A stretch of 47,721 nucleotides of DNA, taken from the NCBI GenBank assembly GCA_002688135.1, contig NZCD01000022.1, positions 1 through 47,721 on the forward strand, given 5' to 3'. Below, one piece after another: positions 1-47,721 of this stretch. Below the pieces are notes generated by a model. It was given only the letters and a program-made list of their open reading frames with translations. It was not told the DNA's origin and ran no database searches. Numbering within the stretch: the stretch's first letter is position 1; each line of letters starts with the position of its first letter. This DNA is from Parcubacteria group bacterium. Its GTDB lineage: Bacteria; Patescibacteriota; Patescibacteriia; Magasanikbacterales; GCA-002688135. The translations under genes were made by a program, and so were the position numbers.

Positions 1-1
1 A

Positions 2-1498
2 GAAAAAAATATCCGGGGTATCATCGTGACTCACGGTCACATGGATCACATTGGAGCATTCCCACACGTATTAGGACCCTTGGGAAATCCTATCATCTAC
101 ACGGCTCCGCTTACAGCCGGGATGATTAAAAAGCGAATGGAAGAACATCGACAAGCTCCAAAACCAAATATCGTAATTGTGAAACGCGATACAGAAAAAT
201 TCAAACTCGGAAAAAGCTTTGCATTCCAACCATTCCACATCAATCACAACATTTCAGATGCATTTGGCGCAGCAATCGACACTCCATATGGAAAAGTTCT
301 AGTAACCGGAGATTTCAAATTCGATTACTCCCCTGTGAACGAAGAGCCTGCAGATTTGCAGCGCATCGCCATGTTCGGCGCAGAAAAACCATTACTCCTA
401 TGTTCTGACTCAACTGATTCAGAATCTCCTGGATATCAAATCTCGGAAAAGATTGTTGGTGAAGAATTAGATCGCGCAATTGCATCCTCAAAAGATCGTA
501 TTATTGTCGGAACTTTTTCGTCACTTCTTACACGCGTCCAACAATTGTTATGGGCAGCAGAAAAAAACGACAGAAAAGTGATGATTCTCGGACGATCAAT
601 GAAAAATGCAATCGACCTAGCTCACGAATTAGGATACCTCAAATATAAAAAAGGTATTTTTGTAACATCCGATCGAGAATTCAAAACATTACCAGACAAC
701 AAAGTGATGATTATTTGTACGGGCGCGCAAGGTGAAAAAAATGCCGCGCTGATGCGTATCGCCACAGGCGAACACAGACAAGTATCACTCAAGAAAAAAG
801 ATACAATTATTTTCTCATCTTCTGTTATTCCGGGAAACGAACGAACTGTCCAAAGCTTGAAAGATACATTAGTACGAAAAGGCGCACATATCATTCATTA
901 CAAAATGATGGATATTCACGCCGGCGGACACGCGAAGCAAGAAGATTTAAAACTCATGCTTCGCCTCACACAACCTAAATTCTTCATGCCAATCCATGGA
1001 AACAGATACATGCTTCACGCACATACAGATCTCGCAGTTGAAATGAATGTCCCACGAGAAAACACCATGATCGCAGACAACGGACAAATTATTGAATGTG
1101 ATGAAAAAGGATGTCGACTTACAGATCACAAAGTTGAAACAGAATATGTGATGGTTGACGGACTCGGAGTTGGTGATGTTTCAAACGTCATTCTTCGAGA
1201 ACGACAAGCTCTCGCTGATGATGGTATGTTTGTCGTGATCTGTACAGTCCGCAAAAAAACAGGACAACTCGTTGGAAACCCAGATTTAATTTCCCGCGGA
1301 TTCGTCTACATGAAAGAATCAAAAGATCTTATCGAAAAAACGCGAGCAAAAGTAAAAGCTGTTGTGCAAAATTCAGATCCAAAATCCCCTGCCTTCGAAG
1401 ATTACCTCAAACGAAAAATCCGTGACGAAGTCGGACAATTCCTCTACGCAAAAACCCACCGCCGACCGATGGTGCTACCAGTCCTTATAGAAGTATAA
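2..1498 (+). CDS. rnj: Ribonuclease J (metallo-beta-lactamase / beta-CASP), 5' end cut by window edge
   Basis: The frame is open from nt 2. THGHMDHIG is the HxHxDH zinc motif and sits at the very start, so the N-terminus lies upstream of the window. Length and C-terminal domain fit RNase J. Stop TAA at 1496-1498. Confidence 0.85.
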   Translation, partial: EKNIRGIIVTHGHMDHIGAFPHVLGPLGNPIIYTAPLTAGMIKKRMEEHRQAPKPNIVIVKRDTEKFKLGKSFAFQPFHINHNISDAFGAAIDTPYGKVLVTGDFKFDYSPVNEEPADLQRIAMFGAEKPLLLCSDSTDSESPGYQISEKIVGEELDRAIASSKDRIIVGTFSSLLTRVQQLLWAAEKNDRKVMILGRSMKNAIDLAHELGYLKYKKGIFVTSDREFKTLPDNKVMIICTGAQGEKNAALMRIATGEHRQVSLKKKDTIIFSSSVIPGNERTVQSLKDTLVRKGAHIIHYKMMDIHAGGHAKQEDLKLMLRLTQPKFFMPIHGNRYMLHAHTDLAVEMNVPRENTMIADNGQIIECDEKGCRLTDHKVETEYVMVDGLGVGDVSNVILRERQALADDGMFVVICTVRKKTGQLVGNPDLISRGFVYMKESKDLIEKTRAKVKAVVQNSDPKSPAFEDYLKRKIRDEVGQFLYAKTHRRPMVLPVLIEV

Positions 1499-1509
1499 AA
1501 AACAAAAAA

Positions 1510-1532
1510 ACTGAGTTTCAACTCGGTTTTTT
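1510..1532 (+). terminator. Intrinsic terminator after rnj
   Basis: Hairpin ACTGAGT-ttca-ACTCGGT (one G-U pair) followed by a T6 run. Confidence 0.7.
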
Positions 1533-1537
1533 GATAT

Positions 1538-1561
1538 AAAAAAAGTAGGCATATAGCCTAC
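1538..1561 (-). terminator. Intrinsic terminator after the YfiH-like gene
   Basis: On the minus strand, hairpin GTAGGC-tatat-GCCTAC is followed by a T7 run. It lies directly downstream of the stop at 1570. Confidence 0.7.
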
Positions 1562-1569
1562 TGACACAC

Positions 1570-2376
1570 CTATATATTTAACCACGCAAGCGTTGCATTT
1601 CGAGCTAACGCCCCATTTCGCATAAGATTGCTGAAGTGAATTCCATGCTCGGGATCACCACCACTACACGTCGTACAATAGGGATCAATTTCGATAATCG
1701 ACTGATCGACCCCAAGCTCAACGAGTTGACGCGTGGCAATCTCTCGCAACGCAATCGCAGGCTGATCAACACGTGGACCTTTCTCAACCACACCATCGTA
1801 TGATTGCCACTTACGAATGAACCCCCAACGATCATCAAGATCGTGCAAGCCATAACAACACGGACCCGCACCAAATCCCATCCAAAAACATTCAACCTTC
1901 AAATCATGATCGGCCAAAGCCCTCAGAAGAACTGCAATGAGAGATGTGCGCCCCTCTTTGGAAATCATCGTCATCAAACCAAGATGCATAAACACCAAAT
2001 GACGCTTTCCCGTTTCATCAGGTGACGTCAGAATTACACCAGCAGGACAATCACCATTAAACATTCCCATTGGATATACACGACTCACCACCGCATCAGT
2101 TGCAAAGGGCGGACGAAGAAATCCAGGAATTGGATTACCCTGATTATCAGAATTGATTTCAATGCTGCCGATCTTATGCTCATCTCCCCACACATATGCG
2201 TTGGAAAACTTAAGCGTCGGAAACAGCATCTCATCACAACCAACTTCTTGTTTCAACCGCTCCAGCTGATCACGAAAATCATCTCGTTTCGGATGAACAG
2301 AACCAAAACTCTTTTTGGTAATCATCACACTAACACGGTCACCGAACAACTGCTTACGCAGGATATCACCACTCAT
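1570..2376 (-). CDS. YfiH/PgeF-like laccase-domain (DUF152) protein
   Basis: It shows the ordered family pattern: GDCPAG (D-C), FMHLG (H-x-G), GAGPCCYG, and CTTCS...HFSN near the C-terminus. An AGGAGG sits 5 nt upstream of the ATG. Confidence 0.6.
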   Translation of the reverse strand: MSGDILRKQLFGDRVSVMITKKSFGSVHPKRDDFRDQLERLKQEVGCDEMLFPTLKFSNAYVWGDEHKIGSIEINSDNQGNPIPGFLRPPFATDAVVSRVYPMGMFNGDCPAGVILTSPDETGKRHLVFMHLGLMTMISKEGRTSLIAVLLRALADHDLKVECFWMGFGAGPCCYGLHDLDDRWGFIRKWQSYDGVVEKGPRVDQPAIALREIATRQLVELGVDQSIIEIDPYCTTCSGGDPEHGIHFSNLMRNGALARNATLAWLNI

Positions 2377-2448
2377 GAAAACCTCCTGAAAAGAACAGGC
2401 CTAACCTACAATACATATTCAAAATTGTCAAGATAAAATCTTATCCTC

Positions 2449-2477
2449 TTGACGTAATCGACAAATAAATGTATAGT
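2449..2477 (+). promoter_or_regulatory. Sigma70-type promoter of RNase P RNA
   Basis: TTGACG (2449-2454), 17-nt spacer, TATAGT (2472-2477). The predicted start about 7 nt downstream coincides with the 5' end of helix P1 at about 2484. Confidence 0.75.
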
Positions 2478-2483
2478 ATTGCC

Positions 2484-3204
2484 GTCTTTATACATACCAG
2501 ATGGTTGCTATAAACTTCGGTTTATAGAGGAAAGTCCGAACACCCAAAGTTTTGGCAAAACATATCTTTGTTGGTATGTTGTGCCGAAATCGACAATGGT
2601 GCTGGATAACATCCAGGCAATGCACGAATAATTCATAAAGCGTGCTGACGGAAAGTGCCACAGAGACTATACTATCGCATGGCCTTGTCACCCAACAGAA
2701 CTTTTGCCAAAACTTACATATACAGGCTAAATTCTATAAAAATTTTCTTAGCTTAGCGCAGGCTAAACCGCGAAAATTATTTAAAGAATTTATCACCGCA
2801 TCTGAAAGTTTGTGATCAAAAGTCTATTAGGTGACAAGACCCGGCGAGAAACGTGAAAAGTGAGTGAGTGTACTTCGGTGCTATCACTCTCACTCGTGAG
2901 CAATCACGAAGTGTGGCAAACCCCACTTGGTGCAAGATCGAGGTGGTGAGACAATTCCATTACGAGCTGAAATCTAGATATTTTTTTCTCAGAACATTGA
3001 ATAAGTGACGAAGTGATGTGAATACATCATTGAGGAACTTTGAAATGTTATGAGGAAAAAATAGCCGATTTCAGTCCGTGATGGAGTTGTGTTACGACCT
3101 CACAATATCGCATTGAGGCAATAAGTAATTATTGTCCCAGAGAGATGGCCATCGTCCCGATTTTTATCGGGATAACAGAATTCGGCTTATCGGTATGTAA
3201 AGAC
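2484..3204 (+). ncRNA. rnpB: RNase P RNA, bacterial type A core, unusually long (~720 nt)
   Basis: Universal elements are present: GAGGAAAGTCCG (2527-2538, P4 5' strand), GGAAAGTGCCACAGAGA (2650-2666), GGCAAACCCCACTTGGTGCAAG (about 2916-2937) and ACAGAATTCGGCTTA (3175-3189, P4 3' strand). P1 pairs 2484-2498 with 3192-3204. The RNA has its own promoter and terminator. Confidence 0.9.
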
Positions 3205-3206
3205 AC

Positions 3207-3236
3207 AAAAAAATCTGCTTATGCAGATTTTTTTGT
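3207..3236. terminator. Bidirectional intrinsic terminator (rnpB and the convergent WbaP-like gene)
   Basis: Hairpin AAATCTGC-ttat-GCAGATTT is flanked by an A-run upstream and a T-run downstream. Confidence 0.8.
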
Positions 3237-3266
3237 TTCTACTCACTACTCACTACAAACTACTCA

Positions 3267-4691
3267 CTAATAAGCCCCATCTCGTTTTATCACCGCAAAC
3301 GGCGTCTTCATCAATATAAACAAATCCGTCCAAGGCGACCATTGCTCAATATACAACGTATCTAATTGCACTTCTTCTTCAAATGACAAATCAGAACGAC
3401 CAGAAATTTGAGATAATCCGGTAATCCCCGGCTTAATCGCCAACACCTTTTTATGATGCGATTCATACTTCTCAACCTCTCGCGGCTGATGCGGACGCGG
3501 CCCAACCAAACTCATTGATCCAAACAATACATTAAACAACTGTGGCAACTCATCCAAACTCCATCGTCTCAAAAATTTCCCAACTCGCGTCACACGCGGA
3601 TCATCAATCACCTTATACACCGGACCTTGCTTCTTACTTTTCTTTGCAATCAATTCCTTTTCATATTTCAAAGCCGCAGCCGTCCCCTTAAACTGCGAAC
3701 CAATAGAATACTTCTGATGCATCGTACGAAACTTCAATGTGTTAAAAAATGTACCTCGCGCACCAACTCTCTTATTTTTAAATATCAAAGGAAAACCAGT
3801 TTCAAACATCACAAAAACCGCAATCAAAATTAAAATGGGAGATAACAAAATAATAAGCAACAATGAAATAACAACGTCGGACAAACGCTTTAATATCCTC
3901 CCCCATCCAAATAATCTCGTTCTACGAATTTCAATTAGTGGCACACTGGAAACAACATTAATCGCTCGCGCCGGAGCGTAAGTAGCAAATAAATCCGCTG
4001 CATATTTAAATGTAACATGATGCTCTTCACAAAATGCCAAAAGCTTAAGTGTTTCTTTTTCATCATCCGCATTAGTAAACACAATTTCATCAAGGCCATC
4101 CTTTAGCTTCATCTTCAACAAACTATCCGCAACCTTACCATTAAATGATTTAAAAGTTTTCATGACACGACTTCCTAATCGTTTATTCGCCGCAAATACA
4201 TCAGAAAGCAATACAGCTGCTGCATCATCCCCAATAACAACTACACGCAAATTTCCAACTCCAATTGCATGAAGCCATTGCTGGAGTAAACGAACAAACA
4301 ATCGCGCTACAAAAAGATACACAATCGAAATACCCCAAGCAGCCAAAACGATAAATCGAGAATTAAATAATTCACCTCTCAAAAAAATCACAACAGCAAC
4401 CGCAGCAAAACCCGCAGAACACGCAATAAAAATTCGATTCAATTCATTGGAAAATTTCCTATTCGGATCAGTGCTATATAAACCAGCAAATGCAAAAATC
4501 ACCAACCACAAAACCGCGATCACTACCGCGGCTTGCATATATTGCTCAAAATTCAATCCGATATTTACACTTCTCAATTCCTTCACAGGTTCTGACAAAC
4601 GAATTGTATATGCAGTTATCGCAGCCAAAAGTAGCGCGATATAATCGAGCGGTAATCGAATAAAGAGAAAAAATAATTGGAATGCATTCAT
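3267..4691 (-). CDS. Polyprenyl-phosphate sugar-phosphotransferase (WbaP/bacterial sugar transferase family)
   Basis: The C-terminal domain shows PLIFKNKRVG...KFRTM...DPRVTRVGKFLRRWSLDELPQLFNVL.GSMSLVGPRP, and the N-terminus has multiple TM segments. The start is set at the internal ATG (MNAFQLF) because the longer ORF start runs through an intergenic repeat. Confidence 0.85.
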   Translation of the reverse strand: MNAFQLFFLFIRLPLDYIALLLAAITAYTIRLSEPVKELRSVNIGLNFEQYMQAAVVIAVLWLVIFAFAGLYSTDPNRKFSNELNRIFIACSAGFAAVAVVIFLRGELFNSRFIVLAAWGISIVYLFVARLFVRLLQQWLHAIGVGNLRVVVIGDDAAAVLLSDVFAANKRLGSRVMKTFKSFNGKVADSLLKMKLKDGLDEIVFTNADDEKETLKLLAFCEEHHVTFKYAADLFATYAPARAINVVSSVPLIEIRRTRLFGWGRILKRLSDVVISLLLIILLSPILILIAVFVMFETGFPLIFKNKRVGARGTFFNTLKFRTMHQKYSIGSQFKGTAAALKYEKELIAKKSKKQGPVYKVIDDPRVTRVGKFLRRWSLDELPQLFNVLFGSMSLVGPRPHQPREVEKYESHHKKVLAIKPGITGLSQISGRSDLSFEEEVQLDTLYIEQWSPWTDLFILMKTPFAVIKRDGAY

Positions 4692-4696
4692 GTTAT

Positions 4697-4724
4697 TGTC
4701 ATCCCGAACGAAGTCGAGGGATCT
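4697..4724 (+). repeat. REP-like hairpin repeat (TGTCATCC...GGATCT family)
   Basis: TGTCATCCCGAACGAAGTCGAGGGATCT, with outer stem ATCCC/GGGAT. It lies in the 5' UTR of the WbaP-like gene. Confidence 0.8.
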
Positions 4725-4741
4725 ATTCAAAATTCAAAAAC

Positions 4742-4770
4742 ATTATACTCCATACTGACTCGATTGTCAT
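4742..4770 (-). promoter_or_regulatory. Promoter of the WbaP-like gene
   Basis: On the minus strand: ATGACA, 17-nt spacer, TATAAT. Confidence 0.6.
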
Positions 4771-4785
4771 CCAAAAAATTCAAAT

Positions 4786-4808
4786 AGAAAAACCCCACAG
4801 CTGCAGGG
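4786..4808 (-). terminator. Probable terminator after the small basic protein gene
   Basis: On the minus strand, CCCTGC-agct-GTGGGG (6 bp, two G-U pairs) is followed by TTTTTC. Confidence 0.5.
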
Positions 4809-4863
4809 CATCTTTTAGCGTACTCATGGTACGTGCTCCTTTTTTTGTTTCATCTTGAAACAG

Positions 4864-5055
4864 TTAGTTGTGATCATCCTCGCGCTTCAAGCGACGCTTC
4901 GTGGCCGTCCGGTTATACTTAACCTTCTTTCCCTTCACCGCCTTATGCTTGCGACCCGGAGGAATAGGTGCACCACGCACCGATTTCATGACCTCAAGCG
5001 TGCTAGGCATCTTGAGGACATACTTCTTCTTTTGTCTCTTTTTTGAAGAGGACAT
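4864..5055 (-). CDS. Small, very basic hypothetical protein (63 aa, Lys/Arg rich)
   Basis: ATG at 5055 is preceded by AAGGA with a 7-nt spacer. The product is MSSSKKRQKKKYVLKMPSTLEVMKSVRGAPIPPGRKHKAVKGKKVKYNRTATKRRLKRE.., and I recognise no family. The ORF-track start (TTG at 5061) was trimmed. Confidence 0.5.
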   Translation of the reverse strand: MSSSKKRQKKKYVLKMPSTLEVMKSVRGAPIPPGRKHKAVKGKKVKYNRTATKRRLKREDDHN

Positions 5056-5091
5056 AGACAATTCCTTATACAGTTAGAATATCAACAAATT

Positions 5092-5120
5092 ATGTAAAAG
5101 AAAAGGGCCATTTGTGGCCC
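5092..5120 (-). terminator. Intrinsic terminator ending the GC-rich repeat-module transcript
   Basis: On the minus strand, GGGCCA-caaa-TGGCCC is followed by TTTTCTTTT. Confidence 0.8.
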
Positions 5121-6113
5121 CCGGGCGTATTTACCGCCACAATGCTGCTACATCATGTATACAGACGAGGATAATCAATGCCCCCGATTTGTTAAAAAGA
5201 TCGAACCCGTCAAGTGTGACGGTCGGTTGGCTGTGCAAGCCAACCCCTTGAAACTCAGCCTTTTGAGCCGGTCATTCGAACTCCGCGCAGAGCCGAACCC
5301 TGTGAACCCGGTGTTGTCACCGGTCGGTTGCCTGTGCAGGACCAACCCCTTCTAACCCGCCAACGTAGCGGTCATTCGAACTCCAACGAGGAGACGAACC
5401 CTGTGAACCCAGCGCACACTCCGGTCGACTGCCTATTTAGGATCAGCCCCTTCTAACCCGCCACCACGTGACGGTCATTCGAACTCCAACGAGGAGACGG
5501 ACCCTGTGAACCCGGTGCACATCCCCGGTCGACCCTTGTCCCTCTGAACTCGTGCTACTTAACTTTTCACACGAGGCAAAAGTAAATTTTAATTGACTTC
5601 CGCACCCTTACTGAAAAGGCGATATGCGGAAACGTTGAGAAGGCATCATTCCGATCCTTCAACGTTATTTTTTATTCGATGACCATCATAGCCAAAGTCG
5701 CGCCGCACTCCGTCTTCCAAACGAAGTAAATTGCAGCCCGAATGATGAGGGTGAGACAACGGTCTAGGACCATGTACACATACTTTTCCTCGGGTGGCGT
5801 ATGAAATCGCCGGGTGAGGTGATGTGAATGTTGTCTTTTAAGTTTTCCCAGATGTCCTGCGCTAGAGCGATGAAACACGCGTAAACGATATTCCAATTCT
5901 TTAGTTAGACTAAAGTGCTCAATACAGGAGTATTTGAGATGTAATATGCTGACAAGCAGCATAGATGCTCCTCCTCATCATTCGAGCTAGAATCTTACGA
6001 TTCTACTAGTGTAATGAACGGATGCAGAGGCAGGCACATGACCCGCCGCCGCACGCCGATAGTTACAGATCTGTTAAGCTCTAGAACTATCGACAGACCA
6101 TCTCAGATGATCA
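5100..6113 (-). ncRNA. Candidate large structured ncRNA (family unknown)
   Basis: It is bounded by a near-consensus promoter (6120-6148) and a terminator (5092-5120). It is GC-rich relative to its flanks. It contains three tandem 101-nt hairpin modules and a 19-position long-range helix (5986-5968 with 5756-5738). The non-Watson-Crick positions become G-U only on the minus strand. Confidence 0.5.
5201..5545 (-). repeat. Tandem array of three ~101-nt modules plus partial flanking copies
   Basis: Module starts (GGTCGGTTG / GGTCGACTG, plus-strand coordinates) are at 5221, 5322 and 5423, with a partial copy at 5527. The periods are 101, 101 and 104 nt, none a multiple of 3. The linkers GGTCATTCGAACTCC and CGAACCCTGTGAACCC are conserved. 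Confidence 0.9.
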
Positions 6114-6119
6114 CGATGC

Positions 6120-6148
6120 ATAATATCACATATTAGCAATCTTGTCAA
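6120..6148 (-). promoter_or_regulatory. Near-consensus sigma70 promoter driving the 6113-5100 unit
   Basis: On the minus strand: TTGACA (6148-6143), 17-nt spacer, TATTAT (6125-6120). Confidence 0.7.
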
Positions 6149-6325
6149 CCCCCACATTACTATATTTTAATAAAATCATCATATTTCACTAAATTTAGTA
6201 TAATAGAATTGTAAATAAATAGTTAACATAATGACCTATTTACCGTACAGAGGATAACTTGTATTTCCTCAAAACACATACTTTGTTAACCTAAACGCTA
6301 AGCGCTAAAAGCTAAACGCTATCTC

Positions 6326-7510
6326 ATGAAAGTAGCCCTGATACACGACTACCTCGCACAAGACGGAGGCGCAGAACGCGTCCTCTATGCACTCCAGGAC
6401 ATGTGGCCAAATGCCCCTCTTTTTACATTATTTCATGATAAAGAAACCGCCCATCCGAGATTCAAAGACAAACTAATTCACACCAGCTTTCTAAACAATT
6501 CAAACTTCACAAAAAAACACTACCAATGGTTTTTACCACTCATGCCGCTTGCAACAGAATCATACGATCTGTCTGATTACGACGTTGTCATTTCATCTAC
6601 CTCTGCATTTGCAAAAGGTGTTATCACATCCCCCACCACACTACACATATGCTATTGCCACACACCAACTAGATATCTCTGGAGTGATACACAAAACTAT
6701 GTTGAAGAACTTCGCTACCCATGGTTTGTGAAAAAAATATTACCCTGGTATCTCTCACGATTACGCACATGGGACAAACTCGCTTCAGAACGAGTAGATA
6801 TTTTCGTCGCAAATTCTGACACAGTAAAACAAAGAATCGAAACATACTACAACCGCGATTCACATATTGTATTCCCTCCCGCAGATACACATAAATACAA
6901 ATCAAATAAAGAAACAGGAGAGTACTTTATTATTGGTGGACGCGTAGTACCATACAAACGATTCGATATAGCAGTTCGAGCATGCTCAAGACTAGGCTTG
7001 CCACTTGTTGTATTTGGAGATGGACCAGCGAAAGCCGAGTTAGAAAAAATAGCAGGACCAACAATTAAATTTGTTGGACGAGTTTCAGAATCAACAAAAA
7101 TAAATTTACTTAAACACGCAAAAGCATTCATTCATCCACAAAACGAAGATTTTGGAATTACACCTATCGAAGCAATGGCAGCCGGAGTGCCAATTATTGC
7201 ATACAAAAAAGGCGGCGCGACTGAAACAGTTGTAGATGGTGTCACAGGATTATTCTTCAAAGATCAATCCTGGGAAGCTCTAGCACACATTTTACTCAAT
7301 TTTGACGAGACAGTTTTTGATAGCAGCAAAATCAAACAACACGCTCAAACATTCTCACAATACGAATTCAAAAAGAACATGCGAGAACTAGTTGAGCGCG
7401 AATGGAATAATTTCAAAAACAATGCAGATTTACCAAAAGAAATACAAAAAGAAATACATAACATAATAATACCTCATCCAAAATCTTCAATTCTCACTCC
7501 TCACTCTTAA
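6326..7510 (+). CDS. Glycosyltransferase, family 4 (GT-B, group 1)
   Basis: N-terminus MKVALIHDYL.QDGGAERV, and a C-terminal EDFGITPIEAMAAGVPIIA E-x7-E region. Confidence 0.85.
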   Translation: MKVALIHDYLAQDGGAERVLYALQDMWPNAPLFTLFHDKETAHPRFKDKLIHTSFLNNSNFTKKHYQWFLPLMPLATESYDLSDYDVVISSTSAFAKGVITSPTTLHICYCHTPTRYLWSDTQNYVEELRYPWFVKKILPWYLSRLRTWDKLASERVDIFVANSDTVKQRIETYYNRDSHIVFPPADTHKYKSNKETGEYFIIGGRVVPYKRFDIAVRACSRLGLPLVVFGDGPAKAELEKIAGPTIKFVGRVSESTKINLLKHAKAFIHPQNEDFGITPIEAMAAGVPIIAYKKGGATETVVDGVTGLFFKDQSWEALAHILLNFDETVFDSSKIKQHAQTFSQYEFKKNMRELVEREWNNFKNNADLPKEIQKEIHNIIIPHPKSSILTPHS

Positions 7511-7513
7511 CAT

Positions 7514-8608
7514 ATGATCCTGTTTGACGCGCGAGCATTACAAGGAGAACAACCAACTGGCGTAGGCAATTACACAAAACAAATCGCCAACGCATTAAAA
7601 AAATCTGAACTAAATCACAACATTCAATTCCTTCACACTGGAATAAAACAAACTCACGCAGAATCTGTACGCATTCCAAATAAATTACTTAATCTTGGAA
7701 TGCTTCTTGCTGATACACCCACACTAGAACAATTATCCAAATCCAAACCATCGGTAATTTTTATTCCCAATCTTAACTTTGTTGCAACAAATCCCGAAAC
7801 TCCATACATACTCACCGTTCATGATCTTTCATTTCATCATCACCCACAATGGTATTCAAAAAAAATGAGATTGTGGCACAAAGCCGTGAATCCCAAAAGA
7901 CTCATCCAAAATGCTAAACATGTTATTGCAGTATCACGCGCAACACGAAATGATTGCATCAAAACATTCAATATCCCTGAAAAAAACATCACAACAATAT
8001 ACCCGGGAATCACACAATACAAACCTTCCGCACAACAACCACTCATAAAACAACCTTACATCCTCTCGATCGGCGCGATAGAACCACGAAAAAATTTGCA
8101 AGTACTATTTCGAGCATTTATAAAACTAAAAAAGAAACATCCGTCTCTTAAACTAGTGCTTGCAGGGCCAGTTGGACACAAAGGAAGAAAAATCCTCAAT
8201 TCAATGAAACATGAGGATGTCACATATCTTGGATATGTCACACATCAAACAAAAATAAACCTTCTCACACACACAAAAATTTTCGCATATCCGTCACTCT
8301 TTGAAGGATTCGGATTCCCCGCACTAGAAGCAATGATGACAAAAACACCTGTCGTCGCCTCCTGGACAACATCTCTTAAAGAAATCCTGGGAGACAACGC
8401 CCTATTGACTCATCCTCATAATCATGATGAATTAGAACTAGCAATCGACAGCATACTGGCCGATCAATCGCTCACAAACAAATTAACAGAACAAGGATAC
8501 GCTCACGCACAAACATTCACCTGGAATCGCTGCGCCACCCAAACCGCTGAAATACTCAAAAACACAACGAACAAAACTCAATCCTCACCCCTCAATCCTC
8601 AATCCTAA
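7514..8608 (+). CDS. Glycosyltransferase, family 4 (group 1)
   Basis: PSLFEGFGFPALEAMMTKTPVVAS signature. The gap to the upstream GT is 3 nt. Confidence 0.85.
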   Translation: MILFDARALQGEQPTGVGNYTKQIANALKKSELNHNIQFLHTGIKQTHAESVRIPNKLLNLGMLLADTPTLEQLSKSKPSVIFIPNLNFVATNPETPYILTVHDLSFHHHPQWYSKKMRLWHKAVNPKRLIQNAKHVIAVSRATRNDCIKTFNIPEKNITTIYPGITQYKPSAQQPLIKQPYILSIGAIEPRKNLQVLFRAFIKLKKKHPSLKLVLAGPVGHKGRKILNSMKHEDVTYLGYVTHQTKINLLTHTKIFAYPSLFEGFGFPALEAMMTKTPVVASWTTSLKEILGDNALLTHPHNHDELELAIDSILADQSLTNKLTEQGYAHAQTFTWNRCATQTAEILKNTTNKTQSSPLNPQS

Positions 8609-8611
8609 AAT

Positions 8612-9730
8612 ATGCACATAGGAATCGACTCCCGAATGTACGGCCCAAAAAACGGCGGAATCGGCAGATACGTCGAGCAACTCATCACAAACCTACTTGA
8701 AATTGATCGTACGAACACGTACACATTTTTTGTTCAACCAAATCAAACCATTCCTCACCACTCAAAACGCATAAGATTAATTGAAACTCCAATCAGATGG
8801 TACAGCCTTGCAGAGCAAACCATATTCCTCTCACTACTCAAAAAACATCCCGTAGATCTCATGCATTTCCCACACTGGAATGTGCCACTTTTATTTAACA
8901 AACCTTTCATAGTCACAATACATGATCTCATTCTCATCCATCACCCGAACAGAAAAGCAAGCACACTACCACTTCCGCTGTACAAACTAAAGTATGCAGC
9001 ATTTAAAAAAATTCTGAATCATGCAGTTAATGCATCACAACATATTCTAACTGTTTCAAATTTCAGCAAACAAGACATTATCAAAACACTAAATATTCCA
9101 TCAAAAAAAATCACCACAACTCACCTTGGTGTCAGTCATAGCAATCAACAAACAAGCTCACAAACATCGAATGTTCCTTATATGCTTGCTGTTGGCGTAC
9201 AATATCCTCATAAAAATCTTACATTTCTGATGGATGTATTTGAATCTCTGAAACAATCACCTGAATCACACTGGAATCTCGTAATCGCAGGACCAAAAGG
9301 GCCATTCTCAAAACAAACACAACAATACGCAAATAACATCAACAAAAAAATTGAAGGATCAAAAAATGGACGTATTTTCTGCAGATTCAATCTTCCAGAT
9401 GAAAACATCGCAGACCTCTACAAAAACGCACAAATCTTCCTTTTTCCAAGCTTATACGAAGGATTCGGCTTACCCCCACTTGAAGCTATGCAGGCCAGCA
9501 CTCCTGTAATTGCAAGCAATGTCTCTTGTATGCCAGAAATACTAGGAGGCGCAGCATGCCTTGTGAATCCAACATCACAACAAGAATGGATGAATGCAAT
9601 TCATACCATTACCACCAACCCAACATACAAATATACCCTCACCTCTCGAGGTCACGAACAGCTCAAGAGATACTCCTGGATCTCCTGCGCTTCATCCACA
9701 CTTGCAGCCTACAATTCTGCGTTAAAATAA
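8612..9730 (+). CDS. Glycosyltransferase, family 4 (group 1)
   Basis: [24 protein letters not shown] signature. It is a paralogue of the preceding gene. Confidence 0.85.
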
Positions 9731-9813
9731 GGTATAATGTGGGGGTAACAGAGACGTTGCGGAATGAAGCGTCAAAAAGCTTAAAGCTAACAGCTAAAGC
9801 CAAAAAGACCCCC

Positions 9814-12174
9814 ATGCCCAGGAGGAAAAAACAATTGAAGAAAATAAAAATTATTCAAGGGAAATCTCATAGACAGTCCCCTCATCTTTTGGCGTTAGAA
9901 AAAAAAGATGGCGTATTCATGTTGTCCGATGGACGTGAGCTCAAAAAATCCGATGTTGAAAAAGCAATGATGCACGATCTTGAAAATGTATCAATAGCGA
10001 CAGACCATCAATTTACAAAATTCCAACCAATTAAATCTCGAAAGATTGATCGAAATATTACCATTGATTTGGTAAACAAAAATCGTCCAATTGGAGATGA
10101 TCATGTCATCATTGACGATCACATCGAAAACGCATTTGCTCAATATCACAAACCACAAAACGTTCGATTACGAAAAAATGCAACCCGACCATCAATCACT
10201 TCAGTATCAGTACACAAGCAAAACGCTCATCACCATGTTGTACGAACAACAATTATATTTGCCTTAGCTGCTTTGCTCATCACTGCACCACTCTACACGG
10301 CCCGATTTGTCGCACACGCACAATACACTCGCGAAGCACTTAAAAACATCTCACAAAATGTTGTATCATCGCTCAAAAAAGTTGGTGGTAGTATTATCGC
10401 AGGAAACGATTCTCGAGCTGAAGCTGAATTCGATAATGTCCATGCTGAATTTGCACACGCAGTACACCTCCTCGAATCATTTGAACGTGACACATCGCTT
10501 ATTGCATCAACCATCCCACCAGTTCGAAGCAAGGTAAAAACAGCCCAAGCACTTTCCGCTGCTGGACTACACATCTCTCAAGCAATACAATCAATCAAGA
10601 CTGATCTTGCCGAAAATGCTGACACAAATGAATTTTCACAACTAGCAACAACACTGTCATCAGCACGGCAAGAACTCGAATTTGCACAACGAGAAATTAA
10701 TCGAGTAAAAATTGAAGCACTACCAGCTGATATACGCCCATTATTTACATCCCTCAAAGATGAATTTGATTCACTATTACCAGCCTTACAAGTCGGAGAA
10801 AAAACAACCGCTACCCTTGCCAGCCTATTAACCACACACCCCCGCCAAACATTCCTCGTACTCTTTCAAAACAATCATGAAATTCGCGCAACCGGAGGAT
10901 TCTGGGGAAGTTTCGCTATCGTCACAGTAAAAAACGGAAAAGTAGAGTCGTTCGACATCCCAGGAGGTGGTACATACGATTTACAAGGACAACTCGATCG
11001 TCACATCCGCCCACCAGCCCCAATGCAACTCGTACGCAAGAAATGGCAATTTCAAGATGCCAACTGGTTTCCAGATTTCCCCACATCAGCTGAAACAGCA
11101 ATCTGGTTTTTGGAACATTCAAATTACGGAACTCCAGATGGCGTGATTGCAATTACACCAAATGTTCTAGAAAAAATTATCGAATTAACCGGACCAGTTG
11201 AATTACCTGAATACGAAAAAACACTGGATGAAAATAACATCACACAGGAACTACAAATTGCAGTAGAACTCGAATATGACAAAGAAGAAAACAAGCCTAA
11301 AGCAATCGTAGGAGATCTTGCCGAAATCCTGATGGAACGAACGAAAAATTTATCAGCAGCACAAAAAGTTGGACTACTTTCAATCATTCATGATTCACTC
11401 AACACCAAAGATATTATCGCCTATCACAAAGATGAAGAACTACAACAAACATTAAAAGACGCAGGATGGGCCGGAAATGTAAATCAAGAATGGAATGATG
11501 ATTTTTTGATGGTTGTTAACCACAACATCGCTGGACAAAAAACAGACGAAAAAATCGTTCAAGACATTATCAAAAAAACCAACATTCACGAAAACGGAAC
11601 AATCACATCAACAGTCACAATACGACGTACGCACACAGGAACAAAAGGCGATTTATTTTCAGGTGTACGAAACGTAAATTATATGCGTGTACTCGTACCA
11701 GAAGGCTCTGAACTAATCCACGCAGAAGGATTCACATATCCAGAAGAATCATACTTCAAAGTTCCCGAAACATTTGAATCACACGAAACACTCGAGGCCA
11801 TCGAATCTCAAGGAACATACCACGCACCATCTGGAACTCGCATAACCACCGAATCCGGTAAAACAGCATATGGAAATTGGACAATGACAGACCCACAAGG
11901 CACCACTGTTGTAAAACTCACCTATCGTCTACCTATCGTCATACAAGAACACACACCAAACAGCATCATAGAATCCCTCGCAGACGAGTCAATCTCATAT
12001 AAACTACTTACTCAAAAACAACCAGGTGCAGATAATACCACAATGACGCACTCTATCGCCGTACCAGAAAGCTGGAGCATTATCGCCAGCACAGACACAG
12101 ACGGCGATCTCTTAGAATCCTCTCCACTTGATGGAGATTTGGTTTCTGGTATAGTGATGAAACGAAATGAATAG
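9814..12174 (+). CDS. Membrane-anchored DUF4012-family protein
   Basis: One TM segment (TTIIFALAALLITAPLY), then FLVLFQNNHEIRATGGFWGSFAIV, which I recall as typical of DUF4012. The start is set at ATG 9814 (MPRRKKQ) because the ORF-track start at 9526 overlaps the GT gene in another frame. A TATAAT lies at 9733-9738. Confidence 0.7.
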   Translation: MPRRKKQLKKIKIIQGKSHRQSPHLLALEKKDGVFMLSDGRELKKSDVEKAMMHDLENVSIATDHQFTKFQPIKSRKIDRNITIDLVNKNRPIGDDHVIIDDHIENAFAQYHKPQNVRLRKNATRPSITSVSVHKQNAHHHVVRTTIIFALAALLITAPLYTARFVAHAQYTREALKNISQNVVSSLKKVGGSIIAGNDSRAEAEFDNVHAEFAHAVHLLESFERDTSLIASTIPPVRSKVKTAQALSAAGLHISQAIQSIKTDLAENADTNEFSQLATTLSSARQELEFAQREINRVKIEALPADIRPLFTSLKDEFDSLLPALQVGEKTTATLASLLTTHPRQTFLVLFQNNHEIRATGGFWGSFAIVTVKNGKVESFDIPGGGTYDLQGQLDRHIRPPAPMQLVRKKWQFQDANWFPDFPTSAETAIWFLEHSNYGTPDGVIAITPNVLEKIIELTGPVELPEYEKTLDENNITQELQIAVELEYDKEENKPKAIVGDLAEILMERTKNLSAAQKVGLLSIIHDSLNTKDIIAYHKDEELQQTLKDAGWAGNVNQEWNDDFLMVVNHNIAGQKTDEKIVQDIIKKTNIHENGTITSTVTIRRTHTGTKGDLFSGVRNVNYMRVLVPEGSELIHAEGFTYPEESYFKVPETFESHETLEAIESQGTYHAPSGTRITTESGKTAYGNWTMTDPQGTTVVKLTYRLPIVIQEHTPNSIIESLADESISYKLLTQKQPGADNTTMTHSIAVPESWSIIASTDTDGDLLESSPLDGDLVSGIVMKRNE

Positions 12175-12213
12175 CGCATGTAGAGCTCTTGCAAACACAT
12201 CTAGAAAAGAAAC

Positions 12214-12264
12214 AAAATCGGCCTTTCCTAGCCGATTTTATCCTGCGCGAAGACGCACGAATCT
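12214..12264 (+). repeat. Composite repeat: terminator-like hairpin plus REP-like hairpin
   Basis: ATCGGC-ctttccta-GCCGAT followed by TTTTATCCTGCGCGAAGACGCACGAATCT. The same composite occurs at 27249-27298. Confidence 0.8.
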
Positions 12265-12325
12265 ACAATGCAAGTAACCCACAGATATCATAGAAACAAA
12301 AGGACGCATCACTAATCAGCGACAT

Positions 12326-14185
12326 ATGGCAAAAACACCCAGAACAACAAAAACACCATCACCGAAGAAGCGAGAACCACGCAGAAAAATAACAAGAAAA
12401 CGCAAAATTGATAACTCTTTATCATCTGTCTACGGGGAGACCCCACGCAAGAAAAAAGCCGTATCTCAACTAAGAATGGCGCGAAGCCGAAAAAAAAGCC
12501 GATCATCGTTCATTATCGTAACACTCATCATCACTGCTTTTTTTGCTGCCCTCTCATGGGTAGGTTTTTACTTCTTTTCAGGAAGCAACACATTTAATGA
12601 TCGAAACATCTCACTTTCTATAGATACACCAAAAAACATAACATCAGGCGATGAGATCAGCTTCACCATTCATTATCGAAATAATCAAAAAGTAGCTCTA
12701 AAAAATACTGATCTACGAATCAAACCACCAACAGGATTCATTCTCGAAAAAACAGAGCCAAAAGCTAACGGCACTAATGACTATCATTTTGACTTAGGTA
12801 CGCTAAAGAAAAACACAAGCGGAAAAATCATTATCAACGGAACATTCATAGGCGCCAAAGATGGAAATCACGAAATAACCGCTTTCTTTACATATCGACC
12901 AGAAAACTTCAACTCTGATTTTGAAAAAACCAAAAATGAAGTTCTCAACGTTGCAAAGTCACCACTAACATTCTCAACCCAAGGGCCAGACGACGTAGCC
13001 GCCGGCGCACAAGCCACATATAGTCTTGAATTAAAAAATGTATCAAAAAACAAAATCGAGGGAATGAAGGTTGTTGTCACAGCTCCAGATCAATTCGTAC
13101 TGTCATCAATGGATCCAGAACAAAAAAATGAATATGTTTTTCTAATCGATTCACTAGAAAAAAAAGAAACATGGAACGGTAATTTTGTCGGATCTTTTAA
13201 AAACAGCACACAAGGAGAACAAACATTTACAATAGAAAATTACATCATTCGCGATGAAAAAGAATTTCTTCAAAATGAAACCAAACACTTCACAAACGTG
13301 ACATCACCACAACTTGAAACAACACTCAAAATAAACGACTTTCAAAAGAAAGGAAGTGTTGCGCCAGGAGCTTCATTCAACGCACAGCTAGAAGTAAAAA
13401 ATAACGGAACTAGCCCAATGGAGAACGTGGAATTAGTTCTAGAAATCGAAACACCTGCAGCAGATGGAAAAGCTATTGTAGATTGGGAAGCACTAAAAAA
13501 AAATAAAAAACTAAATCTAGTAACCGAAGATGTTGCAGACAATCGCCAACGCGCAACAATCACATGGAATGGTGAAAATACAAAAGAACTAGTATCCCTA
13601 GCGCCAGACACAAAAAACGGACAAGAACTGCAAATACCCGTGTTAACACCAGAAGCCTTCGGTGGTATTCTGCCCGGCAATACAATTATAGTCCAAGCAA
13701 AAACATCAGCATCAGGCGGACCACAATCACAAACAGCCCCATTTGAAATCACATTACGATCTGACACAAACATTACAGCAAATATCACAGCTGCAGGAGA
13801 CCCTGTAGTTGGAATCGGACCAGATGGATTAACTGAAGTTAGTGTAAGACAATACGATCTTGCTATCACAATAAACAATTCTCTTCACGAAATTATCGAT
13901 CTAGAAATTCTCACATTGCTTGCAGAGGACGTAATATTTGAACAAGCAATTAATGTACCAGCCGGAGAACTCCAATTCATTCCCAATAAAAAAACTATCA
14001 GATGGACACTCAACAAACTCCCACTTTCTGTTCCTGAATTAACATATGTGGTACGCATTGACACCATCACACCGATCGGAGATGTAGAAAAAAACGAACT
14101 CATAAATAATATCCAACTCACCGCCATAGACGCAATATCCGACGTACCATTCAAAATCAAACTAGGAGCAATCAATAAGCGGTAA
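12326..14185 (+). CDS. Hypothetical membrane-anchored surface protein with repeated beta-sandwich-like segments
   Basis: A basic N-terminus, one TM segment (FIIVTLIITAFFAALSWVGFYFF), then several segments resembling CARDB/DUF11-type repeats (ISFTIHYRNN..., YSLELKNVSKN..., FNAQLEVKNNG...). Confidence 0.6.
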   Translation: MAKTPRTTKTPSPKKREPRRKITRKRKIDNSLSSVYGETPRKKKAVSQLRMARSRKKSRSSFIIVTLIITAFFAALSWVGFYFFSGSNTFNDRNISLSIDTPKNITSGDEISFTIHYRNNQKVALKNTDLRIKPPTGFILEKTEPKANGTNDYHFDLGTLKKNTSGKIIINGTFIGAKDGNHEITAFFTYRPENFNSDFEKTKNEVLNVAKSPLTFSTQGPDDVAAGAQATYSLELKNVSKNKIEGMKVVVTAPDQFVLSSMDPEQKNEYVFLIDSLEKKETWNGNFVGSFKNSTQGEQTFTIENYIIRDEKEFLQNETKHFTNVTSPQLETTLKINDFQKKGSVAPGASFNAQLEVKNNGTSPMENVELVLEIETPAADGKAIVDWEALKKNKKLNLVTEDVADNRQRATITWNGENTKELVSLAPDTKNGQELQIPVLTPEAFGGILPGNTIIVQAKTSASGGPQSQTAPFEITLRSDTNITANITAAGDPVVGIGPDGLTEVSVRQYDLAITINNSLHEIIDLEILTLLAEDVIFEQAINVPAGELQFIPNKKTIRWTLNKLPLSVPELTYVVRIDTITPIGDVEKNELINNIQLTAIDAISDVPFKIKLGAINKR

Positions 14186-14189
14186 CACC

Positions 14190-14217
14190 TGTCATCCTGA
14201 GCGAAGCCGAAGGATCT
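14190..14217 (+). repeat. REP-like hairpin repeat
   Basis: TGTCATCCTGAGCGAAGCCGAAGGATCT. Confidence 0.8.
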
Positions 14218-14249
14218 ACAACTCTAATCAACAGCATAACTACAAAATT

Positions 14250-14280
14250 AAAAAAATCTCCTCATAGGAGATTTTATTTT
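14250..14280. terminator. Bidirectional terminator between convergent genes
   Basis: AAAATCTCCT-cat-AGGAGATTTT with flanking A and T runs. Confidence 0.8.
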
Positions 14281-14635
14281 ACCGACGAACAGACTTGATA
14301 TCACGCACCTTACTTTCAGATGCAGAATCTTCAACCTCATCACCCGAGAGAGAATCATCAAATTTCTCTTCATCAGACGAATCATCTGGAGCACTGCCGT
14401 CTGGTTCCAATGAAGCAGCATAGTCTTTCACGGCCACGTACATCATCGCAGAAGAGAAAAGGGCGACAAAAATCCACACAGCATATGATCCATAAAAATT
14501 GTTCAGCCCAGCAACATCTTCTGGCAGCGTACCAACAATCATGATGGTAGTATCGTAGATCACTCGACCCACAGATACAAACCAAAATACAAAAATAAGA
14601 AAATCCACTTGATTAACTGCCTTGACTAACTTCAT
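14279..14635 (-). CDS. Hypothetical small membrane protein with acidic C-terminal tail
   Basis: Two or three hydrophobic segments followed by a D/E/S-rich tail. No family recognised. Confidence 0.5.
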   Translation of the reverse strand: MKLVKAVNQVDFLIFVFWFVSVGRVIYDTTIMIVGTLPEDVAGLNNFYGSYAVWIFVALFSSAMMYVAVKDYAASLEPDGSAPDDSSDEEKFDDSLSGDEVEDSASESKVRDIKSVRR

Positions 14636-14693
14636 TCAAACCCCTCTTTTGTTTAAGGAACACATATAACTTTACCGAGATTCTCGCTAACTG

Positions 14694-15596
14694 TCAAGAT
14701 CGAATTTTCTGTGCAAATCGATAAGAATGATACAAAGCTTTACGCAATGGAATATCATAACATCCAACATAAGAAACATCCTCACCACCAAAACCTCTTT
14801 TAAATCGAGTTAAAGCCTCCCATTTTTTTTCATCAATCCCCCACAAATCATATCGCTTCAATCCCTGCTCGCGCGCCCATTGCATCAACGCAAAATGAAT
14901 TGCATGTGGCGCCATAACATTTCTATGCTCATTTGCAGAAGCACCATGCAAATACGTCACCGTATCACCAAACACCCAATATAAATGCGTCGCAATAATC
15001 TTATCTTCAAATTTCGCCACAACTAAAAACGATGGCAACTGTTCAATCTGTTTTCGATAATATTCTTCATTATGAATCCTAAAATCATTTCGAGAACTTG
15101 TCACACCAATCAATCGAATAAAATCATCTGAAAACTTTCCTTCTCGATCAAACAAAACTTCCACCCCTCGCTTTTTCGATAATCGAATATTATATCGAGT
15201 TTTAGAATGCATCTGTGAAAGCAATTCCTCATCAGAAAACGTCACATCAATCATACGAGTTTGATGTGGCTGCACAGATTTCACGCGCTGACCAAACTGA
15301 TCCTCAACATCTCCAATTGGTTCAATACGCATAAATACAACTCCAGCAACACGAGCTTTTTCCATCAACCCATCCACCACATCTTTTGAATACGATGCAC
15401 GCGGCACATACCAATACAACAACCCAAAAGGCAGCGATTTCTCTACAACCAATACACGAACCTCACCAAACGAAAAACGCAGCACCTTCTGGCCTGCGCC
15501 TTCTAAAAAATTTGCCCACTCATCAGATTGCAAAAAAATGCCAGCTTGAGATTGCTGGTTGAGAAAAAAATTATTCCATTCATTATCACACCCCAT
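14694..15596 (-). CDS. FemAB-family peptidoglycan interpeptide-bridge aminoacyltransferase (FemX/MurM-like)
   Basis: FLQSDEWANF at the N-terminus, KTRYNIRLSKKRGV, and YLHGASANEHRNVMAPHAIHFALMQWA...TRFKRGFGG. Confidence 0.8.
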   Translation of the reverse strand: MGCDNEWNNFFLNQQSQAGIFLQSDEWANFLEGAGQKVLRFSFGEVRVLVVEKSLPFGLLYWYVPRASYSKDVVDGLMEKARVAGVVFMRIEPIGDVEDQFGQRVKSVQPHQTRMIDVTFSDEELLSQMHSKTRYNIRLSKKRGVEVLFDREGKFSDDFIRLIGVTSSRNDFRIHNEEYYRKQIEQLPSFLVVAKFEDKIIATHLYWVFGDTVTYLHGASANEHRNVMAPHAIHFALMQWAREQGLKRYDLWGIDEKKWEALTRFKRGFGGEDVSYVGCYDIPLRKALYHSYRFAQKIRS

Positions 15597-15597
15597 A

Positions 15598-16167
15598 CTA
15601 TCTTCCTGTTACCGCGGCCAAAGCATCGCGAATCAAATCTTCAACATTCTTCTCAGCATGATCCAAGTGTCGAACCACCTCCCTTGCCTGGGCTGAAGAA
15701 TAGCCCATCGAGATCAAAGCGTCAACAACATCCGAAAGCCTTTGCCCAACAGGAGAGGCTGAATTCGCATCAATACCCCCAACTTTATCACGTAACTCAA
15801 CAACAACCCGTTCAGCCGTACGCTTACCAACCCCAGAAACCGCCGTCAAATACGCAACATCACCAGCCGCAATCGCATCAGTAATTTCCTTAGCCGAACC
15901 CAAATTCAAAATATTCAAAGCCATCTTAGGCCCAACCCCAGAAATCGACAACAACAATCGAAACAGCCACAACTGATCGGTCGTCTCAAATCCATACAAA
16001 TCAAAAGCCTGCTCAACAATATGAGAATGCGTATAGAAAAAGACCTCATCATCAACAGAATAACGATGTCCTCCAATTGTACTAATCACATATCCCACAC
16101 CAGAAACATCAACCACCACTCCTGTTTCCGTACATCGAGATACCACTCCTCGTACGTGCCCTATCAT
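15598..16167 (-). CDS. ruvA: Holliday junction DNA helicase subunit RuvA
   Basis: MIGHVRGVV..., LYGF.T..QLWLFRLLLSISGVGPKMALNIL, and a C-terminal domain. The start is set at MIGHVRG rather than the longer ORF. Confidence 0.9.
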   Translation of the reverse strand: MIGHVRGVVSRCTETGVVVDVSGVGYVISTIGGHRYSVDDEVFFYTHSHIVEQAFDLYGFETTDQLWLFRLLLSISGVGPKMALNILNLGSAKEITDAIAAGDVAYLTAVSGVGKRTAERVVVELRDKVGGIDANSASPVGQRLSDVVDALISMGYSSAQAREVVRHLDHAEKNVEDLIRDALAAVTGR

Positions 16168-16169
16168 AT

Positions 16170-17099
16170 TTATGCTGCATTTTCCCATTGACGCAAACTC
16201 TGAATATCCTCTTGTGCGTCTTCTAATCGTTTTTGCGCCAATTTAATATCATTTTCTAATCGACGCCTGCGCTGCTCATCTTCTGTAGTTTCTAGCTCAT
16301 CATTCAATTCATATAAATCGATTTCAGCATTTCTTCTATCCTGTCGATACTCATACATTTGATCAGACTCTCCCTGTTTTTGCGAAATCTCCTCAAAGAC
16401 ACGCAAACTCTTTTTTTGAGCAGCCAACCCATCAATATCTCCCTCAATCTGCGCCATTAAATTTTTCACATCTTTAATACCCAAATCACTTGTTCCAGTT
16501 AACTCATCAAATCGATCAAAGTCTTCATCTGACCATCGATTAACATTTGCACCCATCTGCGCTAACTCAACTTTTGCGGCTAACATATTATTTACTTCAA
16601 CCAACTCTTCTTGTCGCGACGCAATCATAGACGTTCGTTCTGCATCACCACCAATCACTTCGCGCTGCAATTGTTTCAGACTGGCTTCTTTCCCAGCAAT
16701 CATTATTTTTGCACGATCAATCGCCGCCTGTGCCTTTTCTCCAAAACCGGATTTCCCCAACAAACCCTCATGCGCAACTATTGTCTTTTGTAATGAAGAA
16801 ATATCTGCTTCCAAATCAGCCACATGATTTTCTTCAGTTGAAGGCACCACATCAATTTTCCCTGATGGCTCACCAAGAGGATCAGAAGATTCATCCTCAA
16901 ATGATGCATCCGGAGCAGAATCCATCAAACCACCAATCCGTGCAATAAGCGCATCTGCATCAAGCCATTCTTCGGATCCACGCTCTGAATTCATCTTAGT
17001 GTCTATAGCAGCATCTTCTGCTTCTTCAAGCTGCTGTTTATTCATTGACTCCAACGGCGCTTCCTGGTCAGCGGATGGCGTTGTTTCAAATTTTGGCAT
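16170..17099 (-). CDS. Hypothetical acidic coiled-coil protein
   Basis: An E/D/Q-rich heptad-like sequence. The start is set at MPKFETT (17099) because the longer ORF overlaps the end of pepA. Confidence 0.55.
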   Translation of the reverse strand: MPKFETTPSADQEAPLESMNKQQLEEAEDAAIDTKMNSERGSEEWLDADALIARIGGLMDSAPDASFEDESSDPLGEPSGKIDVVPSTEENHVADLEADISSLQKTIVAHEGLLGKSGFGEKAQAAIDRAKIMIAGKEASLKQLQREVIGGDAERTSMIASRQEELVEVNNMLAAKVELAQMGANVNRWSDEDFDRFDELTGTSDLGIKDVKNLMAQIEGDIDGLAAQKKSLRVFEEISQKQGESDQMYEYRQDRRNAEIDLYELNDELETTEDEQRRRRLENDIKLAQKRLEDAQEDIQSLRQWENAA

Positions 17100-17110
17100 A
17101 TACAAATCTA

Positions 17111-18604
17111 TTACGCCGACAAACTCGCCAGCGACACAATCAAGTGTACACCAAATCCATTCGCTCCACAATGTAATGTCGGCCCATCTGATGTATTCCA
17201 CGCGTTCGCCATATCAACATGTCCCCATGAATAATCCGTAAATTCCTGCAAAAATGCCGCAGCAGATGACCCACCTGCCTGCCCACGTCGTCCAGTATTT
17301 TTCACATCAGCCACCTTACTTTTAATATGTTCCGTATATTCCGACCCTAACGGCAATTCCCAAACAGGATCCCCAGAAGCCTTTGTTGCTTTCATCATAT
17401 TCGTTCGCACATTCTTATCCTGTGTAAAAAATCCAGAATAATGCGTTCCAAGCGCCACAATACATGCACCAGTTAGTGTAGCAAAATCAACAACATATTT
17501 TGGTTTATACTTCGCCGCATAACTCAATGCATCCGCCAAAACCAACCGCCCTTCCGCATCAGTATTCAAAACCTCAATCGTCTTTTTATTTCTAGCTGTC
17601 AAAATATCTCCAGGACGCAAGGCAGATGCGCCAGGCATATTCTCCGCACAAGCTAAAATCCCCACAGCATTCACCTTCAACCCCAATTGCGCAACAGCAT
17701 GCACACCACCAGCAACCGCAGCAGCCCCTAACATATCAAACTTCATTTCATCCATTTTCGAAGATGGTTTAATTGAAATCCCACCAGAATCAAATGTAAT
17801 TCCTTTTCCACAAAACACAATTGGAGCGTCATCCTTCTTGCCGCCCTTATATTCCATAATCACCATTTGCGCTTCCTCAACAGAACCCTTGCTCACACCC
17901 AAAATCGCACCCATCCCCATCGATTTCATTTTCTCCTCATCCAAAACACGGACTTTCACCGCGGTTCCTTTACACGCTCTCCTCACATCGTCCGCTAAAC
18001 TTTTTGGTGTCATATCTCCCGCCGGATGATTTCCTAAATCCCGAGACCAGTTTGCAGATGCTGCAATTGTCTGTGCACGCGCCGCCCCACTCTTAACACT
18101 CTTGGCATCTGAAACAGAAAGAAAAACCAAAGATTGCGGATCAAGCAACCTCGCATCCTTCTTTGTAATATATTTTCCAAAATGATACGTCGAAAGCGCC
18201 AAAGCTTTAGTCGTCAATCCCGCAAAATGATGAGATTTCAATTTCTTTTCCAATTTAGAATCACTCAAAACAACATATGAAGCAGTCTTGCTTTTCTGAC
18301 AAACAATAAACGCCCGAGAAGTAGCTCCAAAATAAACTGAAGAATCAATCTTCTTACGCTCACCCAAACCAACAAAACAAACTCGTTTTATTTTCACTTC
18401 TTTTACAGTCGGCAAAACAACGATCTGATTCACTTTCCCCTCAAAATCGCGATTACGCACAGTCGCAGAAAAAGCTCCCCCTACCAACCCATCAACCTCT
18501 TCAAAACGTGCCTCTGAAAGTTCCCCCTCACAAAAAAAAGCGACCAACACATCCCCCTCAATCTCACCTAATTCCTCCTTAGAAACATCAATTTCAAATG
18601 ACAT
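17111..18604 (-). CDS. pepA: Leucyl aminopeptidase (M17)
   Basis: NTDAEGRLVLADAL and the surrounding M17 catalytic region. The start is set at MSFEIDV because the longer ORF start translates a REP-like repeat. Confidence 0.9.
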   Translation of the reverse strand: MSFEIDVSKEELGEIEGDVLVAFFCEGELSEARFEEVDGLVGGAFSATVRNRDFEGKVNQIVVLPTVKEVKIKRVCFVGLGERKKIDSSVYFGATSRAFIVCQKSKTASYVVLSDSKLEKKLKSHHFAGLTTKALALSTYHFGKYITKKDARLLDPQSLVFLSVSDAKSVKSGAARAQTIAASANWSRDLGNHPAGDMTPKSLADDVRRACKGTAVKVRVLDEEKMKSMGMGAILGVSKGSVEEAQMVIMEYKGGKKDDAPIVFCGKGITFDSGGISIKPSSKMDEMKFDMLGAAAVAGGVHAVAQLGLKVNAVGILACAENMPGASALRPGDILTARNKKTIEVLNTDAEGRLVLADALSYAAKYKPKYVVDFATLTGACIVALGTHYSGFFTQDKNVRTNMMKATKASGDPVWELPLGSEYTEHIKSKVADVKNTGRRGQAGGSSAAAFLQEFTDYSWGHVDMANAWNTSDGPTLHCGANGFGVHLIVSLASLSA

Positions 18605-18612
18605 ATGCAGCG

Positions 18613-18640
18613 TGTCATCCTGAGCGAAGTCGAAGGATCT
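18613..18640 (+). repeat. REP-like hairpin repeat
   Basis: TGTCATCCTGAGCGAAGTCGAAGGATCT, located in the pepA 5' UTR. Confidence 0.8.
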
Positions 18641-18717
18641 CGCAATCCTATCCACTCAAGTTTACTAAGATCTCAACTTACCAAAATCTTGTTCTCATCG
18701 CAACATTTCGTTAACTA

Positions 18718-18747
18718 TTGACATTCAAGTTAACCAAATGGTATAAT
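18718..18747 (+). promoter_or_regulatory. Promoter of the HTH-doc operon (leaderless-type spacing)
   Basis: TTGACA, 18-nt spacer, TGGTATAAT (extended -10). The ATG is 8 nt after the -10 and there is no SD. Confidence 0.7.
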
Positions 18748-18755
18748 AGACTCAT

Positions 18756-19013
18756 ATGAACAAAAAAAAATACTACTCAACAACAGAAGTCGCCCATCTG
18801 CTCAACATGAGCAGAATTGCGATATTCAAAAAAATAAAGAATGGAGATATCAAAGCAAATAAAATAGGAAGATTGTATAAAATTGAACACAGAGAAATTG
18901 CACATCTTCTACAAGGCACACTCACTCCTGCTGACAAAAAACGCATTGAGCAAGCTGTCAAAAAAACAGTGAAAGAATTCGGCGAAACACTCAAATTACT
19001 CGGCAAAGAATAA
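18756..19013 (+). CDS. Excisionase/MerR-like helix-turn-helix DNA-binding protein, putative antitoxin
   Basis: YSTTEVAHLLNMSRIAIFKKIKNGDIKANKIGRLYKI fits the HTH_17 excisionase-type motif. It ends 4 nt upstream of doc. Confidence 0.7.
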   Translation: MNKKKYYSTTEVAHLLNMSRIAIFKKIKNGDIKANKIGRLYKIEHREIAHLLQGTLTPADKKRIEQAVKKTVKEFGETLKLLGKE

Positions 19014-19017
19014 ACGC

Positions 19018-19443
19018 ATGGCAAAAATAAAGGATGTTACAATCACTGAAGTAGAATATATTGCACATCGCCTGGCAACAGAAATCATGATATGGAATGA
19101 ACCCATTCCTAATTTTTCATCGCGCGAACCCCACAAATTGGAAAGTTGTGTACAAACACCATTTCAAACATTCGACGGAAAACTATTATATAAAGGACTG
19201 ATCGATAAAGCCGCAATCTTATTTTATCTCATGATTAAAAACCATCCTTTTCAAAATGGAAACAAGCGAGTAGCCATGACGACATTACTAGTCTTCCTTC
19301 ATAAAAACAAAAAATGGCTCAAAGTAGATAATCAAAAACTCTACAATTTCGCCAAATGGATCGCGTCAAGTGACCCAACCGTAAAAAAGCAAACCGTAGA
19401 AGCAATCGCAGAATTTCTAAAAAAACATCAGATAAAAATGTAA
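19018..19443 (+). CDS. doc: Fic/Doc family toxin (death-on-curing type)
   Basis: HPFQNGNKRVAMT matches the Fic motif HxFx(D/N)(A/G)NKR. The size (141 aa) fits Doc. Confidence 0.85.
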   Translation: MAKIKDVTITEVEYIAHRLATEIMIWNEPIPNFSSREPHKLESCVQTPFQTFDGKLLYKGLIDKAAILFYLMIKNHPFQNGNKRVAMTTLLVFLHKNKKWLKVDNQKLYNFAKWIASSDPTVKKQTVEAIAEFLKKHQIKM

Positions 19444-19451
19444 AAAAAGAA

Positions 19452-19487
19452 GGGTACAGGTCGTGCCTTAACACGTTACCTGTACCC
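19452..19487. terminator. Shared hairpin between convergent doc and the small-peptide operon
   Basis: GGGTACAGGT-16 nt-ACCTGTACCC. On the minus strand it is followed by TTCTTTTTTT. Confidence 0.6.
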
Positions 19488-19608
19488 ACTCCTTACGCTA
19501 CATCTCCCACTACAGCGACATGAGACCGGCGATTAGCGCGGTTGTCAAGCTGTAGGGATAGATAAGAAGCAAAAAAACGAACCTCTTCTTCCAGCTCATC
19601 AAGACTCC

Positions 19609-19788
19609 TTAATCAGCTTTGGAAAGCTCTTCGTCACTCGGAACAGGCCGGTGACGAACACGGAGACGACACGACTCTTCAGCCGCGGACGAATCCGCAA
19701 TACTGAAATCGTAGCGCCCCGGCCACTTCTTGTCGATCTTGTCAGCCACGCGACTCAATTCATCGCGAGAACCAGACCCTATCGACAT
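19609..19788 (-). CDS. Hypothetical soluble segment (start uncertain)
   Basis: The ORF track gives 19609-19872 with a TTG start and no SD, and it overlaps the 35-aa ORF in another frame. Here it is trimmed to the first ATG (MSIGSGS). It may instead be fused to 19827-19934. Confidence 0.3.
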   Translation of the reverse strand: MSIGSGSRDELSRVADKIDKKWPGRYDFSIADSSAAEESCRLRVRHRPVPSDEELSKAD

Positions 19789-19826
19789 CCAATCAATCAC
19801 ACGATTCGCTTCGTTTATGATACTCC

Positions 19827-19934
19827 TTAGATCCCCATCAGAATCGGCAGTAAAGCCGAGACAATGAAACAAGCAGCTATGAACCCAACAGACGCAAGCA
19901 TCTGCCGCGGCGCAGACTTCGCTAACGACATCAT
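19827..19934 (-). CDS. 35-aa hydrophobic peptide
   Basis: A GGAGG sits 5 nt upstream of ATGATG. The product is MMSLAKSAPRQMLASVGFIAACFIVSALLPILMGI. It is below the ORF-track size cut-off. Confidence 0.5.
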   Translation of the reverse strand: MMSLAKSAPRQMLASVGFIAACFIVSALLPILMGI

Positions 19935-19943
19935 TTCAGCCTC

Positions 19944-20177
19944 CTAAGCAGCCATGCTGGTTGGATGCTCAACAACAGCACGAGACTCCGAAAAGTCCAG
20001 TACCGAAACGCGAAACGCCTCGCTTCCGAGACAGCTCTCGCAACCCTCACAGTCACCCGGATGGTCAATCATCGACCAGAACCCCCAACACATCACCAGC
20101 ACAATGCCGACGATCATCAAAGGCGCCACGATCAACGCAACCAACAGAAACAAACCAGTACTCAATATTCGATCCAT
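19944..20177 (-). CDS. 77-aa membrane peptide with CxxCxxC tail motif
   Basis: A GGAGGGGG sits 4 nt upstream of ATG 20177. The product begins MDRILSTGLFLLVALIVAPLMIVGIVLVMCWGFW and continues to GDCEGCESC. Confidence 0.6.
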   Translation of the reverse strand: MDRILSTGLFLLVALIVAPLMIVGIVLVMCWGFWSMIDHPGDCEGCESCLGSEAFRVSVLDFSESRAVVEHPTSMAA

Positions 20178-20255
20178 GTATCCCCCTCCAAAAAGTAGGT
20201 GAGGTGCGACACACATTGCCGCACCCCCACATTCAGTCAGCCTTCATGGCCAATC

Positions 20256-20432
20256 TCACGTACCTCGCTCGAACCAACACGGCTTACGATCACAAGGGTG
20301 ATCGGGTGAGCACGTGTATCGACACGGTCCGTAATCGCTGGTGAGGTTGGACGCCCCAACGCAGAAAGCGAATGCCAAGACGACCAAAATCGCCTTGAGC
20401 ACGAACCAGAACGCTGCGATCAGAAAACTCAT
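20256..20432 (-). CDS. 58-aa membrane peptide with Cys-rich tail
   Basis: Its ATG overlaps the stop of the upstream ORF (ATGA), and a GGGAGGA lies 6 nt upstream. The product is MSFLIAAFWFVLKAILVVLAFAFCVGASNLTSDYGPCRYTCSPDHPCDRKPCWFERGT. It is not in the ORF track, which lists an 80-aa ORF in another frame. Confidence 0.55.
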   Translation of the reverse strand: MSFLIAAFWFVLKAILVVLAFAFCVGASNLTSDYGPCRYTCSPDHPCDRKPCWFERGT

Positions 20433-20650
20433 ATCTCATCCTCCCTGATGCAAATCCCACATCCGACACAATTGTCGGCATGCGAGATCTCCATGAAAAA
20501 GCCAATGATCCCCAGCAGCAGAAAACCACCAAACGCCAGAATCATGATCGTGAGAGCCAACGCCTTGACGACGTCAGCAAACATCACCCCAAAAATAACC
20601 AGGGCGACGATCAAACTGATCACCTTGAGCAATTCCTTCAAAATCTCCAT
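20429..20650 (-). CDS. 73-aa two-TM peptide ending in CVGCGIC
   Basis: An AGAGGAG sits 5 nt upstream of the ATG. There are two hydrophobic helices. The C-terminal NCVGCGICIREDEI resembles the first half of a 4Fe-4S ferredoxin CxxCxxC motif. Confidence 0.6.
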   Translation of the reverse strand: MEILKELLKVISLIVALVIFGVMFADVVKALALTIMILAFGGFLLLGIIGFFMEISHADNCVGCGICIREDEI

Positions 20651-20740
20651 CTCATCTCCTCTTTTCGATTGTCTATGACCTGTGACAACGCGGTGAATTC
20701 CTCCAAATTGAGTAGAAATCCTCCATGCATTGAACGCCTA

Positions 20741-20769
20741 AGAATATCATAAAAAACGCATTTTGTCAA
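20741..20769 (-). promoter_or_regulatory. Promoter of the small-peptide operon
   Basis: On the minus strand: TTGACA (20769-20764), 17-nt spacer, TATTCT (20746-20741). Confidence 0.65.
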
Positions 20770-20848
20770 TGCTAACATTGCTGTATTTGAATTAAAACGC
20801 AATATTTAACTAATTTTAGAACTATATTTATGTAAAGTAATGTATAAC

Positions 20849-20872
20849 AAAAAGACCTTTTCAGGCCTTTTT
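20849..20872 (-). terminator. Terminator after ileS
   Basis: On the minus strand, AAAGGCC-tgaaa-AGGTCTTT (one G-U pair) is followed by a T-run. Confidence 0.6.
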
Positions 20873-20889
20873 CAACTATCCAAGAAAAC

Positions 20890-23697
20890 CTATTTTATAA
20901 TAGAAATAGCAATGCCCCCCACCTCAACATCTCCCGCATCACCAAACTCAACAGAATCAGACTTTGTTGAAACTAAAATATATTCCTCATGAACATTAAA
21001 TACCGCTTTTCCTGATTCAGAAACAATTAAAGTTATACGATCAGTAATAGTTAATCCTGCATCTTTTCGCATACCATTAATAGTTCGCACTAACTCACGA
21101 GCCACACCCTCCAATCTCAATTCATCATTTAATTCAATATTCAATCCAACCGTCATCCCCTTATCTTCATGTGACGGCCAATCATTTTTCTCAAATACAA
21201 CTTCTTTTACATTTAACTCTTCTTTCAAAATCTCAATATACGCATCTTCAAGTTTCGCACCATCAATTGCAATGGCTGCCAAAGGCTGGCGAACCTTCAT
21301 ACTATTTTCTGCACGCAATCTCATGCCAATCTCAACCACATCACGCGTTTGCTGCATCGCTTTCAATAACTCCTCATCAACCTTTCCAGATTCTGGCCAA
21401 TCATCTAAATGTACACTCTCCTTTTCACCACCGACTGCACCATAAACCCTCTCTGCAATAAAAGGAGTAAACGGCGCTATCAATTTAGAAGTCTCCAAAA
21501 GCACATGCTTCAAAACATCTACAACACCTTCCTCTCCAGATTTAAATCGCCCACGAGATCGGCGCACATACCACGTTGAAACTTCAGTGATAAAATCATG
21601 TAGTGCGCGTGTCGCTCGCGTCAAATCATATTTATCCAAATGCCCCTGAACTGTTTGCGTTGTTTCAGCCAATCGAGAAAGTACCCATTTATCCAACGCA
21701 GAATCCGCCATCTTGCCTGTCGCACCATCTTTATATAATTCATAAAACTTCAAAACATTCCACAAAATCATCAAAGTCCGACGTTTCGCCTGGTCAACCC
21801 CCTTCATATCAAAACGCTTCGGCTCACCAGCAGCACTCATCGAAAAGAAATGCCAACGCAACGCATCTACACCGTGCGTATTGATAACTTCCCACGGCTC
21901 AACAACATTCCCCTTAGACTTCGACATCTTAAATCCCTTACCATCCAAAATATGCCCTAAACAAATCACATTTTTATAAGGCGCTTCCTTTTCCAATAAC
22001 GTCGCCACGGACAACAACGTATAAAACCACCCACGCGTCTGATCAATCGCCTCCGCAATATAATCCGCTGGATAATGATTATTCAATTGATCTTCAGAAC
22101 CTTCTTTGTGCGGAAACCCCCATTGCGCAATCGGCATGGCCCCAGAATCAAACCACACATCCATCACTTCGGGCACACGCTTCATTTTCTTATCACATTT
22201 CTCACAATCCAATTCAACCTCATCAACATACGGTCGATGTAATTCAATATCCGAAACCCCCAATTCTTTTGCAGAACCAACACACTTCATCTCGCCACAC
22301 TCACACATCCAAATCGGCAAAGGTGTACCCCAATATCGCTCACGAGAAATCGCCCAATCATGAATATTATTCAACCACTCCCCAAATCGACCATCTTTTA
22401 TATGAGATGGCTCCCAATTAATTGTTTGATTATTCGCAACCAATCGATCCTTCACATCCGAAACACGAATAAACCACGAATCCCGCGCATAATACAAAAG
22501 CGGTGTTTTGCATCTCCAACAAAACGGATATTCATGTTCATACATTTCCTCACCAAACAACAAATTATTCGCCGTCAAATGATCAATAATCGCCTGTTCT
22601 GTTTTTGGATCCTTCACATACTTCCCAGCCAAACCAGAAACCTCATCTACAAAATTCCCCTCCTCATCAACCGTATGGAACTTAGGCAATCCAACACCCT
22701 CACCAAATTCATAATCATCAATTCCATACATCACAGCAGTATGCACCACACCCGTTCCATCAACATCCGTCACAAAATCCGCAGCATACACTTTGTATGA
22801 TGTATCACTTTTCAAACTTGGAATATCAAATAATGACTCATACGAAAGCCCAACCAATTTCGAACCTTTCACTTCCTTCACAACCTTATATTCACCCTCT
22901 AAAATCTCCAATCGATTTTTTGCGAGAATCAATGTCTCATCACCAGTATCAACATATACATAATCAACACCATCACCGACAGCCAACGCAACATTCCCAG
23001 GCAACGTCCACGGCGTTGTAGTCCAACTTAAAATATACGCATCCTTCTCATCTACAACTTTAAACTTCACAAACACAGATCGATCTTTCACAGTCTGATA
23101 ACCCTGCGCAACCTCATGTGAAGAAAGTGCAGTCCCACATCGGCTACAATACGGCACAACTTTATGAGACTGATACACCAAACCCCTCTCCCACATCTGC
23201 TTAAACACCCACCACAAGCTTTCTATATATTCATTTTCATAAGTTACATAAGGATCATCCAAATCCAACCAAAACCCAATACGCTCCGTCAATCGACTCC
23301 ATTCATCCAAAAACCCCCACACCATATCCTTACATTCTGCATTAAACTTTTTGATACTCGCAACTGGATCACCCGGCACAATATTTTCAATTTGCGGTTT
23401 CCCAGAAATCCCCAACTTTTTCTCAACCTGCAATTCCACCGGCAACCCATGCGTATCCCATCCAGCCTTTCGATCAACATGAAATCCTTGCATAATTTTG
23501 TATCGCGGAATCACATCTTTAAATACGCGAGCCAAAACATGATGCAGCGCCGGCTTTGCATTCGCTGTCGGCGGCCCTTCATAAAACACAAAATCCCCTT
23601 CCGGAGATTCCTTTTTCTGTACCAAATCAAAAATTCCCTTCTCCTTCCACATTTCCAAAACCTTCTTTTCTTCCTCAGCAAAATTGTTTGTAGACAT
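20890..23697 (-). CDS. ileS: Isoleucine--tRNA ligase
   Basis: PPTANAKPALHHV (HIGH region), KMSKSKGN (KMSKS), a CP1 editing domain, and CxxC zinc knuckles. The start is set at MSTNNFAEEEKK. Confidence 0.95.
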   Translation of the reverse strand: MSTNNFAEEEKKVLEMWKEKGIFDLVQKKESPEGDFVFYEGPPTANAKPALHHVLARVFKDVIPRYKIMQGFHVDRKAGWDTHGLPVELQVEKKLGISGKPQIENIVPGDPVASIKKFNAECKDMVWGFLDEWSRLTERIGFWLDLDDPYVTYENEYIESLWWVFKQMWERGLVYQSHKVVPYCSRCGTALSSHEVAQGYQTVKDRSVFVKFKVVDEKDAYILSWTTTPWTLPGNVALAVGDGVDYVYVDTGDETLILAKNRLEILEGEYKVVKEVKGSKLVGLSYESLFDIPSLKSDTSYKVYAADFVTDVDGTGVVHTAVMYGIDDYEFGEGVGLPKFHTVDEEGNFVDEVSGLAGKYVKDPKTEQAIIDHLTANNLLFGEEMYEHEYPFCWRCKTPLLYYARDSWFIRVSDVKDRLVANNQTINWEPSHIKDGRFGEWLNNIHDWAISRERYWGTPLPIWMCECGEMKCVGSAKELGVSDIELHRPYVDEVELDCEKCDKKMKRVPEVMDVWFDSGAMPIAQWGFPHKEGSEDQLNNHYPADYIAEAIDQTRGWFYTLLSVATLLEKEAPYKNVICLGHILDGKGFKMSKSKGNVVEPWEVINTHGVDALRWHFFSMSAAGEPKRFDMKGVDQAKRRTLMILWNVLKFYELYKDGATGKMADSALDKWVLSRLAETTQTVQGHLDKYDLTRATRALHDFITEVSTWYVRRSRGRFKSGEEGVVDVLKHVLLETSKLIAPFTPFIAERVYGAVGGEKESVHLDDWPESGKVDEELLKAMQQTRDVVEIGMRLRAENSMKVRQPLAAIAIDGAKLEDAYIEILKEELNVKEVVFEKNDWPSHEDKGMTVGLNIELNDELRLEGVARELVRTINGMRKDAGLTITDRITLIVSESGKAVFNVHEEYILVSTKSDSVEFGDAGDVEVGGIAISIIK

Positions 23698-23712
23698 ACA
23701 AGTAACATCAAC

Positions 23713-23793
23713 TGTCATTGCGAGAAGCGAGGTACGAGCGACGAAGCAATCTTATACTTCCAAGATTGCTTCGTCGCTCCTCCTCGCAATGAC
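23713..23793. repeat. Palindromic GTCATTGCGAG...CTCGCAATGAC element
   Basis: An 81-bp near-perfect inverted repeat: TGTCATTGCGAG..GCGACGAAGCAATCTT / AAGATTGCTTCGTCGC..CTCGCAATGAC. It lies in the ileS 5' UTR. Confidence 0.85.
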
Positions 23794-23848
23794 CCGTAAT
23801 GGACATTCGTGCTTAATATAATGTATTCTATCCTAACAATCAGTTAGA

Positions 23849-24361
23849 TTGATGTCCAGAAATATGAAGAAGGAAAAAATAGGAAAAATCTACATCGGCG
23901 CAGATCACGCCGGATTCACACTCAAAGAAAAAATTAAAAAATGGCTCGAAAAAGAAGGATTTCCTGTTGTTGATAAAGGAAATAAAAAAATGGTCATGAC
24001 AGATGATTATCCAGATTTTGGTTCTAGAGTTGGAAAAGCAGTAAGCAACGGAAACCACAAAGGAACTTGGCTGCAACAAGATAAAGGATTACTGTTTTGC
24101 GGATCTTCAGAAGGAGTATGCATCGTAGCCAATAAATATCGAAGTGTCCGCGCAGTCACACCAACTACTGTTTCAGAAACAATCAAAACACGAGAACATA
24201 ATAATTCAAATGTATTGTGTTTATCCGGATGGAAACAAACTCCAGACAAAGCAAAAAAATTAATTTTAGCATGGCTCGATTCAGGATTCGGTGGAACCAA
24301 ACGCCACGAACGCCGCGTCAACAAAATCGCAAAAATCGAAGATGAAACCATGAAGAAATAA
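23849..24361 (+). CDS. rpiB: Ribose-5-phosphate isomerase B (RpiB/LacAB family)
   Basis: IYIGADHAGFTLKEKIKKWL, LLFCGSSEGVCIVANKYRSVRAV and REHNNSNVLCL. The true start may be the ATG at 23864. Confidence 0.85.
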   Translation: MMSRNMKKEKIGKIYIGADHAGFTLKEKIKKWLEKEGFPVVDKGNKKMVMTDDYPDFGSRVGKAVSNGNHKGTWLQQDKGLLFCGSSEGVCIVANKYRSVRAVTPTTVSETIKTREHNNSNVLCLSGWKQTPDKAKKLILAWLDSGFGGTKRHERRVNKIAKIEDETMKK

Positions 24362-24553
24362 CCCACGAATAATACAAATCCTATACAAATCTACAAATCT
24401 CCGCTTATCTACGAATTGCACAGACTGTTATTGGGAGCGTGAGAGCGAAGCAATCTCATCCACGGATTACTTCGCAAGCTCGTAATGACATGCTTCCTAC
24501 TTTATCATAGAAAAGAATTTGTAGATTTGTAACTGATTTGTACTATTCGTGGG
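24362..24553. mobile_element. MITE-like element, copy 1 (192 bp, 37-bp terminal inverted repeats)
   Basis: Left TIR 24362-24398 (CCCACGAATAATACAAATCCTATACAAATCTACAAAT) matches the reverse complement of 24517-24553 at 33 of 37 positions. A palindromic-family repeat is nested at 24425-24490. Confidence 0.7.
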
Positions 24554-24562
24554 AAAAACAAT

Positions 24563-25201
24563 ATGCTCATAATCCCAGCACTCCTCGCAAAAACCCGCGA
24601 AGAATTTCTATCCAAACTCAAGTCTATTGAGGGATTAGTTGAGATCGCTCAAATTGATGTTATGGATGATACCCTCGTACCGCAATCAACATTTGGCCGA
24701 GCACACGAACTCGCACACATCAAAACATCACTCAATTACGAATTACATTTGATGGTAGATCATCCCATCGAAGTAATCCGAACATATACAACCACGCCAA
24801 ACGTAAAACGGGTTTATGCGCATGCAGAAGCGAAAGATGATTTAAACAAAGCTATTGAAGAAGCAAAAATGCATGGATTTGAAGTCGGAATCGCAATCAA
24901 TCCAGAAACGCCAATTTCTGTGTTAGATGATCATCTCTATGAAATTGATTCGGTCTTATTCATGGGAGTAAATCCAGGAGCATCAGGCCGTCCATTTCAC
25001 CCAGAAGTTCTCGAAAAAATGAAAGAATTTCATGAAGCACATCCCAAAATGGAAATAGCGGTTGACGGAAGCATAAATCATGATACGATCGTAGATATCA
25101 AAAATGCTGGAGCAACCCGATTCGCCGTAGGATCAGAACTATACGATAAACACGAAACTCCAAAGGAAGCATTAGATGAATTACAGCAACTACTCTCTTA
25201 A
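24563..25201 (+). CDS. rpe: Ribulose-phosphate 3-epimerase-like protein
   Basis: IDVMDD.LVP, HLMV.HP, INPETP, D.VLFMGVNPGASGRPF and VDGSIN follow the Rpe order of motifs. Confidence 0.75.
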   Translation: MLIIPALLAKTREEFLSKLKSIEGLVEIAQIDVMDDTLVPQSTFGRAHELAHIKTSLNYELHLMVDHPIEVIRTYTTTPNVKRVYAHAEAKDDLNKAIEEAKMHGFEVGIAINPETPISVLDDHLYEIDSVLFMGVNPGASGRPFHPEVLEKMKEFHEAHPKMEIAVDGSINHDTIVDIKNAGATRFAVGSELYDKHETPKEALDELQQLLS

Positions 25202-25203
25202 AC

Positions 25204-25278
25204 GGTCATTGCGAGCGTTTTAGCGAAGCAATCTCACACAACACTTAAGATTGCTTCGTCGTTCCTCCTCGCAATGAC
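25204..25278. repeat. Palindromic GTCATTGCGAG...CTCGCAATGAC element
   Basis: GGTCATTGCGAGCG..AGCGAAGCAATCT / AAGATTGCTTCGTCG..CTCGCAATGAC. Confidence 0.85.
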
Positions 25279-25291
25279 ATTTCTATAAACT

Positions 25292-26224
25292 ATGTCTAAA
25301 GTAAGAGATTTAATCATCATCGGAGGCGCCGCAGCCGGCGTCGCAGCAGCAATCTACGCTGCACGTCGCAAACTAGATTTTTTAATTGTATCAGGAGATA
25401 TCGGAGGCGAAGTATTACTTTCGGGTGAAATCGAAAACTACCCAGGAATTTTAAAAACAAACGGTGTCGACATGACACAACGCTACACATCTCAACTCGA
25501 TCACTACGAAGTAGAACGAGAATTAGATACTTGGGTAACTGATGTACAAAAAAAAGATAACATTGTTGAAGTAACCGCAAAAAAAGGAGAGGAAATAAAA
25601 ACCTATCAAGCAAAAACCGTCATTATCACATCAGGAGTAAAACCTCGACATCTCAATGTCCCAGGAGAAGATGAGTTTTATCAAAAAGGAGTTACCTACT
25701 GCACTGTTTGCGATGGTCCACTTTTCAGAAACAAAACAACAGCAACAATCGGAACAGGAAATTCTGCAATTGAATCCGCACTCATGATGGCAGAAATTTC
25801 TGTAAAACATTACATACTTTTGAAATATGAAGATTTCAAAGGTGAAACAATCATGGCAGATAAATTAAAAGCAAAAGAAAATGTTGAAATTCTCCCGCAA
25901 GCGATGACAACGAAAATCACCGGAGAAAAAATGGTAAACGGATTAGACTACACAGACAAAAACGGCAATACACAACATCTTGATCTCCAAGGAATTTTCG
26001 TACACATCGGAATGACCCCACAATCTCAATTCGCCACACACCTCGATCACGACGAATCAGGAAAATTCATCATCAATCAACTCTGCTCAACAAACGTCCC
26101 TGGAATTTTCGCCGCCGGCGACGTAACAAACATCCCCTTCCAACAAATTGCTATTGCCTCCGGCCAAGGAGCAACCGCAGCGCTCGCTGCCATTGAATAC
26201 ATAAACAAACTTAGTTCGGAATAA
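25292..26224 (+). CDS. trxB: Thioredoxin-disulfide reductase
   Basis: DLIIIGGAAAGVAAAIYAARR (FAD-binding GxGxxG/A), the redox-active CTVCDG, and FAAGDV. Confidence 0.9.
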   Translation: MSKVRDLIIIGGAAAGVAAAIYAARRKLDFLIVSGDIGGEVLLSGEIENYPGILKTNGVDMTQRYTSQLDHYEVERELDTWVTDVQKKDNIVEVTAKKGEEIKTYQAKTVIITSGVKPRHLNVPGEDEFYQKGVTYCTVCDGPLFRNKTTATIGTGNSAIESALMMAEISVKHYILLKYEDFKGETIMADKLKAKENVEILPQAMTTKITGEKMVNGLDYTDKNGNTQHLDLQGIFVHIGMTPQSQFATHLDHDESGKFIINQLCSTNVPGIFAAGDVTNIPFQQIAIASGQGATAALAAIEYINKLSSE

Positions 26225-26325
26225 TAAAAAAAAACAACTTTGTCAAGACAGCATTGACAATCCAACAACAAACTGTTTAAATTAGGATAGTACGTTCACA
26301 TTTTTTTTAGAAAAAAGGTAGTATC

Positions 26326-26646
26326 ATGGTTATGTTGCGATTAGTTGAAAAAACCACACAAGAACCACAACTCTCACTGCTAGACACCACCGAACCAACC
26401 GAAAAACAATATCGTGATGTATCATTGAGAGAACTCAAGGTTCGATATAACACAAATATTGAACGGCTCAAGAATATCAAAAGCGAAAAAGAAAAACTGG
26501 AATCAGAACAAGAAGAAATTGAACTCACATTATGCGAAAGACTCATTGACGCGACTCTGGAACAAGCTGAAATTTCGGGAAAAAGAGAAGCTACACTACA
26601 ACGCATTCTCTCTCGATTGTACAAAAAGAATGGTCAGGGCGACTAA
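26326..26646 (+). CDS. Hypothetical coiled-coil protein
   Basis: A 106-aa charged, helical sequence. A terminator-like hairpin lies at about 26645-26682. Confidence 0.45.
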   Translation: MVMLRLVEKTTQEPQLSLLDTTEPTEKQYRDVSLRELKVRYNTNIERLKNIKSEKEKLESEQEEIELTLCERLIDATLEQAEISGKREATLQRILSRLYKKNGQGD

Positions 26647-26752
26647 AAACCCCACAGTATACGTATTGTGGGATTTTTATTTGACAAGAAACCAACATAG
26701 ATATATTCTCTTGCCACCCCTGATTACTGATCAAAAAAGGAGGAGGCAATGG

Positions 26753-26899
26753 ATGATCGATCTACTTATTAACATGGATCACGAAACCGTTGTCACACTG
26801 ATGATTATTGCGGACATATTAACTGCAGTATTCATAATTCATCTCATCAGAAAAAATTTCAAAGCAAAATCAGACAACTCCAAAGTCATCCACGGATGA
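26753..26899 (+). CDS. 48-aa single-TM peptide
   Basis: An AGGAGG (26741-26746) sits 6 nt upstream of ATG 26753. The ORF-track 146-aa ORF is trimmed to this start. A TTGACA-17-TATTCT promoter lies upstream at about 26680-26710. Confidence 0.55.
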   Translation: MIDLLINMDHETVVTLMIIADILTAVFIIHLIRKNFKAKSDNSKVIHG

Positions 26900-26907
26900 C
26901 TTTTTTT
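26885..26907 (+). terminator. Intrinsic terminator
   Basis: GTCATC-cacg-GATGAC followed by T7. Confidence 0.75.
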
Positions 26908-26968
26908 AATTCTGAATTTCAGCTACACTACAACTATATCCTAAATCCTAACTCCTCAATCCTATAAT

Positions 26969-27250
26969 ATGGATATAATTCAATTGTGGCTCACACCACC
27001 CGACTCAATCGCAGCAATCATAATCATCATCCTCGGAGCACTCGGAGCAATCCTAATGCTCTACGGAATCTTACTCGAAAAAGAAAAAAACCAAGATGCA
27101 ATTTTCGCACTTGGCTCATTCGGATTATTACTCTACGCAATCTCACTACCAAATCTCATATTCACAATCGCAATGGCAGCATTCTTCCTCACCAGCTGCA
27201 TCGAATGGTATCAAATACATACTGGGCAACACCGCCATATAAAAAAATAA
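26969..27250 (+). CDS. Hypothetical three-TM membrane protein (93 aa)
   Basis: Three hydrophobic helices. No family recognised. Confidence 0.5.
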   Translation: MDIIQLWLTPPDSIAAIIIIILGALGAILMLYGILLEKEKNQDAIFALGSFGLLLYAISLPNLIFTIAMAAFFLTSCIEWYQIHTGQHRHIKK

Positions 27251-27298
27251 AATCGCTCTTTCCTAAGCGATTTTATCCTGCGCGAAGGCGCACGGATC
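27249..27298 (+). repeat. Composite repeat: terminator-like hairpin plus REP-like hairpin
   Basis: ATCGCT-ctttccta-AGCGAT followed by TTTTATCCTGCGCGAAGGCGCACGGATC. Confidence 0.8.
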
Positions 27299-27353
27299 AA
27301 CAACATGACCCAACCACACACACCACAAACAAACCCAGCATAAATACACCACC

Positions 27354-27388
27354 AAGCGATTTTATCCTGCGCGAAGGCCGACGGATCT
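27354..27388 (+). repeat. Second (5'-truncated) copy of the composite repeat
   Basis: AAGCGATTTTATCCTGCGCGAAGGCCGACGGATCT. Confidence 0.8.
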
Positions 27389-27392
27389 ACTT

Positions 27393-27425
27393 AAAAAAAT
27401 AGAGGTCACATGGACCTCTTTTTTG
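27393..27425. terminator. Bidirectional terminator (downstream of glmS)
   Basis: AGAGGTC-acatg-GACCTCT flanked by A8 and T6. Confidence 0.8.
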
Positions 27426-29315
27426 TTACCCAACCGTCACAGACTTTGCCAACTGTCGCGGCTTATCAATCTCTCGATCCAACGCCAGCGCAGCAAAATA
27501 TGCAAGCAACTGTAGCGGTAATACAGCCGCAATAGGCATCAAATAATCCGGCACATCTGGAATCACAAGCATGGTCTGAAAAGAATCAAACGTCGATGTA
27601 GAATATTCATCCAAAATCTGTCGCATCATGTCTTTTTGAGATTCCTGAACCACAACAATGATTGGCGAACCAGTCCGCGCAGCCTCCATCACAGCAGTCA
27701 GCACATCAGAGAATGTATCATCTGACGGAATAATTGCGACGGTAGGACGAGTAGTACTCAACAGTGCAAGAGACCCATGCTTCAATTCTCCAGAAGCATA
27801 TCCTTCAGAAGGAATGTAAGTGATTTCCTTCAGCTTGAGCGAACCTTCCATCGCAATCGGATAAAGCATACCCTTTCCAATGAAAGCCACAAAATCCGAA
27901 GGAGCAATAATATTTTGAGCAATCCATTGCGCGGTTTCAACAAGTTCATCCTCAAGTAAATCTTCAAGTATGTCTGGCAATGCCTTAAGATTCTTCAACA
28001 AACGCTTTCCATCAGGACGAGAAAGTCGTCGCATGCGACCCAGGCGAACTGCAATCAAATACAAAACTGTAAGTTGAGAAACAAACACTTTTGTACTCGC
28101 AACAGCTGTCTCTCGACCAGCTCCACAATAGACACCACAATTTGTAGCTCGAGCAATCCACGAAGCTGCAACATTCACGACGCCCATCGTAAAAATATCA
28201 CGAGATCTCGCCTCATCCACCACACCCTTAGTATCAAACGTTTCACCAGATTGAGAAATCGCAATCAACACACTACCTTCTGCACGAACATTCGAAAGGT
28301 CAGCTTCGCTCGCAATCATCACATCAACTCGAGCAATTCCCGCGATCTTCTGCAAATAATGTTTGCCTATAAGCGCCGCATAATATGCAGTACCACATGC
28401 AACAAGCACCACATGTTCTACACGTGCCAATGCACCGGAAAAATCTCTAAACCCTCCCAAACGAGGCATGCCACGCTTCATATTGATACGGCCACCATAA
28501 TTCATAGCGGCTCGCACAATACGCGGTTGCTCCATAATTTCCTTGAGCATGTAATGGTCATATCCTTCACAATCAATATCATGAGGATCGAGTTCTGAAA
28601 TACGCTCAACATGTGAAGAATCTTCAATTCCTGAAGCACGGATGACAAGAACTTCCCCATCATCAACATCAACAATTCGTTTAGTGATACGTACAATCGC
28701 ACTTGCATCAGATGCAATTACAACCTCGTCATCACCCAAACCAACCATCAGCGGACTTCCCATCACCGCAGCAACTATCATGTCCGGCTGCGTACGATCA
28801 ATAAACAAAAACGCATACGATCCCTCAACATGCACAAGTGCACGTCGCACAGCTTCAGCGAGTGATATCTGCGATGCTTCCAATTCTCGTGCTACCAAAT
28901 GAACAACTAATTCTGTATCAGTTTGGGAACGCAGCGGAACCTTTCCACTCAACTCTTCACGGAGCACATGAAAATTACTAATCGTGCCATTGTGAACAAC
29001 AGCAATACGATCAATAAAACCTACGTGAGGATGAGCATTATTGAGCGTGTTATCTCCATGTGATGGCCAACGAGTGTGCCCAATACACATATTCGAAGTC
29101 GCATCGCCATGATCAAGCCACAATCTCAACTGCTCTGACGGATGAACGGTTTGTGAACCGAGCCCCTCACGCAAACGCTTTTCTATCTGAAATTTTCCTT
29201 CTTGCACATACGCTAATCCAGCAGCCTCATAACCTCGAGGCTCCAAATCTGCAATGCCATGAATCGCTACATCAATCGCATTGCGCGAGCCGATGTATCC
29301 AATGATGCCGCACAT
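27426..29315 (-). CDS. glmS: Glutamine--fructose-6-phosphate aminotransferase
   Basis: N-terminal MCGIIGY (Ntn Cys), two SIS domains, and C-terminal KPRQLAKSVTVG. Confidence 0.95.
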   Translation of the reverse strand: MCGIIGYIGSRNAIDVAIHGIADLEPRGYEAAGLAYVQEGKFQIEKRLREGLGSQTVHPSEQLRLWLDHGDATSNMCIGHTRWPSHGDNTLNNAHPHVGFIDRIAVVHNGTISNFHVLREELSGKVPLRSQTDTELVVHLVARELEASQISLAEAVRRALVHVEGSYAFLFIDRTQPDMIVAAVMGSPLMVGLGDDEVVIASDASAIVRITKRIVDVDDGEVLVIRASGIEDSSHVERISELDPHDIDCEGYDHYMLKEIMEQPRIVRAAMNYGGRINMKRGMPRLGGFRDFSGALARVEHVVLVACGTAYYAALIGKHYLQKIAGIARVDVMIASEADLSNVRAEGSVLIAISQSGETFDTKGVVDEARSRDIFTMGVVNVAASWIARATNCGVYCGAGRETAVASTKVFVSQLTVLYLIAVRLGRMRRLSRPDGKRLLKNLKALPDILEDLLEDELVETAQWIAQNIIAPSDFVAFIGKGMLYPIAMEGSLKLKEITYIPSEGYASGELKHGSLALLSTTRPTVAIIPSDDTFSDVLTAVMEAARTGSPIIVVVQESQKDMMRQILDEYSTSTFDSFQTMLVIPDVPDYLMPIAAVLPLQLLAYFAALALDREIDKPRQLAKSVTVG

Positions 29316-29389
29316 AGAATCTCTCCTTTTTGTTAATGAACCAAACAGACATTCTCAAAAAAGACCGGTTCAGTCAAATGAATAAAATA

Positions 29390-29398
29390 TGGTATAAT
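29390..29398 (+). promoter_or_regulatory. Extended -10 promoter (TGGTATAAT) of tktN, leaderless-type
   Basis: TGGTATAAT ends 8 nt before ATG 29407. The 8 nt contain no SD. Confidence 0.6.
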
Positions 29399-29406
29399 AT
29401 CGGACT

Positions 29407-30273
29407 ATGAAAACGATTTCCGATACAAAAGTTCAGTCGCTTGAAAAGAAGGCAAAAGCGATCAGACAAGATCTAATCAACATGCTTGTTGAGGCAGGAT
29501 CAGGTCATTCTGCAGGGCCTTTGGGGATGGCAGATATTTTTACAACTCTGTATTTTCACACACTTCGACACGACCCTAAAAAACCAAACGATCCAAATCG
29601 CGATCGATTATTTTTATCAAATGGACATATAGCACCTGTATGGTACGCAACCCTCGCGCACGCAGGATATCTTCCTAAAAAAGAAATGCTCACAACTTTA
29701 CGAAAACTCGGAACAAGATTACAAGGACACCCCCACAAAAAAGGATTGCCACCAATCGAGAATCCAGCCGGCCCACTCGGACAAGGAATTTCTCAAGCTG
29801 TCGGATACGCACTTGCAGCACAAATGGATGGCAAAAAATTCGAAACATATTGCTTGATGGGAGATGGGGAACTTGATGAAGGACAATGCTGGGAAGCATT
29901 CATGTTTGCTGGAAATAATAAACTTCACAATCTCACCGTCATCATCGATAGAAACAATATTCAAATTGATGGAGACACAGAAGACGTCATGCCGCTAGCA
30001 TCATTAAGAGATAAATTCGAAGCATTTAAATTTCATGTAATTGATATTGACGGACACAACATGCGCGACATTTCAGATGCATGCAATCAAGCACGCGCAA
30101 TTTACGAAAAACCAGTTTGCATTTTAGCTCACACCATCCCAGGCAAAGGAGTCGGCTACATGGAATTCGATTACACATGGCACGGCAAACCACCTAAACC
30201 CGGCCGCGAACAAGATTTGGCTCTATGTGATTTACGAACCCTAGGTGGCGCATTATGTTCAGAGCACGAATAA
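29407..30273 (+). CDS. tkt: Transketolase, N-terminal (TPP-binding) subunit
   Basis: SGHSAGPLGMADI, LSNGHIAPVWYA, GPLGQGIS.AVG and GDGELDEGQCWEA. Confidence 0.9.
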   Translation: MKTISDTKVQSLEKKAKAIRQDLINMLVEAGSGHSAGPLGMADIFTTLYFHTLRHDPKKPNDPNRDRLFLSNGHIAPVWYATLAHAGYLPKKEMLTTLRKLGTRLQGHPHKKGLPPIENPAGPLGQGISQAVGYALAAQMDGKKFETYCLMGDGELDEGQCWEAFMFAGNNKLHNLTVIIDRNNIQIDGDTEDVMPLASLRDKFEAFKFHVIDIDGHNMRDISDACNQARAIYEKPVCILAHTIPGKGVGYMEFDYTWHGKPPKPGREQDLALCDLRTLGGALCSEHE

Positions 30274-30461
30274 CAACGAAGCTAATAGGCGGATAGGCCA
30301 ACCTATACGCAGTGAAACGGAGTATAGTTGGCCGTTACTATAAGTGCCGAAGCTCTGCAAAGCAGAGCGGAGCCATAAAAATTCGCCCGAAGCGACGCAT
30401 CCGCCCGCAGCGCAGCGGAGGAAGAACCTGACTCAATCAGCACCAAGCAACAACAACACAT

Positions 30462-31571
30462 ATGAATCTAAACAAAAACCTCTTCACAAAAAAAGAAGAA
30501 CACATCCCAACCCGCAACGGTTTCGGCGAAGCTCTTGTTAAAGCAGGAAAACGCGATGAACGAGTTGTAGCTCTGTGCGCAGATCTAACCGAATCAACCC
30601 GCATCCACCATTTCAAAAATGCATTCCCCGATAGATTTATTGAAGTTGGAGTAGCAGAACAAAACTTAGTTGGAGTAGCAGCAGGAATGGCACATTATGG
30701 AAAAATCCCCTTCTGCGCAAGCTATGCAACATTCTCCCCAGGAAGAAGTTGGGATCAATGTCGTGTCAGCGTCGCCTACGGAGAAAACAATGTAAAAATT
30801 GTTGGAGCTCATGCAGGAATTTCTGTTGGACCCGACGGAGCAACTCATCAAGCTCTCGAGGATATTTCACTCATGCGAGTGCTACCAAATATGACAGTCA
30901 TCGCACCATGCGACTCACATCAAGCGCACGCTGCAACTCTCGCAGCAGCGAAAATGAATGGCCCAGTATACTTAAGATTCACACGAGAAAAAACACCAGT
31001 CATGACAACACCTAAAACCCCATTCAAAATCGGAAAAGCTCAAGTCATGCGAGAAGGAACTGATCTCACTATTGTAGCAACAGGACCAATTCTGTATGAA
31101 GCACTCATGACAGCAGAAATTCTCGCAGGAAATAAAAAAGCCCTTGCGAAACTTTTAGAACGATATCCAGATATCGCGCAAAACGTAAAAAAATCAAAAC
31201 TACATGGACATTCAATGGAACGAGCAAAAGAAACCACACAATGGACTCCGGTAAAAATTAAAAAAAAGATAGATGAAATTGGAAAACTCAATATTGAAGT
31301 CATAAACGTACATACAATCAAACCTCTCGATCACGTAACACTAAAACGCTCTGCAAAAAAAACAGGATTAGTTATGACCGTCGAAGAACATCAAATCCAC
31401 GGCGGCCTACGCGCAGCAGTCGCAGAATCACTCTCACTAAACTATCCAACAAAAATTATCCCAATCGGAATGCCAGATTCATTCGGAGAATCCGGCAAAC
31501 CAATGGAGTTACTAGAAAAATACGGCATGACCGCGCCGTGGATACTACAAAATATTTTAAAAACAATATAA
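30462..31571 (+). CDS. tkt: Transketolase, C-terminal (pyrimidine-binding) subunit, with an internal insertion
   Basis: RNGFGEAL, FIEVGVAEQNLVGVAAGMA, GPDGATHQALEDISLMR and HTIKPLD. An extra segment of about 50 aa (aa 223-275) precedes the C-terminal domain. Confidence 0.9.
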   Translation: MNLNKNLFTKKEEHIPTRNGFGEALVKAGKRDERVVALCADLTESTRIHHFKNAFPDRFIEVGVAEQNLVGVAAGMAHYGKIPFCASYATFSPGRSWDQCRVSVAYGENNVKIVGAHAGISVGPDGATHQALEDISLMRVLPNMTVIAPCDSHQAHAATLAAAKMNGPVYLRFTREKTPVMTTPKTPFKIGKAQVMREGTDLTIVATGPILYEALMTAEILAGNKKALAKLLERYPDIAQNVKKSKLHGHSMERAKETTQWTPVKIKKKIDEIGKLNIEVINVHTIKPLDHVTLKRSAKKTGLVMTVEEHQIHGGLRAAVAESLSLNYPTKIIPIGMPDSFGESGKPMELLEKYGMTAPWILQNILKTI

Positions 31572-31672
31572 AAATCATCACAAAGTGATACAATGTCTAA
31601 AAGCTAACAGCTGAAAGCTAAAAGCTCGTGCAGGTATTACATTGAAATAATTAAGACCGCAAAGCAACCAGT

Positions 31673-32641
31673 ATGTTAAAACAATTTGATATGATAGCCG
31701 TCGGTGATGCAACTATCGATACCTTCATGAAAATCGATGACGCATCTGTACAATGCAAACTTTCAAAAAAACCATGCCAACTCTGCTTCAATTTTGCTGA
31801 TAAAATTGTAGTCCACAAAATGAACCGATCAACCGCAGGCAATGCCGCAAACAATGCAATTGGATCAGCACGACTTGGTATGAAAACTGCATTTGTGACT
31901 GTCGTCGGAGATGATGAAAACGGAGACTGGATCCTCAACAACATCAAAAAAGACAAAATCTCAACAAAGTACGCAACTAAGCAAGGAGAAACAAATGCAT
32001 CCGCGGTCATTAATTTTCAAGGTGAAAGAACAATTCTCGTATACCACGCACCTCGAAAATATGTTCTCCCAAAACTCCCGAAATCAAAATGGATGTATTA
32101 CACATCAGTAGGTGAAAAACATATCACATACAACAAACAGGTTGCCGCGCATGTAAAAAAATATGGCGTCAAACTCGGATACAACCCCGGATCACATCAA
32201 CTCAAATCCGGTTTAAAAAACATGAAACCGATTTTAAAAGTATGTGAAATCGTATTTGTAAACATGGAAGAATCAGCGCGCATTGTCGGAAAAAAGAAAA
32301 ACGTCAAAGAATATCACAAAGCATTACACAAACTCGGACCAAAAATTGTAGTGATTACAGATGGGCCAAAAGGAGTATTCGTATATGATGGATCAATGCA
32401 TTACAAAATGGGAATTTTAGATGGACCAGTCATCGAGAGAACCGGTGCCGGCGATTCATTTGCTGCTGCGTTCATAGCGGCGCTTCATTACGGCCACTCA
32501 ATCCCAGAAGCAATGTGCTGGGGATCACACAACTCAACATCTGTAATCGGAAAAATCGGCCCACAAGCTGGACTACTTACAAAATCAGAAATGAAAAAAC
32601 TAATTAAAAAATCACAATGGTGCAAGGAGGCATGCGAGTAA
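31673..32641 (+). CDS. PfkB-family carbohydrate kinase (ribokinase/fructokinase-like)
   Basis: DMIAVGDATIDTF, GNAANNAIGSARLG and the C-terminal TGAGDSFAAAFIAAL motif. Confidence 0.8.
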   Translation: MLKQFDMIAVGDATIDTFMKIDDASVQCKLSKKPCQLCFNFADKIVVHKMNRSTAGNAANNAIGSARLGMKTAFVTVVGDDENGDWILNNIKKDKISTKYATKQGETNASAVINFQGERTILVYHAPRKYVLPKLPKSKWMYYTSVGEKHITYNKQVAAHVKKYGVKLGYNPGSHQLKSGLKNMKPILKVCEIVFVNMEESARIVGKKKNVKEYHKALHKLGPKIVVITDGPKGVFVYDGSMHYKMGILDGPVIERTGAGDSFAAAFIAALHYGHSIPEAMCWGSHNSTSVIGKIGPQAGLLTKSEMKKLIKKSQWCKEACE

Positions 32642-32646
32642 TAGTG

Positions 32647-32860
32647 CCCGCAAATAATACAAATCCTTTACAAATCTACAAATCCTCGCTTAGCAGCAAC
32701 TCGACCAACTGTCATCGAAGGTTTATCCCGATTTTATCGGGGAGCGTTGTAGCGAAGCAATCTAATCCACGGGTTGCCTCGCAAGCTCACAATGACATGC
32801 GACCTACTTTATCATAGAAAAAAATTTGTAGATTTGTATCTAATTTGTACTATTCGTGGG
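32647..32860. mobile_element. MITE-like element, copy 2 (214 bp, 37-bp terminal inverted repeats)
   Basis: TIRs lie at 32647-32683 and 32824-32860. It is homologous to copy 1 over its whole length. The nested palindromic repeat at 32709-32797 carries an extra hairpin, TCCCGATTTTATCGGGGA. Confidence 0.7.
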
Positions 32861-32873
32861 ACATAAAACAATT

Positions 32874-33815
32874 ATGCTAGTAAACCTAAATAGCATCCTA
32901 CCAAAGGCAAGGAGAGGAAAATATGCTGTTGGTGCATTCAATATAAACAATCTTGAAATTGCTCAAGCAATTATTGATGCAGCTGTAGAATTAAAATCTC
33001 CAGTGATTTTACAAACATCCGAAGGTGCAATTAATTACGCAGGAATGGATTATCTTGCGATGATCGCTCATGTTGCGGCCGAGTCATCCAATGTACCTGT
33101 TGTATTTCATTTAGATCATGGAAAAAATTATGATTTAGTTATGACCGCGATTAATTCTGGATTGTATTCTTCTGTGATGTACGATGGCTCTCATCATCCC
33201 TTAAAAGAAAACATAAAACTAACAAAGCAAATCGTAAAAGCCGCACACAAAAAAGAAATGACAGTTGAAGCCGAATTAGGACGAATTTTCGGAAAAGAAG
33301 ATAATGTAAGCGTAGAGGAAAAAGAAGTTGCTTTCACGGATCCACGCGAGGCTGCGGAATTTGTGGAAGAAACAGGATGTGACGCACTTGCCGTTTCAAT
33401 CGGAACAGCGCACGGTGCAAACAAATTCAAAAGAAAACCAAAATTAGATATCAAAAGATTAGAAGCAATTAAGAAGAAAGTGAAAGTGCCATTAGTTTTA
33501 CACGGTGCTTCTGCTGTTTCCAAAATCGCACTAACTCGATTACACAAACAATGTAAACGCATGAAAGATTGCGGACGACTCGAAGATGCAATAGGAGTTC
33601 CAGACGGGCAAACCAAAAAAGCAATTGCAGCAGGAATCTCAAAAATAAATGTTGATACAGATTTGCGCATCGCCTTCACCGTCGCAGTCCGAGAAACATT
33701 ATTAAATGACCACAACGTCTTCGACCCCCGAAAAATAATCGGCCCAGCCCGAGACCTCATGACCAAAACAGTCAAAGATAAAATGAAACTACTCGGCTGT
33801 GCCGGAAAAGGCTAA
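32874..33815 (+). CDS. fba: Fructose-bisphosphate aldolase, class II
   Basis: MLVNLNSILPKARRGKYAVGAFNINN, ILQTSEGA, FHLDHG and LVLHGAS. The start is set at ATG 32874, because the ORF-track GTG at 32856 lies inside the repeat. Confidence 0.9.
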   Translation: MLVNLNSILPKARRGKYAVGAFNINNLEIAQAIIDAAVELKSPVILQTSEGAINYAGMDYLAMIAHVAAESSNVPVVFHLDHGKNYDLVMTAINSGLYSSVMYDGSHHPLKENIKLTKQIVKAAHKKEMTVEAELGRIFGKEDNVSVEEKEVAFTDPREAAEFVEETGCDALAVSIGTAHGANKFKRKPKLDIKRLEAIKKKVKVPLVLHGASAVSKIALTRLHKQCKRMKDCGRLEDAIGVPDGQTKKAIAAGISKINVDTDLRIAFTVAVRETLLNDHNVFDPRKIIGPARDLMTKTVKDKMKLLGCAGKG

Positions 33816-33826
33816 ACCCCCACCAA

Positions 33827-33896
33827 CTGTCATCCCGGCGTAGGCCGGGATCCATGCCCTTAAACAGATTGCCACGTCGTCCCTCCTCGCAATGAC
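33827..33896. repeat. Hybrid repeat: REP-like head plus palindromic-family tail
   Basis: CTGTCATCCCGGCGTAGGCCGGGATCC ... GTCGTCCCTCCTCGCAATGAC. Confidence 0.75.
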
Positions 33897-33956
33897 TTTT
33901 CTACAAACTCCACAGAATTAAAAAAGAAGGCTCGTGGCCTTCTTTTCGATTAAAAC

Positions 33957-35066
33957 CTAATCGACATTCTCTTTCTGCGCCTCAACCCAGTCATCCAAAT
34001 CATTCCAAATCTCATCAGCATCTCGCGGCGCTCCTGATAAACGATCACGTCTTTCATACTCATCAACAAGATCCGGAACATGATTACGCAATCGCGCCAA
34101 ATGGCGATAAGCCAACCGTCCATCATAGAATTCAAATAATCGTCGTGCAACGGACTCCGCCAAATCAGGATATTTTGCAATAATATGCATCATATCTCGA
34201 CGCTTCGTAAGCCGCGGAGCAATCAACCTCGCAGCAGACTCCCTCAATTCACCAGAAACCGCATGATGAACCACCTTCATACAAAATGCTTCCGACGGCT
34301 TAGATGTACGCATATGATCCCAAACAATCAACTGATAATCTTCTGTCAATGCATTAAATACAGCAACAACCCGATCATCAATCAAAGAATGCTCGCACGC
34401 AGAAATCAAACGCCACGCCTCATCTGCATGATTATCACAGCGAACCATCACACGAAACAAAGCACTTACATCATTTCTTCGCAGCAGACGACCCTTCGCA
34501 TGTTTCATAATCCAGTCCGCAGCATCATCATGCATTGAACCGCGTGAAAGCAAAACTTGATTTGCGTGCATAGATCGCATTTCAGGGTGCCCGATCATCT
34601 GTTTCCACACTCGTTGATTATACGAATTGGATGTTCTCAACAAAACACACAAATGCTCCGGCTTTGGATTCGACGAGAGAAACAACTCAACAGCTGGCTC
34701 CCACGAACATCCAATCTCACGAATCATACGCACAAGATCATCATACACATAATCTAACGACGACATGAAAGACCAAATCCGGGATCGATAAATTTTAAAA
34801 CACTCCATCATCCTGGTACACAGACCAAATGACACAAGCGGAAGACCCAAAATCGTACCGATCACACGCAGTTGCTGAACAACGTCATCCGGAGTTTCAA
34901 AAACCAAGGATTCAAGTGCATCCTGATCAGGATTACGAGAAAAAAAATTATCCCAAGCCCACAGTCCAAGTGGTTCCGGCGCAAATGCAAACGATGCAAC
35001 TTCGGCTGCAGTAACTGATTCATGATCAACATATTCTTGCCACAAGGCACCAACATCTACACTCAT
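33957..35066 (-). CDS. Hypothetical all-helical protein (369 aa), no recognisable family
   Basis: An AGGAGG sits 6 nt upstream of ATG 35066 (MSVDVGALWQEY). The product is rich in W, R, D and H. The longer ORF start was rejected. Confidence 0.6.
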   Translation of the reverse strand: MSVDVGALWQEYVDHESVTAAEVASFAFAPEPLGLWAWDNFFSRNPDQDALESLVFETPDDVVQQLRVIGTILGLPLVSFGLCTRMMECFKIYRSRIWSFMSSLDYVYDDLVRMIREIGCSWEPAVELFLSSNPKPEHLCVLLRTSNSYNQRVWKQMIGHPEMRSMHANQVLLSRGSMHDDAADWIMKHAKGRLLRRNDVSALFRVMVRCDNHADEAWRLISACEHSLIDDRVVAVFNALTEDYQLIVWDHMRTSKPSEAFCMKVVHHAVSGELRESAARLIAPRLTKRRDMMHIIAKYPDLAESVARRLFEFYDGRLAYRHLARLRNHVPDLVDEYERRDRLSGAPRDADEIWNDLDDWVEAQKENVD

Positions 35067-35131
35067 TTCAGACCTCCTTTTATGAAAACGAACTAAAACA
35101 AAAATAACACATGACCACAACCCTGTCAACA

Positions 35132-35140
35132 TGGTATACT
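35132..35140 (+). promoter_or_regulatory. Extended -10 promoter (TGGTATACT), leaderless-type
   Basis: It ends 8 nt before ATG 35149. There is no SD. Confidence 0.55.
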
Positions 35141-35148
35141 AATTACCT

Positions 35149-36141
35149 ATGAAAAAAATATTCGTCACTCGCCCTATTCCAGATAGCGGCATTCAATATC
35201 TCAAAAAACAAAAAGACTTCGAAGTAATCGTCCGAAAAAAAGATACAGTCATCTCGCGTCGAGAATTATTAAAATCTGTAAAAGGAATGGATGCAATTCT
35301 CTCAATTCTAACTGATAAAATTGATGCAGAAGTATTGGATGCTGCAGGTGATCAGCTTAAAATTGTCGCAAACTATGCAGTTGGATTTAACAATCTTGAC
35401 GTCAAAGCTGCAAAAAAAAGAAATATCATTTTAACAAACACACCAGCTCCAGAATTATCAGATGCTGTTGCAGATCACGCAATAGGATTAATGCTCGCAC
35501 TCGCCCACCGCATTGTAGAAGCGGATCAATTCACACGCCACGGAAAATACAAAGGCTGGGGACCAACATTATTGATGGGAACAGATCTCCACAAAAAAAC
35601 CATCGGTATTATCGGGATGGGAAGAATTGGCCAAGCAGTAGCCAAACGTGCCGCAGGATTCGATATCAAAGTCTTGTATAGCTCTCCACGACGGGCATCA
35701 AAAAAAATTGAACAAGCGTGTAATGCAAAAAAAATCTCTCTTGATACGCTTCTCAAAAAATCAGATTTCGTAACAATCCATGTCCCACTCCTCCCATCAA
35801 CAAAATATCTAATCAAAGCAAAACAATTAAAAATGATGAAAAAAACTGCATTCATAATCAACACCGCACGTGGCCCCATCATCAAAGAATCTGCATTATT
35901 ACATGCACTCCGCGACGGACAAATCGCAGGCGCAGGATTAGACGTATTTGAATGCGAACCACTCACCCACTGTGACCCACGAGACCACACCTACTTCCGC
36001 AAAATGAATAACGTTATCATGACACCACACACCGCCAGCGCATCAATGGAAGCTCGTGGATCAATGTCACTCATAGCAGCAAAAAATATCGCAGCAGTTC
36101 TCAAGGGCAAAAAACCAATAAACCCAATTTTCATCAACTAA
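35149..36141 (+). CDS. D-isomer-specific 2-hydroxyacid dehydrogenase (glyoxylate/hydroxypyruvate reductase-like)
   Basis: GIIGMGRIGQAVAKRA (NAD fold), INTARG, GAGLDVFE.EP and MTPHTASA. Confidence 0.85.
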   Translation: MKKIFVTRPIPDSGIQYLKKQKDFEVIVRKKDTVISRRELLKSVKGMDAILSILTDKIDAEVLDAAGDQLKIVANYAVGFNNLDVKAAKKRNIILTNTPAPELSDAVADHAIGLMLALAHRIVEADQFTRHGKYKGWGPTLLMGTDLHKKTIGIIGMGRIGQAVAKRAAGFDIKVLYSSPRRASKKIEQACNAKKISLDTLLKKSDFVTIHVPLLPSTKYLIKAKQLKMMKKTAFIINTARGPIIKESALLHALRDGQIAGAGLDVFECEPLTHCDPRDHTYFRKMNNVIMTPHTASASMEARGSMSLIAAKNIAAVLKGKKPINPIFIN

Positions 36142-36233
36142 CAATTAAGACGCCTCAAAGGCGTTTTTTGGTTGACAAAAATAAAAAATCATGATACATT
36201 CCAGCCGGTTCATTAAAAGGAAAATGAAAACAA

Positions 36234-37091
36234 ATGAAAAACTGGTGGCTGGGATTTTCCACAACCATGATCGGATTATGTATTTTCATAAAATACACTC
36301 TGTTGATGGTATGGGATAAACGAAATAATCGCGATCCCATGAAACGACTCGATACATTTCGCGATGCGGTTTTCATGCACTGCTATGAACGACTTGGCAT
36401 CACTCTCAAAATCGAAGATAACCTCGGATTCATTCCAAACAAACCAACCATCACATATGGCAAACATATGGATACGATGGCAATCTTCTGCTACTACCAC
36501 TCGCTACGATCAACTTTCCCGAATCGACCAATCATCGTAGTTGCCGGCAAACCGAAAATGAAAAACTTATTCGGATTAGTCTCACGCGCAGTTGCGGCTA
36601 TCGATGGAATTATTATCGATAGAGAAAAACCTGAAGAAGCAATAGAAGTAATTAAACGAAAAGCACAAACATTTAACGAACCCCCCATATTCGTAATTTT
36701 CCCTGAAGGTCACCGAGCAACAAAAAAACGGATTAAGGAAACGCACGAATACCTCAAATCTATCGGAAGGTCAGATCTGATCAAGTCATATCCTCATACA
36801 CAAGCTCCACGATCAAGAGGAACGCACGCACTACGATCAGCAATCGCAGACCCTATGTGCGTACGCATTTCATGCGGCTTCAATGTGCGAAATGCATATG
36901 GAACATTCTCCAGCCACAAACTCGTAAACTCGGAATTTCTCGTTCAACTAGAAGAAACAGAACTTCCAACTGACGCACAAGAACTAAAGACTCAACTTCT
37001 AGAAATAGATTTCCCAGAAATGAATAGAGTCGTTGAGAGCCATATTGGCAGACGAGAACACGCAGATTTCCTCAAATCAAAAGCAGCTTAA
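36234..37091 (+). CDS. Probable lysophospholipid/glycerolipid acyltransferase (PlsC-like)
   Basis: An N-terminal TM segment and VIFPEGHRATKKR (the FPEG(T/H)R block). The HxxxxD block is not clean (GKHMDTM). A TTGACA-17-TACATT promoter lies upstream. Confidence 0.5.
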   Translation: MKNWWLGFSTTMIGLCIFIKYTLLMVWDKRNNRDPMKRLDTFRDAVFMHCYERLGITLKIEDNLGFIPNKPTITYGKHMDTMAIFCYYHSLRSTFPNRPIIVVAGKPKMKNLFGLVSRAVAAIDGIIIDREKPEEAIEVIKRKAQTFNEPPIFVIFPEGHRATKKRIKETHEYLKSIGRSDLIKSYPHTQAPRSRGTHALRSAIADPMCVRISCGFNVRNAYGTFSSHKLVNSEFLVQLEETELPTDAQELKTQLLEIDFPEMNRVVESHIGRREHADFLKSKAA

Positions 37092-37164
37092 AAACTCCCA
37101 TCGCATCGTCATCCCGAAGGATCTAAAAACCTCCCAAATGTTGGGAGGTTATTTTTTGTCATAA

Positions 37165-37680
37165 TTATGGATCAAACCGCTCAAGTATCCCATTAAACTC
37201 CTGACGCAGCGCCACCCAATCATCCGGATGAGCAGTCATACTCAAAAACACATGATCCCCAAATTCATTTCGCACAAACGCCTGCATCACAAATAAATCA
37301 ATTTGCGGAGTTGCATTCAAAAATGAAATCTTCAACTGATCACCACTAGCATGCTCTCCAAACTCAACCTCAACTTGTGATGTTGATGATTGCTCCTCCA
37401 AACCCTCCCTCATGGTTTTCTGCAAATCAATAAATTCGATCCGAGAACCATACATACGCTGCACAGCAACAATCAAATTATTCTGAAATTCCGGAGATTC
37501 ACTCGGAACCAAAAACATGGTATTCGTTTCAGCCTGCGCATTCTCATCCAACTCATATGTTGGCGGATGCTCAATCATCCACCCATGCGGGCTTTCATAC
37601 GTCACCCAATCATCACCACCACATCCAACAGCAGCGAGAATCAAAAACAAGCCCAATCCAATAATTTTTTTCATATACAT
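37165..37680 (-). CDS. Probable secreted protein or lipoprotein
   Basis: MYMKKIIGLGLFLILAAVGCGGDD is a signal peptide followed by Cys. The longer ORF (to 37812) runs through tRNA-Ala and was trimmed. Confidence 0.6.
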   Translation of the reverse strand: MYMKKIIGLGLFLILAAVGCGGDDWVTYESPHGWMIEHPPTYELDENAQAETNTMFLVPSESPEFQNNLIVAVQRMYGSRIEFIDLQKTMREGLEEQSSTSQVEVEFGEHASGDQLKISFLNATPQIDLFVMQAFVRNEFGDHVFLSMTAHPDDWVALRQEFNGILERFDP

Positions 37681-37723
37681 AATTATAACACAAATCAAAA
37701 AACATCCTCGAAAGGATGTTTTT

Positions 37724-37799
37724 TGGTGGACCTCAGGAGACTCGAACTCCTCACCTCCGCCTTGCAAAAGCGGCGCTCTACCAGATGAGCTAGAGGCCC
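37724..37799 (-). tRNA. tRNA-Ala (anticodon UGC), CCA encoded
   Basis: A manual cloverleaf fits: acceptor GGGCCTC/GAGGTCC with the G3-U70 alanine identity pair, anticodon loop TTTGCAA, and T-loop TTCGAGT. A terminator hairpin follows immediately downstream. Confidence 0.95.
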
Positions 37800-37849
37800 G
37801 TAATGGGCGCATATTTTAAATTGTTGTCTGCCTGCGATGTCACTCTGTG

Positions 37850-37983
37850 GCGAGCGGCGATTTTATATGTTTAGCGCTTCGCGCTGGCAGATGAGCTAGA
37901 GGCCCTCTTGCTGTCATATTCGTTGTATGCGAGCGGCGATCTTAATTCTTTGACGTGCTATCGCACGTCGGCAGATGAGCTAC
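37850..37983 (-). repeat. Two ~79-nt repeat units, each ending in a copy of the tRNA-Ala 5' end
   Basis: Each unit starts GCGAGCGGCGAT (37850 and 37929), carries a variable hairpin, and ends GGCAGATGAGCTA(GAGGCCC). The last motif is the reverse complement of tRNA-Ala positions 1-18. Confidence 0.8.
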
Positions 37984-38197
37984 TTTTCTAGAAACTTCGC
38001 AAACCACAACGCAACTTTACTATACATTTTGTTCTACATTCAGACGCCAATCTATGATTGGTCACCCGATAGGGTAAAGCTAGAGACCCAGAACCAACAA
38101 CGAAAAAAAGTATATAATATTCCAACTCATCACGCAAGACTTGACTAATCAGCTTTCGCACCGTAACATGCATATAGATCATTAAGGAGGCAAAAAC

Positions 38198-38533
38198 ATG
38201 ATATACGCAGGATTATGGATACTGATCGCGCTATGCATCGCAGCAATCATGCTATTGATAGTCATCCAAATCACCGCCGGATTCTTCGCGATGATTGGTT
38301 CATGTGATACAGATGAATACGAACTTGAAGAGGTACGAGAAGGGCTCGAAGGGCTAAGCGAACAAATTGGCATAGGAGTACTAATCGCAATTACAATTAC
38401 CGGCATCGCACTGCTGATCGGCTGCATGATGTATGGGATGAAGATGCTCATTCCAATAGGCATGGCGGCAGGAATCTATCTCACCGCACTAATCTTCATT
38501 TCAATCGCAGATCGCATTGGCACACCATCATGA
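38198..38533 (+). CDS. Hypothetical membrane protein (111 aa)
   Basis: An AAGGAGG sits 7 nt upstream. There are three or four TM segments with an acidic loop. A TTGACT-17-TAACAT promoter lies upstream. Confidence 0.6.
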   Translation: MIYAGLWILIALCIAAIMLLIVIQITAGFFAMIGSCDTDEYELEEVREGLEGLSEQIGIGVLIAITITGIALLIGCMMYGMKMLIPIGMAAGIYLTALIFISIADRIGTPS

Positions 38534-38781
38534 ATACACTCCTCTTGTTACTCTACATGCTCGGATTACTTGTTGGAAGCATTATGGCAGCCATATGTCT
38601 ATACCAACTTATTGCAGGTAAAATAATATTTACAAATAGTATATCCGATTGCGCCGACGATTCGAAAATCTACAAAGCCATATTAAAAACACACAAAAAA
38701 CATAGTAGACCACACTTCCTTGGGTTACTATGCAGTATTCTATCAGTTACCACATTCATCTTCCTATTCCTCGGAAGATAA
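38530..38781 (+). CDS. Hypothetical membrane protein (83 aa)
   Basis: ATGA overlap with the upstream gene. Two TM segments. Confidence 0.55.
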   Translation: MNTLLLLLYMLGLLVGSIMAAICLYQLIAGKIIFTNSISDCADDSKIYKAILKTHKKHSRPHFLGLLCSILSVTTFIFLFLGR

Positions 38782-38810
38782 AAATAACCTCCCTATGGGG
38801 AGGTCTTTTA

Positions 38811-39497
38811 TTACCATCGCATTCTAATCATGCCATGTTTTCGGATATGTCCAGCAGCCGACAAGAACGAATATCCAAGACTGATGTAAAGCAGGAAAAG
38901 ACCAAGCCAATCAATGATCAACCGCGACATCGCGCCATCATGCGCACTCAACACCTCGCCAAGAATCAACGCGCAAATAACCACATTCTGCAGAATCGCC
39001 TTATATTTCCCAAAATTATTTGCGGAAACATCAGCAGTACGCTTACGAGCCAACACCCAAATGCGATGCACAATGAGAAATCCTTCAATAGCGACAATCA
39101 ACACAATGAGTGGAATTTTCACATGCTCATAAAGAGCAATCAAAGCTGCTAAGAAATAAATCTTATCAGCCATTGGATCAGCAAATTGACCAAATCGACT
39201 CGCAACCTTGAGTTTGCGCGCAAAGAATCCATCCATCCAATCTAGATTGCCTGCGATAATCGCAATAACAAACGCCGTCAGATGATCGACAGTATACGCG
39301 CTGTGTAACAAAATGATCACAGGAATCACAAGTGCCGCACGCATGAATGTCAAAATGTTTACAAAGATGAATGCTCCGATCGAGCGCTTCATCACATCGT
39401 CAGTATCAACACTATACAACTGCACTGGAGAATCTGGCTCATGCACAACGCCCTCCGCAACATCTTCAGATACTACCGTACTATTCTGAATTGACAT
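38811..39497 (-). CDS. pgsA: CDP-alcohol phosphatidyltransferase (PgsA-like)
   Basis: DWMDGFFARKLKVASRFGQFADPMADK matches DGx2ARx8Gx3Dx3D. There are multiple TM segments. Confidence 0.85.
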   Translation of the reverse strand: MSIQNSTVVSEDVAEGVVHEPDSPVQLYSVDTDDVMKRSIGAFIFVNILTFMRAALVIPVIILLHSAYTVDHLTAFVIAIIAGNLDWMDGFFARKLKVASRFGQFADPMADKIYFLAALIALYEHVKIPLIVLIVAIEGFLIVHRIWVLARKRTADVSANNFGKYKAILQNVVICALILGEVLSAHDGAMSRLIIDWLGLFLLYISLGYSFLSAAGHIRKHGMIRMRW

Positions 39498-39590
39498 AGC
39501 CGCCCCCTTTTTAAAATGACCGATGACGCAAGTATACGCAGACTAGAGAATATTTGCAAGATCAAAAAACACCCTCAAGAGGATGTCTTC

Positions 39591-39720
39591 TGGTGCCGAG
39601 GGGGAGATTTGGACGAACGAGCGGAGTGAACCAAAAGAAAAACGATAGTTTTGCTTTTGTGAATGAAGCGAGTGAGATGGCGCGAGGTACGAGCGCTACT
39701 CCCGACACGAGGGATTCAAA
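39591..39720 (-). pseudogene. Degenerate 3' half of tRNA-Phe interrupted in the T-loop
   Basis: Minus-strand read: TTTGAATCCCTCGTGTCGGGAGT, then about 95 nt, then CAAATCTCCCCCTCGGCACCA. The last 21 nt and the following 30-nt terminator are identical to the functional gene. Confidence 0.6.
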
Positions 39721-39758
39721 TTAATAATATCAAAAAACACCCTCAAGAGGATGTCTTC

Positions 39759-39833
39759 TGGTGCCGAGGGGGAGATTTGAACTCCCGACACAAGGATTTT
39801 CAGTCCTTTGCTCTACCCCTGAGCTACCTCGGC
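39759..39833 (-). tRNA. tRNA-Phe (anticodon GAA), CCA encoded
   Basis: A manual cloverleaf fits: acceptor GCCGAGG/CCTCGGC, D-arm GCTC-AGGGGTA-GAGC, anticodon arm AAGGA-CTGAAAA-TCCTT, and T-arm GGGAG-TTCAAAT-CTCCC. Confidence 0.95.
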
Positions 39834-39891
39834 ATAACATTTTTTCCATTTTTACATTTTGAAGTAGCCAACCAAATAAAATTTATAAATA

Positions 39892-39928
39892 TTTTGGGAC
39901 CCTTGCTCTACCCCCAAACTACCTCAGC
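39892..39928 (-). pseudogene. Degenerate 5' half of tRNA-Phe
   Basis: Minus-strand read GCTGAGGTAGTTTGGGGGTAGAGCAAGGGTCCCAAAAT, compared with the functional GCCGAGGTAGCTCAGGGGTAGAGCAAAGGACTGAAAAT. Confidence 0.55.
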
Positions 39929-40004
39929 TTAACCATGTGAAGCAGATAATAACACGATCAGACTTATTTGTGAAGACATGACCTCTACGATATACTAAAG
40001 CCAT

Positions 40005-41024
40005 ATGGAACACGAAGAAACAAGAACAATCGACCCAGCCGTAAAACCACAAGAAATTCAGTTGGATATTACGTTACGACCACAGAATCTCACAGAATTT
40101 GTAGGGCAAGAACAGCTCAAAGAAACATTGAGTGTGTTCATTCAAGCTGCAAAACAACGAAAGGAATCTCTTGACCACACATTATTTTATGGAGCTCCAG
40201 GATTAGGAAAAACAACACTCGCCCACATCATCGCGCAAGAAATGGGAGTACATGTAAAAGTAACATCCGGACCAGCATTAGACAAAGTCGGAGATCTTGC
40301 AGCCATTCTTACAAATCTCCAACCTCATGATCTTCTTTTCATAGATGAAATCCACCGCATGAATAGAACAATCGAAGAAGTTCTATACCCAGCAATGGAA
40401 GATCAAGCACTCGATTTAATTGTAGGCAAAGGCCCAGCAGCTCGCACACTCCGCATGCAGCTCAATCCATTCACACTCGTCGGCGCAACTACAAAAATGA
40501 ACCTAATCTCCTCACCACTTCGAGATAGATTCGGAGCACAATTTCATTTGGATTATTACACACCAGAAAATATCGCGGATATTGTAGGACGTAGCGCACA
40601 AATATTGGATATCAACATAGAACCAGAAGCACAACACATGATTGCAAGCAGATCACGCCACACACCCAGAGTCGCCAACAGATTACTCAAACGCGTTCGA
40701 GATTTCGCACAAGTCCAAGGAAATGGTATAATTACAAACAACATATGTGATTCAGCGCTCGATAAATTGCGCGTTGACACAAAAGGTTTAGATAATGTAG
40801 ATCGACTAATTCTTACTACTATTATCGAAAAATACAAAGGAGGCCCTGTCGGACTCTCAACACTCGCAGCTGCGATAGCAGAAGACACTGAAACACTCGA
40901 ATCAATCTACGAACCATTTCTCCTACAAATGGGATTGATAGAACGAACTCCGCGTGGTCGTTGTGCAACAACACACGCATACGACCACCTGAATATAACC
41001 GAAACTCAAAAAAAGATGCTGTAA
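40005..41024 (+). CDS. ruvB: Holliday junction DNA helicase RuvB
   Basis: [15 protein letters not shown] (Walker A), LFIDEIHR (Walker B), and the RuvB winged-helix C-terminus. Confidence 0.95.
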
Positions 41025-41134
41025 AACAAAAACCCCGCGGACACGAGGTTTTGTCGAATCTTAGAATGATCCAAAGACCCACCTGATAAGTTGCTGACAC
41101 TATACAATGTATAAGCATCGTTGTCAAATCAATC

Positions 41135-41210
41135 ACCATGGACCTATGGGGATTCGAACCCCAAAGATTCTACTTATCAGGTGAATCTCAGACCATCCTA
41201 GGCCCACGGT
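41135..41210 (-). other. 76-nt tRNA-like structure (non-canonical, D-arm missing)
   Basis: Minus strand: a 12-bp closing helix (ACCGTGGGCCTA / TAGGTCCATGGT, with G-U pairs), a perfect T-arm TGGGG-TTCGAAT-CCCCA, and an anticodon-like hairpin with loop CTGATAA. Only 11-13 nt occupy the position of the D-arm. Confidence 0.4.
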
Positions 41211-41266
41211 CAATTATTCTAACATGTTGTAAACTAGTATACAACAAAATGTCAAGAGGATAACCC

Positions 41267-41527
41267 ATGCAAATCACACTCGCTATTCTCCTATACGCCT
41301 ACATATTGCTTGTCGCAATATTTATTACGTTTGCTGTCATCCATATTCTACACCTCGTATATCTCACAGCTACAGATCGATATGGATATCTAATGACCGT
41401 ATTTTTCCTAGTTGGATTCATAATTATTATCGGAGGAACATGGTTATTGCTAGCAGACATAAATTGGAGCACCCCACTAACCAGTGCACTACCTTCAATT
41501 TCAGGAGAGCAAGAACTTTTCAAATAA
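41267..41527 (+). CDS. Hypothetical two-TM membrane protein (86 aa)
   Basis: An AGAGGA sits 6 nt upstream. Two long hydrophobic helices. Confidence 0.55.
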   Translation: MQITLAILLYAYILLVAIFITFAVIHILHLVYLTATDRYGYLMTVFFLVGFIIIIGGTWLLLADINWSTPLTSALPSISGEQELFK

Positions 41528-41545
41528 TTTGAGCGTAGCAAACCT

Positions 41546-42103
41546 ATGCACATCGCAAAAATAATCAAACAAAAAAAAGGGGAACACGTCATCATGATGC
41601 TACGACGACATCCATTCGCACTCATTCCAGCATTCCTCTTATTTCTACTCATCAATGTATTCGCGATTTCTGCATATTTTTTCGTTGCCAAATATTACCC
41701 AAACATGATTGCAAGCGACGCAGGAAGAGCAACAACCATTATTCTACTTTCAACACTACTACTTTCCACATGGATACAATTCTACGGTCAATTCATCGAT
41801 TACTATTTAGATATTTGGGTTGTAACTGACACACGAATTATCAACGTAGAACAACACGGATTATTCGGCAGAACCGTAGCAGAAACTGATCTATACAAAA
41901 TTCAAGATGTCGAATCAGACATCAAAGGATTCATCCCAACTACATTCTCATACGGATACGTACACATTCAATCCGCTGGTGAACATTCAAAATTCTTATT
42001 TGAACAAGTTCCATACCCACATCTCGTGCGCAAAAAAATAATTCAGCTCGTACAAGTCGATCGCAAAAAACACGCGGCAGAAGCAATGGCTGCCGGCGTT
42101 TAA
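41546..42103 (+). CDS. Membrane protein with bacterial PH (bPH_2/YdbS-like) domain
   Basis: Two N-terminal TM helices followed by YYLDIWVVTDTRIINVEQHGLFGRTVAETDLYKIQDV. Confidence 0.55.
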   Translation: MHIAKIIKQKKGEHVIMMLRRHPFALIPAFLLFLLINVFAISAYFFVAKYYPNMIASDAGRATTIILLSTLLLSTWIQFYGQFIDYYLDIWVVTDTRIINVEQHGLFGRTVAETDLYKIQDVESDIKGFIPTTFSYGYVHIQSAGEHSKFLFEQVPYPHLVRKKIIQLVQVDRKKHAAEAMAAGV

Positions 42104-42130
42104 AACTACCAACCCAAAAAAAATAAATTA

Positions 42131-42158
42131 AAAACCCCGAGCATTCTCGGGGTTTATT
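42131..42158. terminator. Bidirectional terminator
   Basis: CCCCGAG-catt-CTCGGGG flanked by A and T runs. Confidence 0.8.
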
Positions 42159-42168
42159 TGTCTCTCAT

Positions 42169-42423
42169 TCAAGACTCCTCATGTCGTTTGACATCAGGAC
42201 ACATCGCAGCCAGTTCATTAACCGAACACTTTCTAAGTAATTCGGAAGCAAGATAACCAATGCCAACCTTGGCATTATCACTATGCTGATTAGGCATCAC
42301 AGCACCCATACCAGCCTTATTCCACGATTCCTTCGTGATCACGATTGCAGCAGTCACTGCATCTGCAAGCACTGCTGCACGCGCTTTTCCTCCCTGCAGG
42401 TTATCGGAAGTTTCATCACTCAT
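42169..42423 (-). CDS. Hypothetical 84-aa protein
   Basis: Last gene of the Cys-rich protein operon. No signal peptide and no recognised family. Confidence 0.45.
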   Translation of the reverse strand: MSDETSDNLQGGKARAAVLADAVTAAIVITKESWNKAGMGAVMPNQHSDNAKVGIGYLASELLRKCSVNELAAMCPDVKRHEES

Positions 42424-42461
42424 TTTCAGTTTCTCCTATTTTAATCTATGACACAAAACTC

Positions 42462-42743
42462 CTACTCAAGATGTTGGGAGCAATAGTCAAGTGCTTGCGC
42501 ACAACAACCATACTCCAATTTGTGTTTAATTGCACAGACCGACCAAGCGTTTGTAGATTGATCCATACATTGATCCTCACATGCAGATTGACTCAAATCA
42601 TTCAAGACAAATCCACACTCATCAAATACCGCACACGACGCTTCACATGCCTCGCGCTTAACCTTCTGCTGTGGTGAATCCTGCAAACCTTGATACAAAC
42701 CAAAGCATGCAAGTACAACCACCACAATCACAAACCATCTCAT
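42462..42743 (-). CDS. Secreted or anchored 8-Cys protein, paralogue B (93 aa)
   Basis: An N-terminal hydrophobic anchor. The pattern is C-x3-C-x4-DEC ... C-x3-C ... W-x2-C ... GC ... CS(Q/E)HL, shared with 42740-43096. Confidence 0.6.
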   Translation of the reverse strand: MRWFVIVVVVLACFGLYQGLQDSPQQKVKREACEASCAVFDECGFVLNDLSQSACEDQCMDQSTNAWSVCAIKHKLEYGCCAQALDYCSQHLE

Positions 42744-43096
42744 GTGCCCTCCTTAGGAACAGAAGGTAAATGTTCCGAACAAGTACGAAAAGCAGTTTTC
42801 TGATCACAGCCGTGTTCAGATTCAACTTTCAGTGTACAACTAGTCCACTTTGAATCCGGCTGACGCATGCACAAATCTGTACAGCGCTCCTGATCAAGCT
42901 TAACATCCTCTTCGTCTGACAGATACATGTTGCACTCATCAATAATGCGACATGTTTTCTGACAATCCTCAAACTTCTTATCCCAGCGCTGTTCCAACGA
43001 ATTTTCATCAGAATCACAACTGAAACGCTTGAACGTACCATTTCGAAAAGCAGCAAAAAGAAATATTCCCACCACCATAACGATGATAAGTCTCAT
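42740..43096 (-). CDS. Secreted or anchored 8-Cys protein, paralogue A (118 aa)
   Basis: A GGAGGG sits 3-4 nt upstream. It has the same Cys scaffold as paralogue B and an ATGA overlap with it. Confidence 0.6.
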   Translation of the reverse strand: MRLIIVMVVGIFLFAAFRNGTFKRFSCDSDENSLEQRWDKKFEDCQKTCRIIDECNMYLSDEEDVKLDQERCTDLCMRQPDSKWTSCTLKVESEHGCDQKTAFRTCSEHLPSVPKEGT

Positions 43097-43140
43097 TGTC
43101 CCTCCAAAAATGCCAATAAAACATGTAAAAAGAACAGTTC

Positions 43141-43169
43141 AATCTATCATAATATCTACTTCTTGTCAA
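43141..43169 (-). promoter_or_regulatory. Promoter of the 8-Cys protein operon
   Basis: On the minus strand: TTGACA, 17-nt spacer, TAGATT. Confidence 0.6.
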
Positions 43170-43177
43170 CCTTAAAT

Positions 43178-43204
43178 AAAAAAACGGCCCCAACTAGGGA
43201 GCCG
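43178..43204 (-). terminator. Terminator after the kinase-like genes
   Basis: On the minus strand, CGGCTCCC-tagtt-GGGGCCG is followed by T7. It overlaps the stop codon at 43194. Confidence 0.65.
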
Positions 43205-43826
43205 TGGCAACATATTGATCTTCACGTAAATATCGAAGTAAATCAGGTCGATCATCAGAAAACGCGATCAAATTACTTCGACCAAAATCGATAATCCAAA
43301 TGACAGCATCTTCGATTACATCAGAACCAGCAGACACGAAGACCAAATCTGTAAACATGAAATTACCAAGATGTGGATCGTTGTGATGCACACCACACTT
43401 GTTGAGCTCAGCAAATGCAGACATGACATCATTATGCATCGAAACATTCATGCGCAACTTACGACGCACAAAAGTACGAAACGCTGTCTCGCCGAACACA
43501 CGATCCATAACAAAACAACCCAGATCATGATCAACATGTACAATTGATGGCACAGAAAATCTCGACGATGCAGAATCCGCAACATGCCGATGAATTTCAA
43601 TTTCTCGAACGCGATAACGAAAAGATTTATTCCAAATCTTCACCGCATATCGATCAAGAGATCGATCGAACACATCATCCGGATTAAACATGCGAAACAC
43701 CCAGCCATCTTTACCATTACCCAGATAATAATTCGTACAACCAGAACCGTAACAAAGTTCAACAACGCGAGGCAACACACACTTGATTTTTTCCAAAACC
43801 AAATCTCTGAAAGAAACAACGCTCAT
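43194..43826 (-). CDS. Small protein-kinase-like fold protein (RIO/Bud32/Kdo-kinase-like, 210 aa)
   Basis: YAVKIW (VAIK-like Lys), HHNDPHLGNFMF (HxDxxxxN catalytic loop) and IIDFGRS (DFG). Confidence 0.5.
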   Translation of the reverse strand: MSVVSFRDLVLEKIKCVLPRVVELCYGSGCTNYYLGNGKDGWVFRMFNPDDVFDRSLDRYAVKIWNKSFRYRVREIEIHRHVADSASSRFSVPSIVHVDHDLGCFVMDRVFGETAFRTFVRRKLRMNVSMHNDVMSAFAELNKCGVHHNDPHLGNFMFTDLVFVSAGSDVIEDAVIWIIDFGRSNLIAFSDDRPDLLRYLREDQYVATAP

Positions 43827-43913
43827 GACCTACCTCCAACTATTCATATTCTACCTCCAACAAAAAAGACTATCAAAAAAATAGTCTTTTGTCAAGTACT
43901 CAATTAATAAAAT

Positions 43914-44792
43914 CTACAATTCAGCAGCGATTTCAACGTCCGAAGCACTACCATCAACATCAACCGCATATTGAGATAGCATATCGTCAACTGCTGAAAT
44001 CTCAGACTCAATGGCCTGTTTTTGAGAAACAGACCCAAAAACACCAGATTCAACTGTCTGCTCAAAGTCAAGCAATACGACCTCTCCACTTCCAACAAAT
44101 CGAACCGTTTTGCCCCCAACAACAACATCACGAATTTCAGCATTCAACACATACAAATTTCCTTCGTTAATATCCTTATGAACAAAACCTATATCATGCA
44201 AATCTTCATATGTATTCAGTGTGTCACCAAATACATCATCAGAAATAATCAATCGAACACCTTCAGAACGAGCAGCTGACAACAAGCCTTGTAATGATTT
44301 ATTACTTGCATTTTGTGGTAATCGCTCCATCAAAACCCCTTTATAATCAGCACCTTTCAAATCAATTGTTCCTAATACATGAGGTACACGTAAATTTTTT
44401 TTATCCTTCGCTTTATTTTGAATTTGTTTATGGATCCCAACCTCAACAGAAACATTATGTTTTTTAGGTATAACCTTCAAGGCAATATCTTTCATAACAG
44501 GATGTTGAACAACCGCAACCATTTCATCCAATCGCATAATATACCGATCACGCGGATTTCCATCTTCATCCAAAAAATCTCCGGCAATCACATACGACTG
44601 CTCATTCCCATTTTGAAAAATTTTCGTCACAACATTCTGGATTGCTTCGACAGTATCAGACCCAACCTCTTCAGTTTCAGAATCAATTTGAGATAGCATT
44701 ACATTCAAAGCCGCTAAGGTACCCGCCGGATCATCAATCTCACATGTAACCAGCTCTTTCTCTCCCCCTCCAACTGGTGGCGTTTCTGACAT
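43914..44792 (-). CDS. Protein-kinase-like fold protein with acidic N-terminal extension (292 aa)
   Basis: IALKVIPKK (Lys), FVHKDINEGNLYV (HxDxxxxN) and VLLDFEQT (DFG-like DFE). Confidence 0.5.
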   Translation of the reverse strand: MSETPPVGGGEKELVTCEIDDPAGTLAALNVMLSQIDSETEEVGSDTVEAIQNVVTKIFQNGNEQSYVIAGDFLDEDGNPRDRYIMRLDEMVAVVQHPVMKDIALKVIPKKHNVSVEVGIHKQIQNKAKDKKNLRVPHVLGTIDLKGADYKGVLMERLPQNASNKSLQGLLSAARSEGVRLIISDDVFGDTLNTYEDLHDIGFVHKDINEGNLYVLNAEIRDVVVGGKTVRFVGSGEVVLLDFEQTVESGVFGSVSQKQAIESEISAVDDMLSQYAVDVDGSASDVEIAAEL

Positions 44793-44811
44793 ATATGGAT
44801 ATAGATAAATT

Positions 44812-46836
44812 TTATTCGTAGACGCGATCTATAGTCACGTCAGTATAATATGATTGTAAAATTTCTTTATAATTTGCACCATCATCTGCACGCATGGCTG
44901 CATCAGTTTGCGACATACCAACTCCATGTCCCCAACGTCGATTTCCCTTAGCTTTATCGTAAGGCGCAGGACGCGGTACCAAATAAGGCTTTCCTTTCCC
45001 TCCCCATGCATCGGAAAATGATCGTGTCTGACCTGATGATCGTGCGAAATATGTTGTCATCGCCACATTACCATCATACTGCACAACCTGTCCACGAGTC
45101 GCTTCAGTAGCAGCTGCAACATTCTTATTGATCTGCTCTGCAGTATACCCTTTATAAACCTGATCAACAGAACTTGAATTCAAAATATATTGTGACCCAG
45201 AAGAATGATGCTTACCTCCACGCTCAAAATAAAACATTGCAAATGATCGAGCTGCTACAACCTGTGCCTTATGAACCTCCATATGCCATGAATTTGAAAC
45301 TTCTGCTAAACCTTTCACATACGATTCAATCGGCAATTCATTCACTAACCATGTATAACCCAATTTATTTACTCGCATCTCTATCGTATCTCTATAATCA
45401 TTATAATTAATCGCAGGATTCCATTTCGCTCGACGATCAAGCGAATCAATTGTTACATAACTCGATAAAGCCTCAACAGGCTCTAATCGAAAATACGAAG
45501 TTGTAGTAAATAAATCATCTCCAATACGAATGAGCTGTGTATCAGAATCAACATCATAATACCACTCCGCAACAACCCCCTCATCTAACAATCCATAATT
45601 AACACCCTCCCCATCCATAACACGATACGGACCATGCACGCTCACTTGCGCAGCATCATCAACATTTGCAATCCCTACACGAAATCGAGGCTCTGGAATA
45701 CCACGCCAATTCTCAATAATCGGCAACTCCTTCCCAGCAATTTCTTCCGGAGCTGGAGTCGTCACTGTCACAGGCAATTCAATAAGCCCACCCCCAACAT
45801 TTTCATTCTCGCTTGTTAATTGTAAAGCTAAATTATATGTACCAACTTCACGCGGCATACGCACCGGAACATTCACAATCGCCAAACGCCCAGACATAAA
45901 TTCCCGATCCCCCATCGCCAACGCAACACGACCTTCAGGCCACGTATTCTCATGAAAAATAGAAGCAACTTCCGTAGCCAGCGCAACACCAGGCTCAATT
46001 ACCTTTACTTGCTTCCAAGTCTTAGGCCCAACATTTTTTATTCCAAATCGCAATTTCACAACCGACCCACCTGCCGCTTCAACTTCTGTATGAGATCGCA
46101 TCAAAATTAATCCAGACAACCCCTCTCCAGCATTCTCAACCTTCGGAGTTTTCGTAACCTTAATAGGAATCATCACATGAGAACCAGCTACCCACGCAAT
46201 ATCCTCAACCGCAACTTTAAACTTCTCATTATAATCTCCCAAATCCCCCGGCGCCATAATCGGCAATCGAAACGTCCCAACTTCTCCCGGCTCAACCCTA
46301 TCCTCAACCATCAATGTAGGCTGTCCCATTCCATACCACCCATGATAACTAAAAAGACTCTTCCGTGTGGAAGGGTCAGTATATAAACTCGAATAATTTT
46401 TTCCAGAATTCACCCACGCTTTTTCTCCAACATTTGTATATTTCAATTCAACTGTCTTTTCTGTATAAGGCATCATTTCAATTGATGGAATTTCACCCAC
46501 CAGTTCTGCTCCATAAGATGATGCTGCATGAGCAGTCTCGATTCCCAAAACTGAATGTAAAAAAGCCAGGGGCAAACCTTGTGGCTGCTCCTCAACATCA
46601 TAAATATCACCCGCATGAGCAACATCCGGATTCAAAACAGTTTGAAATGTGCGCAGCACCATCGCCGAGCTAATCACCAATACAAATGCGAGCGCAATCG
46701 ACCCGAGCACACGAAACTCATCAGAGATCATGCGAGCAAATCGTGCACTCATATCTTCCGGCTCGGCGTACAATTCTTGGTACACACCTATCGGACGTTC
46801 CACAACTTCTGACGCGCGCGCAACAGCCTTAGACAT
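44812..46836 (-). CDS. SpoIID/LytB-domain protein with N-terminal TM segment and Ig-like repeats
   Basis: C-terminal region: VVAARSFAMFY, VDQVYKGY, ATRGQVV.YDG....TYFARSSGQT and GHGVGMSQTDA. Confidence 0.85.
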   Translation of the reverse strand: MSKAVARASEVVERPIGVYQELYAEPEDMSARFARMISDEFRVLGSIALAFVLVISSAMVLRTFQTVLNPDVAHAGDIYDVEEQPQGLPLAFLHSVLGIETAHAASSYGAELVGEIPSIEMMPYTEKTVELKYTNVGEKAWVNSGKNYSSLYTDPSTRKSLFSYHGWYGMGQPTLMVEDRVEPGEVGTFRLPIMAPGDLGDYNEKFKVAVEDIAWVAGSHVMIPIKVTKTPKVENAGEGLSGLILMRSHTEVEAAGGSVVKLRFGIKNVGPKTWKQVKVIEPGVALATEVASIFHENTWPEGRVALAMGDREFMSGRLAIVNVPVRMPREVGTYNLALQLTSENENVGGGLIELPVTVTTPAPEEIAGKELPIIENWRGIPEPRFRVGIANVDDAAQVSVHGPYRVMDGEGVNYGLLDEGVVAEWYYDVDSDTQLIRIGDDLFTTTSYFRLEPVEALSSYVTIDSLDRRAKWNPAINYNDYRDTIEMRVNKLGYTWLVNELPIESYVKGLAEVSNSWHMEVHKAQVVAARSFAMFYFERGGKHHSSGSQYILNSSSVDQVYKGYTAEQINKNVAAATEATRGQVVQYDGNVAMTTYFARSSGQTRSFSDAWGGKGKPYLVPRPAPYDKAKGNRRWGHGVGMSQTDAAMRADDGANYKEILQSYYTDVTIDRVYE

Positions 46837-46902
46837 AGAGGAGCGAAGAGGTTAATATATACATATAATAAGATGTAATTCAGTTACTGTCAACGTATAT
46901 TT

Positions 46903-47721
46903 ATGAGTCTTGCGAAGAAAGTTGCTCACAATACCTTCATACAAATCCTCGGAAAAATAATATCGGTTATCGTCGCGGTTGCGGCGATTGCTATTTTGAC
47001 GAGATACCTCGGAACAGAACAATTTGGATGGTACACAACATCAATTGCATTCTTGCAATTTTTCGGAATTCTCGCTGATTTCGGATTAGTTCTCGTAACA
47101 TCTCAAATGCTCGCAGCCAACCCAAACAGACAAAACTCCATCATACAAAACCTCTTCACATTCCGCTTGCTCACCGCTTTTCTCATTATCGGTGTTGCGC
47201 CAATCATCGTCTTATTTTCCCCATATCCAATCGCCGTGAAACACGCAGTGCTCTTGATGTCGGCAATGTTCTTCTCAATCGCAATGCAACAAATCTTCAC
47301 GGGATTATTCCAAAAACAACTCGCCATGAAAGCAGTGGTATGGGCGGAAATCATTTCACGCATATTGTTAATCGCTGGCGTTGGATTCGTCGCATACATC
47401 AACGCAGGATTTTTGTGGGCGATGCTCGCAATCACAATCGCAAACATCATTCAACTTTTAATTCTTGCAACTGCAGGCATGAAGGTAATTCAACTCAAAC
47501 TCGCATACGATAAAACAATTTGGAAAGAAATCATTCACAAATCATACCCCATTGCATTCGCCATATTCTTCAACATGATTTACTTGCGCGCAGATATTCT
47601 CATTCTTTCATTACAACGAACACAAGCAGAAGTCGGATTGTACGGAGCAGCATACAAAATCCTCGATGTCGTCACACAAGCTCCAATCATGTTCATGGGA
47701 TTAATGCTACCCATTCTCACA
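46903..47721 (+). CDS. Polysaccharide flippase (Wzx/MOP superfamily), 3' end cut by window edge
   Basis: Not in the ORF track because there is no stop codon. The frame is open from ATG 46903 to the window end (273 codons). The product has multiple TM helices and begins MSLAKKVAHNTFIQILGKIISVIVAVAAIAILTRYLGTEQFGWY. Confidence 0.7.
   Translation, partial: MSLAKKVAHNTFIQILGKIISVIVAVAAIAILTRYLGTEQFGWYTTSIAFLQFFGILADFGLVLVTSQMLAANPNRQNSIIQNLFTFRLLTAFLIIGVAPIIVLFSPYPIAVKHAVLLMSAMFFSIAMQQIFTGLFQKQLAMKAVVWAEIISRILLIAGVGFVAYINAGFLWAMLAITIANIIQLLILATAGMKVIQLKLAYDKTIWKEIIHKSYPIAFAIFFNMIYLRADILILSLQRTQAEVGLYGAAYKILDVVTQAPIMFMGLMLPILT

Follow-up and report, generated by a model that had tools for sequence, protein, structure and literature searches.

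The ZAS motif H-x3-C-x2-C (zf-HC2) is found in RsrA, RsiW and ChrR, and the mer operons encode the small, Cys-bearing membrane proteins MerT, MerF and MerE. The 4Fe-4S ferredoxin motif takes the form C-x2-C-x2-C-x3-C-P, and the lineage-specific small membrane proteins of prokaryotes form a further group with which short hydrophobic peptides may be compared. Here we describe a G+C-rich islet in a 47,721-nucleotide stretch of DNA (the window, meaning the whole of the DNA analysed). The islet is a single transcription unit on the minus strand (window 19441–20769), consisting of a promoter, a conserved leader, six small ORFs that are each led by an SD sequence, and a conserved terminator. Judged by gene content, the host clade is probably Patescibacteria/CPR. 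The lineage of the source contig (W) was compared with three related marine lineages (R1, R2 and R3), and IleS identity among the related lineages is 82–90%; all cross-lineage comparisons are of these four lineages and their statistics are thin, and all dN/dS and dS values are for the pair W and R1. We consider it reasonably probable that the islet is a genuine, translated, clade-specific operon, vertically inherited, with a core of two ORFs (C and E), whose products would form a metal-binding membrane complex.

The islet shares features with each of the described systems. Residues H39, C43, G45, C46 and C49 are invariant in the four orthologues of C and in its paralogue, ORF A. A preliminary description of this DNA had listed the Cys motifs ORF by ORF; the motif CxxCxxC is present in both A and C, with an invariant His ahead of it. 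When set against the ferredoxin motif, CVGCGIC of A and C-x-G-C-x2-C of C fit its first three ligand positions and have the Gly that is typical of it, but neither protein has the fourth Cys-Pro or the remainder of the ferredoxin fold, A ending in CVGCGICIREDEI and C reading CEGCESCLGSEAF. A cluster on either protein would require the upstream His or a second subunit. The matches of A to Fer4, Fer4_2, Fer4_6 and fdxN fall exactly on the His-Cys stretch but are sub-threshold (E 0.006–0.017; 15.5–16.9 bits as against gathering cut-offs of 21.1–25), and C and its three orthologues gave no Fer4 match (PF00037, PF12797, PF12837) at E≤10. With respect to the ZAS motif, A and C bear exactly H-x3-C-x2-C plus one more Cys, beside a transmembrane (TM) helix in a small protein, with H39-x3-C43-x2-C46 unchanged across A and the C orthologues. 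The islet motif differs in that it follows the TM helix rather than preceding it, and in that it spans about 11 residues and is not accompanied by a four-helix anti-sigma domain. No islet protein matched a zf-HC2/anti-sigma Pfam profile at E≤10, and neither the genes called at the related loci nor the 20 ORFs scanned in the window showed a sigma-factor domain. A thiol- or Zn-based membrane switch would be a workable analogy to ZAS.

Like the mer proteins, the islet products include several peptides of at most 80 residues that have one or two TM helices and conserved cysteines and are encoded in one operon. They differ from the mer proteins in having no Pfam/NCBIfam similarity to them and in their Cys spacing (CxxCxxC with a His, in place of CC or CxxC pairs), and no MerR, MerA, MerP, metal transporter or metal regulator was found near the islet. 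The resemblance to lineage-specific small membrane proteins extends to size, hydrophobicity, omission from annotation and narrow range; the islet differs from these in that one conserved operon contains all six ORFs, paralogues share a metal-type motif and one product is a soluble partner, and in keeping a base composition unlike that of the rest of the chromosome. No match to the islet products or DNA was found in Pfam, NCBIfam, PHROGs, PADLOC, Rfam, PDB or BFVD, nor was any homologue of known function. A profile of C had no match among PDB sequences, and PHROGs and PADLOC profiles, phage DNA and four scans of viral contigs gave none. Homologues were recovered by an exhaustive phmmer search for which the six peptides were concatenated as the query; searches of indexed databases with C alone and E alone returned self matches and P0004 only, and profile scans of genome and metagenome contigs with C and E added no lineage to the four.

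The preliminary description had proposed a self-contained operon of small, membrane-anchored Cys-motif peptides that belong to no recognisable family, and our analysis bears this out. The promoter was found where it had been placed (Table 1), matching the consensus at 10 of 12 positions and carrying in addition a TG extension ahead of the −10 element; nucleotide-level conservation across the four lineages extends to the −35 element, the T-run of the spacer and the −10 element. At least four short SD-led ORFs had been reported, and all four are present with the features ascribed to them (the CVGCGIC end of A, the ATGA coupling of B, the DCEGCESC motif of C and the hydrophobic character of D), with E (approximately 63 residues) and F bringing the actual total to six. 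The terminator hairpin (19452–19487) had been taken to be shared with doc, but it belongs to the islet, being conserved in relatives that have no doc. The terminator is kept in all four lineages, with compensatory pairs (G-C to A-T, and A-T to G-C) in the alignment as read.

Other elements of the transcript may also fold. The leader contains conserved blocks in the four-lineage alignment and a candidate weak hairpin, CAATGC...GCGTTG (RNAalifold −4.6 kcal/mol), in which two pairs are changed on both sides. A leader peptide was rejected because the short ORF opening in the leader is not conserved, and a leader riboswitch because the consensus structure is weak. The intercistronic hairpin is a terminator-like match of 11 pairs, with a local folding z-score of −2.5 to −3.3, and its R1 copy differs by one loop change; this hairpin may attenuate transcription within the unit or serve in processing or stability of the transcript. 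At the 15-bp inverted repeat the folding z-score reaches −4 to −6.5. Each arm of the repeat differs between W and R1 at a single position (AGC to AGT in one, GCTG to ACTG in the other); by the register read in the alignment, these substitutions face each other and would keep the pair.

Table 1. Features of the islet transcription unit, in window coordinates.
Feature	Position	Strand	Description
Promoter	20741–20769	-	TTGACA (20769–20764), 17-nt spacer with TG, TATTCT (20746–20741)
5' leader, about 90 nt	20651–20740	-	Two SD-like GGAGG boxes, no conserved ORF after either
ORF A, 73 aa	20429–20650	-	Two TM helices, then ISHADNCVGCGIC, then acidic end
ORF B, 58 aa	20256–20432	-	One TM helix, tail CRYTCSPDHPCDRKPC; ATGA overlap with A
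Intercistronic hairpin	20201–20227	-	G+C-rich, followed by T-run; separates A-B half from C-F half
ORF C, 77 aa	19944–20177	-	Start MDRIL; N-terminal TM helix, His-Cys knuckle, acidic disordered linker, C-terminus VVEHPTSMAA
ORF D, 35 aa	19827–19934	-	Basic N-terminus (AKSxPRQ), then TM helix; SD AGGAGG
ORF E, 59–69 aa	19609–19818	-	Soluble; motifs DW-x-x-IG-x-GS, KKWPGRYDF, RLxVRHRP
ORF F, 29 aa	19510–19599	-	MSWKKRF, then TM helix; SD AAGGAG
15-bp inverted repeat	19502–19563	-	Encloses 3' half and stop codon of ORF F
Intrinsic terminator	19441–19487	-	10-bp outer stem GGGTACAGGT/ACCTGTACCC, inner CGTG/CACG stem, T-run

Comparison of the codons of W and R1 points to purifying selection on the islet peptides, with dN/dS of 0.11–0.35 in A, C, D, E and F; the conservation at the peptide level by which the preliminary description had proposed to judge the small ORFs was thus found. 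A and C are paralogues (BLASTP E=1e-5). The R1 orthologue of A is 70% identical (dN/dS 0.26), and the exact A protein is present on 11 marine contigs. Orthologues of C, a single-pass protein whose 11-residue knuckle comes directly after the TM helix, occur in all four lineages (P0003, P0007 and P0006; dN/dS 0.35), with the knuckle H-x3-C-x-G-C-x2-C-L-G invariant and a conserved end of the form ...[HY]PxS[MLI]AA-COOH. In the AF2 model of C, residues 2–37 form a helix (pLDDT above 90), whereas the tail stays below 50. An in-frame deletion of approximately 57 nt removes the His and the first Cys of C in part of the R1 population, indicating that C is dispensable in that part of R1. ORF E has homologues P0004, P0005, P0009 and P0010 (dN/dS 0.32), and more distant ones on unrelated contigs of 71% and 52% G+C. 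Three start candidates were noted for E: an ATA at 19818, which lies 4 nt past the SD and is orthologous to an ATG in R1, a GTG at 19800 and an ATG at 19788. The AF2 model of E (pLDDT 79) has a compact beta-alpha-beta-beta(-alpha) fold, for which Foldseek searches of PDB and BFVD gave a best E-value of 0.26–0.4, generic beta-alpha-beta-beta noise; an IF3-C-like identity was rejected, the two top Foldseek matches not being significant.

The remaining ORFs are more restricted. F and its R1 orthologue share 86% identity; 8 of the changes between them are synonymous and 4 non-synonymous (dN/dS 0.11). The R1 orthologue of D is 41% identical and keeps the motif, and its dN/dS of 0.24 comes with a saturated dS. 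A lipoprotein signal in D (IAAC) was rejected, since VVWC stands in its place in R1 and cleavage would leave a mature part of just 14 hydrophobic residues. ORF B is the least secure of the six, having no orthologue and another frame called in its place: gene callers choose a 63-aa alternative frame in this region, and R1 retains only a remnant of B, with ATG changed to ATA plus a 134-nt deletion. Its SD is AGGGAGG and its GC3 0.64–0.66. In the annotation D and F are uncalled. Long antisense ORFs (112–153 codons) occur in every lineage and were rejected as genes because W and R1 have them in different frames, with a dN/dS of 0.96; they are a by-product of the A-poor sense strand.

We also examined the base composition of the islet. 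Its G+C content (19490–20700) is 51.4%, compared with 41.7% for the window, which makes it the window's highest 1.2-kb stretch in G+C, approximately 4 SD above the mean. The contrast with doc drawn in the preliminary description was reproduced, with 56.7% at 20041–20100 as against 35.2% in doc. GC3 of the six islet frames is 0.52–0.73, compared with 0.28–0.41 in 32 neighbouring genes, and GC3 exceeds both GC1 and GC2 in the A, B, C, D and F frames but not in E. The third position is C at a frequency of 0.19–0.34 in A, B, C, E and F and of 0.11 in D, compared with 0.03–0.06 in neighbouring same-strand genes. Matches to a strong SD plus start codon occur at 7.3 per kb in the islet and at 1.5 per kb per strand elsewhere; all six islet ORFs have a strong SD, compared with about 6 of the 32 neighbouring genes (upstream sequences inspected by eye). 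The islet is G+C-rich in all lineages carrying the unit, GC3 being 0.57–0.60 for C and 0.42–0.56 for E across every lineage. Four-fold sites compared between W/R1 and R2/R3 are approximately saturated (0.23–0.42 identical, with an expectation of 0.31). The persistence of GC3 at nearly saturated four-fold sites indicates that the composition is a maintained equilibrium and not that of unameliorated foreign DNA. All 150-nt windows across the islet (approximately 19430–20700) have negative folding z-scores in W, with a mean of about −2; the mean is −1.8 in R3, and −0.6 and −0.5, near background, in R1 and R2. These z-scores lend modest support to mRNA structure as the cause of the high GC3.

A potential explanation for such a composition is the one favoured in the preliminary description, that the islet is a horizontally acquired cassette, foreign DNA that was inserted beside a toxin-antitoxin module and came from a mobile element or from an SD-using donor of higher G+C. 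The atypical composition (G+C 0.51 as against 0.417, with an excess of third-position C), the strong SDs of all six genes in a host where most genes have none, and the distant E homologues in unrelated G+C-richer (71% and 52%) contigs would fit this explanation, and an ancient transfer into the ancestor of the clade is possible. We nevertheless regard acquisition as a cassette as unlikely, because the unit occupies the same locus in all four lineages, between ileS and pepA, with the gene order rpiB-ileS-[islet]-pepA-ruvA-femAB...DUF4012 kept in R1, R2 and R3, and because it has diverged at the pace of its flanks: dS between W and R1 is 0.59–0.88 for A, C, E and F, compared with 0.75 for ileS and 0.78 for pepA. 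In identity matrices of C and E, W and R1 are mutually closest, as they are for IleS and PepA; the matrices set no order between R2 and R3. Equilibrium composition at nearly saturated four-fold sites argues in the same direction. Among the marks of a recent island, atypical composition was present, but the relatives do not have an empty locus or discordant divergence, and neither mobility genes nor repeats of the kind expected were found: no integrase, transposase or att site is present at the islet and there is no phage or viral match. The sole flanking direct repeat (14/17 nt) was rejected as an att site, as its left copy lies inside doc, a gene that the relatives lack. The doc/HTH toxin-antitoxin module is itself the W-specific part, absent from every relative, so that the adjacency of the islet to it is accidental and the link drawn between the two in the preliminary description does not stand. 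These comparisons argue for vertical inheritance in a narrow marine, small-genome group rather than a recent import. The units of R2 and R3 contain only C and E, with A, B, D and F absent, which suggests that C and E are the conserved, ancestral core and that B, D and F are accessory; the extras of the W/R1 branch are A, a two-pass paralogue of C, and the single-pass B, D and F, with B lost in R1.

Could the peptides instead harm membranes? If the islet were a module of the small-toxin, holin or bacteriocin-immunity type, at least one hydrophobic peptide (F, D, B or C/A) would do so and another product, for example E, would neutralise the effect, making the islet a selfish or defence cassette. 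Very short hydrophobic peptides with basic N-termini are present, F (MSWKKRF plus a TM helix) and D resembling type I toxins in outline, and F lies inside the strong hairpin described above; type I toxin mRNAs often have strong hairpins. Gene content also varies between lineages, and part of R1 carries the deletion in C. However, the conserved core of C and E is not toxin-like, there is no PADLOC or PHROGs match, and neither an antisense promoter nor a conserved antisense ORF was found, the sole promoter-like site on the plus strand in 18500–21200 being that at 18718–18747, upstream of the HTH gene. In its position, its strong promoter and the way in which it has diverged along with its host in reduced genomes, the islet does not resemble an addiction or defence island, and no transporter, modification enzyme or peptidase of the kind a bacteriocin would need lies nearby. 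We therefore consider a toxin module improbable, and the evidence leans toward a metal-binding site and away from bacteriocin or phage-lysis functions. In A+T-rich genomes a G+C-rich island is often a structured RNA, and such an RNA, or the wreck of a larger gene, could be primary, with the small ORFs incidental. The uniformly negative folding z-scores of W, the similar mean in R3 and the hairpins with substitutions in both arms are consistent with such an RNA, but R1 and R2 fold near background and the consensus structure of the leader is weak. A search of Rfam 15 gave no match at gathering and only noise (at most 18 bits) at E≤10, and no trace of a larger decayed gene was seen, so that neither of these two refuting outcomes named in the preliminary description was observed. 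Purifying selection on the amino acids of five ORFs, correctly spaced SDs before all ORFs, and TM helices and motifs that are conserved despite nearly saturated four-fold sites also speak against it. An RNA or a gene wreck is accordingly very improbable to our minds, and is largely refuted by dN/dS values below 1.

The preferred reading is thus that of a translated operon with a C+E core, whose products, we infer, most likely act as a small membrane complex with a metal- or redox-binding role. Metal would be bound at the membrane surface by the His-Cys3 knuckle of C and, in lineages that have it, by that of A, the metal being Zn or an Fe-S cluster shared between subunits. Together the small proteins may make up a complex in the membrane that handles or senses metal or redox state, E being its soluble component. 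The positive-inside rule suggests that the acidic, Cys-rich tail of C may be outward-facing, in which case E would lie across the membrane from it and the cysteines of the tail could form disulfides instead of binding metal. This model does not account for the persistent G+C-rich, C3-rich composition. A more elaborate and rather doubtful version would join a private membrane micro-complex of peptides of at most 80 residues, built round a minimal 11-residue His-Cys3 site (Zn or shared Fe-S), to selection at synonymous sites, which would keep G+C and C3 high in the face of an extreme strand-specific bias in mutation. Such selection, if real, would mean that the same sequence also functions at the RNA level or has to meet unusual demands on its expression.

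These data indicate that a G+C-rich island alone is no evidence of recent transfer, the anomaly of this islet being stable in four lineages past near-saturation of the four-fold sites in its genes, and they raise the question of what maintains the local composition beside genes in which third-position C is 3–6%. They also illustrate how gene calling overlooks half of an operon of this kind or places it in the wrong frame. If the metal-binding model is correct, the islet would define two new small-protein families, one combining a TM helix with a His-Cys3 knuckle and the other a KWPGRYDF beta-alpha-beta-beta protein, and would provide a compact, testable case of metal binding by membrane peptides in poorly understood, reduced-genome bacteria.

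The islet, a G+C-rich operon of small ORFs (A to F) between ileS and pepA, forms a single compact unit on the − strand (19441-20769), consisting of a promoter, a leader, six short ORFs and a hairpin. A preliminary description had named four of these ORFs; those four stand, but E and F were overlooked and the real total is six. The promoter it proposed, TTGACA-17-TATTCT, was located, the motifs CVGCGIC and DCEGCESC are both present in the sequence, and coupling of the 58-aa ORF to the 73-aa ORF through ATGA was confirmed. All six ORFs are preceded by a properly spaced SD of the GGAGG, AGGAG or AAGGAG type, and the density of matches to a strong SD plus start is 7.3 per kb within the islet, compared to 1.5 per kb per strand elsewhere. 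SDs are wholly absent from most host genes.

Features of the islet and of the neighbouring HTH_17 and Fic/Doc pair
Feature	Position	Strand	Remarks
HTH_17	18756-19013	+	pair with Fic/Doc
Fic/Doc	19018-19443	+	pair with HTH_17
Promoter TTGACA-17-TATTCT, TG extension	20769-20741	−	10/12 matches
Leader	between promoter and ORF A	−	~90 nt
ORF A	20429-20650	−	73 aa; two TM segments (hydropathy)
ORF B	20256-20432	−	58 aa; ATGA overlap with A; one TM segment (hydropathy)
ORF C	19944-20177	−	77 aa, N-terminus MDRIL; one TM segment (hydropathy)
ORF D	19827-19934	−	35 aa; one TM segment (hydropathy)
ORF E	19609 to 19788, 19800 or 19818	−	59-69 aa; zero TM segments (hydropathy)
ORF F	19510-19599	−	29 aa, below cut-off of hydropathy scan; by eye, basic N-terminus then hydrophobic stretch
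Strong hairpin and T-run	19487-19441	−	3' end of unit

Eleven contigs from marine metagenomes (Tara and others) encode the exact A protein; since each is 100% identical to the window, they belong to the same population. When 1.84 billion representatives were searched exhaustively with phmmer, homologues were detected for C (P0003, P0007, P0006) and for E (P0004, P0005, P0009, P0010), and none for A, B, D or F. The loci coding for the C and E homologues led to three further lineages, R1 to R3, all from marine metagenomes and all with the gene order rpiB-ileS-[small ORFs]-pepA-x-ruvA-femAB...DUF4012. R1 (L010-L018, including NCBI MAG contig CAZHVT010000014.1) carries A, a remnant of B, C, D, E and F; R2 (L019-L022) carries C and E; and R3 (L023, L024) has cca inserted after ileS, followed by C and E. 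Among these lineages and that of the window (W), identity is 82-90% for IleS and 78-89% for PepA. The matrices for C (41-62%) and E (29-65%), in which W and R1 are again the mutual closest pair, leave the branching order of R2 and R3 unsettled. The gene content (split transketolase, RNase J, FemAB, DUF4012, fermentative enzymes, few SDs) looks like that of Patescibacteria/CPR. On the R1-type contig L013 (1023-3858), ileS is called in pieces of 331 and 88 aa, separated by an ORF of 139 aa on the other strand, as could result from an insertion or from chimeric assembly.

When W and R1 were compared by the Nei-Gojobori method, dS was 0.78 for A, 0.88 for C, 0.72 for E and 0.59 for F, with D saturated, compared to 0.75 for ileS and 0.78 for pepA. 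The corresponding dN/dS ratios were 0.26 (A), 0.35 (C), 0.24 (D), 0.32 (E) and 0.11 (F), and 0.08 and 0.10 for ileS and pepA. Divergence of the islet has therefore kept pace with that of the chromosome, and the five comparable peptides are under purifying selection, this being the peptide conservation on which the preliminary description had staked its reading. Long antisense ORFs (112-153 codons) are present in every lineage, but were rejected as genes, their frames differing and their evolution being neutral (dN/dS 0.96). Nucleotide conservation extends across all four lineages for the promoter, the terminator and parts of the leader. By our reading by eye of the four-lineage alignment, the terminator stem appears to contain compensatory pairs, and the one substitution per arm that distinguishes W from R1 in the hairpin around the end of F (inverted repeat I2) may be compensatory as well. 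Rfam families gave zero matches to the islet at the gathering level and none meaningful at E<=10.

The reading as an operon of membrane Cys-motif peptides is supported: the operon is real, conserved and vertically inherited, and encodes novel small proteins. The accompanying proposal of a horizontally acquired cassette is not supported, at least as a recent event, since the divergence matches that of the chromosome, and composition is the only feature that the islet shares with mobile islands. The neighbouring HTH_17 and Fic/Doc pair (18718-19443, +; 35% G+C), which has a perfect TTGACA-18-TATAAT promoter at 18718-18747, is a strain-specific insertion, because it is absent from all three related lineages and fills the spacer between the islet terminator and pepA.

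The composition itself is indeed anomalous. The segment 20041-20100, previously singled out as G+C-rich, has 56.7% G+C compared to 35.2% in doc. Over 1.2-kb stretches the G+C fraction of the window averages 0.416 (s.d. 0.024), and it peaks in the islet, at 0.518. The G+C fraction at third codon positions (GC3) is 0.52-0.73 in the six islet frames and 0.28-0.41 in 32 surrounding genes. Coding sequence is expected here to have its most G+C-rich positions at the third site, as is found in A, B, C, D and F, with E the exception. Host third positions show a very strong strand asymmetry throughout the window (for example ileS, 20890-23718, −, and 6326-14185, +): most − strand genes have C3 of 0.02-0.07, G3 of ~0.3 and T3 of ~0.43, and + strand genes are the complement (G3 0.06-0.13, C3 ~0.24), and in this the − strand resembles a leading strand exposed to very strong mutational skew. 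The islet, on the − strand, lacks this skew: C3 is 0.11 in D and 0.19-0.34 in the other five ORFs, and A3 is 0.05-0.12; in orthologues from the other lineages C3 is similar for A, C and F and lower for D and E (0.08-0.17). At four-fold sites the fraction of C is 21-22% in both W and R1 in the islet and 4-5% in the flanks, with 0.57 and 0.52 of sites identical, respectively. In comparisons between the deeper branches, islet four-fold sites are approximately saturated (0.23-0.42 identical against an expectation of 0.31), and still GC3 is 0.57-0.60 in C and 0.42-0.56 in E. The anomaly is therefore a maintained equilibrium and not foreign DNA awaiting amelioration. Extra mRNA structure as its cause is only modestly supported, mean folding z-scores being about −2 in W, −0.6 in R1, −0.5 in R2 and −1.8 in R3, with flanks at ~0.

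For B, conservation gives no support in W, and in R1 the ORF is degraded by an ATG to ATA change and a 134-nt deletion. Gene callers picked a 63-aa alternative frame at this position; GC3 of 0.66, the TM helix, the SD and the ATGA coupling only weakly favour the B frame. E starts with ATG in R1 (L018 2544), and the corresponding codon in W is ATA (19816-19818, −), with a conserved AAGGAG 4 nt upstream of it. In W, translation either begins at this ATA or has shifted to GTG 19800 or ATG 19788.

Other observations concern the remainder of the window. By eye, only ~6 of 32 genes have an SD-like sequence. Several genes (18756, 29407, 33957, 35149) have instead a TGGTATAAT or TGGTATACT box ending ~7-8 nt ahead of the ATG and lack an SD, a pattern that suggests leaderless mRNAs. 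Two consecutive GT4 glycosyltransferase genes, both lacking an SD, are immediately preceded by the C/T-rich short repeats TCTCACTCCTCACTC and CCTCAATCCTCAATCC (7492-7513 and 8590-8611, +), which may act as a signal for initiation without an SD or be a repeat. G+C is also high over 1.6 kb at 4731-6325 (up to 0.59 at 5200-5500). This second stretch has no ORF >96 aa, gave zero Rfam matches at E<=1 and contains a tandem array (5220-5531; ~3.1 copies of a 101-nt unit, 80-83% matches); a structured RNA and a repeat element are the candidate readings. The match to bacterial class A RNase P RNA (2489-3205, +) extends over 717 nt for a model of 367 positions. Its 110 bits narrowly exceed the gathering score, and the RNA seems to carry ~350 nt of insertions.

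A and C are paralogues (BLASTP E=1e-5) with the common motif [ILF]-x-H-x3-C-x-G-C-x2-C-[LI], of which H39, C43, G45, C46 and C49 are invariant across A and the four C orthologues. In the AF2 model, C is a single long helix over residues 2-37 (pLDDT >90), and the tail after it has low confidence. C also retains the C-terminal end VV[ED][HY]PxS[MLI]AA-COOH, whose last residues we take, as a lead only, to resemble ssrA-like degrons and PDZ-protease signals. An R1 variant of gene C, seen in two independent samples (L013 ~4535, L015 ~1002), lacks ~57 nt, the deletion junction being blurred by a few repeated bases; the matching 56-aa product P0008 lacks 21 residues, including half the TM helix, the His and the first Cys. 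The four potential ligands are best read as a putative metal site at the membrane surface, because they are invariant, fall within 11 residues, adjoin the TM helix and are duplicated in the paralogue. Such a site could be a reversed zinc knuckle or, alternatively, three-quarters of an Fe-S ligand set completed by the His or a second subunit. From the sequences we infer the metal site and, with it, a small membrane complex that would serve metal or redox handling or sensing, with C and soluble E as its core and A, B, D and F added in the W/R1 branch. Judged by the positive-inside rule, the acidic tail of C may lie on the outer side of the membrane and would then be separated from E.

The AF2 model of E is beta-alpha-beta-beta(-alpha) (pLDDT 79), and Foldseek against PDB and BFVD returned zero significant matches. 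Distant E homologues occur in unrelated contexts: on a 71% G+C contig, between what we take by eye to be a Ser/Thr-kinase-like gene and a uvrA-like start, and on a contig of 52% G+C, where small genes surround the homologue and a small TM ORF immediately precedes it. The string ...INEKWPGRYDF... lies within a longer open frame at L028 1818-1859 (MAG labelled Terriglobia, contig 36.6% G+C); the helix-plus-loop motif of the E family may thus also exist as part of larger proteins.

The nearest functional likeness of the islet unit is to the small Cys-bearing membrane peptides of metal systems or to the ZAS-type H-x3-C-x2-C switches. The unit is a member of neither, because the islet proteins fail the profile tests, the domain order is opposite to that of ZAS and the sigma partner is absent. 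Ferredoxin matches fall below cut-offs (in A, sub-threshold Fer4 matches confined to the CxxCxxC stretch) and the fourth ligand is lacking. No islet protein had a significant match in Pfam, NCBIfam, PHROGs, PADLOC or PDB sequences. The protein families of the islet are new, but their range is narrow, and the most curious aspect of the islet is its stable compositional anomaly.
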